A stretch of 64,000 nucleotides of DNA from the NCBI GenBank assembly GCA_001662655.1, contig KV460289.1; one strand, 5' to 3'. Below are positions 1-64,000 of the stretch, piece after piece. The stretch is from Pseudogymnoascus verrucosus. Taxonomy: Eukaryota. A program made the position numbers and the translations under genes. The notes under the pieces were generated by a model. That model was not told the DNA's origin, did no database searches, and saw only the letters and a list, made by a program, of their open reading frames with translations. Within the stretch, counting starts at the first letter, position 1. Each line of letters opens with the position of its first letter.

Positions 1-1008
1 GGGGGAGGGAGAGGAGGGGGGAGGAGAGGCGATTTGATTGTGGATATGAAGTTTTTGTTGAAAATGAGCGCGTGGGAAGCTCGCCGTTATATAGTGAGTG
101 AGATATTGGATACCCAGAGTACCCTCTCGGATAAAGCGTAGGCAAAAAGGATAAAAATAAAGATCAAAAAAGCAAAAGACTCATCAGATCTGGGCGAATA
201 TTATGAGATCTGATGAGGAGAAAATCGCTTATGATTTTTCTTTTTGGTGTTAATGTTGATTCGTGTCGATCGCTTCCAAGCTCTTTCTTTCCATTTTGGT
301 TTCATCGTCTCCTCGCCGGGTCTCGAATCCATAACCTTTTTGTCCTCCGCTGGCCAGATTGTCCAGACAGTGGTACTTCCACTGCGCCACTGTGCCGCTT
401 GGATTGGAGATGAGTTAAGTTGGGTTATATAGGTGCTCTCGCCTGTGGTGGGGGGTTGGCCTGAAAAAAGAGGGTTGGGGGCTGGCAGTAAGGGGAAGGG
501 GAACTGTTGGGTTTAGCGGTGGAGGGAGCGGTAAGCGGAGGGGATGGGCAATTGCAGTACTACTGCGAGGAATACTATCAGAGAGAGCGGTCAGAGAGAG
601 ATTTATAGACATCGTATGCGGGTTTATAATTTGATATCACTTGCAGCGTCGTTACTGGATACACGTGGCGAGACAACGCTACTAGGTTAGAGACGCACCA
701 TCACGAGTTTGACATCTCAAACCAAACATACAAAGACCGACAGCAGAATAAAGGGCATCAAGCACTTCTTTGATCATATTCCAACACTGGCCTTAAAAAC
801 ACTTCTAAAAACGCCAAAACCACCGCCCTGGGTATCTCATATCTTGTCCTCCTCCCCCAAATACAATGCCAAATTCAATCCATCCTTTGGAGCCCCGCCA
901 TGCCTCCTACTATCCAGACATAAAATAACAATACGCCACCTCTCTTGTGCCTCTCCGCTGTTCCAGTGCCTCCTCAGAAGACCTGTCAGACCATAACTAC
1001 CAGCAACT

Positions 1009-3549
1009 TCACATAAACGCATATGCATCCTCTGCATTTGCGAATGCTTCCGCGTCGTCCTCCAAGAAGCGTTGTATGAAACTCTCATGTTTCTCCGACT
1101 CGGTCTCAGATTCAGTCTCAGTCTCGTAGACTGGTGCAAATGGATTTTCCAGCTTATGACCAAAGGCAATCATCGAAGCTTCGGCTTCCTCGTCGTCAAA
1201 ATCATCGCTGTATTCGTCACTTTCAATCCCATCCATCAGCTTCGTCAATTGGCTTGCGTTTAAGCTCTCTAGTTGTTCCGATACATCATCTGCACCTGCA
1301 TCTAGCCTGGTCGCATCTTGACTCTGTCGTTTGGCACTCGGTGTGTGACGCTGCGATGACTGTCTAGTGCCGAGTAGTTCTCTTTCAATCCTCATATTCT
1401 CCAAGCGCAGCTTAGCTGCCTCGTCATCTACCTTGCTTTGAAGTTTACTTTCGTGAATGGCCGCAGCAAAGAGATCTTCCTCCTTCTCAACGAAGAATCT
1501 TGGTTTCCGCGCGCGCCTCATATCCCATGGCGTCGGTGGCGGCGCGGGCACAGGGGATACCTTGCTCGGCAACTCAAGCTCCCGTAATTCCTGTGATGAG
1601 AACATCAATTCTCGAGAAGACATCCATGGGAAATCGTCGTCTAGTATTGGTTGTGCTGGTTCAACAAGGATTGGCCGTGCTACCACACTGTCTCTCCCAA
1701 TTTCACGAGCGACCTGGGTGTTGGATGGGATGTCATCATCTTCAATATCTTCAAGCAACTCCCGCAGTTCTTGCGATGGGCTGGGGAAGAAATCATCAAG
1801 GTGGTCAACAAGGAATAGTTGCGTGCTTGTTGGTAAGGTGGACGGCGACACTTTCGGTGCTGCGTGGGTGGGTAATAGGCTGGGCTTGAGGAACGGCTTC
1901 GAGCGAGCGGAGGGTGATGCCATTGCCTTGGTTGATGCATTCTGTGCGTGTTTTGAGATATCGTTTAGGGGTAGACGATGGCTAGAGCCACCCGTCCCAG
2001 AACCTGGCGCAGATCTCTGTGATAAGGAGTTATTCGCCCTTAGCGCTGGCATCTGTCTGCTTTGCGAGCGTATAGGCGTCGACAAGGTTGTGCGAGGACG
2101 GACGATGGAGGTTGGCGGGCCCATAACCGAAGCTACAACCGGGGTACTGGGTTTCGGAATAGGTTTGCTCATTGACCGTAACGCTGTCTGCTTCAGTGAA
2201 AAGGGGTTTGAAGATGTTAATTCCGGTGAAACCCCTGAACCGTTGAACTCGATCCGAGGCCGTGGCGTTCTTTGCAAAACCGGTGATGCTAGTTGCCGCC
2301 TTGGTGGAGACGAAGGGCACGCTGTTGGTTTGGTTGGGATGGCCGGAGAAGGGCAATGTTGAGGTGAATCCACGACTATAGTTTTAGCGACATTGGCTTG
2401 TGCATTTTCCGGTGCCTCCTTTATCTCTATCCTCGGTGAAGAATGGGATGCAGCTAGCGACCTCTCTCCTGCATCAAACGATTCAGAAAGTAGCTGGTGC
2501 GCTGCTGCCAGCTCCAGAAAAATGTCATCATCGTCTAGGAAATCCTGCGAGCTAGTAAAGTACTGCGTGCTCGGAGGAAGTTTTAGGTCGGCGGGCTTAG
2601 ATACTGGATGTCCTTGTGATTCGACTTGGACTTCTTTGTCTTCATGGGCAGTCGGTTCTGCCTGCACTTTTGGGCTTGCTTGAACCTCTTGTTCTTCTTC
2701 AGCTGCCGGGCTTGCCTGCACTTCTGCTCTCGCTTGAACTTCCGGCTCTGGTGAGTCTTCCAGATCAGCTTGAAGTTCTGGCTCCGGCTGCTCTTTAAGT
2801 CCTGGCTGAACTTCGGGCTCGGACTGAACCACCAGCTCTCGTTTAACTTCTAGTTCCGGATCTTCCGGATCTTGCAGAACTTCTGCCTCTGGCTGTGCTT
2901 CCAAACTATTTTCCCTCTCAGTCCTAACAACAGGGACATCTTCCCGAGGCCCGGGCCTATCCTCTGGTTGTGCATCTTCCTCCCCATCCTCGGTATCGCA
3001 CAGCGTTTTTATTGCGGGGACATTGCCCTGGGCTTTAGAAATGCGATCTTCTCTTTCTTGCATATCCTCTTCCTCCTCCTCCGTATCATCTTCGGCTCCA
3101 TCCATGGCAACCCTCTTCGGCACCGGCTCCTCGGCATCGTTATCACTCTCGTCCCCCCCCTCCTCCTCTTCCTCCTCCACATCCTTACCCCTCCCCCTCT
3201 TCCCCAGCCCCAAAAACCCCGTAATCCTCCCCTGACTAGGCCTCACCCACCTACTCTTCTCCGGAACCCCCGCCTTCTTCCTCTCCGCCCTCTCCACCTC
3301 CTCCTTCGCATCCTTCTTCGCCTTCACAGCCCTCGCCTTAGCCTGCGCCTTCTCCCTCTCAAACTCCCTCTTCTGCGCCGCCAGCTCCGCGGCCTCCATG
3401 CGCTTGCGTTCCTTCCAGTTCATTTTTGGTATATTGTTGGCCTTTGCGTGGGCTTTCTTTGCTTGTTTGCTTGTCATGGGGGGCCGCCGCGAAGTTGTCA
3501 TCACCGGGCCCCCGTCGGCGATGGCGATTTTGCTTTGGTGGGCTGCCAT
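1009..3549 (-). CDS. Uncharacterised, largely disordered 846-aa protein (basic coiled N-terminus, acidic/Pro-rich middle, SQ/TQ-rich C-half)
   Basis: Single long ATG-initiated ORF; KERKR/KRGR basic patches, QGRITGFL PIP-like motif, EEDLFAAAIHES UIM-like motif. Confidence 0.8.
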   Translation of the reverse strand: MAAHQSKIAIADGGPVMTTSRRPPMTSKQAKKAHAKANNIPKMNWKERKRMEAAELAAQKREFEREKAQAKARAVKAKKDAKEEVERAERKKAGVPEKSRWVRPSQGRITGFLGLGKRGRGKDVEEEEEEGGDESDNDAEEPVPKRVAMDGAEDDTEEEEEDMQEREDRISKAQGNVPAIKTLCDTEDGEEDAQPEDRPGPREDVPVVRTERENSLEAQPEAEVLQDPEDPELEVKRELVVQSEPEVQPGLKEQPEPELQADLEDSPEPEVQARAEVQASPAAEEEQEVQASPKVQAEPTAHEDKEVQVESQGHPVSKPADLKLPPSTQYFTSSQDFLDDDDIFLELAAAHQLLSESFDAGERSLAASHSSPRIEIKEAPENAQANVAKTIVVDSPQHCPSPAIPTKPTACPSSPPRRQLASPVLQRTPRPRIEFNGSGVSPELTSSNPFSLKQTALRSMSKPIPKPSTPVVASVMGPPTSIVRPRTTLSTPIRSQSRQMPALRANNSLSQRSAPGSGTGGSSHRLPLNDISKHAQNASTKAMASPSARSKPFLKPSLLPTHAAPKVSPSTLPTSTQLFLVDHLDDFFPSPSQELRELLEDIEDDDIPSNTQVAREIGRDSVVARPILVEPAQPILDDDFPWMSSRELMFSSQELRELELPSKVSPVPAPPPTPWDMRRARKPRFFVEKEEDLFAAAIHESKLQSKVDDEAAKLRLENMRIERELLGTRQSSQRHTPSAKRQSQDATRLDAGADDVSEQLESLNASQLTKLMDGIESDEYSDDFDDEEAEASMIAFGHKLENPFAPVYETETESETESEKHESFIQRFLEDDAEAFANAEDAYAFM

Positions 3550-4200
3550 CGCGGCCGACGCCTATGTCGTAACCCTAACTATGTCGGAGATAGTTGGGCA
3601 TGTGAGCGGTGCATTTCGTTGAGGCTTATGGGCGATAAGTTGTGCTATCTGATATGTTTATACTGTAAATATGTAAATAGAAGCAACACGGTTGTCGTGA
3701 TTGGTTATTTTAGCGCAAGGCTGGGGACACTCAGGTACCACGTACCACGAGGCTGAGATTTGTCAATCAGTGCGGGGTTTCATGTCTTATAAACCTCATC
3801 GTCATTGGAGAATAATCACAATAGAACATCGGACACGTTTAATTTAATTAAATGCATTAGTATAGGCTTGAAGGGAACTGTTATGGAGCTGTACTATGAT
3901 TTACAGTAAGCAAGCTCAGGCACAAAATGTTGTGTTTGTTGAAAGTGCTGGTGAGCGCGTGACGTACTGTGACCAGACGAGGTTGAGGCTTGTCGACAAG
4001 ATATTCCAAGACACAATCAACAAAACGAACACGAACACATCTGTTATATAATAGAGTAGGGAGATTCATTTCAATTGAGCTAAAAACAAACAAGTAACTT
4101 CAGAGAGCGTAAAATCATGACTAAACTGGGTAACGTGTGGACCATGCCATCATCCCAACATACACTGAGATCTATGCGATCTATAAACTCCAAGCAATGC

Positions 4201-5190
4201 TCAGACGTCTATCCCATCAACAACAACGCCCTTAGTCCAATTATGCTGCAAAATGCGCGCAACCTCATTCGCCGTATCAACGCTAACCATGATGCTAACC
4301 AAATACAACGCCGCATCCATGCCACACCCGGTGCCGCCGGATGTGATAACCCGCAAGCCGCCCAACAACATCGCGGCACGACGAGCATTGGATTCGCGCC
4401 TGGTGTTAGATTCCTTCCAGGCGTTCGATCCCTTGCGGGCATTTGATGGACGACGAGCATCAGACTTCTTCCTGATATATGGGTTCTCATCAATGTCTTC
4501 GCCGAGGTCAAAGCGAAGGTTGTTGACAACGTAGCGCTCCTCCAAGACGTTGGTGCGCTCGGCCAGGTCACGCTGGGCAGCCTGGGAACAGACGTTCTCA
4601 AACTTGGTGTAGAAGTCTGGGTGGGTGGTGGCGGACAGGCCAGAAAGAGTACCCACATGGGCAAGGAGGAGGCTGGCAGTGCCAACAGCCATGAGAGTTC
4701 GCTCCTTGTCGGGATACTTCTGCTGGACATCGGAGAAAGCTTTGATGATCTTGAGGGGTTGACCTTGAACTTTGTTCTTGATAATAGCCTCAACGTCACC
4801 GCCGGGGACGATCAGAATATCGAAGTCTTTGAGATGTTTGTGAATCTCCTCAAAGGAGGCATCGGATTTAAAGATGACACCTTGCTCAGACTCCACGGTA
4901 GGAGTGTCGGATGCATAGGTGCAATCAAAAGCTCCAGTGCCTATGAGTGTTCAGATTAGCCGGGGCACAAGACAAGATGCAGGAGCAAAGGGTGGTGAGG
5001 TGTGCATTATGAGATGAGGATTATGATAAAGTGAGAACTAGAGAACAAGAGTGAACTTACTATCATCATTGATGTTGTGGTTGGCCTTGTTCAAGATCTC
5101 CAAAGGCCCAAGAACGTTGAGGGCATCCATTCCTGGGTAGAGAGCGAACAAGACCTTCACCACCGGAATGGTCCCAGTCGTGTTTTCCAT
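4201..5190 (-). CDS. DJ-1/PfpI/ThiJ-family protein (isocyanide hydratase-like), 289 aa; exons 5190-5061 and 4940-4201
   Basis: Exon 1 MENTTGTIPVVKVLFALYPGMDALNVLGPLEIL splices in frame (GTAAGT...TAG) to exon 2 with FDILIVPGG, LSATTH and VITSGG..GMDAAL. Confidence 0.88.
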
Positions 5191-5609
5191 GGTTGCGATG
5201 AGTGTGGAATTGTGAGAACTGGAATATTGAATGAAGTATGAATTTGAGATGAAGCTGCTATTGAAGAAGCTTCTTAAAGGATGTTATTTGGATATGTTTT
5301 GATGGATTCACAGATGGTAATTGATCAAAGATGGTGAGGGGAAGTGATGATGGAGGTGTGTCTCGCGGACTAAGTGAGGAGGAGGGTCTTGTGCCTAGTC
5401 GACAGGGAAATGCGGGGTTTTGCAAGGGTGAGCTGTTAGTGGGCATTGGTCGCTTTAGCGTGATGTGCTAACTGGTTGCAGGAAAACCATCTCGTCATTC
5501 AGAATGCGGGGGATCACCTGATCAAATACTGTTTTGGCTGAACCGGCATATATTACGACCATTAGGATAATATACAGTATATCATTTCTGATTTAGATTT
5601 CCATGCGTG

Positions 5610-7450
5610 TCATTCAGTCTTTCCGGCTTTCTTTCCCTTTGAGGCCTTGTTTGCTAGGAGTTTGAACTTTGATAGCACCTTTTCCCTGACGCCTTTCAGG
5701 TCCAACTTCTCGGCTTCATCCACACCCACGAATCTCCTAACCAGCAGGTTGAATACGAACCCAAACGCAAGTGCCATGACTGTACTGGTGAATATGATGA
5801 CATTGTAAGGCATGCTGAAATCCGGTGTGGGAAGTGGTAGTAGCAAGGAGGTTGTGCGAATTGACGTGTTCCCGATATTGATGACTGCCGCTGGTACATC
5901 GAAACCGCGATTAGCATCGGGCGGATACTCCGTATACCGCAGGATAGCCTTCTCAAAATCATAGCTGAGAACAACTGTCGAGTTTGCTGGCACGTCCATT
6001 TTGATTTCGAGCTGTGTACCACGCTGTCGGTCAAGCGCTGGGCGGTAGTACATCTCTTTGATAAGGTCACTTGGCTCGCCATTAACCTTCACCCTCAATG
6101 TGTGCAAGTATACTTTCATGAACCACGGTAATGATTCCATGTAGATGATTTCCACAGTCTCGGTGGGTGAAGGGTTCTTGAGTATAGCTTGAACTCCTCC
6201 TCGCTCTTGGCCATAGCCGTTAAAAGAGCGATCGGCGTAGAGCAATGGCTGCTCAAACGGCGTTGGCTTTGCGTGTTGGGCTGGTAAATTCAGCTCGAAG
6301 ATCTCGTCCGAGAGTTTATAGCAGCGCATGAAACCAGAGCCGTCTTTACGTTCAACAGCATTGCCCGATGTATAGACCTCGGCATCATTATCGATATTGA
6401 TGCAGACTGACTCAGCATCTTCCTCGGCGAGTGGACATGAACCCTTCAATGGGTGTCCGAATATCTGGGATAATGACCAATCCTCGCCCTGTGCTTCGTC
6501 GAGCGGGAAACACGTGTGGTCGTTGCTGTATGGCTTCGAGTTATCGCACTTGAGTTCGTGATATGGAACTGGCCGTGGGATTGGGTTGTCTATCGTACTG
6601 TTAACATGGTCAAACACATGGCTGTAGATATACAACGTACCTCTTGGCCGCTTCGACCTCTGAATGTCCAACACCATGTCAATCGTCTGGGTAATCTCCA
6701 ACCCACCCTCAATAGGCCTAACATCAACGCTCATGCTCTGCCAACTCGCATCAAATAACTTGTGTCCATCTAACAGGCTGCTAATCCCTGCCTTGCCCTT
6801 GCACGGCAAGAGCTTCAAGAACGGCGTCAAGTTCTCAGTGCAGACCACCTCTCTCGGCAACGTCCCGTGAAGCAGGTGTAGGTTCTGTAGCGACGCCTCG
6901 CTGTGGTCGCCCCGTGGCTCGAACGAAATAACTGGCCGTGTAGTGCGAGTCGAATCAATGAAGTTCAAGGAGGCGCAGAAGAGACCAGAAAGCGCATTCG
7001 TGAGAGTAAGCCAACGACCATCCGCCCTGTCCAGCGCATTAGTATCTCTAGCCTCATCCACATCAACCCCAGTAAACATTGAACTCACTCTTCATCGGTA
7101 TCAGCCTCCACCCAAGCCCATAGTTCTACACCCGTGCCTCCCTCTCTTTCCCCTCCCCATGGCCTCGCGCCCCAACTCTCAGCATCCCACCGGCCGAGGC
7201 TGAACCTCAGATGAAGCTCTCGTGTGTTTGCATGCTGTAAGATCTGCCCCAGACTGCGCGGGAAGTAGCGGAAGTTCTGCTGCTCAAAGGCCTCTGCCGT
7301 GGTATTCGCGCGGAAGTTGAATGATGCGAGGACGGAGCTCGGTGGTAGGGGGCGGAGGAGCAATTGTTCGTGGTATTCGGATGCCTGGACCGGCGAAATA
7401 AAAGACGTTAATCCAGCGCCGATTAAGAGAAGTAATGACCGTAGATACAT
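5610..7450 (-). CDS. GPI16: GPI transamidase subunit Gpi16/PIG-T; exons 7450-7089, 7026-6641, 6589-5610
   Basis: Signal peptide; LHLRFSLGRWD, NALSGLFCASLNF, EVVCTENLTPFLKLLPC, EYPPDANRGF, PTPDFSMPYNVI; C-terminal TM and lysine-rich tail. Confidence 0.96.
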
Positions 7451-7656
7451 AGCAGACTTGCCTACAGCTTATGCTGAGGCGCGGGTTGGCGGGTTCATTG
7501 ATACGATTGAATTATGGGGCGAGGCCAAAGGTGCATCTGTGGCTCGATGCTAGCGTGAATAGCCTCGCCGCAGGGCTGAAATTTATCGCGACCCTCCGCC
7601 TCGCGACGTTCACTATCAACGACAACTGTGTCGCTGTACGTTCAACACACATCATC
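7451..7656. promoter_or_regulatory. Probable bidirectional promoter (GPI16 / LUC7)
   Basis: Only 206 bp between two divergent start codons. Confidence 0.6.
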
Positions 7657-8596
7657 ATGGCGGCAGAACAAAGGAAGCTGCTTGGTACGTATACATTTAT
7701 CTCTTTCCTCAGCATCATCTACTGCTCTGCTTTCACATCCCGCAATGGCCCTCAACTAACACATCACAGAGCAGCTCATGGGCGCCTCGGCCTCCACACG
7801 CTCTGCCCAACTCTCCATCACCGACCCCAAACTCTGCCGCTCCTACCTCGTCGGCACCTGCCCTCACGACCTCTTCACAAACACCAAGCAGGACCTCGGA
7901 CCCTGCCCAAAAGTGCATTCCGAGCCGCTCAAAGAGGAATACCTCGCCGCGCCATCCAAGTACTCCTTCGAGTTCGACTACCTGCGCGACCTCCAGAAGT
8001 ACATCGACGACTGCAACCGGCGCATCGACACCGCCCAGCGCCGCCTCGAGAAGACCCCTGACGAAATCCGCCAGACCAACGCCTTGCTCAAGCAGATCTC
8101 CGACCTCGCTGCCTCCATCCAGACCGGCCTGCTCGAGATCGAAGTCCTCGGCAGCTCGGGCCTCGTGTCGCGTGCCCTCGACGAGCATGTGCGCATCCGC
8201 GCGGCGCTGCTGACCAAATCGGAGCATGAGGCAAAGCTGAAGGCGCTGTCAGATACGTCGGGTCCCAGCGGACACCAGAAGTTACAGGTCTGCGATGTGT
8301 GTGGCGCGTACTTGTCCAGGCTGGATAATGATAGGAGATTGGCGGACCACTTTTACGGGAAGATGCATCTGGGATATGCGCAGATGAGGCGTGAAGCGGA
8401 GAAGTTACAGAAGGAGCTCAAGGGACGCCAACCGCCGCCGAGAGCGGAAGATGACAGGGATAAGGGGTATGGAGGCGGTTATGATGACGGGGGATGGGGT
8501 GGTAGAGGCGGCGGATTTGGAGGGAGGGGCGGTGGACGAGGTGGAGGTTTCAGGGGTGGGAGAGGGAGGGGAGGATTTGGCAGAGGAGGGTGGTGA
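7657..8596 (+). CDS. LUC7: U1 snRNP protein Luc7; exons 7657-7684 and 7770-8596
   Basis: MAAEQRKLLEQLMG after splicing; zinc fingers CRSYLVGTCPHDLF..CPKVH and VCDVCGAYLS..DHFYGKMH; RGG-rich tail. Confidence 0.96.
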
Positions 8597-9537
8597 TTTA
8601 TACGGAGCAGCGAATCGGCGAAATATCAGGCGTACACTAACTTGGGCGGCGTTGAGGAAAGGATTTCAAGAATTGCAAGCTTTGGTGGGCACAGAGGACC
8701 TTGGTAGTCATTTTAAAACGTGTATTATACGACAGTAGTGTCAACCCTGAAGTTATTGCAATGATGGATTTGATATCGAGGAACTAAATCTCAAAAGATA
8801 CCCGTGTATGCATATAACTACTCTTGTCCGAGCGCTAAGCATCAACTGATTCTGCCATATACGCAGAACACGAACAGATCCAGCAAAAGTGAAGAGCGGC
8901 GCAACTTAGAAACAAGAGGTGCTACTATACGTGGGGCCCGAGGCTATAAGAAAACGGGACGGGTGGTAATAGTGACAATAAAACCAGTCAACGGCGAGAA
9001 ATTGGGATAATGGGGGCCTATCGGTGACAGGAAATAGGGGGCTTGACCAAATTGGTAAACAAGCACAAATCGGCGAATGTACGGCTTTCCATTGACGTGG
9101 ATTAAAGTCCTATATGTTTCATAGTCTCCGTCGTATATCGTTTGCAACGCCCGATTATCATTCAAGATCTGTATATCTATAAATTTTTATCTGCCTTCGT
9201 TGCCAGCTATCTTCGCAGCTTTGTTTCTGACTCATCGCCATCATACAAATGACACAGCAAAACAGGCATTTGGAATAACAGTATCCTCATACTAACAACG
9301 CAACAAAGTAGAAAACGGTTTCCATGACGTAGACGTATGAGAGAGAGATGAGTGGAGCTCGAATTAAAATATATGGCAACGTCAGATTTTATGATAGCTT
9401 CCACAATGTGAATAAAGGGTCTAAGACAGTCCTGTGGTGTGGATGTCGCTTTCAGTTCGGTTGTATATAAAAAGGGTCGGGGTTCTGGCGGTTGTGAGTA
9501 TCTGCCAAACTCACATAAATCCAAAAAATTAAAATGC

Positions 9538-9651
9538 AAAAAAACCAGACGACGTGTCTGGTGAAAAATCCACCCCATGATGCCTCGAACCCGCGAATCC
9601 GAGAAGATGGTTATTTGCTTAAGGTGAGGGTGACCGCTAGACCATGTGCCC
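9538..9651 (-). ncRNA. tRNA-derived Pol III transcription unit (small ncRNA, SINE head or tRNA pseudogene)
   Basis: Minus strand: TATATAAA (9689-9682), tRNA-like start GGGCACA, A box TGGTCTAGCGG (9644-9634), B box GGTTCGAGGC (9591-9582), T5, 7-bp hairpin, T7; no cloverleaf. Confidence 0.5.
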
Positions 9652-9914
9652 TCTTTGATTTCTTACTGCCTCGTCCTTCTCTTTATATAGGGGGTGTTCG
9701 CTAGTAGGGGGGGGGCCACCTGCACACATGGGTAAGTGGGAAACAAAGAGACAGAGAGAAGAAAAAAGCGGCTTCCAGTAGCGACGTAACTGTTTTGTTT
9801 AATAATACACTTTTCGTAAACTATCATACATACTTAAACTTTTGCCCGTTATCCAACATCCATTATATCCTCCTCTATCGGTTCCAATTTTACAATGCCT
9901 TCAACCACCCCCCT

Positions 9915-12290
9915 TTAATAAGCAACCAGATCATTAATCCCATCCAATTCGCGCTGGAAGTTCCTGTGCTCCGAGATATTGAACGCAAACGTGTCAACAA
10001 ACTTCATCTCCCCCTTCACCTTGTCCAGTCCCTCCCTAATACTCTGTGGCTTATCCCCCAACCCTCCTGCAGTCACAACTCCATAGCAGTCAACAATCTC
10101 TCCGGACCCGCTAAACACCATTCCCTCAACACCCACAGCCTTTTTCACAAACTCCACTGCGCTCCCAGTCGCCCCAATAGCCTTGAGATGCCCGAACGCC
10201 TCACGCACCCAGTGCATAGCCCGACCACTTTTTCCGAGGGCGGCCACATGCGCGCCGCCAGGGATATAGAGAGCGTCAAAGGCAACGCTACGCTTCCCCT
10301 CCCAGTGGTGGTCAGTTTGCATCTCTCTCCCATCGCTCGCCTTGACAGCTCCTCTTCTCGGGCCAATAGTGGCAACAAACGCACCAGCAGCGGTTAGTGC
10401 CGCGTTGACAGCTTCATACTCGGCGAAGTCAAAGTCATCAGCCACCAAGATCGCCACGTTTCGGCTGACAATCGTGGACTTCAACCCCTGAGCACGGGCC
10501 GAGAACTCGAGCTGGCTAAGACCCTTAGAAGTCTGGCCGTTGTTCGGGTGACCGGCCTTGGAGGGAATCGGCGCGCCCACAGTTTCAGCAACTGCTTTGG
10601 CGAGCCCGAGAGAGATGTTACATAGGCGTTCAACCAAGCGTTTGTACACGACCGGATCATCGCAATGGTCGAGTTCGAAGGCGAGAGCCTTGCGGATATG
10701 CAGCTTCTCAATGGGTGCTAGCGAGTTGTAGAACAGCTGTGCCTGGTTGAAGTGCTCCTTGAACTTGGCAGAGTGGAGGCGGGCTTTCATGGCTGCGATC
10801 TTCTCGGGGAAGTCGACATAGCCGTCATCCCTGGCTTCGGAGGCTGGTGGGACGACAGATTTGCGGTTAGGCCAATAGTTCATATTGCCGGGCGTGGTTT
10901 TGTGGCGGAGGGCGCCGTCGCGGTGGTGGTTCATCACGGGACAGACAGGGCGGTTGATGGGGAGTTCTTGGAAGTTGACTCCGAGGCGCGAGATCTGAGT
11001 GTCAAAGTAGGAGAAGTTGCGGCCTTGGAGGAGAGGGTCATCTGAGAAGCCGATTCCCTGTGATATGTTAATAACTGTCCATACGCCCTCATGGTAGATG
11101 GCAGAGACTCACTGGGACAACATGCGCAGTACAGAAGGCAATCTGCTCAGTCTGCGTGAAAAACTCATCGACATTACGGTTGAGCTGCATCTCACCGACA
11201 TAACGGACTGGGAAGATATCCTCTGGCCAGACCTTGGTGGCATCGAGAATGTCAAAGTCGAAGTCATCCTGGCGAGATTCTGGGCAGATTTGGACACCGA
11301 ATTTCCAGGATGGATAAGCGCCCTTCTTGATGGCGTCCCAGAGATCACGGCGATGGAAGTCGGGATCGTTTCCTGCGAGCTTCAGAGCTTCATCCCAGAC
11401 CAACGAGTGCACGCCAAGAGTTGGAGTCCAGTGGAACTTCACGAACGAGCGGATGCCTTTGGCATTGGTAAGGGTGAAGGTGTTGACACCAAAGCCTTGC
11501 ATCATGCGAAACGAGCGAGGGATAGCCCTGTCGCTCATCGCCCACATGAACATGTGGGTTGCCTCAGAATGCAGGTACTGGAAATCCCAGAAATTGTTAT
11601 GAGCGCTCTGGGCTTGAGGGATCTCAGAGTCGGGCTCGGCCTTGCCAGCGTGAATAACGTCTGGGAATTTTATGGCGTCTTGGATAAAGAAAACGGGAAT
11701 ATCATTTCCGACGAGATCCCAGTTTCCCTCCTCGGTGTAGAATTTGGTTGCAAACCCGCGCACATCGCGAACAGTATCAGCGCTGCCTCGGTTTCCAAGG
11801 ACGGTCGAGAACCGGACAAAGACGGGAGTGGTACGAGATGTATCTGTGAGCACTTTGGCGTGGGTGACGTCTTCGAGGCTCTCATATAGCTTGAATGTTC
11901 CGAAGGCGCCTGAACCACGAGCGTGGACTACTCTTTCAGGAATACGTTCATGGTCAAAGTGCATAATCTGACATCAGTTAGCTAAAGATATCAAGTAGAC
12001 GACGCGAGAGCCTTGAAGAGGGTAGCCTATGATATGGATATCACTCATGGAACATTCTAACATACCTTCTCTCTGGCAAAATTATCCTCCAGCAACAGAG
12101 GGCCTTGTCTGCCATTTGTTGAAGCTGAAAGCCAGTTATCAGTGTCGGGCTCTTTGACGCCGAAGTCACTTGTCAGTTTCGTCTTATCAGTCTGTTCAAC
12201 GAGGTCTTTCTTGATGTCTGCAACCTTCTTGTTACCAGCCAATGCATCCTTCGCGGTATGGACCGTTTCGCGGAGCACAGATTGTAACAT
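9915..12290 (-). CDS. catA: Large-subunit monofunctional catalase (CatA/CAT-1 type, no signal peptide); exons 12290-12066, 11967-11113, 11057-9915
   Basis: [18 protein letters not shown] active-site motif, RFSTV, proximal ligand [10 protein letters not shown]-terminal glutamine-amidotransferase-like domain ([15 protein letters not shown]). Confidence 0.93.
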
Positions 12291-13488
12291 GATGACCACT
12301 ATGCTAAATGTCGTATGATAGGAAAATATAAGTTGTATAATGAGAAATAGAATCCTTGAGAGGAAAGATTTGATAAATATGAAAAGCGGCTACGAGACAG
12401 AGGCGGCCAGCTTGAACATGGAAGCAATAGCAAAAGATTTGAGAGGAAGATAACGCATCAATCATATACTTAGCTATCATACTTTGGTTTGCAAGTCAAA
12501 ATCGTAAAATGACGTTGCTATTGCCAATGAGCTGCTATGCGCTGACGTCGGCGGGACGAGATGATATGTCAGATCCATAGCTATAAACACAGCAAATCCG
12601 AAGTTAGGAATTGAAGTAACACATGTCAAACCATGTGTAGCCTCTCAAAATCGATGGAATTAATAATAAATTCTTCTCATTCCGTTCACGCTGAGAAAAT
12701 ACTTTACATCATAAGAATGGCCCTGCCGCCACTGTAGGTTCTTGGGGCTCATGCATACGTCCACCGAGCTGTTATAAAAATGTTCAGAGCATTAACTTGG
12801 AGCGATGAGCTATGATGACATAACCGCGTGAGCTGTCATTGAACGGAAGGACCCTGGATTGCGGCGAGGCGGTCAATGGATCTGCCGAATTGCGGATTTT
12901 CAGAATCTCCGCAATCAACGGCTCACCCCGCTCCCCGCATTATTATTGATGCGGTATATTGTGGCTTTTGTGGATAGTGAAACTCTAGTCCGTCCCCGTC
13001 TCCAACATTGTATATTAACTAGAATTCCACATTTTTCCACCTCTTAGAAGGCTGTCTTGTTGAGATACGGGCACTGAGATCAGATCCGAGCTATTCATGA
13101 CCCCGTGCCAATGGAGGAATGCTGATTTGAGGAATAAGAAATAAGCCTCAAAAAAACCCACCTGGCCGTTTACTACAGGCTCCTCCACAAATTAATCCAT
13201 TCAATTCGGAAAGAATTGTCGGTCTCCCGGGTGCCGCTATGGGAACAACTCTTTGATACGCTGGCCAATCAATTATATTGATTCAAAGCTTTAGCTAAGA
13301 TATATGCAAAGCTTGTCCAATTCTGGCCCAAAGCTTGTGCCTAGATTTCCAGCCGGTCAACCGTGAAAGGAAGAAGACTGTAATGTATAAATGAGAGTAA
13401 AGTTCCGTTTAATTCGCTGTCTTCGTTCTGTTCTTCATCACATCGCAGCAGTTTTCTCTCTCTTTCGCATTCTCAAACTCTGTTCATC

Positions 13489-14744
13489 ATGAAGTATTCC
13501 ATCTTCGCTGTTGTCCCCCTTGCACTGGGAGCCAGCGCTGCTACTCCCTGTACTGTCACCGAATTTGCATCGATTTCTTCTGCTGTTGCGTCATGTACAG
13601 ACATTGTATTGAAGAACATTGTAGCTCCGTCCGCAAGCGCGATTGATCTCTCCAAGTTGAAGACTGGCGCCAAAGTCACCTTCGCTGGCAAAACTGTACG
13701 TATATAACAAACCTGAAGCGTCCGTTATACAGACTCTAACCATTGGCCCATTAGACTTTCGAGAAAACCCCAGACAGTAAATTTGACCCCATTATCATTG
13801 GGGGCACCAAAGTTACCATCACCGGAGCACCAGGACATGTCATTGATGGAAACGGACAAGTTTACTGGGATGGCCTGGGATCGAATGGAGGTGTTCCAAA
13901 GTAAGCTGTGATACCCTCATCTCCAGAATATCAACTAATCCAACAGGCCCAACCACTTCGTCGTGGTCAAGAACACAGTTGACTCTGTCATCTCCAACCT
14001 AAACATCAGGAACTGGCCTGTTCACTGCTTCACCATCTCCGGCGGCAGCGGCCTCACCCTTCACAACATCAATCTGGACAACACTGCCGGAAACGCGCCT
14101 AACTCCGTCAGCAACGGTCTGGCTGCCGCCCACAACTCGGACGGCTTCGACATATCCTCCACCAGCGGCCTGACGCTCAAAAACTCGGTCGTCAACAACC
14201 AGGATGACTGCGTCGCTGTGACAAGCGGCTCTAACATCCTCGTTACAGGCATGACCTGCATTGGCGGCCACGGACTGAGCATCGGTTCCATTGGAGGCAA
14301 GAGCAACAACGTCGTCGACGGTGTTACGTTCTCCAACTCAGTTATCTCCAACAGCGAGAACGGATGCCGCATCAAGACCAACTCCGGCACCAACGGCACT
14401 GTAAGCCCCCCAAACATTATATATACCCCCTAGTCTTATAGATATTAACATATCAATAGGTCAAGAACGTTACCTACAGCGGCATCACGCTCAGGAACAT
14501 CGACAGGTACGGCATTGACGTGCAGCAGGACTATCTCAACGGTGGCCCAACTGGTATTCCCACTAACGGCGTCGATATCTCTGGCATCACCTTCAAGAAC
14601 GTTAGGGGCACTGTTGCCTCCGGCGCATACAACTACTACATCCTCTGTGGAGATGGTAGCTGCTCGAATTTCACGTTCTCCGGCACCAGAGTCACTGGCG
14701 GCAAGTCGAGCTGCAACTTCCCATCGTCGAAATGCACGTCTTAA
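13489..14744 (+). CDS. Secreted GH28 endopolygalacturonase; exons 13489-13695, 13755-13900, 13947-14400, 14460-14744
   Basis: Signal peptide; YWDGLGSNGG; catalytic motifs HNSDGFD, NQDDC, GHGLSIGS, RIKT; canonical introns restore frame. Confidence 0.95.
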
Positions 14745-15168
14745 GCGGGGATTGGGCTTGGATATAGCGAATTCTTGTACTCATTTTGATTAAATATTGG
14801 ATGCCTAGAAGTAGAGTCTAAAAAAACTATTCTATCTGCTTAAATTGCCAGTGTCATTCCTAAGCCACAGGCAATCCCTTTCAGACATTTGGGCCGCACG
14901 AGTATTGGTAGATAATTATGACTTTAGAGTGCCTCATATTGTGTATTATTCAAACTAAATTCTCCCTCCTTTTCATATGGGAAAAACAACAGCACCGATC
15001 AAGGTAAGGTCAGCTGGTGCCACACGTATCAAGTGCAGACCACCAGTCGACACCTTTTGTACCAGTTTATCTATTCTTCTATCACTACCCGTGTCTCGTT
15101 TATCATGCAAAATTCATAATTTTCCAGTTCACCTAAGCGCCGCCAACAGAGGTCCAAATACCCGGCGA

Positions 15169-17835
15169 TCAAGCCAAGTACGTGTAATTACCCTCATCTC
15201 TCTCAATATAATCCTTCTCAATAAGTCTGCTTGCGTTAGTCTCTTAGTCAAGCCACAGAACAAAATTCGACTTACTTCTCAATGTTCTTTTTAATCTCCC
15301 CCACCTCAACAGCGCCCCTCATCTTCGTCTGTTCAATCACCTCCGCCACAAGCGATTGATGCGGCAACACCTTCCGGCTCTTCATGATCCGCACAATTGC
15401 CGCCTGCGTCTCATACTGCCTATCTAGCGCCACGCGCTCGTGGGTCTCCTTGTTCTCTGCTGTCGTCTCCTTGAGCTGGATCTGGTTGATCTTGATCCTA
15501 AACTTCGGGTCTGTGAACGCCAAGTTGACGGTAAATGTGTCTGTCTTCGCCACTTCTCGGCCCTTGGGATGCTTCGTTAGGATCCGCACTTTGCCGCAGG
15601 CGAGAGACTGCATGGTGCGCGTGAGTTCGGCATCAACGAGGCCCGTGCTAGCTTGGAGGGCGGTGTATGAGAGCGCCTCATCGTCGGCAAGGTCGTTGAA
15701 GAGGACGAGGATGACGGCCTGGAAGCCGGACACTTGCAGCTCCTTGACGCCTTTCTTGAAGTGACCTTTCACTATACTGTGCGCCAAGGAGTGCTTCCAC
15801 GTTAGCCTGCGCCCGGTATGCTTGTTCTTGTAGTGGCGATCGAATTTCTCGATGTGGCGTGCGACTTCGGCGGGGAGATTAATGGCAATATCTGGGTAGG
15901 TTGGCCAAGCTGCGGCGGAGAGGACGCTGACTTGCAAGTCCATGGTTGTCTTGCTGGTGTTGCTCAAGGATTGCTTGTACGATATCATCTCATCCCGCGA
16001 CAGCTCTTGGTCTTTGAACATCTGCTCTAAATTATGGGTAAAATTTGAGCCACATTCGCTTTTTAGTTTTGTGAGCATGTTCCGCTCGGCATCTTGGCTC
16101 GCGCTCCTCGCCATTAATAGACGACGGGCCAGGTCTTTCTTATAGAATGCCTCAAACACGTCTTTGCCTTCAATGAATCGAAAGAGCTCAAGGCCTTGTT
16201 CCAACTGCCGGTCAAGCTCGGCATCTTCATCGCCAGTGCTTGCCAAGCCCTGCTTTTCAGCATCTATCCGGTCCAATTCGTCTGACGCCAAGGAGCGAGG
16301 AACAGCCTTAAGACCACCACGTAGGAGTAAGTCGATATATTTCGCGATGACCTCGCCGACTTTCGAGTTCCCCGTTCCCCAAACCGTTGCGCTTTTCCGG
16401 TCATTGATAAACGTGCTGTAAGCCTCTCGCATGGAAAACTTGAAGATCTCGTCCTTGTTGAACGCGTCTCGGGTGATGAGGTCCAGTGATCTCTTCAGTT
16501 CGAGTAGACGAACCACCATATCATCTCCTTTTCCTTGATCACTGACAATAGTAGCACCTGCCTTCTTTATATATTCTTCCCATGGTGTCTTCAGCTTATC
16601 TTGGATCTCGGAGCCCTTCAATAGTCCGTATAACGACTTTAATGACTCGATATCGCGAGCTTCTAGTAACGAACCCACTGCGTGAACATCAAGTAGGAAC
16701 TCGGAGCGGTCTCTGATTAAGATATCTTGCGCATCTGATAGCAACTCTCGTTTCGTTCCACTATCCAAGTTGTGTATATCGCACCGCGCTCCTTCTTTTT
16801 CTAGTAACTTGACACACTGAGATATCATATTTTTTAGATCAGCGTCGATCAGCGCAAATTCCGAGAAAAACTGCCGCGAATATTCGAGAAACTTCGGCTC
16901 AAACCGTGCTTTATAAAGATTCGTAATAAGCAACATCATTATGATATCCTTGAACAAAGTAGATTTGAACCACCGGGCCGAGTCTTGCCCTCGGTGCTTT
17001 CTATCATTATCAATCATTTTGTTCGTTGCGTCGTAGACCTGCCCGTCAATAGCAGGGTTCTCCAGTATCACGGATCGGAATTGCTGGATCGACATGTCGT
17101 TTAGTTGCGGATATTCCTTAGAATTGAGCAGAAATGAGCGGTCGAGGAATCCAAAAACGGCTCGTATACGCATCTGTTGCACATGTTAGTCTGGGCTATC
17201 AACAAGGACATGTAAGAGTCACAAACAGCCTTTGCATTCCAATCCTTCCACGCATCCAACAGCGCCTCGAGAAATTGCAGCGGGTCATTGCCGTTATCTG
17301 CCTTCTGGAGGCTTCCCAGGACACTGGATGCAAGATAATCGCTAGTTCGGTGGCGAAGCTCCTTATATAGACCTTCAGCTTGGTTGTTCCTGCATATATC
17401 TTCCACATCACGATATAAACGTTCCAGCGGCTGTCGTGGTTGCTGAGCCTTCAGTATCGCCGTCACAGCGTCCAGGACTTGGACCTGAACCTTTCCATAA
17501 TGCTCGCGAAGGTCCGCAACCCTGCTCGGTCTCAGATTCTTGACCACCAGTTTCCTGACTCCTGATTGCGGCTGGAATCCAACAGTTCGACGGAAATCAA
17601 CATTGGAGGGAGCCACGAGGCCAATTGTTTCCGACATCTTTCCTTTCGGATGCCCGGCAATTGTCGACTCGATCGTCCTCTGTCGTTTGGCCTCTGACCG
17701 TGAGCCTGGTTTATCTCCGCCTGGCATGGATGCAGCCGTAGCTACTCCGGTTCCGAGAGTGTCCGCGATTCTTCGTTTTCCTGGTACAGGGCGATCGGAA
17801 GTACTGTCGGTAGAGTTGCCCTCGGAAGGACGCAT
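15169..17835 (-). CDS. CUL4: Cullin-4; exons about 17835-17227, 17173-15276, 15226-15169 (start codon uncertain)
   Basis: KLVVKNL N-terminal strand, GKDVFEAFYKKDLARRLL, ECGSNFTHNLEQMFKD, neddylation site AAIVRIMKSRK, C-terminus LIEKDYIER..YTYLA. Confidence 0.94.
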
Positions 17836-18317
17836 CTACCCTACACCAGGTTGTCCTTGGGAGGTGTGACGTTCGGAGGGGACTATGTCGCGGGTATTGC
17901 CGTTGTTGGCGCTCAAGGACAGCGTATCTATGTAGCAAATGTTTGTGAAGTTGAGATTAGGAAGATGTTCAACCGAAAGTAATATGAATGTGTTGCCAGA
18001 AGCAGTTGATGGACACCACCTTTGGATGAGCTCTAATGTGGAGACAAGGCTAGCCAGGCGATAACGATAAGTTAACCCCGACACCACCATTTCAGCCTCA
18101 GTTACTACCAGGGGTCTTACAATCACAGTGCTAGCCGGGAGCCAGACCAGAGTTCGGAGTCAGGCTTGTTTCCACACTCTACATATAAATTGTGTTGCAT
18201 CACGCTTGAAAATAGTGTTCTTTATTTTACATCCGTCTAATGTGCCTTTCACCGAAAAGCTTCAATATTCCTTCCTGCGATCCATTTCCAAAAAAATATT
18301 TGACTCCTCGTAACGTG

Positions 18318-21300
18318 TTATGTGAAGGATTTAAAAGATTCATGAAGTGGCTTCATTTCGTCGTGACCCTTCTCGGCTGTCAGCAGTGTACAAAAAGATG
18401 GCGGAGACTCGCTGCTTCCATATACGGGGTGAGTTCACTTACATCAAGAAAGCCGCTCATCGAAATGAGGAGCATATACGCATCGGATAGTTCGTCGACA
18501 ACTTCATCGAGCTCATTGTTCACCGCAGCGCCAATACGAGCAGACCGTTTGAAAACCGACAGCATCCAAAGTCGATTCTCGGAGACGAATTTCTTTGCCT
18601 GTGCCAGAGTTTGCTCATTTTGAGGCCCACGGCTCACCACACAGCAATTGATCACGCGCATCAATGCAAGGAGTAATCCATAATGCTTCTTAATCGCGTC
18701 AATGTCGGCAATGTCTAGATAAGTTAGGATATAGCCTTTAGTCAATGGAAGTCATGACGTACCAAGTCCAATATCTGGATCAGTAGAGAATACGCCAGAG
18801 TCTCTGATTATCTGGAAGAGTCCAGCACCAAGGACTGCGGTGGCTCCTGACCTAGTTTGAGAGACCTGAACGAGCAAAGCAAGCTTCGCATTCACATATG
18901 ACAAATACATGTCAATTTCTGCGTGGGTTAGCTTTGTTGTTTGTGCTTTTGGGGGTACGTCTTACCATCAGTCCGAAGATCCTGCATCTCATCCAGTATA
19001 TTTTGTAGAGAATCCACCAGAAGGCCTATAAAATTGATGCGAGACAAGGTGGTATTGATGTAGCTTGAATCTTCTTTTCTTGCCAACTCGACAATTTGCC
19101 CAAGTAGCAATAGGGCAGAAATTCTGCAAGTATTCTCACCAGCATATGCATCATCACAGATTATAGCTACCAGAGATTCACCCGAACTCTTGATAGTCTG
19201 AGTAATATATTGGCGGCCTGTGGTCAGGCCTCGCGGCATATCTGACATGCCAACCAGATATTTGTAGCATATCGTGTAAAGTGTTTCTCGGAAATGGCTG
19301 TCGCTAATCGGCGATTGGATGGCTTTGAGAGACACACTGAATAGCTGGCTCAACCTCTCATTTGCTAGAGAGGCTACGTCGTCATTCCGGAATGGCTCTG
19401 ACGTGAAGTCGATATTGAAGAGGAGGAATTTTGCAAGGGTCGCAAGTTTTTGTGACGCTTCAATATTAACGCTACTATGCCTCTCCAATTTTGACTGGAC
19501 AACAAGGACTGCTTCGAGTATTGCCCTCAGCTTGTTTGTGTCCTCGAGATCGCCGACTGTTACTGTCATCAACACGACTTGAGTCCAACCCTCCAATGTC
19601 TCCAGCCAAGTTGCGTGCAGGCGACTTATGTTGCTCTGGGAAGCCAGATACCGCAACAGGTTAAGTGCTTCGGCTTCAAAAATGGCCTCGTCTTCGGGTT
19701 TCTGTAAATAGCCCGCAACTTTCATCTCGCTCTGCCTCAGCACCAAGAGTGCCTCAACCCTCTTAACATCATAAACGTGCGGTTCCCCGGGGTTGCCCGT
19801 GAGGCAGACGCTGAAATTAAGATCCTTGAAGTAGGGGGAAATTGGAAAAGTTTCGGCAGCCGGATCCACCACCATGAAATCGAACATGTCAAATATCGTA
19901 TAGTTTTGGATTTCAGTTCCATCTTCGATGGTAGTTCTCCCAAGAAGCGTGTTCGATATCTGCTGCCTTACGGAAGTCGAGCCATCTTTAGATACTCGGC
20001 GAAGTTCTGATGCGACGTATTGAAACAGCATGGACCTTTGGCTCAAATAATCGTTGATATCGTTTTGCGACTCGATAACTCCGAAGTAGGTCTCGTTCGG
20101 TAAACCTAGGCCAGATATAGTTTGCGGGCCAATGATGACTTCGCTGGTCCATAGGTGAGTAAAAAAGTTGTGGCTTCGAAGCTCCACCATCACCACTTGT
20201 GAGGATATGGGCGATCTCCACAAGGTTCGCATAACCTGTAGCGCCTTGCTCTTGAGGCGCGTAAGCCATGGGGCTATAACATTTTGCTCTGTTTGAACAG
20301 GGCACTGAATGGCCAGTTTCATTATAGAATGGAATAGAGATGCATCGCGGGCAAACGGGCTATCAGGAAGAACCTCGAGGCTTTCCGATTCGCATCTAAA
20401 ACCCAAGAGCAAGTGCGCAATCGAGGGTCTGTTAGGCATAGCTTGAAGGCAAGCGTTCACGAAATCAAGTATGTGAATCTTGATATTATATGCCGGCGAC
20501 TCAGATGCTTCTTCCATGTCGATGTTAGATTCGAATTCGCTGATGAGAGACCTGGCAATTCGCTCTGAATCGTTCCCCATCTCAAGTGCAGCAATTGCTT
20601 TGTTTCTGTCTCGACGTCCACCAATATTTGAAACGGGAGGAGATATCAGCTTAGGAGAAGTAGAAAATCTTTGAAGCAGTTTTAACGACGCGACGGCGAG
20701 TTCCGAATGCCCAGAGCCGCAATAGAGGCCGAGATCAACAATGACAGAAAGATGGCTTAATACTCCATCGTCGAATGACGCGTAGGCAGCATTAGCAACA
20801 GGAGACCGAGTATGCGTAGCTTGCTGTCTGTTTAACGGTCTTATAATATCCAAGTACGTTGGTTGCAGGTCCATTATAAGAGTTATCACATGGATTGCAG
20901 CAAGGATGCTCAGCACCAAGGGTGATGATGGGGCGGCATTCCCCACGGCGGAGATTTCTTCGTGGACAGATTGGAACAGCGCATCCATAACTTTCTCATT
21001 GAACATCCATTCCATAGTCCTCGAGAACGGATGGAGGCGAACGTATGTATCCAGATCCGAGGCCCTGATAGCACTGTCGACAGACACATTCGATTGATTA
21101 GCGAAGACAACAAGGTCCTCGTTGAAAGTGCTCAGACATGTCGATATGAAGTCAAGGCACGTCAGCGACAAGAGTCTCTGTTGAGGCTGGCTAATGATCT
21201 CCGCCGTTCGGGATTTGCGCACAAAAATCTGCCCCACAACGAAATCGATATAAGTATCAACGCCAGGCATCCGTTTCGATGAACCAAGATTTTCCGGGAA

Positions 21301-23666
21301 AGGGAGATCGTCATTCAATCCCATGGATGGTTCCGCGGGTGTTAGAAGGGCGGTAAGGAACTGAATGAAGGAACTTGGTTCTTCGAACCCAGTACTAATC
21401 TCTTCAAAAATCCCACTAGTGATCGATGCCGACGTTGACATTGTTAGTGATACTTTGGGCATCGTTGAGTGTCCGCCAGAAATCCACTGATCCAGGGACA
21501 TCCAAGTGATATCGTTGATCTCCTTAGATTTTTGGCTGAGCAGCGACCGTAGGGTAGTAAAAGCGCACGCTCGAAGACGAGATTCTATGCGGCTGCTTGC
21601 CAGTTCGTAAAGTAATCCTGTCAGGTGAAATGACGGGTGCTTAAGAATGAAAGTCCTCGCCTCTTCACTTCCAGTGCATAGACGAGTGATCAGGCGTAAG
21701 TAACTCTCCAGCATAAGTGTCTCCTCCGGTTCGGACTCAACCTCATTAGCGCCAGGTTTTCCGGCACGGTACGATGTAGACTGGTGGGGGGCAGGCTGGT
21801 TGCGTAGTTTTGAGGTATAGTGTGTGAGATCAGTGAATATTTGGCTCCACGTAAGAGATTGGCTGCGCCGTAATTTACCAGACGCAGTTGTACTTTCTTC
21901 GAGTAGGAATCTATGCGAAGCAGTCGCACACTCGTCATCTTCAGATATTGCCTGAAGCATTTCACAAAACGCGCTCAACAGTGGCGTCGAAGCTCTACAC
22001 GATGCCCACTGCAGGAAGCCAGCGAGGTTGCTGTCTGGATCCGACCAAAACGCCAAAGCGGCATCAGGCCGTTGTTCAAAGGCATATGAAATAATAACCA
22101 GGAACCGTTCGAGATCAAGGTCATGCTCGTAGGTAAGGCTCAACTGCCTCTGTTCTTGCTCTTCCGTCCTCAACTTGCGCAAAGGGTCGGGCATATTAGT
22201 GATAAATGCGTCTATAAAGGCCTCCAACTGCTCCTTCAATGCCAGCTGAAAAAACTCTGAAAACGGCACTGAGTCTTGAAGCATTGGAGGAACTTTATTT
22301 TGCAGCCAGCGCCGCAAGCCCTGTCGTGCAGGGTCCTGCCAGTCACCAGATTTGACATCGGCACCAAGAGACAAAAGGAACTCGAATGCTCCATCTTTAA
22401 GAAACCCTGCAAATTGTTCTGATCTTGTCCGTTTCTCTGAACATGATTAGCACAAATTCGGTAGCCATTCAGGGGGTTTCCAGGCTTACCGTCATCCAGG
22501 TTGACCCCCACGGCTGGAGAGTTGCCTTGATTGTCGAGATACCATCCACTATACTCTCCCAACCAGAGGACAGAAACTCCAGCGTAAACATATTGTAACG
22601 TCCAATTGTTCTTATCTTTATTTTCAAGAATCATCCGATTCAGACTGCGAGCCTGCTGGAGCGAGCCAGAACCCTCGGGCGATCCAAAAGTGGATATGAA
22701 AGCAGCCGTTGCTGGGAAGTAGTGAACTGCCATAATTTGTTAGATTTAATCAAACGAAAAGATGGTCATATTCTATCATACCTAGGAGGTTGTCAAATCT
22801 GTCGGTTTGCCTAAGCACACCAAGAACAGTCTCAAAATTCTCCACTGAAGAGTATCTTGCTTTCACGAGCCAATGAACTATAGAGCCCAAAGATTCGTGC
22901 TGTTGTATAAGACTCACTCTCTGGTACTCAATTGTCTCAGAGAACTCATCCGTTTGGCCCTGGTATAGAACATTGGCGCTGTTTACTCTGTCGGCAAGAT
23001 CCTGCAGCCATGTCTTGATGTCTGCCATGCTCTGCAAGCACTTCTTGACAAAGCTAGGCCCATTTTCTGCTTTATTATCCGTTTGAAGTACAAGCCCAAC
23101 AGCTGTCTGAAAAGTACTCTTGATATTCTCTTGGACTTCAAGCTCGTCTGAATTTGAATCGGAATCTGAATCGGTATTTGCTGATGACAATTGTAGAACG
23201 AGTCGAAAGCAATCCAAAAGGTACTTCCGGGTTTGGTGAAATCTGATTATAGAGCATTCTAAGACGGAACGGCCTAGCACGTCCGCGTCCTCCTGCGATG
23301 CAAAGAATATTCGCGCAGCGTCGAGTTCGTCCAGGTTGACAGCATCTGCAAGCATCAACGCCCCTTGCTTAAAGTCATCGTTGATGGAGTATTCTTCGTC
23401 TTGTATCTGGATTCTTCCTATGAGCACCGAGTTAGATCTGCATGGCTTGAACCGCAACCGCAGCGGGAATATCTGTGCATACCAGAATCCAAGCTCTTTC
23501 TGCTCTGTTCATTGCGCGGAGCTTTATCGAGGAGCCTTCGAAATTCGTCGAGCCTAGTTTCCAATTGAACCCACAGTCGGTCGATGTTGGGAAGGCGTTG
23601 CTCTGCCTGAGCTACCAGATCCCTGTGAAGAAGCTCCAGCCCTTCAAGATCAGTAAGCTCCGCCAT
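18318..23666 (-). CDS. NUP192: Inner-ring nucleoporin Nup192/Nup205; exons about 23666-23483, 23417-22782, 22726-22490, 22436-18966, 18918-18763, 18714-18443, 18368-18318
   Basis: EYSINDDF..LADAVNLDELDAARIF, FITNMPDPLRKLRTEE, DLERFLVII, RPSIAHLLLGF, FSTDPDIGL; long helical solenoid; in-frame canonical introns. Confidence 0.9.
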
Positions 23667-24154
23667 TGCATGCGATACTCCGATTGCAAGTTGATTATAT
23701 GGCGCCCAAGCACATAAAAGTAGTCCAGCCGCCCTGAGATGCGAATGAAATCATTTGGTGCCACAGAAATGGTGGTTGGTTGGCTGGTAGAGTAGAGGCA
23801 CCCTGTCAAGTTGGAGAATCTGGCAGAAATCGGTGTACGCGACGTTGATACTGTTTATCGCGCCAAGCCGATTTTGCGGGGGTAAGCTTTTGGGAGCGAC
23901 AGCCTCGCGGACTAGCCTTCAAAACATACAGCAAGCTCCACAAACAAATGCGCTGACTGATGACCTTGTCCCCTTCAGTCCCCTAAACTTTCCACCCTTT
24001 ACCTGTGAACAATTTGATCAATTCTTGCCAATAAAGCACCTCAATGAAGGCCTGGCAGTGTTGATGCCAACAGTCTCTCTCGATGGGGTAGCAACGTCCA
24101 CTTTTCAAACAATGTTACAATCACCGTTGAAGTCACAAAAGATCCGCTGCAAAG

Positions 24155-27100
24155 ATGGTGTCAGGCAATGGGGAGATCAGGATCGATGAGGCTCTGCATA
24201 CTATGAATGCTGGTGGTGTGAAGAATCGAACAGACGGTGTCACAGGTACGTCGGTTTTTGTGTCTAATTATGTACTATACTGACTATCCAGACCTCATAA
24301 CGATTTTTAAGCACAATCGACAAACATCCTCTCTGTATGGAACACATCAACTCTGGTGCCTATAGTTTCAAGGGCTAATACATGCTATAGGGAAGTCCTG
24401 AAAGATGGAGCCTACCACACGATCTATGAAGCGCTATTCAAAGTTGCCACTGAAGAGAAGCGATTGTACCTATCAGCCAAGAATGACAAGGCTCGAACAA
24501 AGGCAGAGAAAACACTTTCGAGTTGCTCTGAAGCTCTACGAATTACCATAAAATCAGGGGCTGAGAAACTGAAGCCTAGGACGGTTAGAGCAGTTATCGA
24601 GCACATTACCCAGCTTCTCCCTGTTGCATCGGGAGAATATTGCCTCGCCTTTAGCCAACAGTACCTCAAAGTCTTGAACATACTGTTGGGACACGAGGCC
24701 CATGTTGAGTTACTTGATCAGGATGATTGGCTTGCGACAGTTGAATTTTGCCTCGACGGTATTGAGCAATATGAGAGCAGCACTAGAGCAGCATCCGTAC
24801 CTCATGGAAACTCGATTACTGTCCCATTGTCGACCGGATCTTCAGTTTACACATCAAGATCGAGGTCATCAGTTAAGTCCGTGTCGGGTGAGGCACATCT
24901 TTCCTCTATCAAAAAGCGAAACTCCGAAGAGCTCATGGAATGTCTGTTGTCTCTCGTTTCTGCCCCCAATTCCGCAGTTTCTGAGAGAACCGAGCACATT
25001 TTAAAGGCTATTGTACACTTTTTAAATTCTCAGGGCAATGTCGTGAGCTCCTTTCATCAGATTGCATTTGCCGCCCTCAATGTTGTGCTCTCTGTCACGA
25101 GTGCCGATGAACTTTCTCTGGCAGAGTCAGTGGTTTGTTCAGTCGTACCCTGTATCAGCCGTTTGTGGTCTTCTAAGACAGCAGCAAATGATGAAATGCT
25201 TAATACAGCAAAGGACGAAATGGCAATAACGATATTGTTGCTTCGACTGCATCTAGAAAGGCTAGTTTCCGATCCCCTACGTGATGATGACCTGGGGAAT
25301 ATATTGAAAGACTTGCGAGACAGTTTAGCCAATGACTACGAAAAGCGTGCTGAAAGAGACCAGCTTCAGCTGGATGATATGGATTTTTCAATTGATCCAA
25401 GTGAAAATCGAATTTCCAGCTCGTTAAGTTGTGGATATCTGCGCCTCAGACAGCAAGCACCCCGTGCCGAAAGGAAATGGGCAGTGGTTCAAGTCCTCGC
25501 CATATTAGATAATCTTCTCCATGGGGCACCCTTAAGATCGAACCTCGTAGCTACTGACGATAATGAGAGTCCTGAAGGTGTCAGTCACCCAAGAAAACGG
25601 CGGCGTATCACTGAGCGTTTTGATGCTCTCGCCGACGAAATAAGGCTCGGCGACTCTGGCGTACAGCTGGTGGCCCTTCAGACTCTATTCTTTGCTCTAC
25701 CACCCAGTCAAGTCTCTCAGCATATCTTGGCAGACATTCTTCCTACATTGGCATCGTTGGTTCTCGATAGAAACATTAATATTAGCTGCTGGGCAATATT
25801 ATGCATATCCAGGTAAGCTTGTTTCTTTTGGGCCTGGTAACATTTCTGACGGTCCCTAGTTGTGCCCACCAAAGCGCTACAGAATCTAGCACTGGTGGCT
25901 TCAGCTGGAAACAGCTATGGCACACAGTCAGTAGATTGGTCACAAGCCGAGCCCTGTGTCGACCAGCGTGCTACTTATTGCATACTATTCTTGCAAAGAA
26001 ACTTGTCGAATACAACGACGTAGTTGAATGGGCCACATCTATGCTGACAATGACTGAAATAAGTGCACCTGCATCAATCTGCGATTCGAGCTTAGCCTTA
26101 ATGGCCCATTTGGTCCACATGAGAAATACGGAGGGGTCAGGAGGAAGTGTAAACCCAAGCCAGAATGTTGTGCGATGGTTGTTCTCGAAGTGGAATCCAG
26201 GTACAGTTTGATCTATTAAATCTGCTATGACTTACTAAATAATTACAGCTGAAAAGGCTTTCGCGACTCGTTCGTCCATTGACATATACCCTGTCGATGT
26301 TTCCAACCTTCTCAGAACTATCTTTGATCTTCCTGGGCTCGCATTGTTTGCGAATGGTAACCAGCCCGGCGGAGCGATTAGCCAAGCTTGGCTTCGTCAC
26401 CGAGGAAATGAGAAGACCTTACGATTCTTGTTACTTTTAGATGACGAACCTAAGACCTCAACGGAATGCCCCAGATGCGCACCGACATCCCGACTTTACC
26501 AATGTGCACAGTTTAGTGATGCCCAGCTGCATGGTAATCCCATGAAGCGGCTTGTCTCTGACTTGCTCCTACCCAAGTTAGATGCGTTAGCTCAAGGATG
26601 GGAACAGCAAGAGGCTTCAGAAGCGATCGAGATTTCGTCGGATTCTATGCACTCTACTGTGTCTGCGTGCATTACCACATGCCTCATATTACCAATACTC
26701 GAAAATGCAGGTTCATCATCCATGCTTGATGATATCAAGCGCATCCTCGAGCGTCTCGAAACTATCATCACATCTGTAAATTCCCAGGTAGGTGTTAACA
26801 GGGTGGTTGTCGAAGCCATGCTGCAGGCCATCCGGCCGTATCTTCCTGCCATTAGCTCCGAAGAGATTTATCACATATACAAGACACTCCCACGGCTAGG
26901 AAACTTCATTGTATCATTTGCAGAAATATTTAAACTTTACAAGTTTCAGAAGGAAGATGGTTTTGCCACCGATGATATGGACCTGGATGATGTCTTTGAC
27001 ACCCAACAAAGCTGGACAAGATCTGAGAGATCCCAGAACGTCATTGAGCGTCGGGAAATGGCAATGAAACTTAGCCCAGCAACGTTTTTCAACAATACCT

Positions 27101-30100
27101 CCACGAAACTAATACTTGTTGCCAGTTTCTTTGAATGCGAAACAGAAACGCTCTACGTCCCAACAAATTTCATGGATTACCTTCTCAACCTACCACCAAT
27201 GGATATTGTGTCTTGTACCGAGCTTATTTCCGAAATTCTACACAGCGATTTGTCGTTGACCTCGGACGATGCTTTGAGAATAGTACAATGCGCGGGTGGC
27301 CTTTTATCCTCGCAATATTCATGTTGCGAAGTCACACTTAGACTTTGTATCGATACTATGGAGGGACTACTTCCATCATGGGCAAACTCTGAGAGCGGAG
27401 ACTTGGGGGAAATGGTGCAACAGCTTTATGGATGGCTCGTCGGCACTGTAATTTCGAAACGAAGAACTTCCCCCTATGTTCAAATTTGCTTCTCCAAACT
27501 TCTATTTCAACTTATCAGAATCCAGCCAACATATGGGGACGATCAATCTCTGCCTTCCGTAAGGTCAAGTCTTTTTGATATCCTTCAGAAAGCTCCCATT
27601 CTTGTCAAGTTTAACTTGGCCCAAAATATTCCGGATATTTTTGGCTTATTCGTTTTGAAAAACCACCTGCGAATACTCAATGATCTGTTGGACAGCTTGC
27701 CTACGGATTTGGACTGGTGTGAGGGAAATGCTTTCCGTCTCTATATTCTCAGCAGGTTAGCATCACGTTGGCCGACACTGCTTCGAATATGCGCCTACTA
27801 TATTCTTGAGGTGTCCGGAAGAGTGCCTGCCTCTATCCCATACGCCAAGAGGTGTCTATTGGAAGTTTCCGAGACGCTGGGGCTCAGCAGTGCCAGAGAT
27901 TTATTTCAGCTGTTTAACTCCCAGCTCCTTTTTACCTGGCTTGATACAGAACCGTTTGAAAGTTTGCCGCATAGTATCTTCGGGTACAATACCCTTCACG
28001 ATCTTCTCCGGGATAGCCAAGAAGAAATATCGGCACTCATGGTCATGAGAGACCGAGACGACGAAGTAAAAAGTCTAGCAGAATTGCTCGAGGAGCCAGT
28101 CGAACAAATCTTGACGAAATCTTTTACGAAGGTTATTGCGTACAGCGTTGCTCACGATATAAGCATTCCTCCTTCCGACACGTCAGGAAAATATATTACG
28201 GGAGAAGCACGAGTACGAAAGCAGCTTGGAAAAAATGTCTTTCTTGATCTCATGAAAACGCATTTTGCAGACATCATCAGTTTACTGTTCAAATTAATTG
28301 ACCATGAACAAGACCTTGAGAAATCCTTTATGAAAGAAGGCGCACTCCAAGTACCAGCCAGCATATTAACCGAGATAAAGGGGTTCAGCTCGTCGGGTAT
28401 AACGTTGCCCCCCAGCCAGCAGCCAACATTCAAGGCCAAATACTTGACAAGAGAAATCAATCATGTCTGTGGGAGAACTCCCTACGAGCCCTCTGATATT
28501 TTTACGCCAGTCATGGTCGCGTTCGTAGCAAGAAAGCTTCTGGACACCATGAATCCGGCACTTGGCTCTCTCCACGCATGCTCAGTACTTCGGAGGCTTC
28601 GTGTCCTTATTGGACTTGCGGGTCCGAATGCCGTCAGCGGTTATCCCCTCGAGATGATATTGCATAACCTCAGGCCTCTATTAGCAGATGTTGAGTGTGC
28701 TGATGATGCTATTGGAATAGCTCAGTATCTTTTCACACGCGGATCTGAATATTTGAGCACCGTGCCCTCATTTATCATAACCATCGCACTGTCAATGTTT
28801 GGGACTTTGAAGGTATTCTTAAGTTCGAGCCCTTCCAGCACTACACAAGAAAGCCAATATAGAGAAACTCTTTCGAAAGCGGAGTCGTTCCACTCATGGC
28901 TTGGCATATATCTGAAAAATTACAAGGCTATTGGTTTGGACCGCAGGGACCAAGACGCGTTTCGAGCCATGGTGGAATCTGCCCATGGATTAAGTGCCTC
29001 CGATTCGACCGATATGGGCACTACGGGTGGAGATTTGCTTATGGACATCCTGAGAGATAAGCGCTCTCGTAGAAATCTTTTGAGCAAGTCGACTTGCGAG
29101 GTTGTATTTTCTCTTCTATACAGCGAGTTTGCAGCGCCAGCGTCGTTCAGGACAGATCACCTTGGTCAGGACGACCGCGCAGTAAGATATGCCCCTACTG
29201 TGTGGGAGCTTTGCAAGACTGGGTCCACGAGCAGTTCGTTTCTCACCTGGGCTGGTAGAGTGTTTGGCAGAGCATTCGCTGCCACAGGGCATATCGAGTT
29301 GTCATTATTAAAGGAGACAGATTTACACGAGATACTTGATCCCGTTGAAATAGATGCATCCAACAAGCCGTCATCTAGGAGTTCAATCTTGGGACTGGTC
29401 AAGAACTTGACAGTCGTAGATCATGGAAGTGTCACAGGAGTGGCCGAGGCTGCTCTTCGAATTATCGTCAGCGGCATTACTAGTCAGCCGAACAACGCTG
29501 ACAACACAGCATGCTCAATACCATTATCGGCATCTCTAATTCAATGCTCGACTTGGTCGCCATATAATGTCTCTCCAGCCGATATGCTCGCGTTTCAAAC
29601 TCCAGCTCCAAAGGATCCATTTTCTCCTGGGTATATTGAAGACCCTGCATGCATACGGGACCTCTCTATCTTTCTCGTTCAATCTGTACCATCCGATTCT
29701 GTCATTCATCCAATCCAACAACTCCTGGTTGATGCCGCTGGGTTTGCAGAGAAATGTTTCCCTTTCATTCTTCACATCGTATTATCCCAACAATTAGACG
29801 AATCTCAGAATACGAAGCGTCTTCTGTCGACCGCTCTTCGCTCGTGGTTTGGCAATGGCAAGGATATCGTCAAGGAGCGACTCAAACTTCTGATCAATGC
29901 AATATTATACTTGAGAACACAAGCTCTCCCTCGAGAAACTTCAATAGCAGATCGCTCTCAGTGGCTTGATATCGACTATCGCCAAGCATCTCAGGCAGCC
30001 GTGAACTGCGGCATGCTCAAAACGGCGTTGTTGTTCACGGAATTATCATCGTCTGAGTTGGTCAAGGCGTCACGTCGATCCTCCTCAGTGAAGCAGCCTG

Positions 30101-33100
30101 ACTCGGAAATATTATTTTCAATATTCAAGAACCTTGACGATCCCGACATATTTTACGGGCTGCAACGTACTGCCACTTTAGAAACAATATCAGCTCGTAT
30201 GGAGTATGAAAAGGATGGCCTTAAGACCTTAATGTTTCGAGGGGCAGAGTACGACACTCAAATGCGGAAAGGAGGGCTGGCATCTACTTCAGAGGCTCAG
30301 AGCTTGGTCGGTGCCCTCAGTATGTTGGATTTAGATGGACTATCGCATTCATTACTCCAGTCTCAACAAACGGCTGTTGTTATGAATGAGCCTGCAATAC
30401 AGAATATGTTTCGAACTGCTCGCAAACTAGAGCAATGGGATCTCCCCATTCCAGATTCCTACGATGGCGGTTCTATTACGATATACAAGACATTTCAAGC
30501 ATTAAACAATGCTGTTGATCGTGTATCGGCGCATGTTGCTGTCGACACGGGGATTAAGTCTGCCATGTCAAGTTTGATTCAGGTTCAAGGAGATGCTGCG
30601 TCGATACATACATCCCTCCAAGCGCTGTCTATTTTTACAGAAATGGATGAAGTGCTAAGCTCATCCAACTCCGAACAGTTTGAAGAGATGCTCGAAAGGT
30701 TTGAAAGCCGATCTAGGTGGATGAAGACTGGAAAGTAAGCTTTGTGGGAACCCCACAAACGTTGGTTCTCTGTAATTCTAACCAGATATAGGTTCGAAGA
30801 TGTAAGCCAAATAATTTCCAGCAGACAAACCCTTTTAAGCTGCGTAAATCAGCAGTCATCACTACGGAAGATGATCAATGTCAGCGCCTCCGATACGCGT
30901 CTTGTTGAGGCCCGGTCGTCATTATTATCATCGAGTATTCACAGATCCCACGGTGCCCTCCAGGAGTCACTCACCTCAGCAACTTATTTGAATAGTATAA
31001 CTGGGTCTTGCCGAGACCTCGGATTAAACATTGAAGCTGCCGCATATTTTGAAGTTGCAAATGCAATGTGGGACCAAGGAGAGATGGCCTCGTCAATTGG
31101 TATGCTGCAGGAACTCGAGCAGCTCTCAAATTTGAAAGAACAAACGATTCCTATCGGAAAATCAAAGATTCTCGCCAAAATCGCATCTCAGGTGTCCATG
31201 GCAAAATTGGAGAAACCGGACCGCATCATCGAGAAATATCTGTCCCCTGCTCTTGCGGAGTTGAAGGGTAAGACGGACGGCAGTGACGCTGGGCAAGTTT
31301 ATCACGAATTCGCAGTTTTCTGTGACAGACAGTATCAAGATCCCGACAGTATTGAAGACCTTGAACGTCTGAGGACGCTGAAAGAAATGAAAGAAATGGA
31401 AGTTGAGACTCTTCTCAAGTTGTCTAAAGAGGCTACGTCGGGCCAGAAGCAGAGAAACCATAGGGCATACAACCAAGCTAAGCAGTGGCTTGCATTGGAC
31501 ACCGAGGAGTACGAGCGGCTGAATGATGGAAGAGGGCAGCTACTCCGTCGTAGCCTGGAGAACTACCTATTATCTTTGGCTGCCTGGGATGACCACAATA
31601 ACGACGCTCTCCGGTTCACAGCATTATGGCTAGAACACTCTGACGAAGAAGTTGTATCAGAGTCCGTTTCAAAGTATCTCTCTAATGTTGCTACTATGAA
31701 GTTTGCATCGTTGGCCAATCAACTTACATCACGCCTACTTGATACCAAGGATAAATTTCAGGTGCAACTACTCAACTTAGTTCTGAATATATGTAAGGAT
31801 CATCCTCACCATGGGATGTATCAGATTTGGGCAGGCACGAATAGCAATCCAAGCGCAAATGATGAAACAGCCTTATCGAGGCAAAAGGCAACGAAAGAGG
31901 TTGCTCTCAAGTTGAGCAAGAGCGCCAGATCCGGTGGTACTTGGTCGGCCATAGATCGAATAAGCCACCAGTACTGCCATTTTGCCAGTGAGCGAGAGAA
32001 GGTCAAGAGTGGTTCAAAGATAAGCTTGAGAAATTCACCAGCGGGCAGCGCGTTGAATGCCATGCTGCCAAAGAACCCGCTTCCTCCACCAACTCTACAA
32101 ATTGAACTTGCAACGGATAAAAATTATTCTCGATTGCCTACCATGATCAGCGTCGACCCCAGCTTTTCTATCGCAAGCGGCATAAGTGCTCCAAAGATTG
32201 TTACATTACTGGCCAGTAATGGAAAGAGATACAGACAATTGGTAGGGTTTCTTTCTCCTTATTTTATACTCGGAGTGTTTGCTAATACATCGTAGGTTAA
32301 GGGTGGTGCTGACGATCTCCGGCAAGATGCAATCATGGAACAGGTCTTTGCACAAGTCAGCGAACTCTTAAAAGAGAATTCAGCCACTCGCCAACGCAAT
32401 TTGGGGATTAGAACGTACAAGGTATTACCGCTCAGCTCTACAGCAGGCATTATTGAGTTTGTCCCGAACACTATGCCACTTCACGAATTCCTCATGCCTG
32501 CCCACGAAAGGTTTTATCCAAAGGATCTTAGAAGTCAACAGTGCCGCAGCGAAATTCAGAGTGTCCAGACGCAAAAACTCGATGTGAGAGTGAAGAAGTA
32601 TCTCGCCGTCACAGAGAAGTTCCATCCTGTTCTGAGGTACTTTCATTTGGAGAAGTTCACGGATCCCGATGAATGGTTCGCCAGAAGGTTAGCATACACA
32701 CGCTCTACGGCTGCCATCTCAATTCTTGGCTATGTTCTCGGCCTCGGTGACCGCCATGGCCATAACATTCTTTTGGATGAGAAGACCGGCGAAGTCGTTC
32801 ACATCGACTTGGGTGTGGCTTTCGAAATGGGTCGTGTCCTTCCGGTTCCTGAGCTGGTCCCGTTTCGGTTGACTCGAGACATTGTGGATGGCATGGGGAT
32901 TTCGAAAACGGAGGGAGTTTACCGTCGCTGTTGCGAGTTCACGCTGGAGGCCTTGCGGAAAGAGGCAGATACGATCATGACTATCCTTGACGTTCTTCGC
33001 TACGATCCCCTATATACATGGTCGATCTCGCCTATCCGACTTGCGAAGTTACAGGATGCTCAGAGTGCAGCCCCCCCTATAAGCACTGCTAGCTCAACCG

Positions 33101-33336
33101 CTACGAATAACGGAAAGTCGAAAGGAGCAGTAAATGAACCCAGTGAGGCAGACAGAGCGCTTACTGTCGTCCGGAAGAAATTATCAAAGACCTTGAGTGT
33201 TACAGCTACTGTGAACGATCTAATTAACCAAGCCACCGATGAACGGAATCTAGCAGTCCTTTTTGCTGGTAAGTACATTCTTTCATTATGGGGGATAATT
33301 GCTAATTATTTATAAGGTTGGGCTGCATACGCATAA
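24155..33336 (+). CDS. TEL1: Tel1/ATM PIKK kinase; exons about 24155-24245, 24292-24334, 24391-25812, 25860-26200, 26249-30734, 30792-32241, 32296-33268, 33317-33336
   Basis: TAN-like N-terminus (YHTIYEALF), FAT repeats, [58 protein letters not shown]-stop. Confidence 0.96.
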
Positions 33337-33839
33337 TCGCAGGGGATGATTGATCTCTCAAGAAGGGGAAGCAAAATCGGAACGTAGAAAACTTGAGTCT
33401 AGCATTTTAGCTTTGCCATATACCACTGTTGCGTTTATCATAGAGATTTTGTATCAACTTCATGTTTGTGTAAATATGAAATCGACTACTTGTCATCAAT
33501 TTTAAATTTGCACCATTGTAATTCAGTAATGCAGTGTCACTTAATAATATCATTTACCACATAAATAAAACCATCTCTAGTCTCTTATTTTATTAATGTA
33601 TACAGATTTTTTTTTTGCAACAAGTATTCGATGATTGATACTAGAGTAAATCGAGAATTGTGGCATGAAGTGGTCTGGACCCCTATGAAATAGTGCCAGT
33701 TGCCACTAGCGGCTTCCAAGTTCTCGGTTTCAACCCGACGAGTGTCGATGGGGGCTATCAATCTCGTAAGCGTAAGCAACAAATAAGATAAAGAGCGCTG
33801 AGTTTCGCATTTTTCCATTGATAACCAATTTCTATAAAG

Positions 33840-35386
33840 ATGGGTTTAGGAATTATCACCGAATCTCAGCCGGTGAAGATGAAGCGTAATAATATTGTGG
33901 TATTTTCTGGCGGTAGCGCCGCAAATACCTTGGTGGATGTTTTTGGAAATGTGGCTCGTGAGAAGGGCTGCACGTTGAGCTAGTGAGATATAAATTTCGA
34001 AATGCGAACCGTTGCTAATGGATCTTTAGTATTATTCCCATCAGTGATAATGGCGGATCGTCGAGTGAACTGATTAGGGTGCTTGGGGGACCTGGGATTG
34101 GTGATGTGCGGAGTATGCTTCGATCCCTCGCCCCTACCTAGTTCAAGGCAGCAATCTAACAATGGACAGGTCGTCTCGTCCGACTAATCCCCGAAGATGT
34201 GGCTGGAAATGACCCGGAGAAGGCAGCCATGAAGACATTCTTCAACCATCGCCTCGCATCCACGCCGGAAGCAGCACGCGCAGAGTGGCTCGATATCGTT
34301 GAAGCCCGGCACGAGTTATGGACCTCCATCTCCTCCGAGAAAGAGGAATTAATCCGTTCCTTCCTTAACACCATTAACCTCGAGATTGTGAAGCGAGCTC
34401 GGCCCTCCTCGTTCTTCAACTTTCAGTCTGCTGCGGTGGGCAACCTCTTCCTCACCGGCGCCCGTCTGTTCACTGGTTCATTTGAATCGGCCATTTATCT
34501 TCTCGGATCCATCACGGGGGTTCCATCAAACGTATCCGTCATTCCCACTATTAATTCTAATTTCTCCCACCACATTTGCGCCGGCCTTAGAGATGGAACC
34601 TCGATTGTTGGGCAGAACTCCATCTCCCACCCCAGTCCTCTCCCGAACAATCTCCCAGGCGGAGAGGATGACATCGACGGGCCTATGTCACCGACGACCT
34701 TCCAACGGAAGACTTTCGAGGAACTCATTATGCATGACAGTGTCGAAGACGCTAATCTTCCGGGCTCCCTCCCGACCCTAAGGAAACAGTATATCGATTT
34801 CCACAAGTCTGATACGGAAGACCTACCCTCGAGGATCCGCAGGATATGGTACATCAACCCTTATGGGCAAGAAATACGACCGAGTCCGAACCCAAAGGCT
34901 CTTGCGGCCTTGGGAAACTCGCAAGCTGTGATTTACAGCATCGGTTCCCTATATACGTCTATCATCCCGTGCTTAATATTGAAGGACGTAGGAAACGCTA
35001 TTGCTGCCCCTGGCATTAAATCGAAGATTTTGATTCTCAATGGCTCAATAGATCGCGAGACTGGCCCAGAAACGAATCCATATTGCGCTCGAGATTTTAT
35101 TTGCGCCATCTCCAACGCGTGTGGAACATCCAGGGGCGATCTAAGCGTTGATGCCGCGTACATGAACAAATATGTCACGCACGTGATTCACCTCGAGGGT
35201 GAGGGGACACCAAAGGTTGATAAAGAAGAGCTGAAGAGTTTGGGTATTGAGACTTTCAGAGTGTATGGGAGGAAGAATCCAGAGGGTGGGATGCTGTACG
35301 ACGGGAAAGCGTTGACACAGGCACTTGAGTCGATATTGGGCAGGGAGGATAAGGGTGTTGCAAGGAGAAATACGTTACAGCATTAA
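33840..35386 (+). CDS. CofD/YvcK(GlmR)-like UPF0052 protein (yeast YNL011C-like); introns 33983-34029 and 34113-34169; start 33840 or 33879
   Basis: VVFSGGSAAN, IIPISDNGGSSSE, GPGIGDVRSRL, AVGNLFLTG, IYSIGSLYTSIIP, KILILN. Confidence 0.87.
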
Positions 35387-35722
35387 AAATAATGTACATT
35401 AAAGGATTCATTGGTATATATATATGATCATAAACTCTTCGTTGCGCTATCAGCTCTCATGAGGTATCTGAAAACCGAGCCATCACCATCTGCTAAGCTT
35501 GTCCTTCCGCTTTACCTCCAAACCGCGTGATGCCTGCCTAATAGTACATGGTATTGTGGGTGGAAATAATGTTCGTAGGAAAGTAGCTCCAAGTCCCGCA
35601 CCAACGCATCTAATAACCCGCCCATATGCTCCCACGCCCATCATGCCCCCATATCCATGTGCATGATCCGATACTGCCCCCAATCACCGCCCCGACACGC
35701 CGCCGTCATTTATATATTGTCA

Positions 35723-36669
35723 TTATCGTAACGCAGGCTTCTTTCCTTGCTTCTTTGTCATGAGTTTCATCGCCAGGTGGAACACGCCGGTCTTGGGCTG
35801 TTTCCCGTCCTTTTTCGGTGCTCCGATTGCTGTGCGGCAGACCGGGCACGATCTCTTACCAGTGCCGACGTTGAGAGCACCATGGAGGCACGAAGAGCAA
35901 AACATGTGTCCTACAATAGTTAGCATTGTCATGCAATAAAGATCACAAATAATGACTTACCACAATGAGTAATAGCCAGTTCCTCTGGCTGATCTAAACA
36001 GATCACGCACTGCGTCGTAGCAAGCTTCTGGGGTTTATTAAGCTCTGCTTGCCGTTGTTGCTTTATCAGGTCCTCCTGCCGCTTCTTCATGACTTCAGCG
36101 TAGCTGGTGTCGTCTTCCGCATCGATCAGGTCCAGTTCCTCCACCTTATCATCTGGTTTGCTTTTTTGGTGATCGTCCTTCACTGCCTCTAGACTGACCC
36201 CAGCGTCCTTCTTTCGCTTTGGCGTTCGGCCTTCACTGTCTACACTTGGTAGACGGCGCTTCTTGGGTGTTCTGGTTGTGGCGACAGGTGAGGTTTCGGT
36301 GAGGTCGACTATGCTGGATTCTCTCGTGCGGGTGGGAGTCTGTTGTGGAGGTGTATTATTATTCAAGAAGGCGTCGAAATCGAAGTCCTGAAGAACATCA
36401 TCCCCCCGTGGCGAGGGAGGTTCGTGTTGCGGCATTTGTGTGGTTAAGAACGTGTCTTGCCAGGACCTTCGTTGTCGGTCACCGCGGGGTTGTTGCGGTC
36501 TGGTCGCGTTGCTGGAGCCTAAGAGCATGGGCAGAGTGGGGGAGGCGTTTCTGGAAGACCGGCGGGATACATTGATCCATGGAGAGCGTGAGGTTGAGGT
36601 GCGACGGGGCTCCTCATCCTCTGGCGACGATACGAATAGTGATTGGCGGTTTGAAGACGGAGTGCCCAT
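35723..36669 (-). CDS. C3HC4 RING protein with SUMO-interacting motifs (Slx8/Rfp/RNF4-like STUbL); intron 35960-35911
   Basis: Spliced RING CVICLD..ITHCGHMFCSSCL..CPVCR at the C-terminus; SIM-like SIVDLTE and VEELDLID in the disordered N-terminus. Confidence 0.8.
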
Positions 36670-37959
36670 GGCGAGACTGTGATGCGACCTGGAAGGATCC
36701 AACAGACCACAGTCGTAGATGCCTGTTGAGGAATAAGAGTTTGTCCCCAGCCCTTCGGTCTTCTTCACAGACAAAGAGGTGTGCTGGGGCTGAAATTCAC
36801 AGCCATAAGAAGGCAGTTACGTGTATCTAAGAGGGAGAGATTATGTGTATGGCTTCAATACCTAAACGCCGCCTCGGGACGGTTGGATGTCCGCAGTGGC
36901 GACCGTGGTGACCATAGCGCTAGTCTTCCGCAGAACCTTTATCGGACGTCGGCGCAGCAGGTCAGCTGACTCGCCGTACCAAACTTCGGTAGGTTCGGCC
37001 GCTCTGCACCCGGAAACGGAAAATCCTTTTCGGTTTCTCTCAATATCAACTCCACCCAAAATAGCTAGAATATGGATGAAAGGAGTTAAATCGATGAACG
37101 ATAAGATAACATTTGATTCAGTTATATATGGCAGCCTCTACAGTATGATCGCGTGCTCTGTGCCTCAGAGAAAGAACGATCCAGCTCCTTCTGGATCGCA
37201 CTGACCCACAGGATATCACCAACGCCACTCTAATCATCCAATGAACTAGGCCATTTTATCACCTTTTTATTAGAGCAGTTATATTGGACAACCGATTTAT
37301 ATTTATTCGATCGAAACACAAAAAGACGTCATTAATCTCAGAAACGCTACGGCCCAAGATAGCCAAGCCTAGAATCGTTCGCATCTTACCTAACCCATTA
37401 CCTAACCACGTGACACGGCGAAGCACCGCGACCATCTCAAGACCCTTGGCTAAGGCGTATTCGTGCTTTTGTGTCTCCGTTTTAGGGAATTCGCTTTCTT
37501 CAATATCAAGATCAAAGGACATAAGGCGATATTGGCAGTCTACTAAAAGCAAGGTCATCAACTATGGCACTTACGCTCGTGTTTGATGGCATTTTGAGAT
37601 GTTATGTAGGTCAGATCTGTTGCTGAACAACGCCGAGAAGTTGCTTCCAATTTATATAAAAAAGCACGCCGAACTATTCAGCCAAGTAAGTTGATCTCTA
37701 CGGCCAAGCTACTTGGTGTTGATTACCAAGCCCTATGGATGAATCATTCGCCATCCGTCCCTGCCATGCTTTATTTATTTTATATTTCCTACGCCTATAT
37801 ATAGGTCGTTCCCCAAGTTATGCCTTGGCTTTTGAATACTTCTAATCTACTGTCATTAAACTACATCGAGTGATACACACAAAACCAAACCTCACTAGTA
37901 CACTCCATTGAGTGCGTTATAAAAACAAATTTTCCAGTACACACACATAAACCGTCACA

Positions 37960-38747
37960 ATGGCGCGTAGGCCAGCGCGGTGCTACCGCTACTGCAAGAA
38001 TAAAGTAAGTGCTTCCTATTCCGATGCTTTATCAGAATACTAACCGTCCTAGCCCTTCCCAAAATCCAGACACAACCGCGGAGTTGCCGACCCAAAAATT
38101 CGCATCTTCGACAGCGGCCGCAAGAAGGCATCCGCTGATGACTTCCCTCTCTGCATCCACGTCGTCTCTCTGGAGCGCGAGCAAATTTCCTCCGAGGCCC
38201 TAGAGGCTGCCCGTATTCAAGCCAACAAGTACGTCTCTCTTCCTACTCCATCAGTTTATACAACCACTAACATATAAATAGATACATGGTCAAGAACTCC
38301 GGCAAGGAGACCTTCCACCTTCGCATTCGCACACACCCTTACCACGTCATCCGTATGAACAAGATGTTGTCTTGTGCTGGTGCAGATCGTCTGCAGCAGG
38401 GTATGCGTGGCGCCTGGGGTAAACCCGCCGGTATCGTTGCTCGCGTTAGAGTCAACCAGATTCTGATTTCGATGAGAACGATTGATCGTTGCGAGCTCCA
38501 GGCCAAGACGGCGCTGAAGAGAGCCATGTACAAGTTCCCCGGTCAGCAGAAGGTGGTCGTCAGCAGGAACTGGGGATTCACGAAGGTTAAGAGGGAGGAC
38601 TATCAGAGAATGAGGGAGACCGACCAGCTGAGACTTGACGGTGCTGGTGTGCAGTTCCTTGAGAAGAAGGGAAGGATAGAAGACCAGATCAAGAACTTTC
38701 CAGCTGCATTTGCAGATGGGATTGGTGTGGAGCAGCTGGCGATCTGA
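37960..38747 (+). CDS. RPL10: 60S ribosomal protein uL16/Rpl10, divergent, 228 aa; exons 37960-38004, 38053-38228, 38282-38747
   Basis: [62 protein letters not shown]. Confidence 0.95.
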
Positions 38748-39267
38748 GAGGCTTGAAGGCTCGAAGATTGCCAGAGGTAGCAATAGTTAAAATATAGGAT
38801 ACAATATACAAGAATTATCCACACACTGTATTTTTGTCGATAAACAAATGCTTATGTGAAATAAATGTTCCTCGTCGTCTTTCTCATAAACGCCATCTGG
38901 CCGTTGTCTTTTAAAAAAGTGACATAAATTTGCGTTCTAATTAATAATATAATTTATGTCCTCAATTTAATAAAATGATTTTATTTCTCGCTTTTGCATC
39001 TTTTTGGGGGGGACGCAGTTGCTGGCTTTCCTCTGCAAACATTCTCATTTTCATTCTCCTGACTTGGATTGGAAGACCCCGACATCCGATACCCCACATT
39101 CTGGATCATTGTAACGTAAGCGACGCTAACGTGGATTTGGCGATGGCCTGCAATATTGCTCGAAGTAGCTCGATAGTGGCACGCCCGCATCATCGACCGA
39201 TGTAAGATTACAATATCGACAACATATGGGCAGCAAGGAGTCATGAGCATGACACGTCGCATATAGT

Positions 39268-42200
39268 ATGCTTCTCCCTACACGCGCTGGATATTCGAGT
39301 CGACCATGCGCCAGCTTCGTTAGGCTCGCAAAGCTCAAGGCGCGGGATGAAACCACGCATCTCAGTCGCGGCGCGGTACGACGCGGATTCGCAACAGATG
39401 GAGCCATTTTAGAAGATCACCAGACGAAGAACCCCTCTTCTCTTGCCAGTATGTATTGCGCGCGTGACGGTACTATTGTACACCTTACTAACGAGTTATC
39501 GCAGAGACTTCAAACCCCCGTTTTAATGAAATAGGGGTGCAGCAACTCAGCAGCCATGTCCACTCCCAAATATTCCCCGGACCGTCAGTTGCGGCGCCGA
39601 AAGAACTTGTCGAGCTTGCGAGAGATCATTTGCAGCGACACGAGCTCCTCGGCAAGAATACAGACGACAACCCCCCGATATCGTTCGATTTACCACTACT
39701 CCAAGGCGAAACCCTTGATGAGCACTTCTATAAATTAGGCACGGATGCTGGGGAGCCGTACTTTGGCTATGCAAACCAGTTTACGAAGGCAAACGGACCA
39801 CCGAAACCGCGGAAATGGGTGCATCGAAGCGGCTGGACGAAGTACTACAGTGATGGGAGGACGGAGGCAGTGGATGCGCCAAATGAGGAGATGTTATGTT
39901 TCGACACTGAAGTTATGTGGAAGGAGAGCTCATTCGCCGTTATGGCATGCGCAGTCAGTCCCACTGCTTGGTATGCCTGGTTATCGCCATGGCTGCTTGG
40001 GGAGTCGGAATCCGATAGACACCTGATACCCCTTGGGGATCCACAACGTCACCGGATAATTGTTGGGCACAACATTGGCTACGATAGAGCCCGGATCGCA
40101 GAGGAATACTCTGTAAGCCAGTCTAAGAACTTCTTCCTTGACACCATGTCGCTACACGTGGCCGTCAATGGAATGTGCTCCCGACAACGACCAACCTGGA
40201 TGAAGCACAGAAAAAACCGAGAGCTACGAGATAAAATCGCACACGAGACAGATAACATCGAATTGGCTGCCCTTTTAGGTGACAGGGGCCTTACCGAAGA
40301 AGAGGAGGAGCTGTGGGTGGGCAGAAGCTCTGTCAATTCGTTACGAGATGTAGCCAAGTTCCATTTGGATGTCACCATTGACAAGGCTCAAAGGGACAGC
40401 TTTGGCGAACTCGACCGCGCTGGCATTCGAGGAAAGCTGGACGAACTGTTGGATTACTGTGCTGCGGATGTCTCGATCACACACCGCGTGTACAAAATCG
40501 TCTTCCCTAATTTCCTCGCGACATGCCCTCACCCAGTGAGCTTCGCTGCATTACGCCACCTATCATCTGTCATACTTCCAGTTGACAAGTCATGGGAGTC
40601 ATATATCGCCAACGCAGAAGCTACATATCTGAAACTCTCCGATTCCGTCCAGGAACGCCTGATCGCACTGACTGAGAAGGCTCTGGAGATCAAAGGAGAT
40701 GAGGAGAAGTGGAGTAATGACCCGTGGTTGCGTCAGCTGGACTGGTCGGGCCAAGAAATCAAGATGGTAAAGGGCAAGAAGAAGAATGACCCTCCGAGAC
40801 CAGCGGCACGGCAAAAGATGCCAGGTATGCCAGCATGGTATAAGGGCCTTTTCGCCAAGGCTGATGCCCCAATCAATTTGACTGTTAGGACCAGACTTGC
40901 ACCGCTCCTGCTTCGATTGGCATGGGATGGACATCCATTGTTTTGGTCTGATAAATATGGCTGGACATTCCGAGTGCCAGTAGCTGAGTCTCAGAAGTAC
41001 AAGGAGTTGCAGATGCAGAGGTGCACCGAGTTCGATGAGAAGGATATGGCGCTGAGAGACGATACAGGCGGCGTTTTTTACAAGATTCCGCATAAGGATG
41101 GACCAACGGCACGGTGTGCAAACCCGATGGCAAAGAGCTACATGTCATACTTCGAAAAGGGCATCCTATCTTCGGAATACTCATACGCAAAGGAGGCTCT
41201 TGAAATGAACGCTTCGTGCTCCTACTGGATAAGCGCAAGAGACCGCATCATGTCGCAGATGGTTGTATATGACGCTGATCTCCAGAAGCCAGCCAAGGGA
41301 CAAGCATCTAACGACACGGGCTACATTCTACCGCAAGTTATCCCCATGGGCACGGTGACAAGACGAGCTGTCGAAAATACATGGCTTACAGCAAGCAATG
41401 CCAAGGCAAATCGTGTCGGATCAGAGTTGAAGTCTATGGTCAAGGCGCCACCCGGATACTGCTTTGTGGGAGCTGATGTGGACTCTGAAGAGCTTTGGAT
41501 CGCGAGTCTCGTCGGTGATGCACAGTTCAAGCTGCATGGTGGGAATGCCTTGGGGTTCATGACCTTGGAAGGCACCAAAGCAGCTGGAACTGATTTGCAT
41601 TCGAGGACTGCGTCGATTCTGGGCATTACGAGGAACGATGCCAAGGTGTTCAATTACGGACGTATCTACGGAGCAGGTCTCAAGTTTGCGTCTACTCTAC
41701 TCAGACAGTTCAATCCTGGATTGTCGGAAGCAGAGACCACAAAGGTTGCCACGGCTCTGTATAAGGAGACCAAGGGAGCGAAGACTAACCGGAAGGCGTT
41801 ACACAAGAGGCCTTTCTGGCGTGGAGGAACCGAGAGCTTTGTCTTCAATAAGCTTGAAGAATTTGCAGAGCAGGAGAGGCCGCGGACGCCAGTTCTCGGA
41901 GCAGGAATTACTGAAGCATTGATGAGTCGATTCATCAACAAAGGTGGCTTCATGACTTCGAGGATCAACTGGGCGATTCAATCTTCTGGTGTCGACTATC
42001 TGCATCTTCTGATAATATCTATGGACTATCTGATTCGTCTGTTCAACATCGATGCGAGACTCGCAATCACCGTCCACGACGAAATCAGATATCTGGTCCG
42101 TGAGGAGGATAAATATAGAGCTGCAATGGCTCTGCAAGTGTCCAACGTCTGGACTCGCGCCATGTTCTCTCAACAAATGGGCATCAATGACCTTCCCCAG

Positions 42201-42734
42201 TCTTGTGCTTACTTCTCGGCCATCGATATTGACCATGTTCTCCGCAAAGAAGTGGATATGGACTGCATCACCCCATCGCACCTAACAAAAATCCCCCACG
42301 GAGAGTCAATGGACATCATGCAGCTCCTTGCCAAGGGCTCGCTCGCAAAACTGGAGCCTAGCATCCAGCCGACCGACGCACCAAAGCTCGACGGCATTAA
42401 GTACACCCATCGCCAACCGGTGATGGAGGCGCTAGAGAAGGCTAACCTCAGCTTCCTCAAAGCACAAATCACAGCCGACGAGAACGAACTAAAAGAGATC
42501 GTCAAGGTCCAACGCAAAGTCCTCGACGCCGACGAAAAAACCGCTAAGCCGAAGCAAACACGCGCTCGCAAGATCCTGCCATACCAGGCGCACGCAGAAT
42601 TGATGGAGGAGCCACTTAATATCACTGACTTGCTAGAGAGCAACTTCAGGAAGGACACGAGGAAGAAGAAACAAGAGCACTACCCGTGGGAAGAACAGAT
42701 GCCGCCGCGGTATAAACCCACACACCGCTGGTAA
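39268..42734 (+). CDS. MIP1: Mitochondrial DNA polymerase gamma; exons 39268-39448 and 39505-42734
   Basis: Arg/Ser-rich presequence; PRFNEIGVQQLS; exonuclease FDTE, GHNIGYDRAR, YCAAD; polymerase VGADVDSEELW, AKVFNYGRIYGAG, ITVHDEIRY. Confidence 0.97.
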
Positions 42735-43217
42735 CACACACTATCATATCAGATGTAAGCTTTCATATGTCGGGGAACACAATTGTACAGGATGGATGGG
42801 AACGGGAATTGGCGTATTCGAGCGTTGTTGGCAGGGGTGTAGTTGAACGGGACAGCGGCGCTTTTTGTGTGAGAATAGTGTATTTTGGGCTAAGGTTGTA
42901 TATTTGATTGTACGGGAATAGCGGGCTGCTAACAAAAGACGACGGGATGTCTGTAATGAAAACTGTAATACTCGTATTTTATTCTGGCTGGTCTTTTAAC
43001 AATGCAATTTCACGTGATATTAACCTTGTTGGGATCAACGTCGCTCAGCCACAACGAGGCGGCTGACATGCTATACGGAAGGATCACTTCGATGCGAGTG
43101 TTCCCAAAATAAATTCACAGATGCAGGCTGCGAAAAGGCTTTTCTAGCTCCCCTCCCCACGCCCAGCCTCGCACCTGCTCCAGGCACCCCAATCGCAGGA
43201 CACATGCATCACGTGCC

Positions 43218-43969
43218 ATGTCCACCCCCGACAACAACGACTCCCCCCTCTCCATCACCTCCTCCGTTACGGGGATCCTCACCTTCCTCGTCGCCATAAC
43301 GGCCACAATCTGGCTCCGGATCTCCGCCATCCGCACCGCCGACACCGAGTACTCGCGCGTCAAAACTGCCCTGAGCTGGTACAAAACCGAGTCAGAATGG
43401 ATCCACGACCTCGTCGCCACGCAGCGAGATGCCCAGGACAGGAGCAGGGGGAGTTTCGATAGTTATTTCTTGGATAAGGATTTGGCTTGGAGGGAGAAGG
43501 GGAGGGGGAGGCAGAGGGAAACGGAGATGTATGTTTTTGTGCTTGATCAGCTTGGGACCCTCGAGGCGAGGTTGTTGGAGATGGTTACGGCGGTGGAGGT
43601 TAAGGCGGAGGGGAGCTGGAGGGAGTGGCAGGGGGAAGGGCAGGGGGCGGGGTGGGGAGGGGGGGCGAAGAGGTGGTGGAGGAGGACGAGGATTGGGGTT
43701 TATTGGTTGCCGGTTAGGACGAAGGCGTTGGAGTTGGTGAGGCAGAGGGATGCGTTGGGGAATAGGGTTTTGTTTGCGCAGTTGGCGATGGTTTCTTCGT
43801 AAGTACTTTTTTTTGGTAGATGGGGGGGGGGGGATTGGGGGCGTTGGAGGTTTGGAAGCTGACGTTGTGTAGGAGGTTGGCGGATGGGGAGGAGAGAGCG
43901 AATAGACAGGATGAGAGGATTAGGGAGTTACTGGATACGGTGAGGTCGTTTGATGAGAGGTTGCCGTGA
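43218..43969 (+). CDS. Small uncharacterised protein with N-terminal hydrophobic helix; intron 43799-43872
   Basis: ORF starting DSPLSITSSVTGILTFLVAITATIW; GTAAGT..CTGAC..TAG intron joins a short last exon ending at TGA 43967-43969. Confidence 0.7.
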
Positions 43970-44340
43970 GTTTGATGGGAAAGGATGGGTGGGTTGGCGT
44001 TTTGGTTGGGATATCGACCTGGAGTCGTTGTATTGGATATAAAAGGTATGTGGCAAGCCATATGATATTATCATATCATAACTGAGAAAGTCTAAGAGGG
44101 AGAGCACGTGGCATATATCCTTTTGTATATATTTTGGCCGCTGTTGCTTTGAAGTCCGCCATTAGAATGACCGGAAATCATTGGAAGTTAGTTTGCTTGT
44201 AGAAGCATGCAGAACCATTGTTTGAGCAAAGATGATGTTTGCCTTGTGTGTGGCCTGACCTGACATAGACATGTCAGGTGGATCCCTGTGAAACCAAACA
44301 TAAGCCTCGCCAAACACGATGAATCGTATCCCTAGATTTG

Positions 44341-44914
44341 GCGCAAATCCATCTACAAACATACCAATCTGCGCAAAACCGGTCCCAAGTTCACCCGAAC
44401 GGATCATCAAGTCTTCTGGACGTAGTCAGTTCTTCTGAAATTATTAAGGATGGCCCGTGTGCTCTTATCAAAGTGATACATGCCTCCTTTAGGACAAGGT
44501 CATCATTCATCAGCTTTGCCAAAGGAAAAATGAAGCCATCTGAAGATATTGCGCAAATCCGCCCCGCACTAGATGGATTTGCGCAAAAACCACAAGAGAC
44601 CCTGCCACTCTGTATATTCTAGCACATAGAGCCCCTAACTGACCGTGTTACCACCTATTCTTGCGGTTCTTTCAGTGTCCAAAAGCCCCTATGTGACCCT
44701 GGTCCCCCTAGAATTTCGACCATAAGCCCCTAACTGACCCTGTCACATAGCAGATTTCTAGCACAAAGACCATACAAAGCCGGGCTCTTATCACTCTATC
44801 TATTTCTAGCACAGATACGCCCCAAAGTTAGCCTTGCCGGTCCTTCGGGTCAACGTGAAGCCGGCACCCTGGGGCATTTTACGCAAATCTGTCTAGAGGT
44901 GAACAGATTTGCGC
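44341..44914. repeat. Three 34-bp imperfect palindromes (44341-44374, 44551-44584, 44881-44914) with a degenerate 41-54-bp tandem array (about 44598-44840)
   Basis: GCGCAAATC...GATTTGCGC-type arms at identical span; AGCCCCTA..TGACC and TTCTAGCACA each occur three times. Confidence 0.7.
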
Positions 44915-45332
44915 AGAAGCGGGGTTTCATTAACCCGGCCGGTCATGTTTGTCTTGAAGGGACGTCAGTCAACGTTGTGGGAAAATGAGAAGGGATTGCA
45001 GACTGACCTAGTCATGGATAGAGCTGACAGAGTCGATTAGACCTCAAAGACTGGACATGCTCAGAAAGGGACATCACTCAGCAGGACTAAGAACTCATAC
45101 CATACACATATTGTTCTCCAAACGTAAATTGCCATTCCTCCCGGCCACGCAAACGCTGTAATGTAATGGGTATCCAAAGCATATATAGCATCATACCTCC
45201 CTCCCCTCCATCATCACATACACCCCCATGTCACAAATTGGACCCGCTCCAGCGCCCGGTTTATATACAAAGAATCGAACCAACCTTTGTTCCACATCAT
45301 ATCCCACAGCACCCCCATCCCTCAAGACCCCC

Positions 45333-48300
45333 CTACGCCGCCTCCTCCATCCCCTCCCACCCCCCCTCCATCTCCAAAAACGCCCTCACCCTCCCCCTCA
45401 CCTGCCCCAGCTCCCCCCCCAACGCACTCTCCCACTGCTCCTCCACACACCTAACCTTCTCCTTCAAATCATCCGTCAACGTCCTCCCCTCCGCCTCCGT
45501 CTCCTGCTCCACCTCCCCCCTCACAACCTCCGCCTCCTCCCCGCCCGCCACACGCTCGCTCTCCTGCGCACGCGCTCGAGCTGCCGTAACAGCCGTCTTC
45601 ACCTCGTGTAACAGGCAGAGGAGGTTCGTCTGGCTCTCGATGAACTGGTATGTGCTTCGACCACCGTGCTCGAGAAGGCTGTAGAGGTACTGCATCGGCC
45701 ACTCGTGGTAGGCGGGGTTTTCATCGTATTCCCCGGCCGGGATCTGCACGCGGAACTCCCTCGTGACAATCCCAGGGATCTTATCCAGTATACTCCTCAA
45801 CCCCGGCGCAATGTCCCAGAAGGCACTGAGCTGCACCTCCACCCCCCTCACCACATTCGCCTCCACAACATCCATAAACTCCATCGTCCTCCCCAACGCC
45901 CCCTGCGCGAACTCCACCCTCCTCTTCCCGGCATCATCAGCAAAAAAGCGTTCCGCGCCCACGACCTTATCCTCCCGCCCCGCCAGCCGGTAAGGTTCAA
46001 TAACCATATCCCTATACCGATCATTCCGATCCGACAACAAATCATAAAGCTCCGCATGCAACTGCTCCCGTGCCTCAAAAATCCATTTCAACAACGTCAA
46101 TTTCTCCAACAACTCAGGCTGCTCATCCCCCTCTTCCTGCGTGGCCGTCGGATCCTGCGCGCGCGCGTCGTCGAAGAGCTGGCTGCGGAGCTGCTCAAAG
46201 AGCGTGGTGCAGGTGTGCACGCGCTCCATTAGCAAATCATTCACGGGCGCTACGACGGCGGTTTGGAAGCGCTCGAATGAGGCTTTGGATGTTGCTTTCG
46301 TGTGCTCGTTCTCTGCTGCCGCTGCATCAGATTCTGCCTTCGCAGCATCAGCATACGTCATACTCCCGGCCTCGATATCGCGCGCGATGGTAGCGCGGAG
46401 GGCTTGTCGGCGCTGTGTAGCTGCTGCGGAGGCGGTGTGGCGCGCCTGTTCGTCGTCGGTGAGGAAAGTGGCTTTTGTGGCTTCGACGTCGGTGAATTTG
46501 CTGAGTTGCCGGACGGTGGTGCGGATCTCGGTTAGGTCGGGGTGGTTGTTGTTGACGGCGGGGTGGTGGCGGGGGTAGGGAGGCGGGAGGGTGACGAGGC
46601 GCGAGACGTCGAGGTGCCGGGGGTTGGGGGTGGGAGGGGCGGGGGAGTGGTTGAAGTGGTTTGTGGGGGTTTTGTGGGGGGGGGAGATGGGGCCTTCATC
46701 GTGCCAGCCTGTTTTCTCGGGGGGGTATTCGTCGGGGCCGTAGGAGGCGTAGTTACTAGGGCCTGCTTTTGGAGATGACTGGGGTAGCTGCGAGGGTGTC
46801 GAGTTTCCGTTCCCCTCCCATTGTAGCGACTCGCGAAGCTCTCGCGGCATTCCCATGTACTTTGACTCCCTCTTCGACCGCTCCAGCACTGTTGGCGACC
46901 CTCCCGAACCAGATTGCCCAACTTCCCACCACCTACTCGACGGTCTGCCCCTGGAGCTTGACTCCTCCTGAGCTTGACTCGCGCTCATACTAGGAATCGG
47001 CGACAGCGACGGCATATACCCCGTCCACCACGTTGATTCCGGCCTCGACCCCGGTCCCGCAGAACCCATACTCGACGCCGACGACGGCGCCGAATCAATC
47101 GGTCCAGTCTGCAGCGGTGGCAGACCGCTGAGCCCCTTATGTTCTGCAGTACTGGTGTGCGAACCGAATGAGCTCCGTTTCGAGTGCGTATATGGTCGGA
47201 ACAAGTCCCGTGTCAGCTCTAGCACCTCCGAGCCCATTGCATCAATGGCTGAGGTGTATAATTCTCGCCGAATCCGCGATTCTGAAACGATAAAATCGGC
47301 AAAGAGGCGGATGCGCTCCTCGTCCGTGTTTGCTGACGCCTCGCGCAGGATGAACTGCTCATGCCTCTGCAGCGCTGCGCTGCTGAAACTCCCAGCTGCT
47401 GGCGACGGTGACTGACGAGACGGTGCGCGCTTCGGTGATAATGGGACCGGCATACCCTGGTCCTTCAATGGCGTGTGTAAGATGTGCGAGATCGGTCGAG
47501 GCGAGCTGTCCGCGCGACGGCGAGAGATCGGCGGAGGAGTTGGGAGAGACTTGGGTGGTATATTCGGGTTGTGGCCTTGATACGAGTTCCGTGATGGATA
47601 CTGTGCGGGCGAGAACGGCGGCGTAGGCGCCTCAGTGCGACTTGCAGAGTTCAATGGCCTGGGCGTCGAGCCACGAGACTCGGGCTGCTGGATATCCGCC
47701 AACCGAGGCGTAACATGGCTGAGTGTCCGCGACGAATTCGGCGTATTCTGGCTTTGGTAGTTGGGTGTTCTCGATGAGTTCGGGGTATCCTGGTTCTGGA
47801 AGGAGCGTGCGCTGGAGGGGTTCGATTTTGCAATTTCTGGGCGCCTGCCAAGCACAGTCATAGGCGGCACCATAATATCAGCGGGTGTAATGGCTTCTGC
47901 CCAGGGATTGTTCGAAGGCTCTTCAATCGCAACAGCTTTGCCCGATCTACTCTCGCTCCTCCGCTCGCGAATGCTCTTTGGTTCGCCTCGAACCGCATGC
48001 GCTCTTGTTAATCCGGACGAGCTGGAGCCAGAATTCGACTCTGTGTGGCCGCTCGAGCTGACACTCGATGTGTCGAGATGTAGCGCTCCCGGAGGGAGTG
48101 GTGACCGCGGTCGTGGTGCGCCTGGCACCACTCGCGGGCTGTCTACCCAGCCCGCAGGAGTGGGGGGAACAGGGCCTAGTGTAGAAATAGGAGCTGGTCT
48201 GCGCGTCGGCGGGGACACAATCGGGTCAACACCCTCTGGACGTGACAGACTTTGTGACCTGGAACCCGACTGCGGGGGTGGCCCTGGCGGAGGAGGTGGT

Positions 48301-49152
48301 AGTGGCATGCCAGGTGCCCATCTCGACGTCGACGAATTGCGCGAGCGGGAACTGGGGCCTGTGGGAGTTCCGATTGCGCTTGCTGATACCGCGCGCCTGG
48401 AAGCTGGCGGCCTTTGCTCAGCAACTATGACGGGGAATGCCTCTGTAGACGGCTCCAAATTAAGTGGTGGGGGCCTGTGCGATGACGATGGTTGGTCTCT
48501 TATATCAACCGACCCCCGGGTCCTAGACGATGACGGCTGGTCTCTGCTTATATCTATCGATGCGCGCTGCCTTGACGGCTCTGGCACTTCTGGTGTTGTA
48601 GGCTTGCGGTGGAAGACATTTCCAAGATGGCTGAGCAGCGGCTGTGTCCTATCCCTCGATCTTGTTCGCGATGTCGGAGGAGGAGGTGGGAAGGCAGCCG
48701 CGGGCACTTCTGGTGAAGGTCTGTACGCGGCGCCCCCAGGGCTACCACGATTTAGCGGTGACGCCGAGGTGGCCGAGTCCAACGGGGAGAAACTAGTCGC
48801 ACTGTTATGGCTTCGAGGCGGCGAGTAAGGTGGAGGGGCAGGAGCTATATTTTATCATCAGCTACAGCACATTCAATTCGTAGGAGGCTAACACACCCAT
48901 AACCACATCTGAAGGAGACGGTGAATACCGCCCATTATCAGGCGAATACCCCGTCTGGGCACCACCCCATTGCTGCGGATTGTACTGCCTCACACCGCTG
49001 GCAGGTGTATAAGGCGTCTGGTGGTGAAAGGGCGAGCTCAAACTGACTGCAGAGTTCGGGGCCTGGAACTGCGGCTGCGGCGGGCCCAGCTGCGTCGCGA
49101 GGGGGTTGAGATTCTGGCGGCGCCGTTGGGAGGCTTCGGCGAGGCTGCTCAT
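45333..49152 (-). CDS. Uncharacterised Pro/Ser-rich protein with helical C-terminal domain (about 1255 aa); intron 48896-48845
   Basis: Exon 1 (MSSLAEASQRRRQNLNPL) splices in frame to the 1149-aa ORF; motifs APPPYSPP, LDVSRLVTLPPPYPRHHPAVNNNHPDL, ELLEKLTLLKWIFEARE. Confidence 0.85.
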
Positions 49153-50670
49153 TGTCGCGCGCGTAGCAGGCTGAGGGTGAGCACGGGAGGGGGAAGCTCA
49201 AGCTGGTGCTGCTGCTGCGACTTCACGGGGCGAGTTGCATCAGGCGCGGCTATCACAATAGAGCTTGGGGTTTTGTCGCGCGCCACAGGCACTTGGCGAT
49301 GAGAGTGCAGCAGATACGGGCCACGACGAGAAATAGGTTGAGGCGACCAGTTCGGCGGCCATATAGGGAGGAGAGGCAAGAGGCGCGACGTGGATTAGGT
49401 AACAAGCTTGTGGCCAACAAGCTCTGGCTATAAAAACGCTGATATGCAGGCAATCATGGAGGTTGCCATATTACAGTAGACGAGGCTCGGTCCTCTCCCT
49501 GACAGCCAGAAGAGACTCCACCTTGTTTTCCAAGGGAAGTGGTCATGTCTTGGAAACGGGTTGGGCGTGGGCCCCTCCCCGGCTCTGCATTATCTTCTGG
49601 CATCACAGAGCGAACTATATTGGCCGCATCAGGTGCGATTGGCCTGGGACTGCCCGTGGTATGCACACTTCATGCAGCACGGGGAGCACGATTGGGGTGT
49701 ATGGGGGTGTATGGGGGTGTATGGAGTGGAATTCTCAGGGGATCCCAGGGATGACCCAGGGACGGTCCCCTGCACTAAATGCATGGGGAGCGCACGCCAT
49801 GGCCGGGAGTGGTGTGTACTGTCCGGAGAGTGCAGCGTGCTGTGGTACTTTACGCATGTAAAATGCGACAGGATGGCACAGTGTGCTTGGTCGGTGAATC
49901 GTACATGAAAATGCTGGGTCTATCCCCTTGAAGAAGTGAAGATGTGAGCGAAGTACAAGCTGTAGAGGCTGTGATTCGCCGTTATCGCCGGCGTGGGTTG
50001 GTTGTTTGGGAAGTATTGGCACGTCGGCGGCTAATAGGCGACTGTGAGTGGTGGGTGGCGGGAGGGACGGGGGAGGGAAAAGGTAAGGGAACGGGGAAAC
50101 AGAACGGGAACCGGAAGTGGGCGGGGGATGCTATTAATAGATGGGGGACGGCAGTAAAATAGACCGTTCAGGGCAACGATAGCAGACAGGAGTCTACCAG
50201 GAAAATATTTGAGGGCGCACAGGACAGAAGGGCCGTGGAGTCCACCCAGAGAGAGAGCAGCCTCTTAATCACAGATCACGTTATCTCGTACAACAATGGA
50301 AGAGTATTATAATACAAGTATGTTAAGTGGTACAGTTTTAGACGCACTTGCCGACATACTTGCCGACTTCTGCCTTCGAGCGAGGGAGTTGTACGTACAG
50401 CGTACAGCGTAGAGAGTAGATTATGAATCAAAGTCACGTGATCTACGTCACTCTACCCTACCACCGTCACTGGATCAGTCTCATCTCTCCGATACAAAAC
50501 ACACACAGTATCATAGACAACTTATCATTTCTCACCCATAAATTCAAGACAGGGCACCACCCTTTCTCCGACGCCATAACCTATAAACCAAACCTAAAAC
50601 CAATAAATCCCCGGCTTCATACTACCCTACCTGCACTTCATCCCCGATACCCCTCAATCCACCCAAATCT

Positions 50671-50778
50671 GCCGCCATGGCGCAGTGGTAACGCGTCGCA
50701 CTTGTACCACTTGGACAGAACAACTGTCTTTCATGTCGTGAAATGCGAAGATCCCTAGTTCAATTCTGGGTGGCGGCA
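50671..50778 (+). tRNA. tRNA-Thr(UGU) with intron about 50707-50742
   Basis: Acceptor GCCGCCA/TGGCGGC+A, anticodon stem TCGCA/TGCGA with CT-TGT-A, T arm CCTAG-TTCAATT-CTGGG, downstream T tract. Confidence 0.93.
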
Positions 50779-51799
50779 CGTGACTTTTAATTTTTTGCGT
50801 TTTTGCTGGTACGAGCTAGCGAGGGGCATTTCGGGCATTTCGCTGACTGACTCGAGTGATTCGTATGTGCTTATATAATCTCTTACGTAATCATCCAATG
50901 CGAGCCTTAGGGCTGGCTGTCCGTGTCCTCGGCACATCCACACTCGACCATAATAGGTCTAGCGTAAATGCAAGTCATCAACAGATCGGATCGTGAATAT
51001 CATCTTTTATGGTACGATGAGAATGTCAACAGATCGATTTTATCAACGATTCAGGACCACTTACGCGTCTTCCGCGTATGGATATGCTCTACGTACTGTA
51101 CATACATACATACATACATACTTCACGACTAATGTCCATTTTTGCCCTTCTACCTCCCGTTATTCCCTTCAATCACTGCTGTGAACATCACTGAGACTAC
51201 TGTCTTGCCCAATTTCGGCATACGTGGAGAATCAAATGGGGCAACTGCACATGTGAGAACGGCCACAAGTGGAACCTCAACTTTCCCCTCCATCCATCCA
51301 CGGCCCTCTACAGCCCTCCCTTCCCTTCCATCCCTCCCTTCCCGACCCACCAGCCTGGCCCTCCCTCCCACAACCGCCACCAGCCTTTCAACGAAGACGG
51401 GGTGAGACCCCCTCAGCCACCGAATCAAAAGCAGAAGAACCAACCCCAAGCGGACCCAACCCTCCTCGCCATGACGCGCACCCACAGGTCTCGGGTGCTA
51501 GCGTCCCAAGGTGGCACGATGCAGCCGCGGTCGTACGGGCCCCGAGCGAGCAGAGCTTTTCGAAGCTCGTCCCGGCGCCCCCGACCTGGCATCTTACAAA
51601 GTCACCCGTCCTGACAATTGCACAACATCAACAATCCGGTGACACAAGTTAAAAATAACAAGAGAGAAAGAGAGAGATTGCAACACGATCAATCGCTCTT
51701 GGATTTTCGCATATCGAAGTCGTCGTTCTTGCAAACCGCACACACTTCTGACCCACGTACGCTCGTTTTTTAAAAATCACACGCGACACACTCGACACG

Positions 51800-53038
51800 A
51801 TGGCTGGAAAGGGAAAGAAGGGAAAGTCGAAGGGCGGAAACAAGCCCAAGGCTGCGTCGCAGGCGCCCAAGCAGACCCCGGCGGTTGAGGCTGGAGCCGC
51901 TGCTGCTGCCGTTGCTGCGAACTCGTCGCCTCCCATTGACAGCGAGCTTATTACGCCAGGCGCGTTGGATTTGAAGATCAGTGATCCGGAGGTCGCTGCG
52001 GTTGCGGGAGAGGAAGCGGGGGATAAGGCGGCGTCTGAGACTGGTGCTGCTGCCGCTGCCGCTGCTCCTGCCGCTAAGGCTGTGGAGAAGGAGACAGAGG
52101 CGCCAGTTCCTGCTGCTGAGAAGCTGCAGAAGGAGGAGCCTGTTGTCGCTGAGACGAAGAAGGAGGAGCCAATTGTCGCTGCTGCTGAGAAGCAGAAGGA
52201 AGCGCCAGTTGTCGCCGAGAAGCAGAGGGATGCGCCAATTGCTGCTGAGAAGCAACAAAAGGAGGCACCTCTCCCTGCTGCCGTAGGCGCACAGAAGGAT
52301 GTGTCAGCTCCCGCTGCTGAGTCGAAACAAGCTCCCACCATCGGAGGCGCAAGCGCTGCCCCTCTCGCTGCTGGTATTGCGTCTACTAAGAGCGACTTCC
52401 TGGCAAACAACAACCCCTTCATCGCTGCGCCCACAAAGGAGGCCCCCCCCGCAGTCGCCGCGCCCGTGAAGGAGACCAAGCCCTTCGAGAGCCCTGCCGT
52501 CGCTGCACCTGTTAAGGAGACCCCAGCACCAGCAACCGAGACGGAGGCATTCAAGGATATCCCCATCCAATCCGAGGAGACCGTGCCAGCTCCCAAGGTC
52601 CAGCAACCAGAGGTCGCCGTGCCCTCGCACGCAACCCCACCTGCCAGCACAAACCCCTACACGCAGCCACTCAAGACAACCAACGAAGGCGTAGCCAAAG
52701 TCGAGAAGAAGATCGCCGCCGACGGCTTCGAAGCCGCTCCCCTAGCCAAGCCCACCCCCCTCCCCACGGCACCCGACCACGTCACGGAAACCACCCCTTA
52801 CCAACCCCCCGCGCCCGCCGCCGCCGTCCCGCAACCGCAGCAGCCCACCACCACCACCGCGGCCGCCCCCATCCCCGCACAGGACACGACCACCGGCACC
52901 GCAGGAGTGCGTTCCCCGTCCCCGTCCCCCGCCCCCGCTCCCCGCCCCGCCTCCGCCACGCCGCTCACCGAACTGAAACTGATGCAGACCTCAGCGTCCG
53001 ACGCCGAGCACAAGTCCGGCTGCTGCGTCGTCCAGTAA
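51800..53038 (+). CDS. Ala/Pro/Glu/Lys-rich disordered protein with polybasic N-terminus and C-terminal CaaX (CCVVQ); probable in-frame intron 52907-52987
   Basis: ATG ORF with biased codons; internal 10-11-aa repeats (EAPVVAEKQK-like, about 52075-52280); GTGCGT..GCAG 81-nt intron candidate; ends SGCCVVQ-stop. Confidence 0.8.
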   Translation: MAGKGKKGKSKGGNKPKAASQAPKQTPAVEAGAAAAAVAANSSPPIDSELITPGALDLKISDPEVAAVAGEEAGDKAASETGAAAAAAAPAAKAVEKETEAPVPAAEKLQKEEPVVAETKKEEPIVAAAEKQKEAPVVAEKQRDAPIAAEKQQKEAPLPAAVGAQKDVSAPAAESKQAPTIGGASAAPLAAGIASTKSDFLANNNPFIAAPTKEAPPAVAAPVKETKPFESPAVAAPVKETPAPATETEAFKDIPIQSEETVPAPKVQQPEVAVPSHATPPASTNPYTQPLKTTNEGVAKVEKKIAADGFEAAPLAKPTPLPTAPDHVTETTPYQPPAPAAAVPQPQQPTTTTAAAPIPAQDTTTGTAGVRSPSPSPAPAPRPASATPLTELKLMQTSASDAEHKSGCCVVQ

Positions 53039-53075
53039 GCTGGCCCGCGGGGCGCCCGATTCCGATTCCGCGAAG

Positions 53076-54106
53076 ATGCAGGCGCCGAAGAGAAGTCCGT
53101 CGCGGAAGGAGAGCGAGGCGAAGGAGTTCTGGCCGGCTGTGTATACGTCTTCTCCCCGCCCTGAGGAGAGAGGTGGGGATGGGACCAAGACTCAAACTCA
53201 AATGAAGACTCAAACTCAGAATCAGACTCCCACACCATCAGCGCCTTCAAACCACCCGCCCGCCCTCGCATCACCAGCACACATCCCCTCTCCCCTCCCC
53301 ACCACCACCTCCACAACAACCACCAGCACATCCCGCACCCCCCCTCCCCCCCCCCGCAGCCCCTCCCCCCTCTCCCAAGGCCGCCCAACCTCCCCCCTCC
53401 CCCTCGGAAACGCATTCCCCCTCGGCCCACCCGCCCAAAAATCCGCTCCCCATTCCGCGGAAGACATTTCAGACCCGGGCTACTTACCGGTTGAAGACAC
53501 GGTGGACGGGTTTATCAATCCCTGGAGCCGGGCTGCGCGGTTGGGGGGCGTTAAATCGCCTGTTACTGGTGGTGGTGGTGATGCGGATGNNNNNNNNNNN
53601 NNNNNNNNNNNNNNNNNNNNNNNNNNNNNNNNNNNNNNNNNNNNNNNNNNNNNNNNNNNNNNNNNNNNNNNNNNNNNNNNNNNNNNNNNNNNNNNNNNNN
53701 NNNNNNNNNNNNNNNNNNNNNCCCCGCCGAGAAACCGATCAACACCGGCCCCAACCGGGAAAAAAACCCTTTCTTCCCTCCCCGCGCTACGTCGCCGTCA
53801 TCGACCGAGACGTCCTCTACGCATTCTAAGATCCCGCGCAAGCCGGCGCCGAAGAAGTTGCCGAGGCTGGATGGGATGGAGGATGTTAGGTTGGAGGAGT
53901 TGCCTGTTGGTGCGCCTGGTGGTGGGAGGGGGNNNNNNNNNNNNNNNNNNNNNNNNNNNNNNNNNNNNNNNNNNNNNNNNNNNNNNNNNNNNNNNNNNNN
54001 NNNNNNNNNNNNNNNNNNNNNNNNNNNNNNNNNNNNNNNNGGGGTGGTGGGGGGTTGGTGGTGGGGTTGGGGGTTGGGTTGGGGAGGAAGTGAGGTGGTG
54101 AGGTGA
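53076..54106 (+). CDS. Pro/Ser/Thr-rich coding segment broken by assembly gaps; possibly an alternative last exon of the upstream gene
   Basis: Protein-like translation before (EFWPAVYTSSPRP..DGFINPWSR) and between the gaps (PAEKPINTGPNREKNPFFPPR..KIPRKP). Confidence 0.5.
53590..53721. other. Assembly gap (N run)
   Basis: Ns in sequence. Confidence 1.
53933..54040. other. Assembly gap (N run)
   Basis: Ns in sequence, flanked by G-rich tracts. Confidence 1.
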
Positions 54107-54960
54107 TGATGGTTGTCAGTTGTTTGGGTTTGGGTTTGGGTCTGGGTAATGATGGAATGTACATGGTTTGGGTACGGACGGTGTCTTGGGCTTTCGTGGG
54201 AAGGAATCGGGAGCATGGAATATGGATATACTGGATTGTTGGATGTGAGATAGATGGTGTTTTATGTTTTGTTACTGTATTGTAATTCTATGTATGGTAG
54301 CTAGCTTATAGCAGAAAAAAGATGTCTGGTGATACTTGATACTTTTGAGCACTCTTGAGGATCCTGAGTATAAATCGCAGTCGACAGTGCCTGGAAATAC
54401 CAACCTCAACCCCGAAATCCCCATACTCCCTATCCGCCGCCCCATCTGTCTGTACGGCTAGCTCACCTCGGCACGGAAGAAAGGAGAAGCTGTAAGAAGA
54501 ATGACTTACTTCCAAGCGATACTGGAGATTGTCATGTTTTCGTGGGAAGAATCTCCATGTTCTTCATTCTAGAGCCGCGTTTAATAATTATTTTCAAGAT
54601 GGGATGATGGGCTGTTGTCGTTCTCGCCATCAGCTGTCTTTCTCATTGTCGATTACCCTTCTCACCATCGGCCGCTCTTCTCACTGCCAATTACCCTTTC
54701 CACCGCCAGCCACCCTTCTCACTGTCAGCCACCTCTCCCACCTTCATATAAAACTAGTATCTGGATAACGAAGATACGTCTGAGACCTCATATATGCCTC
54801 GAAGTTATTTTCTCAATACCATTCCCTTCCTATATACCTTGAGGATGCAAGGACATGGTGTGGGGGGTGGGAGTCAGCACCAGGATGCTGCATATATGTG
54901 CATACGGTGGTAAGAGCCCATCAGTTAGTACTTCCAATATGTATATATATACCCATACCT

Positions 54961-55186
54961 ACCTAGCCGGTCGTTCCTTCCCTGTATATAACTTCTCTGG
55001 ACGTCCCTTCCTTGCATACAACTTATTCGCACGTTCCTTCCCTATTCACAACTTACTCACTCGTTCCTTGCTTACCTATAACTTCTTCACACGTTCCTTT
55101 CTTGTTTATAACTTCTTCACACGTTCCTTCCCTGCATATAACTTTCTTCCCTCGTTCCTTCCTCATCTATAACTACTTCTTCACGT
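54961..55186. repeat. 30-bp minisatellite, about 7 copies
   Basis: Consensus ACTTCTTCACACGTTCCTTCCCTGCATATA recurs every 30 nt from 54961 to 55140, then decays. Confidence 0.9.
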
Positions 55187-55625
55187 GATGTTCATTCCTT
55201 ATTTATTAGTTACTCGCCCGTTCCTCCCTTACTCACAACTTACTCGTCCGCCCGTTCCCTCCTCGCACAAAACTCACTCTCAGTCAGCGGGACTCGAAAG
55301 AGGATATAAAGCAAGGCAGCTGTCCTACCCTTCTCGCACCAACCCTCACCTCCCCCCTCAACCCCTCCTCCTCGGCCCTCCTCTCGCAATTCACCCACTC
55401 ACACCGTCACCAATCCCAATTACGCGCGGAGCAGTTTAGTTACTTACCTTTCTCGTAAACCATGCATGGTCTTGTTGGTTTTGAATGTTGGCAGTCAGTC
55501 CTTCTTTGGCACCACTAGGATTTCTAGCACGTGATTCCCTCGTGACCTTCCTCATACGCAACACTATCCATGCATGAAGATGCAAGGCCACGAGTCAGTC
55601 AAAGAGACTGAAGAGGCGATGATTG

Positions 55626-55652
55626 TCTCCTCCTCCTCCTCCTCCTCCTCCT
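55626..55652. repeat. (CTC)n microsatellite
   Basis: About 9 consecutive CTC units. Confidence 0.85.
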
Positions 55653-56302
55653 CGCCGACTTACTCAACTCACAACCCCCACACGTGACCCCCTCCCGTCC
55701 CGCATATCCTCACACACACACACCGAAGCCACCCGTCCCCAATGCCGGGAAGAGCCCGTCTTTGACACACGCCCATCTAGACCCCCTCCATATCCGTGCA
55801 ATCCAACCTGCCAAGGAAAACCAACTCTGCAAGAGAAAAAACCCGCATCCCCATATCCGGTAACCTAGTAAAAAAATCTCGAATCTCAAATCTCAAATTT
55901 CTCAGTCAATCAATATACTTGCCCTGTCAGACACATCTCGCCCCTCTGCCCCTCTTGCCCTCCTAGCAAAAAACGTGGCGTTCCACAGCCGGCAGGTGCG
56001 AGTGAGTGGATCCACGTGACTTGGCATTCGTGCGGTCATTGTAGAGTAGAGTACAGTAATCCCGGCAGAAGCGAAAAAGAAAATAAAAAAAGAAGGCTAA
56101 TAACTTGCTCATGCCTGACTGCCATTGGTTACAGTGGACACAGGAAATGGACAATGTCTTGGGTGATGGATGCCCAGACGCTTTCGGCATGAACTCGGCC
56201 ATGGCTACTGGCGGCCACCAACAAGGTTACTGTAGTGCTGTACTCCGTAGTGAGGAAAAGTGGTGTGAGGGGTGGAGATTTGATCCGTTGGTTTTTCTGA
56301 TG

Positions 56303-57327
56303 ATCTGATGATCTGATTAGATACTGGACCGCCCGTCCAATTCCGTCGTTGGCTGCTTGGTCGTGTGTGGGTTGGTGTGTGACGGGAATTTCCGGCTATG
56401 CACTAGCGATGGGATTTCTGCAGTGACGAAACGCCATGAAATGTTTACGGGCTAGATGTTGGCGAATGAGCGATTAAAGGCCAAGCCACGAAAAGAGTGA
56501 TGGACCAACGGGGGAAGAGATGAAGCTATGGCAAGCCACGTTCGCGCACTCCGAGGACGGGGCGGGGCGGGGTGTTGCGATGGTGCTACTGTAATTCTAC
56601 GGAGTACTGTAAATGGGAGAGTGGGATGGGCTTGGTGGGTGTGGGAATTTGTTTGATTGGGAGGAGATGGGAGGAGATGGGAGGCTAGGGAGGAGATTGG
56701 GGGGGATCTGATAATGTTGGGTGGAAGTGTGGTGGTACTGGCGGTGGTACTACTAGTGGGAATAGTGGGAATAGTGGGAGGGGCAGGGAAGGGAAAGGAT
56801 CTGATTACGTGTGTGTGTTGATGCCCGGATGGGTAGGAGCAAGGGTCTGGCAGGATCTGATAAGCGATATTTTGTTGTTTAGTTATTTGGTTATGGGGGG
56901 GGAGGGGGGATGAAGGGTCGTCTTAAGGGTATTAAGGGTCTATGGGGGATTGTTATGATGATGATGGTAAGTGTAGTATGATGGTATAAGGGTAAAGGGT
57001 CTACGAAGGATGAGATAAAAAAGTCCAACAGTACATCCACCACCACACAAGGATCACAGCATCTCATGTGCAAACCAGACACTTAGTTTCTCTTTTCTCC
57101 GATCAAACTAACTAGCACATGCCTCTCTTGGCTGCTAGCTAGCTGGGCTGCTAGCGGAAAAGAGAAAAAAACAGCGTGGGTGTGGGTGTGTGGGTGGGCG
57201 TATGTGGGCATGGCCGTACATGTCGACGAGGTTGTAGTGGGTCCCCCAGCATCAAAGCTATGTAATATACGGTAAACACGGTAATACTATAACAAGGGGA
57301 TCGGCACTCTGCAAAATCTTATCAGAT
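56303..57327. promoter_or_regulatory. Cluster of SreA/Sre1-type GATA iron-repression motifs
   Basis: ATCTGATAA at 56706-56714, 56855-56863 and (reverse) 57319-57327; one-mismatch copies at 56303, 56311, 56799; upstream of a siderophore transporter. Confidence 0.75.
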
Positions 57328-57543
57328 CCGCTGCGTCCCTTCCCTCTCCGTCCTGCTCGTCGTAGTCGTGCATTTTGTCTTGTCTTGTTTGTTCTGCTTC
57401 TTGATCCCTCTCTCTCTCACTCACTCTCGCCGTCGCATTGTATCACTCAGTCTCACCCAGTCTCACCCAGTCTCACCCACCTACCCCGCCGGTGCTACCT
57501 CCCACACACGCACACCCACGCCGCGGGCCCGGATCAGCCAGCC

Positions 57544-59839
57544 ATGTCGTGGTCCAAGATCTTCTCCGAGAAGAAGAGGTCGTCGCAGGAGGAGCCAGAT
57601 CTGTCGCAGTCACAAGAGCAACAAGAGCCAAAGCACGAGATCTCCGACTCCGAGCCACGCACCTCCGACGACAGCTCTAAGCACATCTATGGCGCCAAGT
57701 CGCTGGGTGTCAAGCGCATCGAGGCTATCTCAGCGCAGTTCACGGGGTTGGATAAGATTGTGCTGTTTTTCAGCATCTTTCTCGTCGCGTATGCGTATGG
57801 GCTTGATGGGACGATTAGGTATACTTACCAGGTGAGTCTTTTGTGTGGTGGTGGTGGTAGTGTTTGAGAAGGGCATTTTTTTGGGTGGTGGTGTTGTTTG
57901 TGCTGGTGTTTGAGAAGGTCAATTTCTAGGTGGTGTTGGGAGAGGATTGATTGGCACTGAACAACAAAATGAGAAGGAGCGATGAATGGTATGGATAGAG
58001 CAATGCTGACTTCTTTCCCCCCCACAGCCACTTGCGACAGCCAGCTTTAGTCAACACAGTCTGCTAGCCACCGTCACCGTCCTGCGTTCCATCATTGGCG
58101 CGGCAGCACAGGTAAGCAAGACCCAATGGACGGAAAACGAAGCAATTCTAACCATTTCAAACTTATAGCCGGCAGCAGCCAAGATTGCCGATGTGTTTGG
58201 TCGCGTCGAGCTCGTTATCATCGGCATTTTCTTCTATGCCCTCGGCACCATCGTCGAGGCTGTCTCGACCGGCGTCTCTTCCTTCGCGGCGGGCGCGGTG
58301 CTGTATCAGGTATGCCCTGCCCATCATTCCCATACGAAACACATCTAACCAGCACAGGTTGGCTACACCGTCATCATGCTCCTCGCTGAAGTCCTCATCG
58401 CGGATCTGACATCTCTCCGCTCGCGTCTGTTCTTCTCATACCTCCCCGCAGCCCCATTCCTCGTGAGTCCCCTTCCTCCCCCGCCACCTCTACCCGACCA
58501 ACCTACTCACATGACTAGATCAACACCTGGGTCAGCGGTGATGTCACCGCCGCTGTCTTGGCAAAAGCAGGCTGGCGATGGGGTGTCGGCATGTGGGCGC
58601 TCATCTTCCCCGTCTGTGCCATGCCCCTCCTCATCACCCTCCTCCTGGCCGGCCGCCGTGCCGACCGCGCCGGCAAGCTCGCCTCCTTCAAGACGCCCTT
58701 CCAGGCCCTCGGCTGGAAGCAGTTCCTCATCGAGCTATTCCTGCAACTTGACGTCGTAGGCATCATCCTCATCATCGCCGTCTTTTCCCTCATTCTCGTT
58801 CCCCTCACCCTCGCCGGCGGCGTCAAGGAGACCTGGAAGACCGCGCACATCATCGCGCCCCTCGTCATCGGCGTCTTCACTATTCCCGTCTTCATCCTCT
58901 GGGAGAAGAACTGCAAGCACCCTATGGTCCCCTTCCGCCTCCTTAAGGACCGCGGTGTTTGGAGCGCCCTGCTCGTCGCTATCATGCTCAACACGGCTTG
59001 GTACATGCAGGGTGACTACCTGTACACCGTCCTCATTGTGGCGTTTGGCGAGTCCGTTAAGTCGGCTACGCGCATCACATCGCTGTACAGCTTCGTCTCC
59101 GTCATCACGGGGTTGATCACCGGTATCGTCGTCCGCTTCGTCCACTACCTCAAGCCTTTCATCGTTGCCGGCACCGCCCTCTTCACCGTCGCCTTCGGTC
59201 TGCTCATCCACTACCGTGGCGGCACCGGTGGCGCAAACCACTCCGGTATTATTGGCGCACAGGTCCTCCTCGGTATCGCAGGTGGTCTGTTCCCCTACAC
59301 CGCACAGGCCAGTATCCAAGCCGCCACCAAGCACGAGCGTAAGTCCCCCCCCCACTCTCCCTACCATCTCTACCAAGTAGCTTAAACTAACCCCCTCCCC
59401 CTTAGACGTCGCCGTCATAACCGGCCTCTACCTCGCCAACTACTACGTCGGCGGCGCCTTCGGCAACGCCATCTCCGGCGCTATCTGGACGCAAGTCCTC
59501 CCCGGCAAGCTGGCCTCCCATCTCTCCCTCGTCACCTCGGACGCTGCCCTCGCCGTCAGCGCGTACGGCAACCCGTTCGCGTTCATTGAGGAGTTTCCCG
59601 TTGGTACGCCGGAGCGGGGGGCGGTCATCGCGTCGTACCAGGAGACGCAGAGGTTGTTGTGTATTACGGGGATTTGTCTGAGTGTGCCGTTGATTGTGTT
59701 TGGGTTGCTCACGAGGAATCCGAAGTTGGGGAAGGAGCAGAGCTTGAAGGATGCGGAGAGGTTTGATAGTAGTGTTGAGAGTGTGGTGGAGCCGGTTGAG
59801 AGGGGGGAGGTGGTGGAGGGGGAGAAGGTTGGTAACTAA
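57544..59839 (+). CDS. SIT1: Siderophore-iron MFS transporter (SIT1/ARN family); exons 57544-57831, 58028-58111, 58169-58309, 58358-58462, 58519-59338, 59406-59839
   Basis: [78 protein letters not shown]; many TM helices. Confidence 0.92.
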
Positions 59840-61382
59840 CTAGTTGCGGGAAAAAGGGGTTGTAGATTACTTTAATTTATTTTGTTTGGGAGGGGAATGG
59901 GGGATTGTTGTAGAATAGGGTTCATATGGGGGTGTATTTAATGGGATTATCATACTATTTATTAGCTCTTTCAAGGGCGTCATCATCATTTATATTTACT
60001 CGTACGATGGCTTAAGAGGGAGCGAAAAATATATTTACCATCTCCTCCCATAACCCGCATCTAGCCATCACAACATCGCCCGCCGACGATGAGCGATGAG
60101 CGACACGGGGACGGTTAAAAAAAATCGTCTATAAAGCAGTGACAACGCTTCGAAGAATCCCGTCTCCTTAGGTCAAATCAGCAGTAGACCTCATCGAGAA
60201 TGGAAATAAGATGCTTGTGGCATGTGGGAGTTTTTTTTTGGTTTTGTTTTTGTTTATACGGAAGTCAGTTCGCGGGGGTTTTTCCCCCCTGCAGTTGATG
60301 ATATTTACCCGCTGTCTGCTGTCTGCTGTCTGCTGTCTCTCGTGTTTTTTTTTCTCGTTGTTAAACGGGGGTTTCTCGTTCGCCATCTCGCTGTCGTCCT
60401 AGGCCTTCTCGTCACTGCCGGATCATCTCATCACCGCTGCTGAGCTGTCTACTCTCTGAAATGATGTTGATGCGTAGTGCGCGTGTGTTGTAATGAACCC
60501 CACCTCAAACTAAACCCCCGTTGTCGTCCGCGCCACGCTCCTGTTCCAACAGATTTTACCATCTGGTTGGTGGCGCGAGATGGTTTGTGTGGGGGATGGG
60601 GGAGTTATGTATGGAGATCGCATGAGGTGGATGGGTGGGATTTTTGGTTGTTGCGTGGATTTAGGGAGGGGGGTTGTGGAGTGCGGAGATGGGGAAGCTT
60701 CGAGCTGGTGGTGGGGAGGGAGGATGGGGAGGGAGTATGTTTTCCCTGCTGCTGTATGTCATGGGGATCTCGGTATGGGATGATGACTTACCTTTGTGAT
60801 CATGCCGTTTGGTTTGTTGAGTATGCTCTTTTCCGGCAGTAGGGGTTTCCCCTCGGATTTGACGCACCTTGGTTCCATGTCCTGGGGGTGTTTGATATGG
60901 AGCGAGGCGACGTGATCACAACGCGTTTGTGTGTGCCGATTCTTGTATAAACGCCTGCGCCAGCGTGGGTTCTGATTTTTTTTGTTTGGTGTTCCCGCGT
61001 AGAGGTATGATTGATGCCGCCGAGAAGATGGGGGGTGGGCTGTGTCGAGCAGGGGAAAATCGGTTTGTTGTGGGCTTACCTGGTTTTAATTTCGGTGATT
61101 GTCTGTGAGGATCTTCCTGTCGAGTTTTCCCATGGCTCCTTCAGCCTCGCATTGTGATGTTTGACCAGGCGGCTACAGTACGCATGGCACTGTTCAGTCT
61201 TATACAGTTTGTGCGGTCACATTGGGTTTGTGTAGATTTGCCAAGTTCCGCTCCCATTGATTGTCCTTGTATCGATAACCCTACCACCACCCACAACCGT
61301 CGCGCCCACTCCTCTATATAATCCCCCAGCCCAGCACGCCCTTTCAATCCAAAGTCCAAAATCCCCCCAAAAAATATATATA

Positions 61383-63242
61383 ACGTGGGTGGACATGACC
61401 CTGCGCACGACAGGACCCTGCGCACTTTTCCTTGGCATTAAACTTTGAATATTAATAAATCAACCACAACACATTAAATTAACTATAACTAAAAGGAATC
61501 AGATGAACTAGATATATCTACAGCTTCTTGACAAGTTCGTACGTTATGACCGGCTTTTCTGCAGATCCCACAGCGCCGCCTAGACTGTTGCCCCTCCCTA
61601 CGACTACCCCCTGCCGCACGTACGTCGCGTCGTATCTGCTCATCTACGTCCTCCTGTACAATAATATCCTGTGCATCCTCTACTATAAGTGCACCCCCTT
61701 CACGGACACGAGCCTTTTTAGCCCTACGGCGTTTGCTAAGGGCTTTATTAGCCGCTTGAAGGGTACGCACCTTAGCGGACAGAAGGGTGTTCTTATAGGC
61801 TAGTCGCTCTGTACCCTTTGCTAGCGCAACAACTGTCTCAAAAAGTGGAGTTGGCGAGCTCCCTTAGTGACGGGCAATCCGATTTCGAACAAGTGTTGTT
61901 TGTGAAAGAGCCTCAGTTGGGTTAGAAGGGGTCTAGGAGACCTAAGGGGTAGTGTTAGCAGTAGAGGGTCTAGAGGGAGTTGGAGTTCGTAACTTCACGT
62001 CAAGCTTTGAAAGCACTGCTTGCGGGTCAAAAGGCACTAAGCTAGCTCTACGGAATCTAGCCTGACAGTTTTGGGCTGTCATTGACTCTTTGTATGCTGC
62101 TGTAAAGGCTAGAAAGAACTCTACCTTCGTGATATGGTTAATATAGGCTTTGATAAACGTCTCAATCTGCCGACCGTACGCCCGCTTTAACACACTAAAG
62201 CACCCGACATCAAGTGGCTAGGTTAAATGAGACAAGTAAGAAGGTAGTCTAAGAGTTATAATGTTGTGTGACTTGCAGTACTCTTAGAACTTAGCCGATT
62301 TGTGACTCTTATGCCCATCTAAGACTAGTATTCGATATGGACCCCTTGCACGAGCAGTAGTGTGTTTATCGAAGTGTTTTAGCCATTCTAGACCTGTCTC
62401 ATTATTCGTCTATCCATTACTTGTCGGTTTGATAACCTAGTTAGGTGGGAGGCCACCGTCTATATACTAATTTAAAAGGTGGTTCTTGCCCTAAACTACT
62501 AGAAATGGAGGAACACTCTAGCCTTTACTATTAATATAAGCAATTGCTATAGCCCATTCCTAATTCCCTAGCTGAACTGCCTTGCCTCTGCCACGTCAAT
62601 CTGCATAGGTTACAACCATTGTAGGGCAAATCACACCCATTATGAAGCTAGTTTCGTTAAAGTTATAGAAGTCGCAGTCTAAAACCCCGTATTTTGCCCT
62701 TATATTTTCCACTAGTTGAAACCACGCGCCAATTAGCTTAGGATCTTCGCATAAGGCCCTTTAGAAATCATAAACGCGATTAAAACGCGTCTTAAGGGCT
62801 AGTTGTCGTTGTATAAACCGCTGTGCCTAGCGGCCTCCAACACGCGTCCCCCCACGCGATTCAAGAATAAAATTGGCCATATCTTCCACACTAGCTAGCC
62901 GGGGTGCAAACCCTCTAGAATCTAGCTCAAGTATATTCCGAACAATCACTTCCTCCTCTAACTTGGACAATTTGATATTTGCTGGCCGTCGCTCGGGGAG
63001 GGGAAGGTGGCCGTTCATTCTAAGCCTAAGTGACGATTCGGGAACTTTATAGAGCTTTGTAGCAGCTCGACGGCTTAGCTTTCTAGACGTTCGAATAGCC
63101 TCGATAGCTAGAATGATTTTTGCTTCTTTGGTAATAACTAACATAGTGGAAGGTGGATAAAACGCGTTCTAAAGTAAGAGGGTGGGGAATTCGCGAAAAG
63201 TGCGCAGGGTCCTGTCGTGCGCAGGGTCATGTCCACCCACGT
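61383..63242 (-). mobile_element. Fot1/Pot2-like (pogo; Tc1-mariner superfamily) DNA transposon, 1860 bp
   Basis: Perfect 48-bp TIRs (61383-61430 / 63195-63242, starting ACGTGGGTGGACATG), TA target duplication at 61381-61382 and 63243-63244. Confidence 0.97.
61489..63144 (-). pseudogene. Inactivated pogo-type DDE_1 transposase
   Basis: N-terminal HTH region, FYNFNETSF (normally FDETGF), LVLDGH, PLDVGCF, C-terminal CGICRKAGHNVRTC zinc knuckle; many in-frame TAG/TAA stops at expected Trp/Gln codons. Confidence 0.93.
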
Positions 63243-63293
63243 TATACCAAAAAATTAGCAAAAATAAAGGGTTTTGTAAATTGACCGTTCGGC

Positions 63294-63366
63294 AGGTCCT
63301 ACCGAGATTCGAACTCAGGTCCCCGGAATCAGAATCCGATGTGATAACCAACTACACTATAGAACC
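63294..63366 (-). tRNA. tRNA-Gln(CUG), copy 1
   Basis: GGTTCTA..TAGGACC+T acceptor, anticodon arm TCGGA-TT-CTG-AT-TCCGG, GTTCGAATC. Confidence 0.95.
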
Positions 63367-63498
63367 CCTTTTTATGGTCGAATCCCTCCGCATTCTGTGT
63401 CTTTGAATCACCTAAAATTTCTGAAATCGATATAAAAAAAAATGAAAACCTAAAAAAATTAGACAAAAAATAAAGGGTTTTGTAAATTGACCAACGGC

Positions 63499-63571
63499 AG
63501 GTCCTACCGAGATTCGAACTCAGGTCCCCGGAATCAGAATCCGATGTGATAACCAACTACACTATAGAACC
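63499..63571 (-). tRNA. tRNA-Gln(CUG), copy 2
   Basis: Identical 73-nt sequence 205 bp from copy 1. Confidence 0.95.
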
Positions 63572-64000
63572 CCTTTTTTGTGGTCGATGCTCGGTTATTG
63601 TGGGACTTGAGGGTTTGCATGTTTGGTGTGGGGATAGGGCTTTTTTGCTGCCGATTGGATGGATGGCTTGGCACTTTCCTCATATAACGAACGAACGCTC
63701 TTCAAAATCTATATATCCACTGAGATTGTTGGGGTCTTTATATATTTTTCACTTTTGGGGTTTTTGCATTTTTTTTGGAATTTATACGATTTGTATATGC
63801 AACAATTTACATTATCAAACTGGTAGAAATACCAACGTAGACGGAGCGCTTTGGTCTAGTTGTCAGAGTCACTTTCTTCAAGCCTCTATAGCGCGGTGTA
63901 CTCGATCGCCTTGACGATGGAAAGGCACAATCAGGCTTTCGAAAGCCTTATACCATGGATTGTTTTAAAACGGTTTTCCATGGCATCGTTGCCTTATGCG

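What the first reader, a model, noticed from the sequence alone, without database searches (positions are those of the whole stretch)
37960..38747. Intact but strongly diverged RPL10/uL16: candidate specialised ribosomal-protein paralog
Seen: the spliced gene is intact, has two introns, and keeps the N-terminal peptide ([16 protein letters not shown]) and P-site loop ([12 protein letters not shown]). Compared with the remembered fungal uL16 consensus it has many radical changes at normally near-invariant sites: SRF/Y->SRH, DLGRK->DSGRK, SNE.EQL->SLEREQI, ARIC->ARIQ, RINK->RMNK, RVNIGQ->RVRVNQ, EALRR->TALKR, PGRQK->PGQQK, plus a short C-terminal extension. Established: uL16 is among the most conserved ribosomal proteins, lies by the peptidyl-transferase centre, and mammals have a stage-specific paralog (RPL10L). 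Inference: this is a second copy that builds stage- or stress-specific ribosomes or confers tolerance to a ribosome-targeting toxin.
Basis: partly seen in the sequence, partly recalled or inferred. Interest (0 to 1): 0.72.

Follow-up and report, generated by a model that had tools for sequence, protein, structure and literature searches.

The report
Diverged extra ribosomal protein uL16 gene
This is an intact, transcribed and selectively maintained extra copy of the ribosomal protein uL16 (RPL10) gene in a Pseudogymnoascus fungus, very different from the ordinary copy found in relatives, so it is a good candidate for building a variant ribosome, though its role is untested.

Summary
Window 37960-38747 (+) is a three-exon uL16/RPL10 gene. 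Both introns (38005-38052, 38229-38281) are removed in RNA contigs of 4 of 4 public runs laid. The 228-aa product is identical to a protein annotated in P. verrucosus / VKM F-103. It differs from the consensus at 19 of 148 columns that are at least 95% conserved in 140 ordinary Pezizomycotina uL16 proteins; those 140 score a median of 0.

It is an extra copy. Relatives carry an ordinary RPL10 as well: P0270 in P. destructans and VKM strains, and P0275 in VKM F-4515, which also has the diverged gene. The window's own genome could not be searched.

The diverged clade sits on a stem of about 1 change per site. It groups with a second, milder paralog lineage of some Leotiomycetes. Inside the clade selection is purifying: 20 synonymous against 8 non-synonymous codon changes, and none of the 8 lies before codon 166.

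No biosynthetic core gene lies in the window. The P. destructans model of this gene is aberrant.

Most likely it is an alternative uL16 loaded into some 60S subunits. Its function is not shown.

The parts
37796..37803 (+). TATATATA, a TATA-box-like element about 80-100 nt upstream of the first bases covered by RNA contigs
   Evidence: Read directly. RNA contig pieces start at 37881-37897 (table 8). Contigs cannot fix a true start, so this is an inference.
37881..37959 (+). 5' untranslated region (minimum extent)
   Evidence: RNA contig pieces of X1, X2 and X4 begin at 37881-37897 and run into exon 1 (table 8).
37960..38004 (+). Exon 1: 15 codons, the N-terminal peptide that is invariant across all 42 aligned uL16 proteins
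   Evidence: All but residue 2 of the first 15 columns are invariant in A1 (residue 2 is at least 90% conserved).
38005..38052 (+). Intron 1 (48 nt; GTAAGT donor, CTAAC branch site, TAG acceptor)
   Evidence: Skipped in RNA contigs of 4 of 4 runs (table 5 and 5c). Other fungal RPL10 loci (L014, L021) have an intron at the same place.
38053..38228 (+). Exon 2 (codons 16-74; the last codon is split, phase 2)
   Evidence: PF00252 match.
38229..38281 (+). Intron 2 (53 nt; GTACGT donor, ACTAAC branch site, TAG acceptor)
   Evidence: A 'skips 53, GT..AG' joint in 2 contigs in each of the 4 runs. X4 record 22 crosses it with 0 differences from the window. Mis-spliced ordinary (P0104) and 'B' (P0258) gene models carry extra residues at the same position, as do loci L014 and L021.
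38282..38747 (+). Exon 3 (codons 74-228 plus TGA): P-site loop, globular core, variable C-terminal third and a 7-residue extension
   Evidence: PF00252 at 65.7 bits.
38748..38792 (+). 3' untranslated region (minimum extent)
   Evidence: RNA contig pieces reach 38769-38792 (table 8).

Best explanation
The window carries a functional extra gene for large-subunit ribosomal protein uL16 (RPL10/L10e) of a Pseudogymnoascus species. I call this lineage 'C'. It arose by DNA-level duplication, since both ancestral introns are kept. It most likely came out of an older, mildly diverged uL16 paralog lineage ('B') seen in some Leotiomycetes. It then went through a burst of about one substitution per site and has since been held by purifying selection across the genus. 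Relatives keep an ordinary uL16 gene ('A') beside it.

The chaperone- and rRNA-binding N-terminus and the whole P-site loop are untouched, while about 15 otherwise near-invariant core positions are fixed in a new state. So the most likely mechanism is this: the protein is loaded into part of the cell's 60S subunits in place of ordinary uL16, at the late cytoplasmic assembly step, and gives ribosomes with an altered surface next to the peptidyl-transferase centre and tRNA corridor.

Shown: gene structure, transcription and splicing, membership in the uL16 family, coexistence with an ordinary copy in relatives, the burst of change, and purifying selection.

Inferred: the presence of the ordinary copy in this very genome, incorporation into ribosomes, and any condition-specific role.
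For: Structure and expression. Both introns are removed in RNA contigs of 4 of 4 runs from 2 studies. Three of the runs are on record as metatranscriptomes. One contig is identical to the window across the intron-2 joint.

Family membership. PF00252 scores 115.3 bits against a cut-off of 27.9. TIGR00279 uL16_euk_arch scores 234.1 bits against a cut-off of 223.55. The best solved relative is Neurospora 80S chain 7r81_L1, E 1.5e-101. All 50 top Foldseek matches are uL16 chains of ribosome structures.

Extra copy. Ordinary P0270 (P. destructans VC83_09634 plus VKM accessions) and P0275 (VKM F-4515) exist beside C-type P0124 of the same VKM F-4515. The window protein differs from P0270 at 71 aligned positions plus 7 gap columns.

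Divergence. It differs at 19 of 148 near-invariant columns. The C-clade stem is 0.85-1.01 changes per site, against a median tip branch of 0.042-0.064.

Selection. There are 28 changed codons between the window and relatives' transcripts: 20 synonymous and 8 non-synonymous. In codons 91-163 the count is 11 synonymous and 0 non-synonymous. Among 8 distinct full-length C proteins, only 7 variable columns lie in residues 1-165, against 21 from column 166 on, counting the end gaps.

Kept functional elements. Residues 1-16, R98 and A106-Q112/G114-G124 are invariant with all ordinary copies in the 42-sequence alignment.

Origin. 13 derived states are shared with B and not with Leotiomycete A. B+C has support 89/91 and P0010+C has 96/88. 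Intron positions are shared with A and B genes.
Against: The window's own genome is not held, so the ordinary copy in this genome is inferred from relatives.

No protein-level or ribosome-fraction evidence exists. The one cold-stress proteomics paper I searched names L10a and L16 (a 202-aa entry), not this protein.

The expression evidence is from assembled contigs of environmental RNA, so neither the level nor the conditions can be read.

Codon bias is only moderate: Nc 47.3 and GC3s 0.65, against Nc 51.8-61 in 11 of the 12 other ORF stretches measured and 43.5 in the LUC7 stretch. No ribosomal gene of this genome was available as a yardstick.

The origin from B is not secure. The AU test does not reject a clade of C with the genus's own A copies (p 0.093), and long branches are involved.

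The structure model is of low confidence (mean pLDDT 59.7).
Confidence: 0.6

Rival explanations
1. Toxin-tolerance copy. The diverged uL16 gives ribosomes that resist a translation inhibitor acting near the peptidyl-transferase centre. The inhibitor would be the fungus's own product or that of soil competitors. The copy became dispensable in the bat-associated P. destructans.
For: The fixed changes sit in a protein that lines the tRNA corridor (established knowledge of uL16, recalled). Duplicated, diverged target genes are a known route to self-resistance in fungi; I saw only the search listing and abstracts of target-directed genome-mining papers. The only P. destructans protein of this lineage is an aberrant model.
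Against: No PKS, NRPS, terpene cyclase, P450 or other biosynthetic core family was found among the 43 ORFs scanned. The neighbours are housekeeping genes: Tel1/ATM, a CofD-like gene, mitochondrial DNA polymerase gamma, Nup192, cullin. No inhibitor is known to me whose resistance maps to eukaryotic uL16 in a producer (recalled; not searched beyond). The TRI12-like transporter fragment lies 20 kb away and is only a weak match (34.2 bits).
Confidence: 0.12
2. Extraribosomal or assembly-related role. The protein no longer serves in translating ribosomes. It acts as a regulator, or as a placeholder or competitor in late 60S maturation.
For: The scale of change is large for a protein that must fit a conserved rRNA pocket: 71 substitutions relative to the ordinary copy and 54 clade-specific states. 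The new conserved hydrophobic C-terminal extension could be a new interaction site.
Against: The elements that make sense only inside the ribosome are fully conserved: the N-terminal rRNA-threading peptide, R98 and the P-site loop. It still passes the curated equivalog cut-off for uL16.
Confidence: 0.12
3. It is the main or only uL16 of this particular genome, and the divergence is lineage-wide evolution of the orthologue.
For: The window's genome could not be searched. The gene is the one named 'ribosomal 60S subunit protein L10' in a P. verrucosus record.
Against: An ordinary copy exists in at least P. destructans, VKM F-4515 and other VKM records. It is nearly invariant in the genus: 4 differences between P0270 and P0275. 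The ordinary copies sit with other Leotiomycetes in the tree, while the diverged clade does not.
Confidence: 0.03
4. A decaying duplicate on its way to becoming a pseudogene.
For: Very long stem branch. The P. destructans model of this lineage looks broken.
Against: The reading frame is intact and both introns have consensus signals. It is spliced in RNA. Codon changes are 20 synonymous to 8 non-synonymous, with none in the core. Eight distinct full-length orthologues are all intact, at 228-231 aa.
Confidence: 0.03

Closest known systems
Ordinary fungal uL16 / RPL10 (for example Neurospora crassa 80S chain 7r81_L1; Pseudogymnoascus P0270 = VC83_09634)
   Same: The same family by the Pfam and NCBIfam cut-offs, the same length class, and the same two intron positions. 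The N-terminus and P-site loop are identical.
   Different: About 67-68% identity, where ordinary copies have a median of 84% among themselves. It differs at 19 of 148 near-invariant columns. Its C-terminus is 7 residues longer. It is not the orthologue: the genus's ordinary copies branch elsewhere.
'B-type' uL16 paralogs of Leotiomycetes: Hyaloscypha hepaticicola P0139, Rhexocercosporidium P0140 (beside its ordinary P0104), Oculimacula yallundae P0258 and Pseudogymnoascus sp. VKM F-4281 V493_07488 (P0012)
   Same: 13 shared derived states, for example [16 protein letters not shown] and FTK. They group together in the tree (89/91). They exist beside an ordinary copy in at least one genome.
   Different: B is mild: a median of 79% identity to ordinary copies and 4-6 changes at near-invariant columns. 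B has TV in place of SC in the P-site loop, where C keeps SC. C carries 54 further states of its own.
Mammalian RPL10L (uL16-like) and plant or fission-yeast RPL10 duplicates
   Same: A second uL16 gene kept beside the main one. RPL10L is found in solved ribosomes, for example chains named '60S ribosomal protein L10-like' such as 7cpv_LI and 4ug0_LI. RPL10 is listed among the duplicated families in Schizosaccharomyces (passage of PMC6993855).
   Different: From recall, not tested here: RPL10L is an intronless retrogene almost identical to RPL10, and plant copies are also very similar. The gene here keeps its introns and is about one third different in sequence, far beyond those cases.

Membership tests
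uL16 / L10e ribosomal protein family (PF00252; TIGR00279 uL16_euk_arch) | Profile score above the curated cut-offs | tested here: met
   For P0128, which is identical to the window protein: PF00252 scores 115.3 bits (cut-off 27.9) and TIGR00279 scores 234.1 bits (cut-off 223.55). The ordinary P0270 scores 265.1 and B-type P0012 scores 252.3.
uL16 / L10e ribosomal protein family (PF00252; TIGR00279 uL16_euk_arch) | uL16 fold | tested here: met
   The 50 best Foldseek matches are all uL16 chains of ribosome structures (E 5e-23 to 1e-18, TM about 0.5). The model is weak: mean pLDDT 59.7, with the N-terminus and loop below 50.
uL16 / L10e ribosomal protein family (PF00252; TIGR00279 uL16_euk_arch) | Conserved N-terminal peptide and P-site loop | tested here: met
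   Residues 1, 3-16, R98, N100-L103, A106-Q112 and G114-A118 are invariant across 42 aligned A, B and C proteins.
uL16 / L10e ribosomal protein family (PF00252; TIGR00279 uL16_euk_arch) | Physical presence in the 60S subunit | not testable with these tools
   No proteomic data on this protein were found.
Canonical (orthologous, housekeeping) RPL10 of Pezizomycotina | Branches with the species' relatives and keeps the near-invariant columns | tested here: not met
   The genus's ordinary copies P0270 and P0275 branch with Leotiomycetes. The window's clade does not and has a stem of about 1 change per site. There are 19 of 148 near-invariant columns changed.
Retained, diverged ribosomal-protein paralog ('specialised ribosome' candidate) | An ordinary copy coexists in the same genome | tested here: inconclusive
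   Met in relatives: VKM F-4515 has V496_07276 and V496_07791. The window's own genome is not held.
Retained, diverged ribosomal-protein paralog ('specialised ribosome' candidate) | Transcribed and correctly spliced | tested here: met
   Both joints appear in RNA contigs of 4 of 4 runs.
Retained, diverged ribosomal-protein paralog ('specialised ribosome' candidate) | Purifying selection after divergence | tested here: met
   20 synonymous against 8 non-synonymous codon changes from the 32 listed CDS differences (39 further differences were not shown by the tool), with 11 against 0 in the core. Protein variation is concentrated after residue 165. No formal codon-model test was possible, because no orthologous CDS was available.
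Retained, diverged ribosomal-protein paralog ('specialised ribosome' candidate) | Condition- or stage-specific expression, or a distinct translational output | not testable with these tools
   Contigs give no expression level or condition.
Self-resistance target duplicate of a biosynthetic gene cluster | Lies within or beside a cluster with a biosynthetic core enzyme | tested here: not met
   43 ORFs of the 64-kb window were scanned against Pfam. None is a PKS, NRPS, terpene synthase, prenyltransferase or P450.

The most novel reading that the evidence does not exclude
Pseudogymnoascus soil fungi maintain a two-tier, or in some strains three-tier, uL16 system. The strongly remodelled 'C' protein equips a sub-population of ribosomes with a changed tRNA-corridor and PTC-adjacent surface. 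This gives a selective advantage in soil, either tolerance to A-site or PTC-binding toxins of competitors or stress-specific translation. The copy was lost when P. destructans moved to bats. That would be a natural, genetically tractable case of a functionally distinct core ribosomal protein variant in a filamentous fungus.
Probability: 0.2. Interest if true: 0.8.

Novelty: new variant of a known kind. Interest (0 to 1): 0.55.

Why it matters
Whether ribosomes of different protein composition do different jobs is still argued. Most known ribosomal-protein paralogs are nearly identical, which makes their effects hard to separate from dosage. Here a protein at the catalytic heart of the large subunit exists in a form about one third different from the ordinary copy. 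It is expressed and is kept by selection across a genus. It appears to be broken in the one member that became an animal pathogen. That combination allows clean tests by paralog-specific peptides, deletion, yeast replacement and inhibitor panels. The milder 'B' lineage in other Leotiomycetes suggests that uL16 duplication is recurrent in this class.

Tried and rejected
**Whole-genome search.** A search for a second RPL10 in the window's genome was not possible because no genome is held.

**Metagenome scan for orthologous DNA.** The aim was to get DNA for dN/dS. It returned 45 loci, all ordinary RPL10 genes of other fungi. Apparent hits of 78-80% were single conserved exons.

**V493_07488 (P0012) as the ordinary copy.** I first took it as the genus's ordinary copy and then rejected that. 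Its 90% cluster holds only one Pseudogymnoascus record beside Helotiales. It is at most 83-84% identical to other RPL10 proteins. The true ordinary copies turned up in another cluster.

**Literature.**
- No paper holds 'GMDG_02445'.
- 'Pseudogymnoascus' plus 'ribosomal protein L10' gave 4 papers and nothing relevant. The passages in PMC10703952 concern L10a and a 202-aa 'L16', and its supplement had no hit.
- The supplement of PMC13208438 had no hit for L10, ribosomal or the UniProt id.
- Passages of PMC12724331 do not name L10.
- Searches on uL16 paralogs in fungi, specialised ribosomes in filamentous fungi and ribosomal self-resistance genes gave nothing on this gene.

**Tree tests.** AU p is 0.093 for C together with the genus's A copies, so that clade is not rejected. 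AU p is 0.032 for all B/C together with Leotiomycete A. The place of the duplication stays open.

**Codon bias.** It is moderate and has no yardstick from this genome.

**Structure model.** It is too weak to map the substitutions.

**RNA families and tRNAs.** Nothing was found around the gene.

**Earlier notes of this scan.** None were found.

**Depth peak at 38330-38413 in the RNA runs.** It comes from other organisms' RPL10 transcripts, as the loose ends read differently, and was not used as a measure of expression.

Full report
**What is in the sequence.** Window 37960-38747 (+) holds a three-exon gene:
- exon 1, 37960-38004
- intron 1, 38005-38052 (GTAAGT...CTAAC...TAG)
- exon 2, 38053-38228
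- intron 2, 38229-38281 (GTACGT...ACTAAC...TAG, phase 2)
- exon 3, 38282-38747, ending in TGA

Joined in a script, the CDS is 687 nt and encodes 228 aa. Exons 2 and 3 each match Pfam PF00252, Ribosomal_L16. The spliced product is identical over all 221-222 kept alignment columns to P0128, a 228-aa protein annotated in P. verrucosus and in Pseudogymnoascus sp. VKM F-103. The window therefore comes from that species or a very close relative. P0128 passes PF00252 (115.3 bits; cut-off 27.9) and the curated equivalog model TIGR00279 uL16_euk_arch (234.1 bits; cut-off 223.55). Its best solved relative is uL16 of the Neurospora 80S ribosome (7r81_L1, E 1.5e-101).

**Is it expressed?** Twenty-four public runs hold part of the stretch. 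I laid four: X2-X4 are metatranscriptomes of one study, and X1, from another study, is only guessed to be RNA. In 4 of 4 runs, contigs join 38004 to exon 2 and 38228 to 38282, the latter as 'skips 53, GT..AG' (table 5). At the first joint the contigs carry CCT, or CCC TAT, where the window has CCC, or CCC TTC. These are the synonymous and the F17Y variants also seen among the annotated orthologues. One contig (X4, record 22) crosses intron 2 with no difference from the window. Removed introns cannot come from contaminating DNA, so the gene, or its close orthologues, is transcribed and correctly spliced in nature. Contigs give no level or condition. The very high depth at 38330-38413 comes from other organisms' RPL10 transcripts, as their loose ends read differently.

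**Is the divergence real?** I aligned the window protein, eight full-length C orthologues, five B-type proteins and 140 ordinary full-length Pezizomycotina uL16 proteins. The ordinary set was every fetched protein of 215-225 aa that starts with the usual N-terminus, with the special groups left out. The window differs at 19 of the 148 columns that are at least 95% conserved in the ordinary set. The ordinary proteins themselves have a median of 0 and a maximum of 14, and B-type proteins have 4-6. Median identity to ordinary copies is 67%, against 84% among ordinary copies.

C71Q is also real, but in a less conserved column. Two states, Q113 and Q162, are normal in other fungal groups (L001 and L004). 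The N-terminal 16 residues, R98 and the P-site loop are untouched. The C-terminus is 7 residues longer than in the genus's ordinary protein and ends in a conserved hydrophobic motif.

**Is it a second copy?** The window's genome is not held, so I worked through relatives. The 90%-identity cluster of the diverged protein has 22 members. All eight named NCBI proteins in it are from Pseudogymnoascus: nine VKM strains and P. verrucosus. My first candidate for the ordinary copy was V493_07488 of VKM F-4281 (P0012), and it proved odd. Its cluster otherwise holds Helotiales (Hyaloscypha hepaticicola, Rhexocercosporidium), and it is only 83-84% identical at best to any other RPL10.

The true ordinary copies surfaced inside a large cluster. 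P0270 is one sequence shared by P. destructans (VC83_09634, ELR10735.1) and at least three VKM accessions. P0275 is V496_07276 of VKM F-4515. VKM F-4515 also has the diverged V496_07791 (P0124), so both genes sit in one genome. P0270 and P0275 differ at 4 positions. The window protein differs from P0270 at 71 aligned positions plus 7 gap columns.

**Evolutionary history.** In maximum-likelihood trees (51 and 55 rows, LG+C20+F+G4) the ordinary Pseudogymnoascus copies sit with other Leotiomycetes. The diverged clade has 100/100 support and hangs on a stem of 0.85-1.01 changes per site, while median tip branches are 0.042-0.064 and branches inside the clade are 0-0.035. For the second tree I dropped two rows that had been flagged as long or gappy: B_Logan_P0259 and Lasiodiplodia.

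The clade groups with the 'B' lineage: Hyaloscypha hepaticicola, Rhexocercosporidium, Oculimacula, VKM F-4281 and unnamed environmental sequences. B+C has support 89/91. The nearest row is P0010, at 96/88. Thirteen derived states are shared by B and C but not by Leotiomycete A. Eleven states are shared by C and A but not B, and these are most simply ancestral states that B later changed, such as SC to TV in the loop. Fifty-four states are unique to C. Rhexocercosporidium has both an ordinary (P0104) and a B copy (P0140), so B is itself a paralog lineage.

The origin is not settled. The AU test does not reject C being sister to the genus's own A copies (p 0.093). It marginally rejects all B/C together with Leotiomycete A as one clade (p 0.032). 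Long branches are in play. Both intron positions of the window gene recur in ordinary fungal RPL10 loci (L014, L021). The second also recurs in mis-spliced A and B gene models (P0104, P0258). This points to duplication at the DNA level, not retroposition.

**Selection.** No orthologous CDS could be fetched; the metagenome scan gave 45 loci and none was C-type. I therefore classified the differences that the read-laying tool listed between the window and relatives' transcripts. Of the 40 listed rows, 32 lie in the CDS. I dropped 6 rows in the 5' UTR and 2 in the 3' UTR, and the tool did not show 39 further differences. The 32 differences change 28 codons: 20 synonymously and 8 non-synonymously. 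Twenty-two of the 32 differences are at third positions. In codons 91-163 the count is 11 synonymous to 0 non-synonymous. With roughly three non-synonymous sites per synonymous site, this is a dN/dS of the order of 0.1. That is my rough estimate, not a model fit.

At the protein level the eight distinct full-length orthologues differ by 4-14 substitutions. Seven variable columns lie in residues 1-165 and 21 lie from column 166 on, counting the end gaps. So a burst of change was followed by constraint on the new sequence. About 15 near-invariant positions are fixed in a new state in all 8 orthologues.

**Context.** Forty-three ORFs of the window were scanned against Pfam. The neighbours are housekeeping genes:
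- Gpi16, catalase, LUC7, cullin and Nup192
- Tel1/ATM (24311-33315)
- a CofD-like gene (34160-35386)
- mitochondrial DNA polymerase gamma (39492-42734)

There is no biosynthetic core enzyme. The only transporter hit is a weak TRI12/MFS fragment 20 kb away. A clustered self-resistance role therefore has no support here. Codon bias of the gene (Nc 47.3, GC3s 0.65) is stronger than in 11 of the 12 other ORF stretches measured (Nc 51.8-61; the LUC7 stretch has 43.5). Without a ribosomal gene of this genome as a yardstick it says little.

**P. destructans.** The only P. destructans protein of this lineage is GMDG_02445 (P0006, 174 aa). Its first 41 residues match another reading frame of exons 1-2, part of exon 2 is skipped, and 40 residues of exon 3 (114-153) are missing. 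No P. destructans record is among the named members of the intact cluster or among the top hits of the search. Either the gene is broken in that species or the model and assembly are poor. If it is broken, the copy is dispensable there, which fits with that species having the ordinary P0270.

**How it most likely works.** uL16 is inserted late into the 60S subunit. Its N-terminus and its loop reach toward the tRNA corridor and the peptidyl-transferase centre (established knowledge, recalled). These elements are untouched and the protein still scores as a uL16 equivalog. I therefore think it is loaded into a share of 60S subunits in place of the ordinary protein, giving ribosomes with a changed local surface. 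This is an inference: no ribosome-fraction data exist. The rivals are a toxin-tolerant variant, an extraribosomal or assembly role, the sole copy of the genome, and a decaying duplicate. They are rated in the report sections; the last two are contradicted by the data above.

**Comparison with what is known.** Second uL16 genes are known. Chains named '60S ribosomal protein L10-like' occur in solved ribosomes, and RPL10 is listed among duplicated families in fission yeasts (passage in PMC6993855). From recall, those copies are nearly identical to the main one, and RPL10L is an intronless retrogene. The present gene keeps its introns and is about one third different.

I found nothing in print on it or on the B lineage. 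I saw listings and abstracts, plus passages of PMC10703952, PMC12724331 and PMC6993855, and I searched the supplements of PMC10703952 and PMC13208438. bioRxiv supplements were not open to me.

The structure model is weak (mean pLDDT 59.7; the N-terminus and loop are below 50, as expected for rRNA-bound segments). Its 50 best PDB matches are all uL16 chains.

**Verdict.** 'Second copy' is supported through relatives. The functional claims are open. This is a new, unusually diverged variant of a known kind of thing, a retained ribosomal-protein paralog, and is of moderate to good interest.

Noticed in passing
Not in the window: proteins P0012, P0138-P0140, P0258, P0007-P0010: A second, milder uL16 paralog lineage ('B') exists in some Leotiomycetes. 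It has TV for SC in the P-site loop and is about 79% identical to ordinary copies. It sits beside an ordinary copy in Rhexocercosporidium (P0104 and P0140). Unnamed environmental sequences (P0005, P0010, P0011) form a ladder between ordinary copies and B/C.
   Followed up: partly
Not in the window: P0012 (V493_07488, Pseudogymnoascus sp. VKM F-4281): This B-type protein is the only Pseudogymnoascus record of its cluster. In the tree it lies closer to Rhexocercosporidium's B copy than Oculimacula's does. It could be a third uL16 gene of that strain, a transfer, or a contaminating contig.
   Followed up: partly
Not in the window: P0006 (GMDG_02445, P. destructans 20631-21): This is an aberrant 174-aa model of the diverged gene. 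The N-terminus is read in another frame, and 40 residues of exon 3 and part of exon 2 are missing. The loop carries S104A. It is either a pseudogene in the bat pathogen or an assembly or annotation error.
   Followed up: partly
window 38334-38387: RNA contigs of very high depth (up to 7342 in X2) match only this 54-nt stretch, and their flanks read differently (tables 2 and 7). They are other organisms' RPL10 transcripts cross-matching the conserved loop region.
   Followed up: no
window 63291-63367 and 63496-63572 (-); 62827-63168 (-): Two tRNA-Gln(CTG) genes lie 205 nt apart, next to an ORF with an HTH_psq domain. Such a domain occurs in pogo/Tc5-type transposases (recalled).
   Followed up: no
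window 45333-48851 (-) and 51649-54287 (both strands): Long open frames (up to 1172 aa) with no Pfam match lie in the most G+C-rich part of the window (0.58-0.60). Overlapping open frames on both strands suggest a composition effect or low-complexity proteins.
   Followed up: no
window 35929-36816 (-), 36866-37586 (+): The stretch between the CofD-like gene and the uL16 gene holds open frames of 295, 112 and 113 aa without any Pfam match. The identity of the upstream neighbour is unknown.
   Followed up: no
window 13939-14433 (+) and 58519-59385 (+): There is a glycoside hydrolase family 28 (polygalacturonase-like) exon (E 2e-49) and a weak TRI12/MFS transporter fragment (34.2 bits).
   Followed up: no
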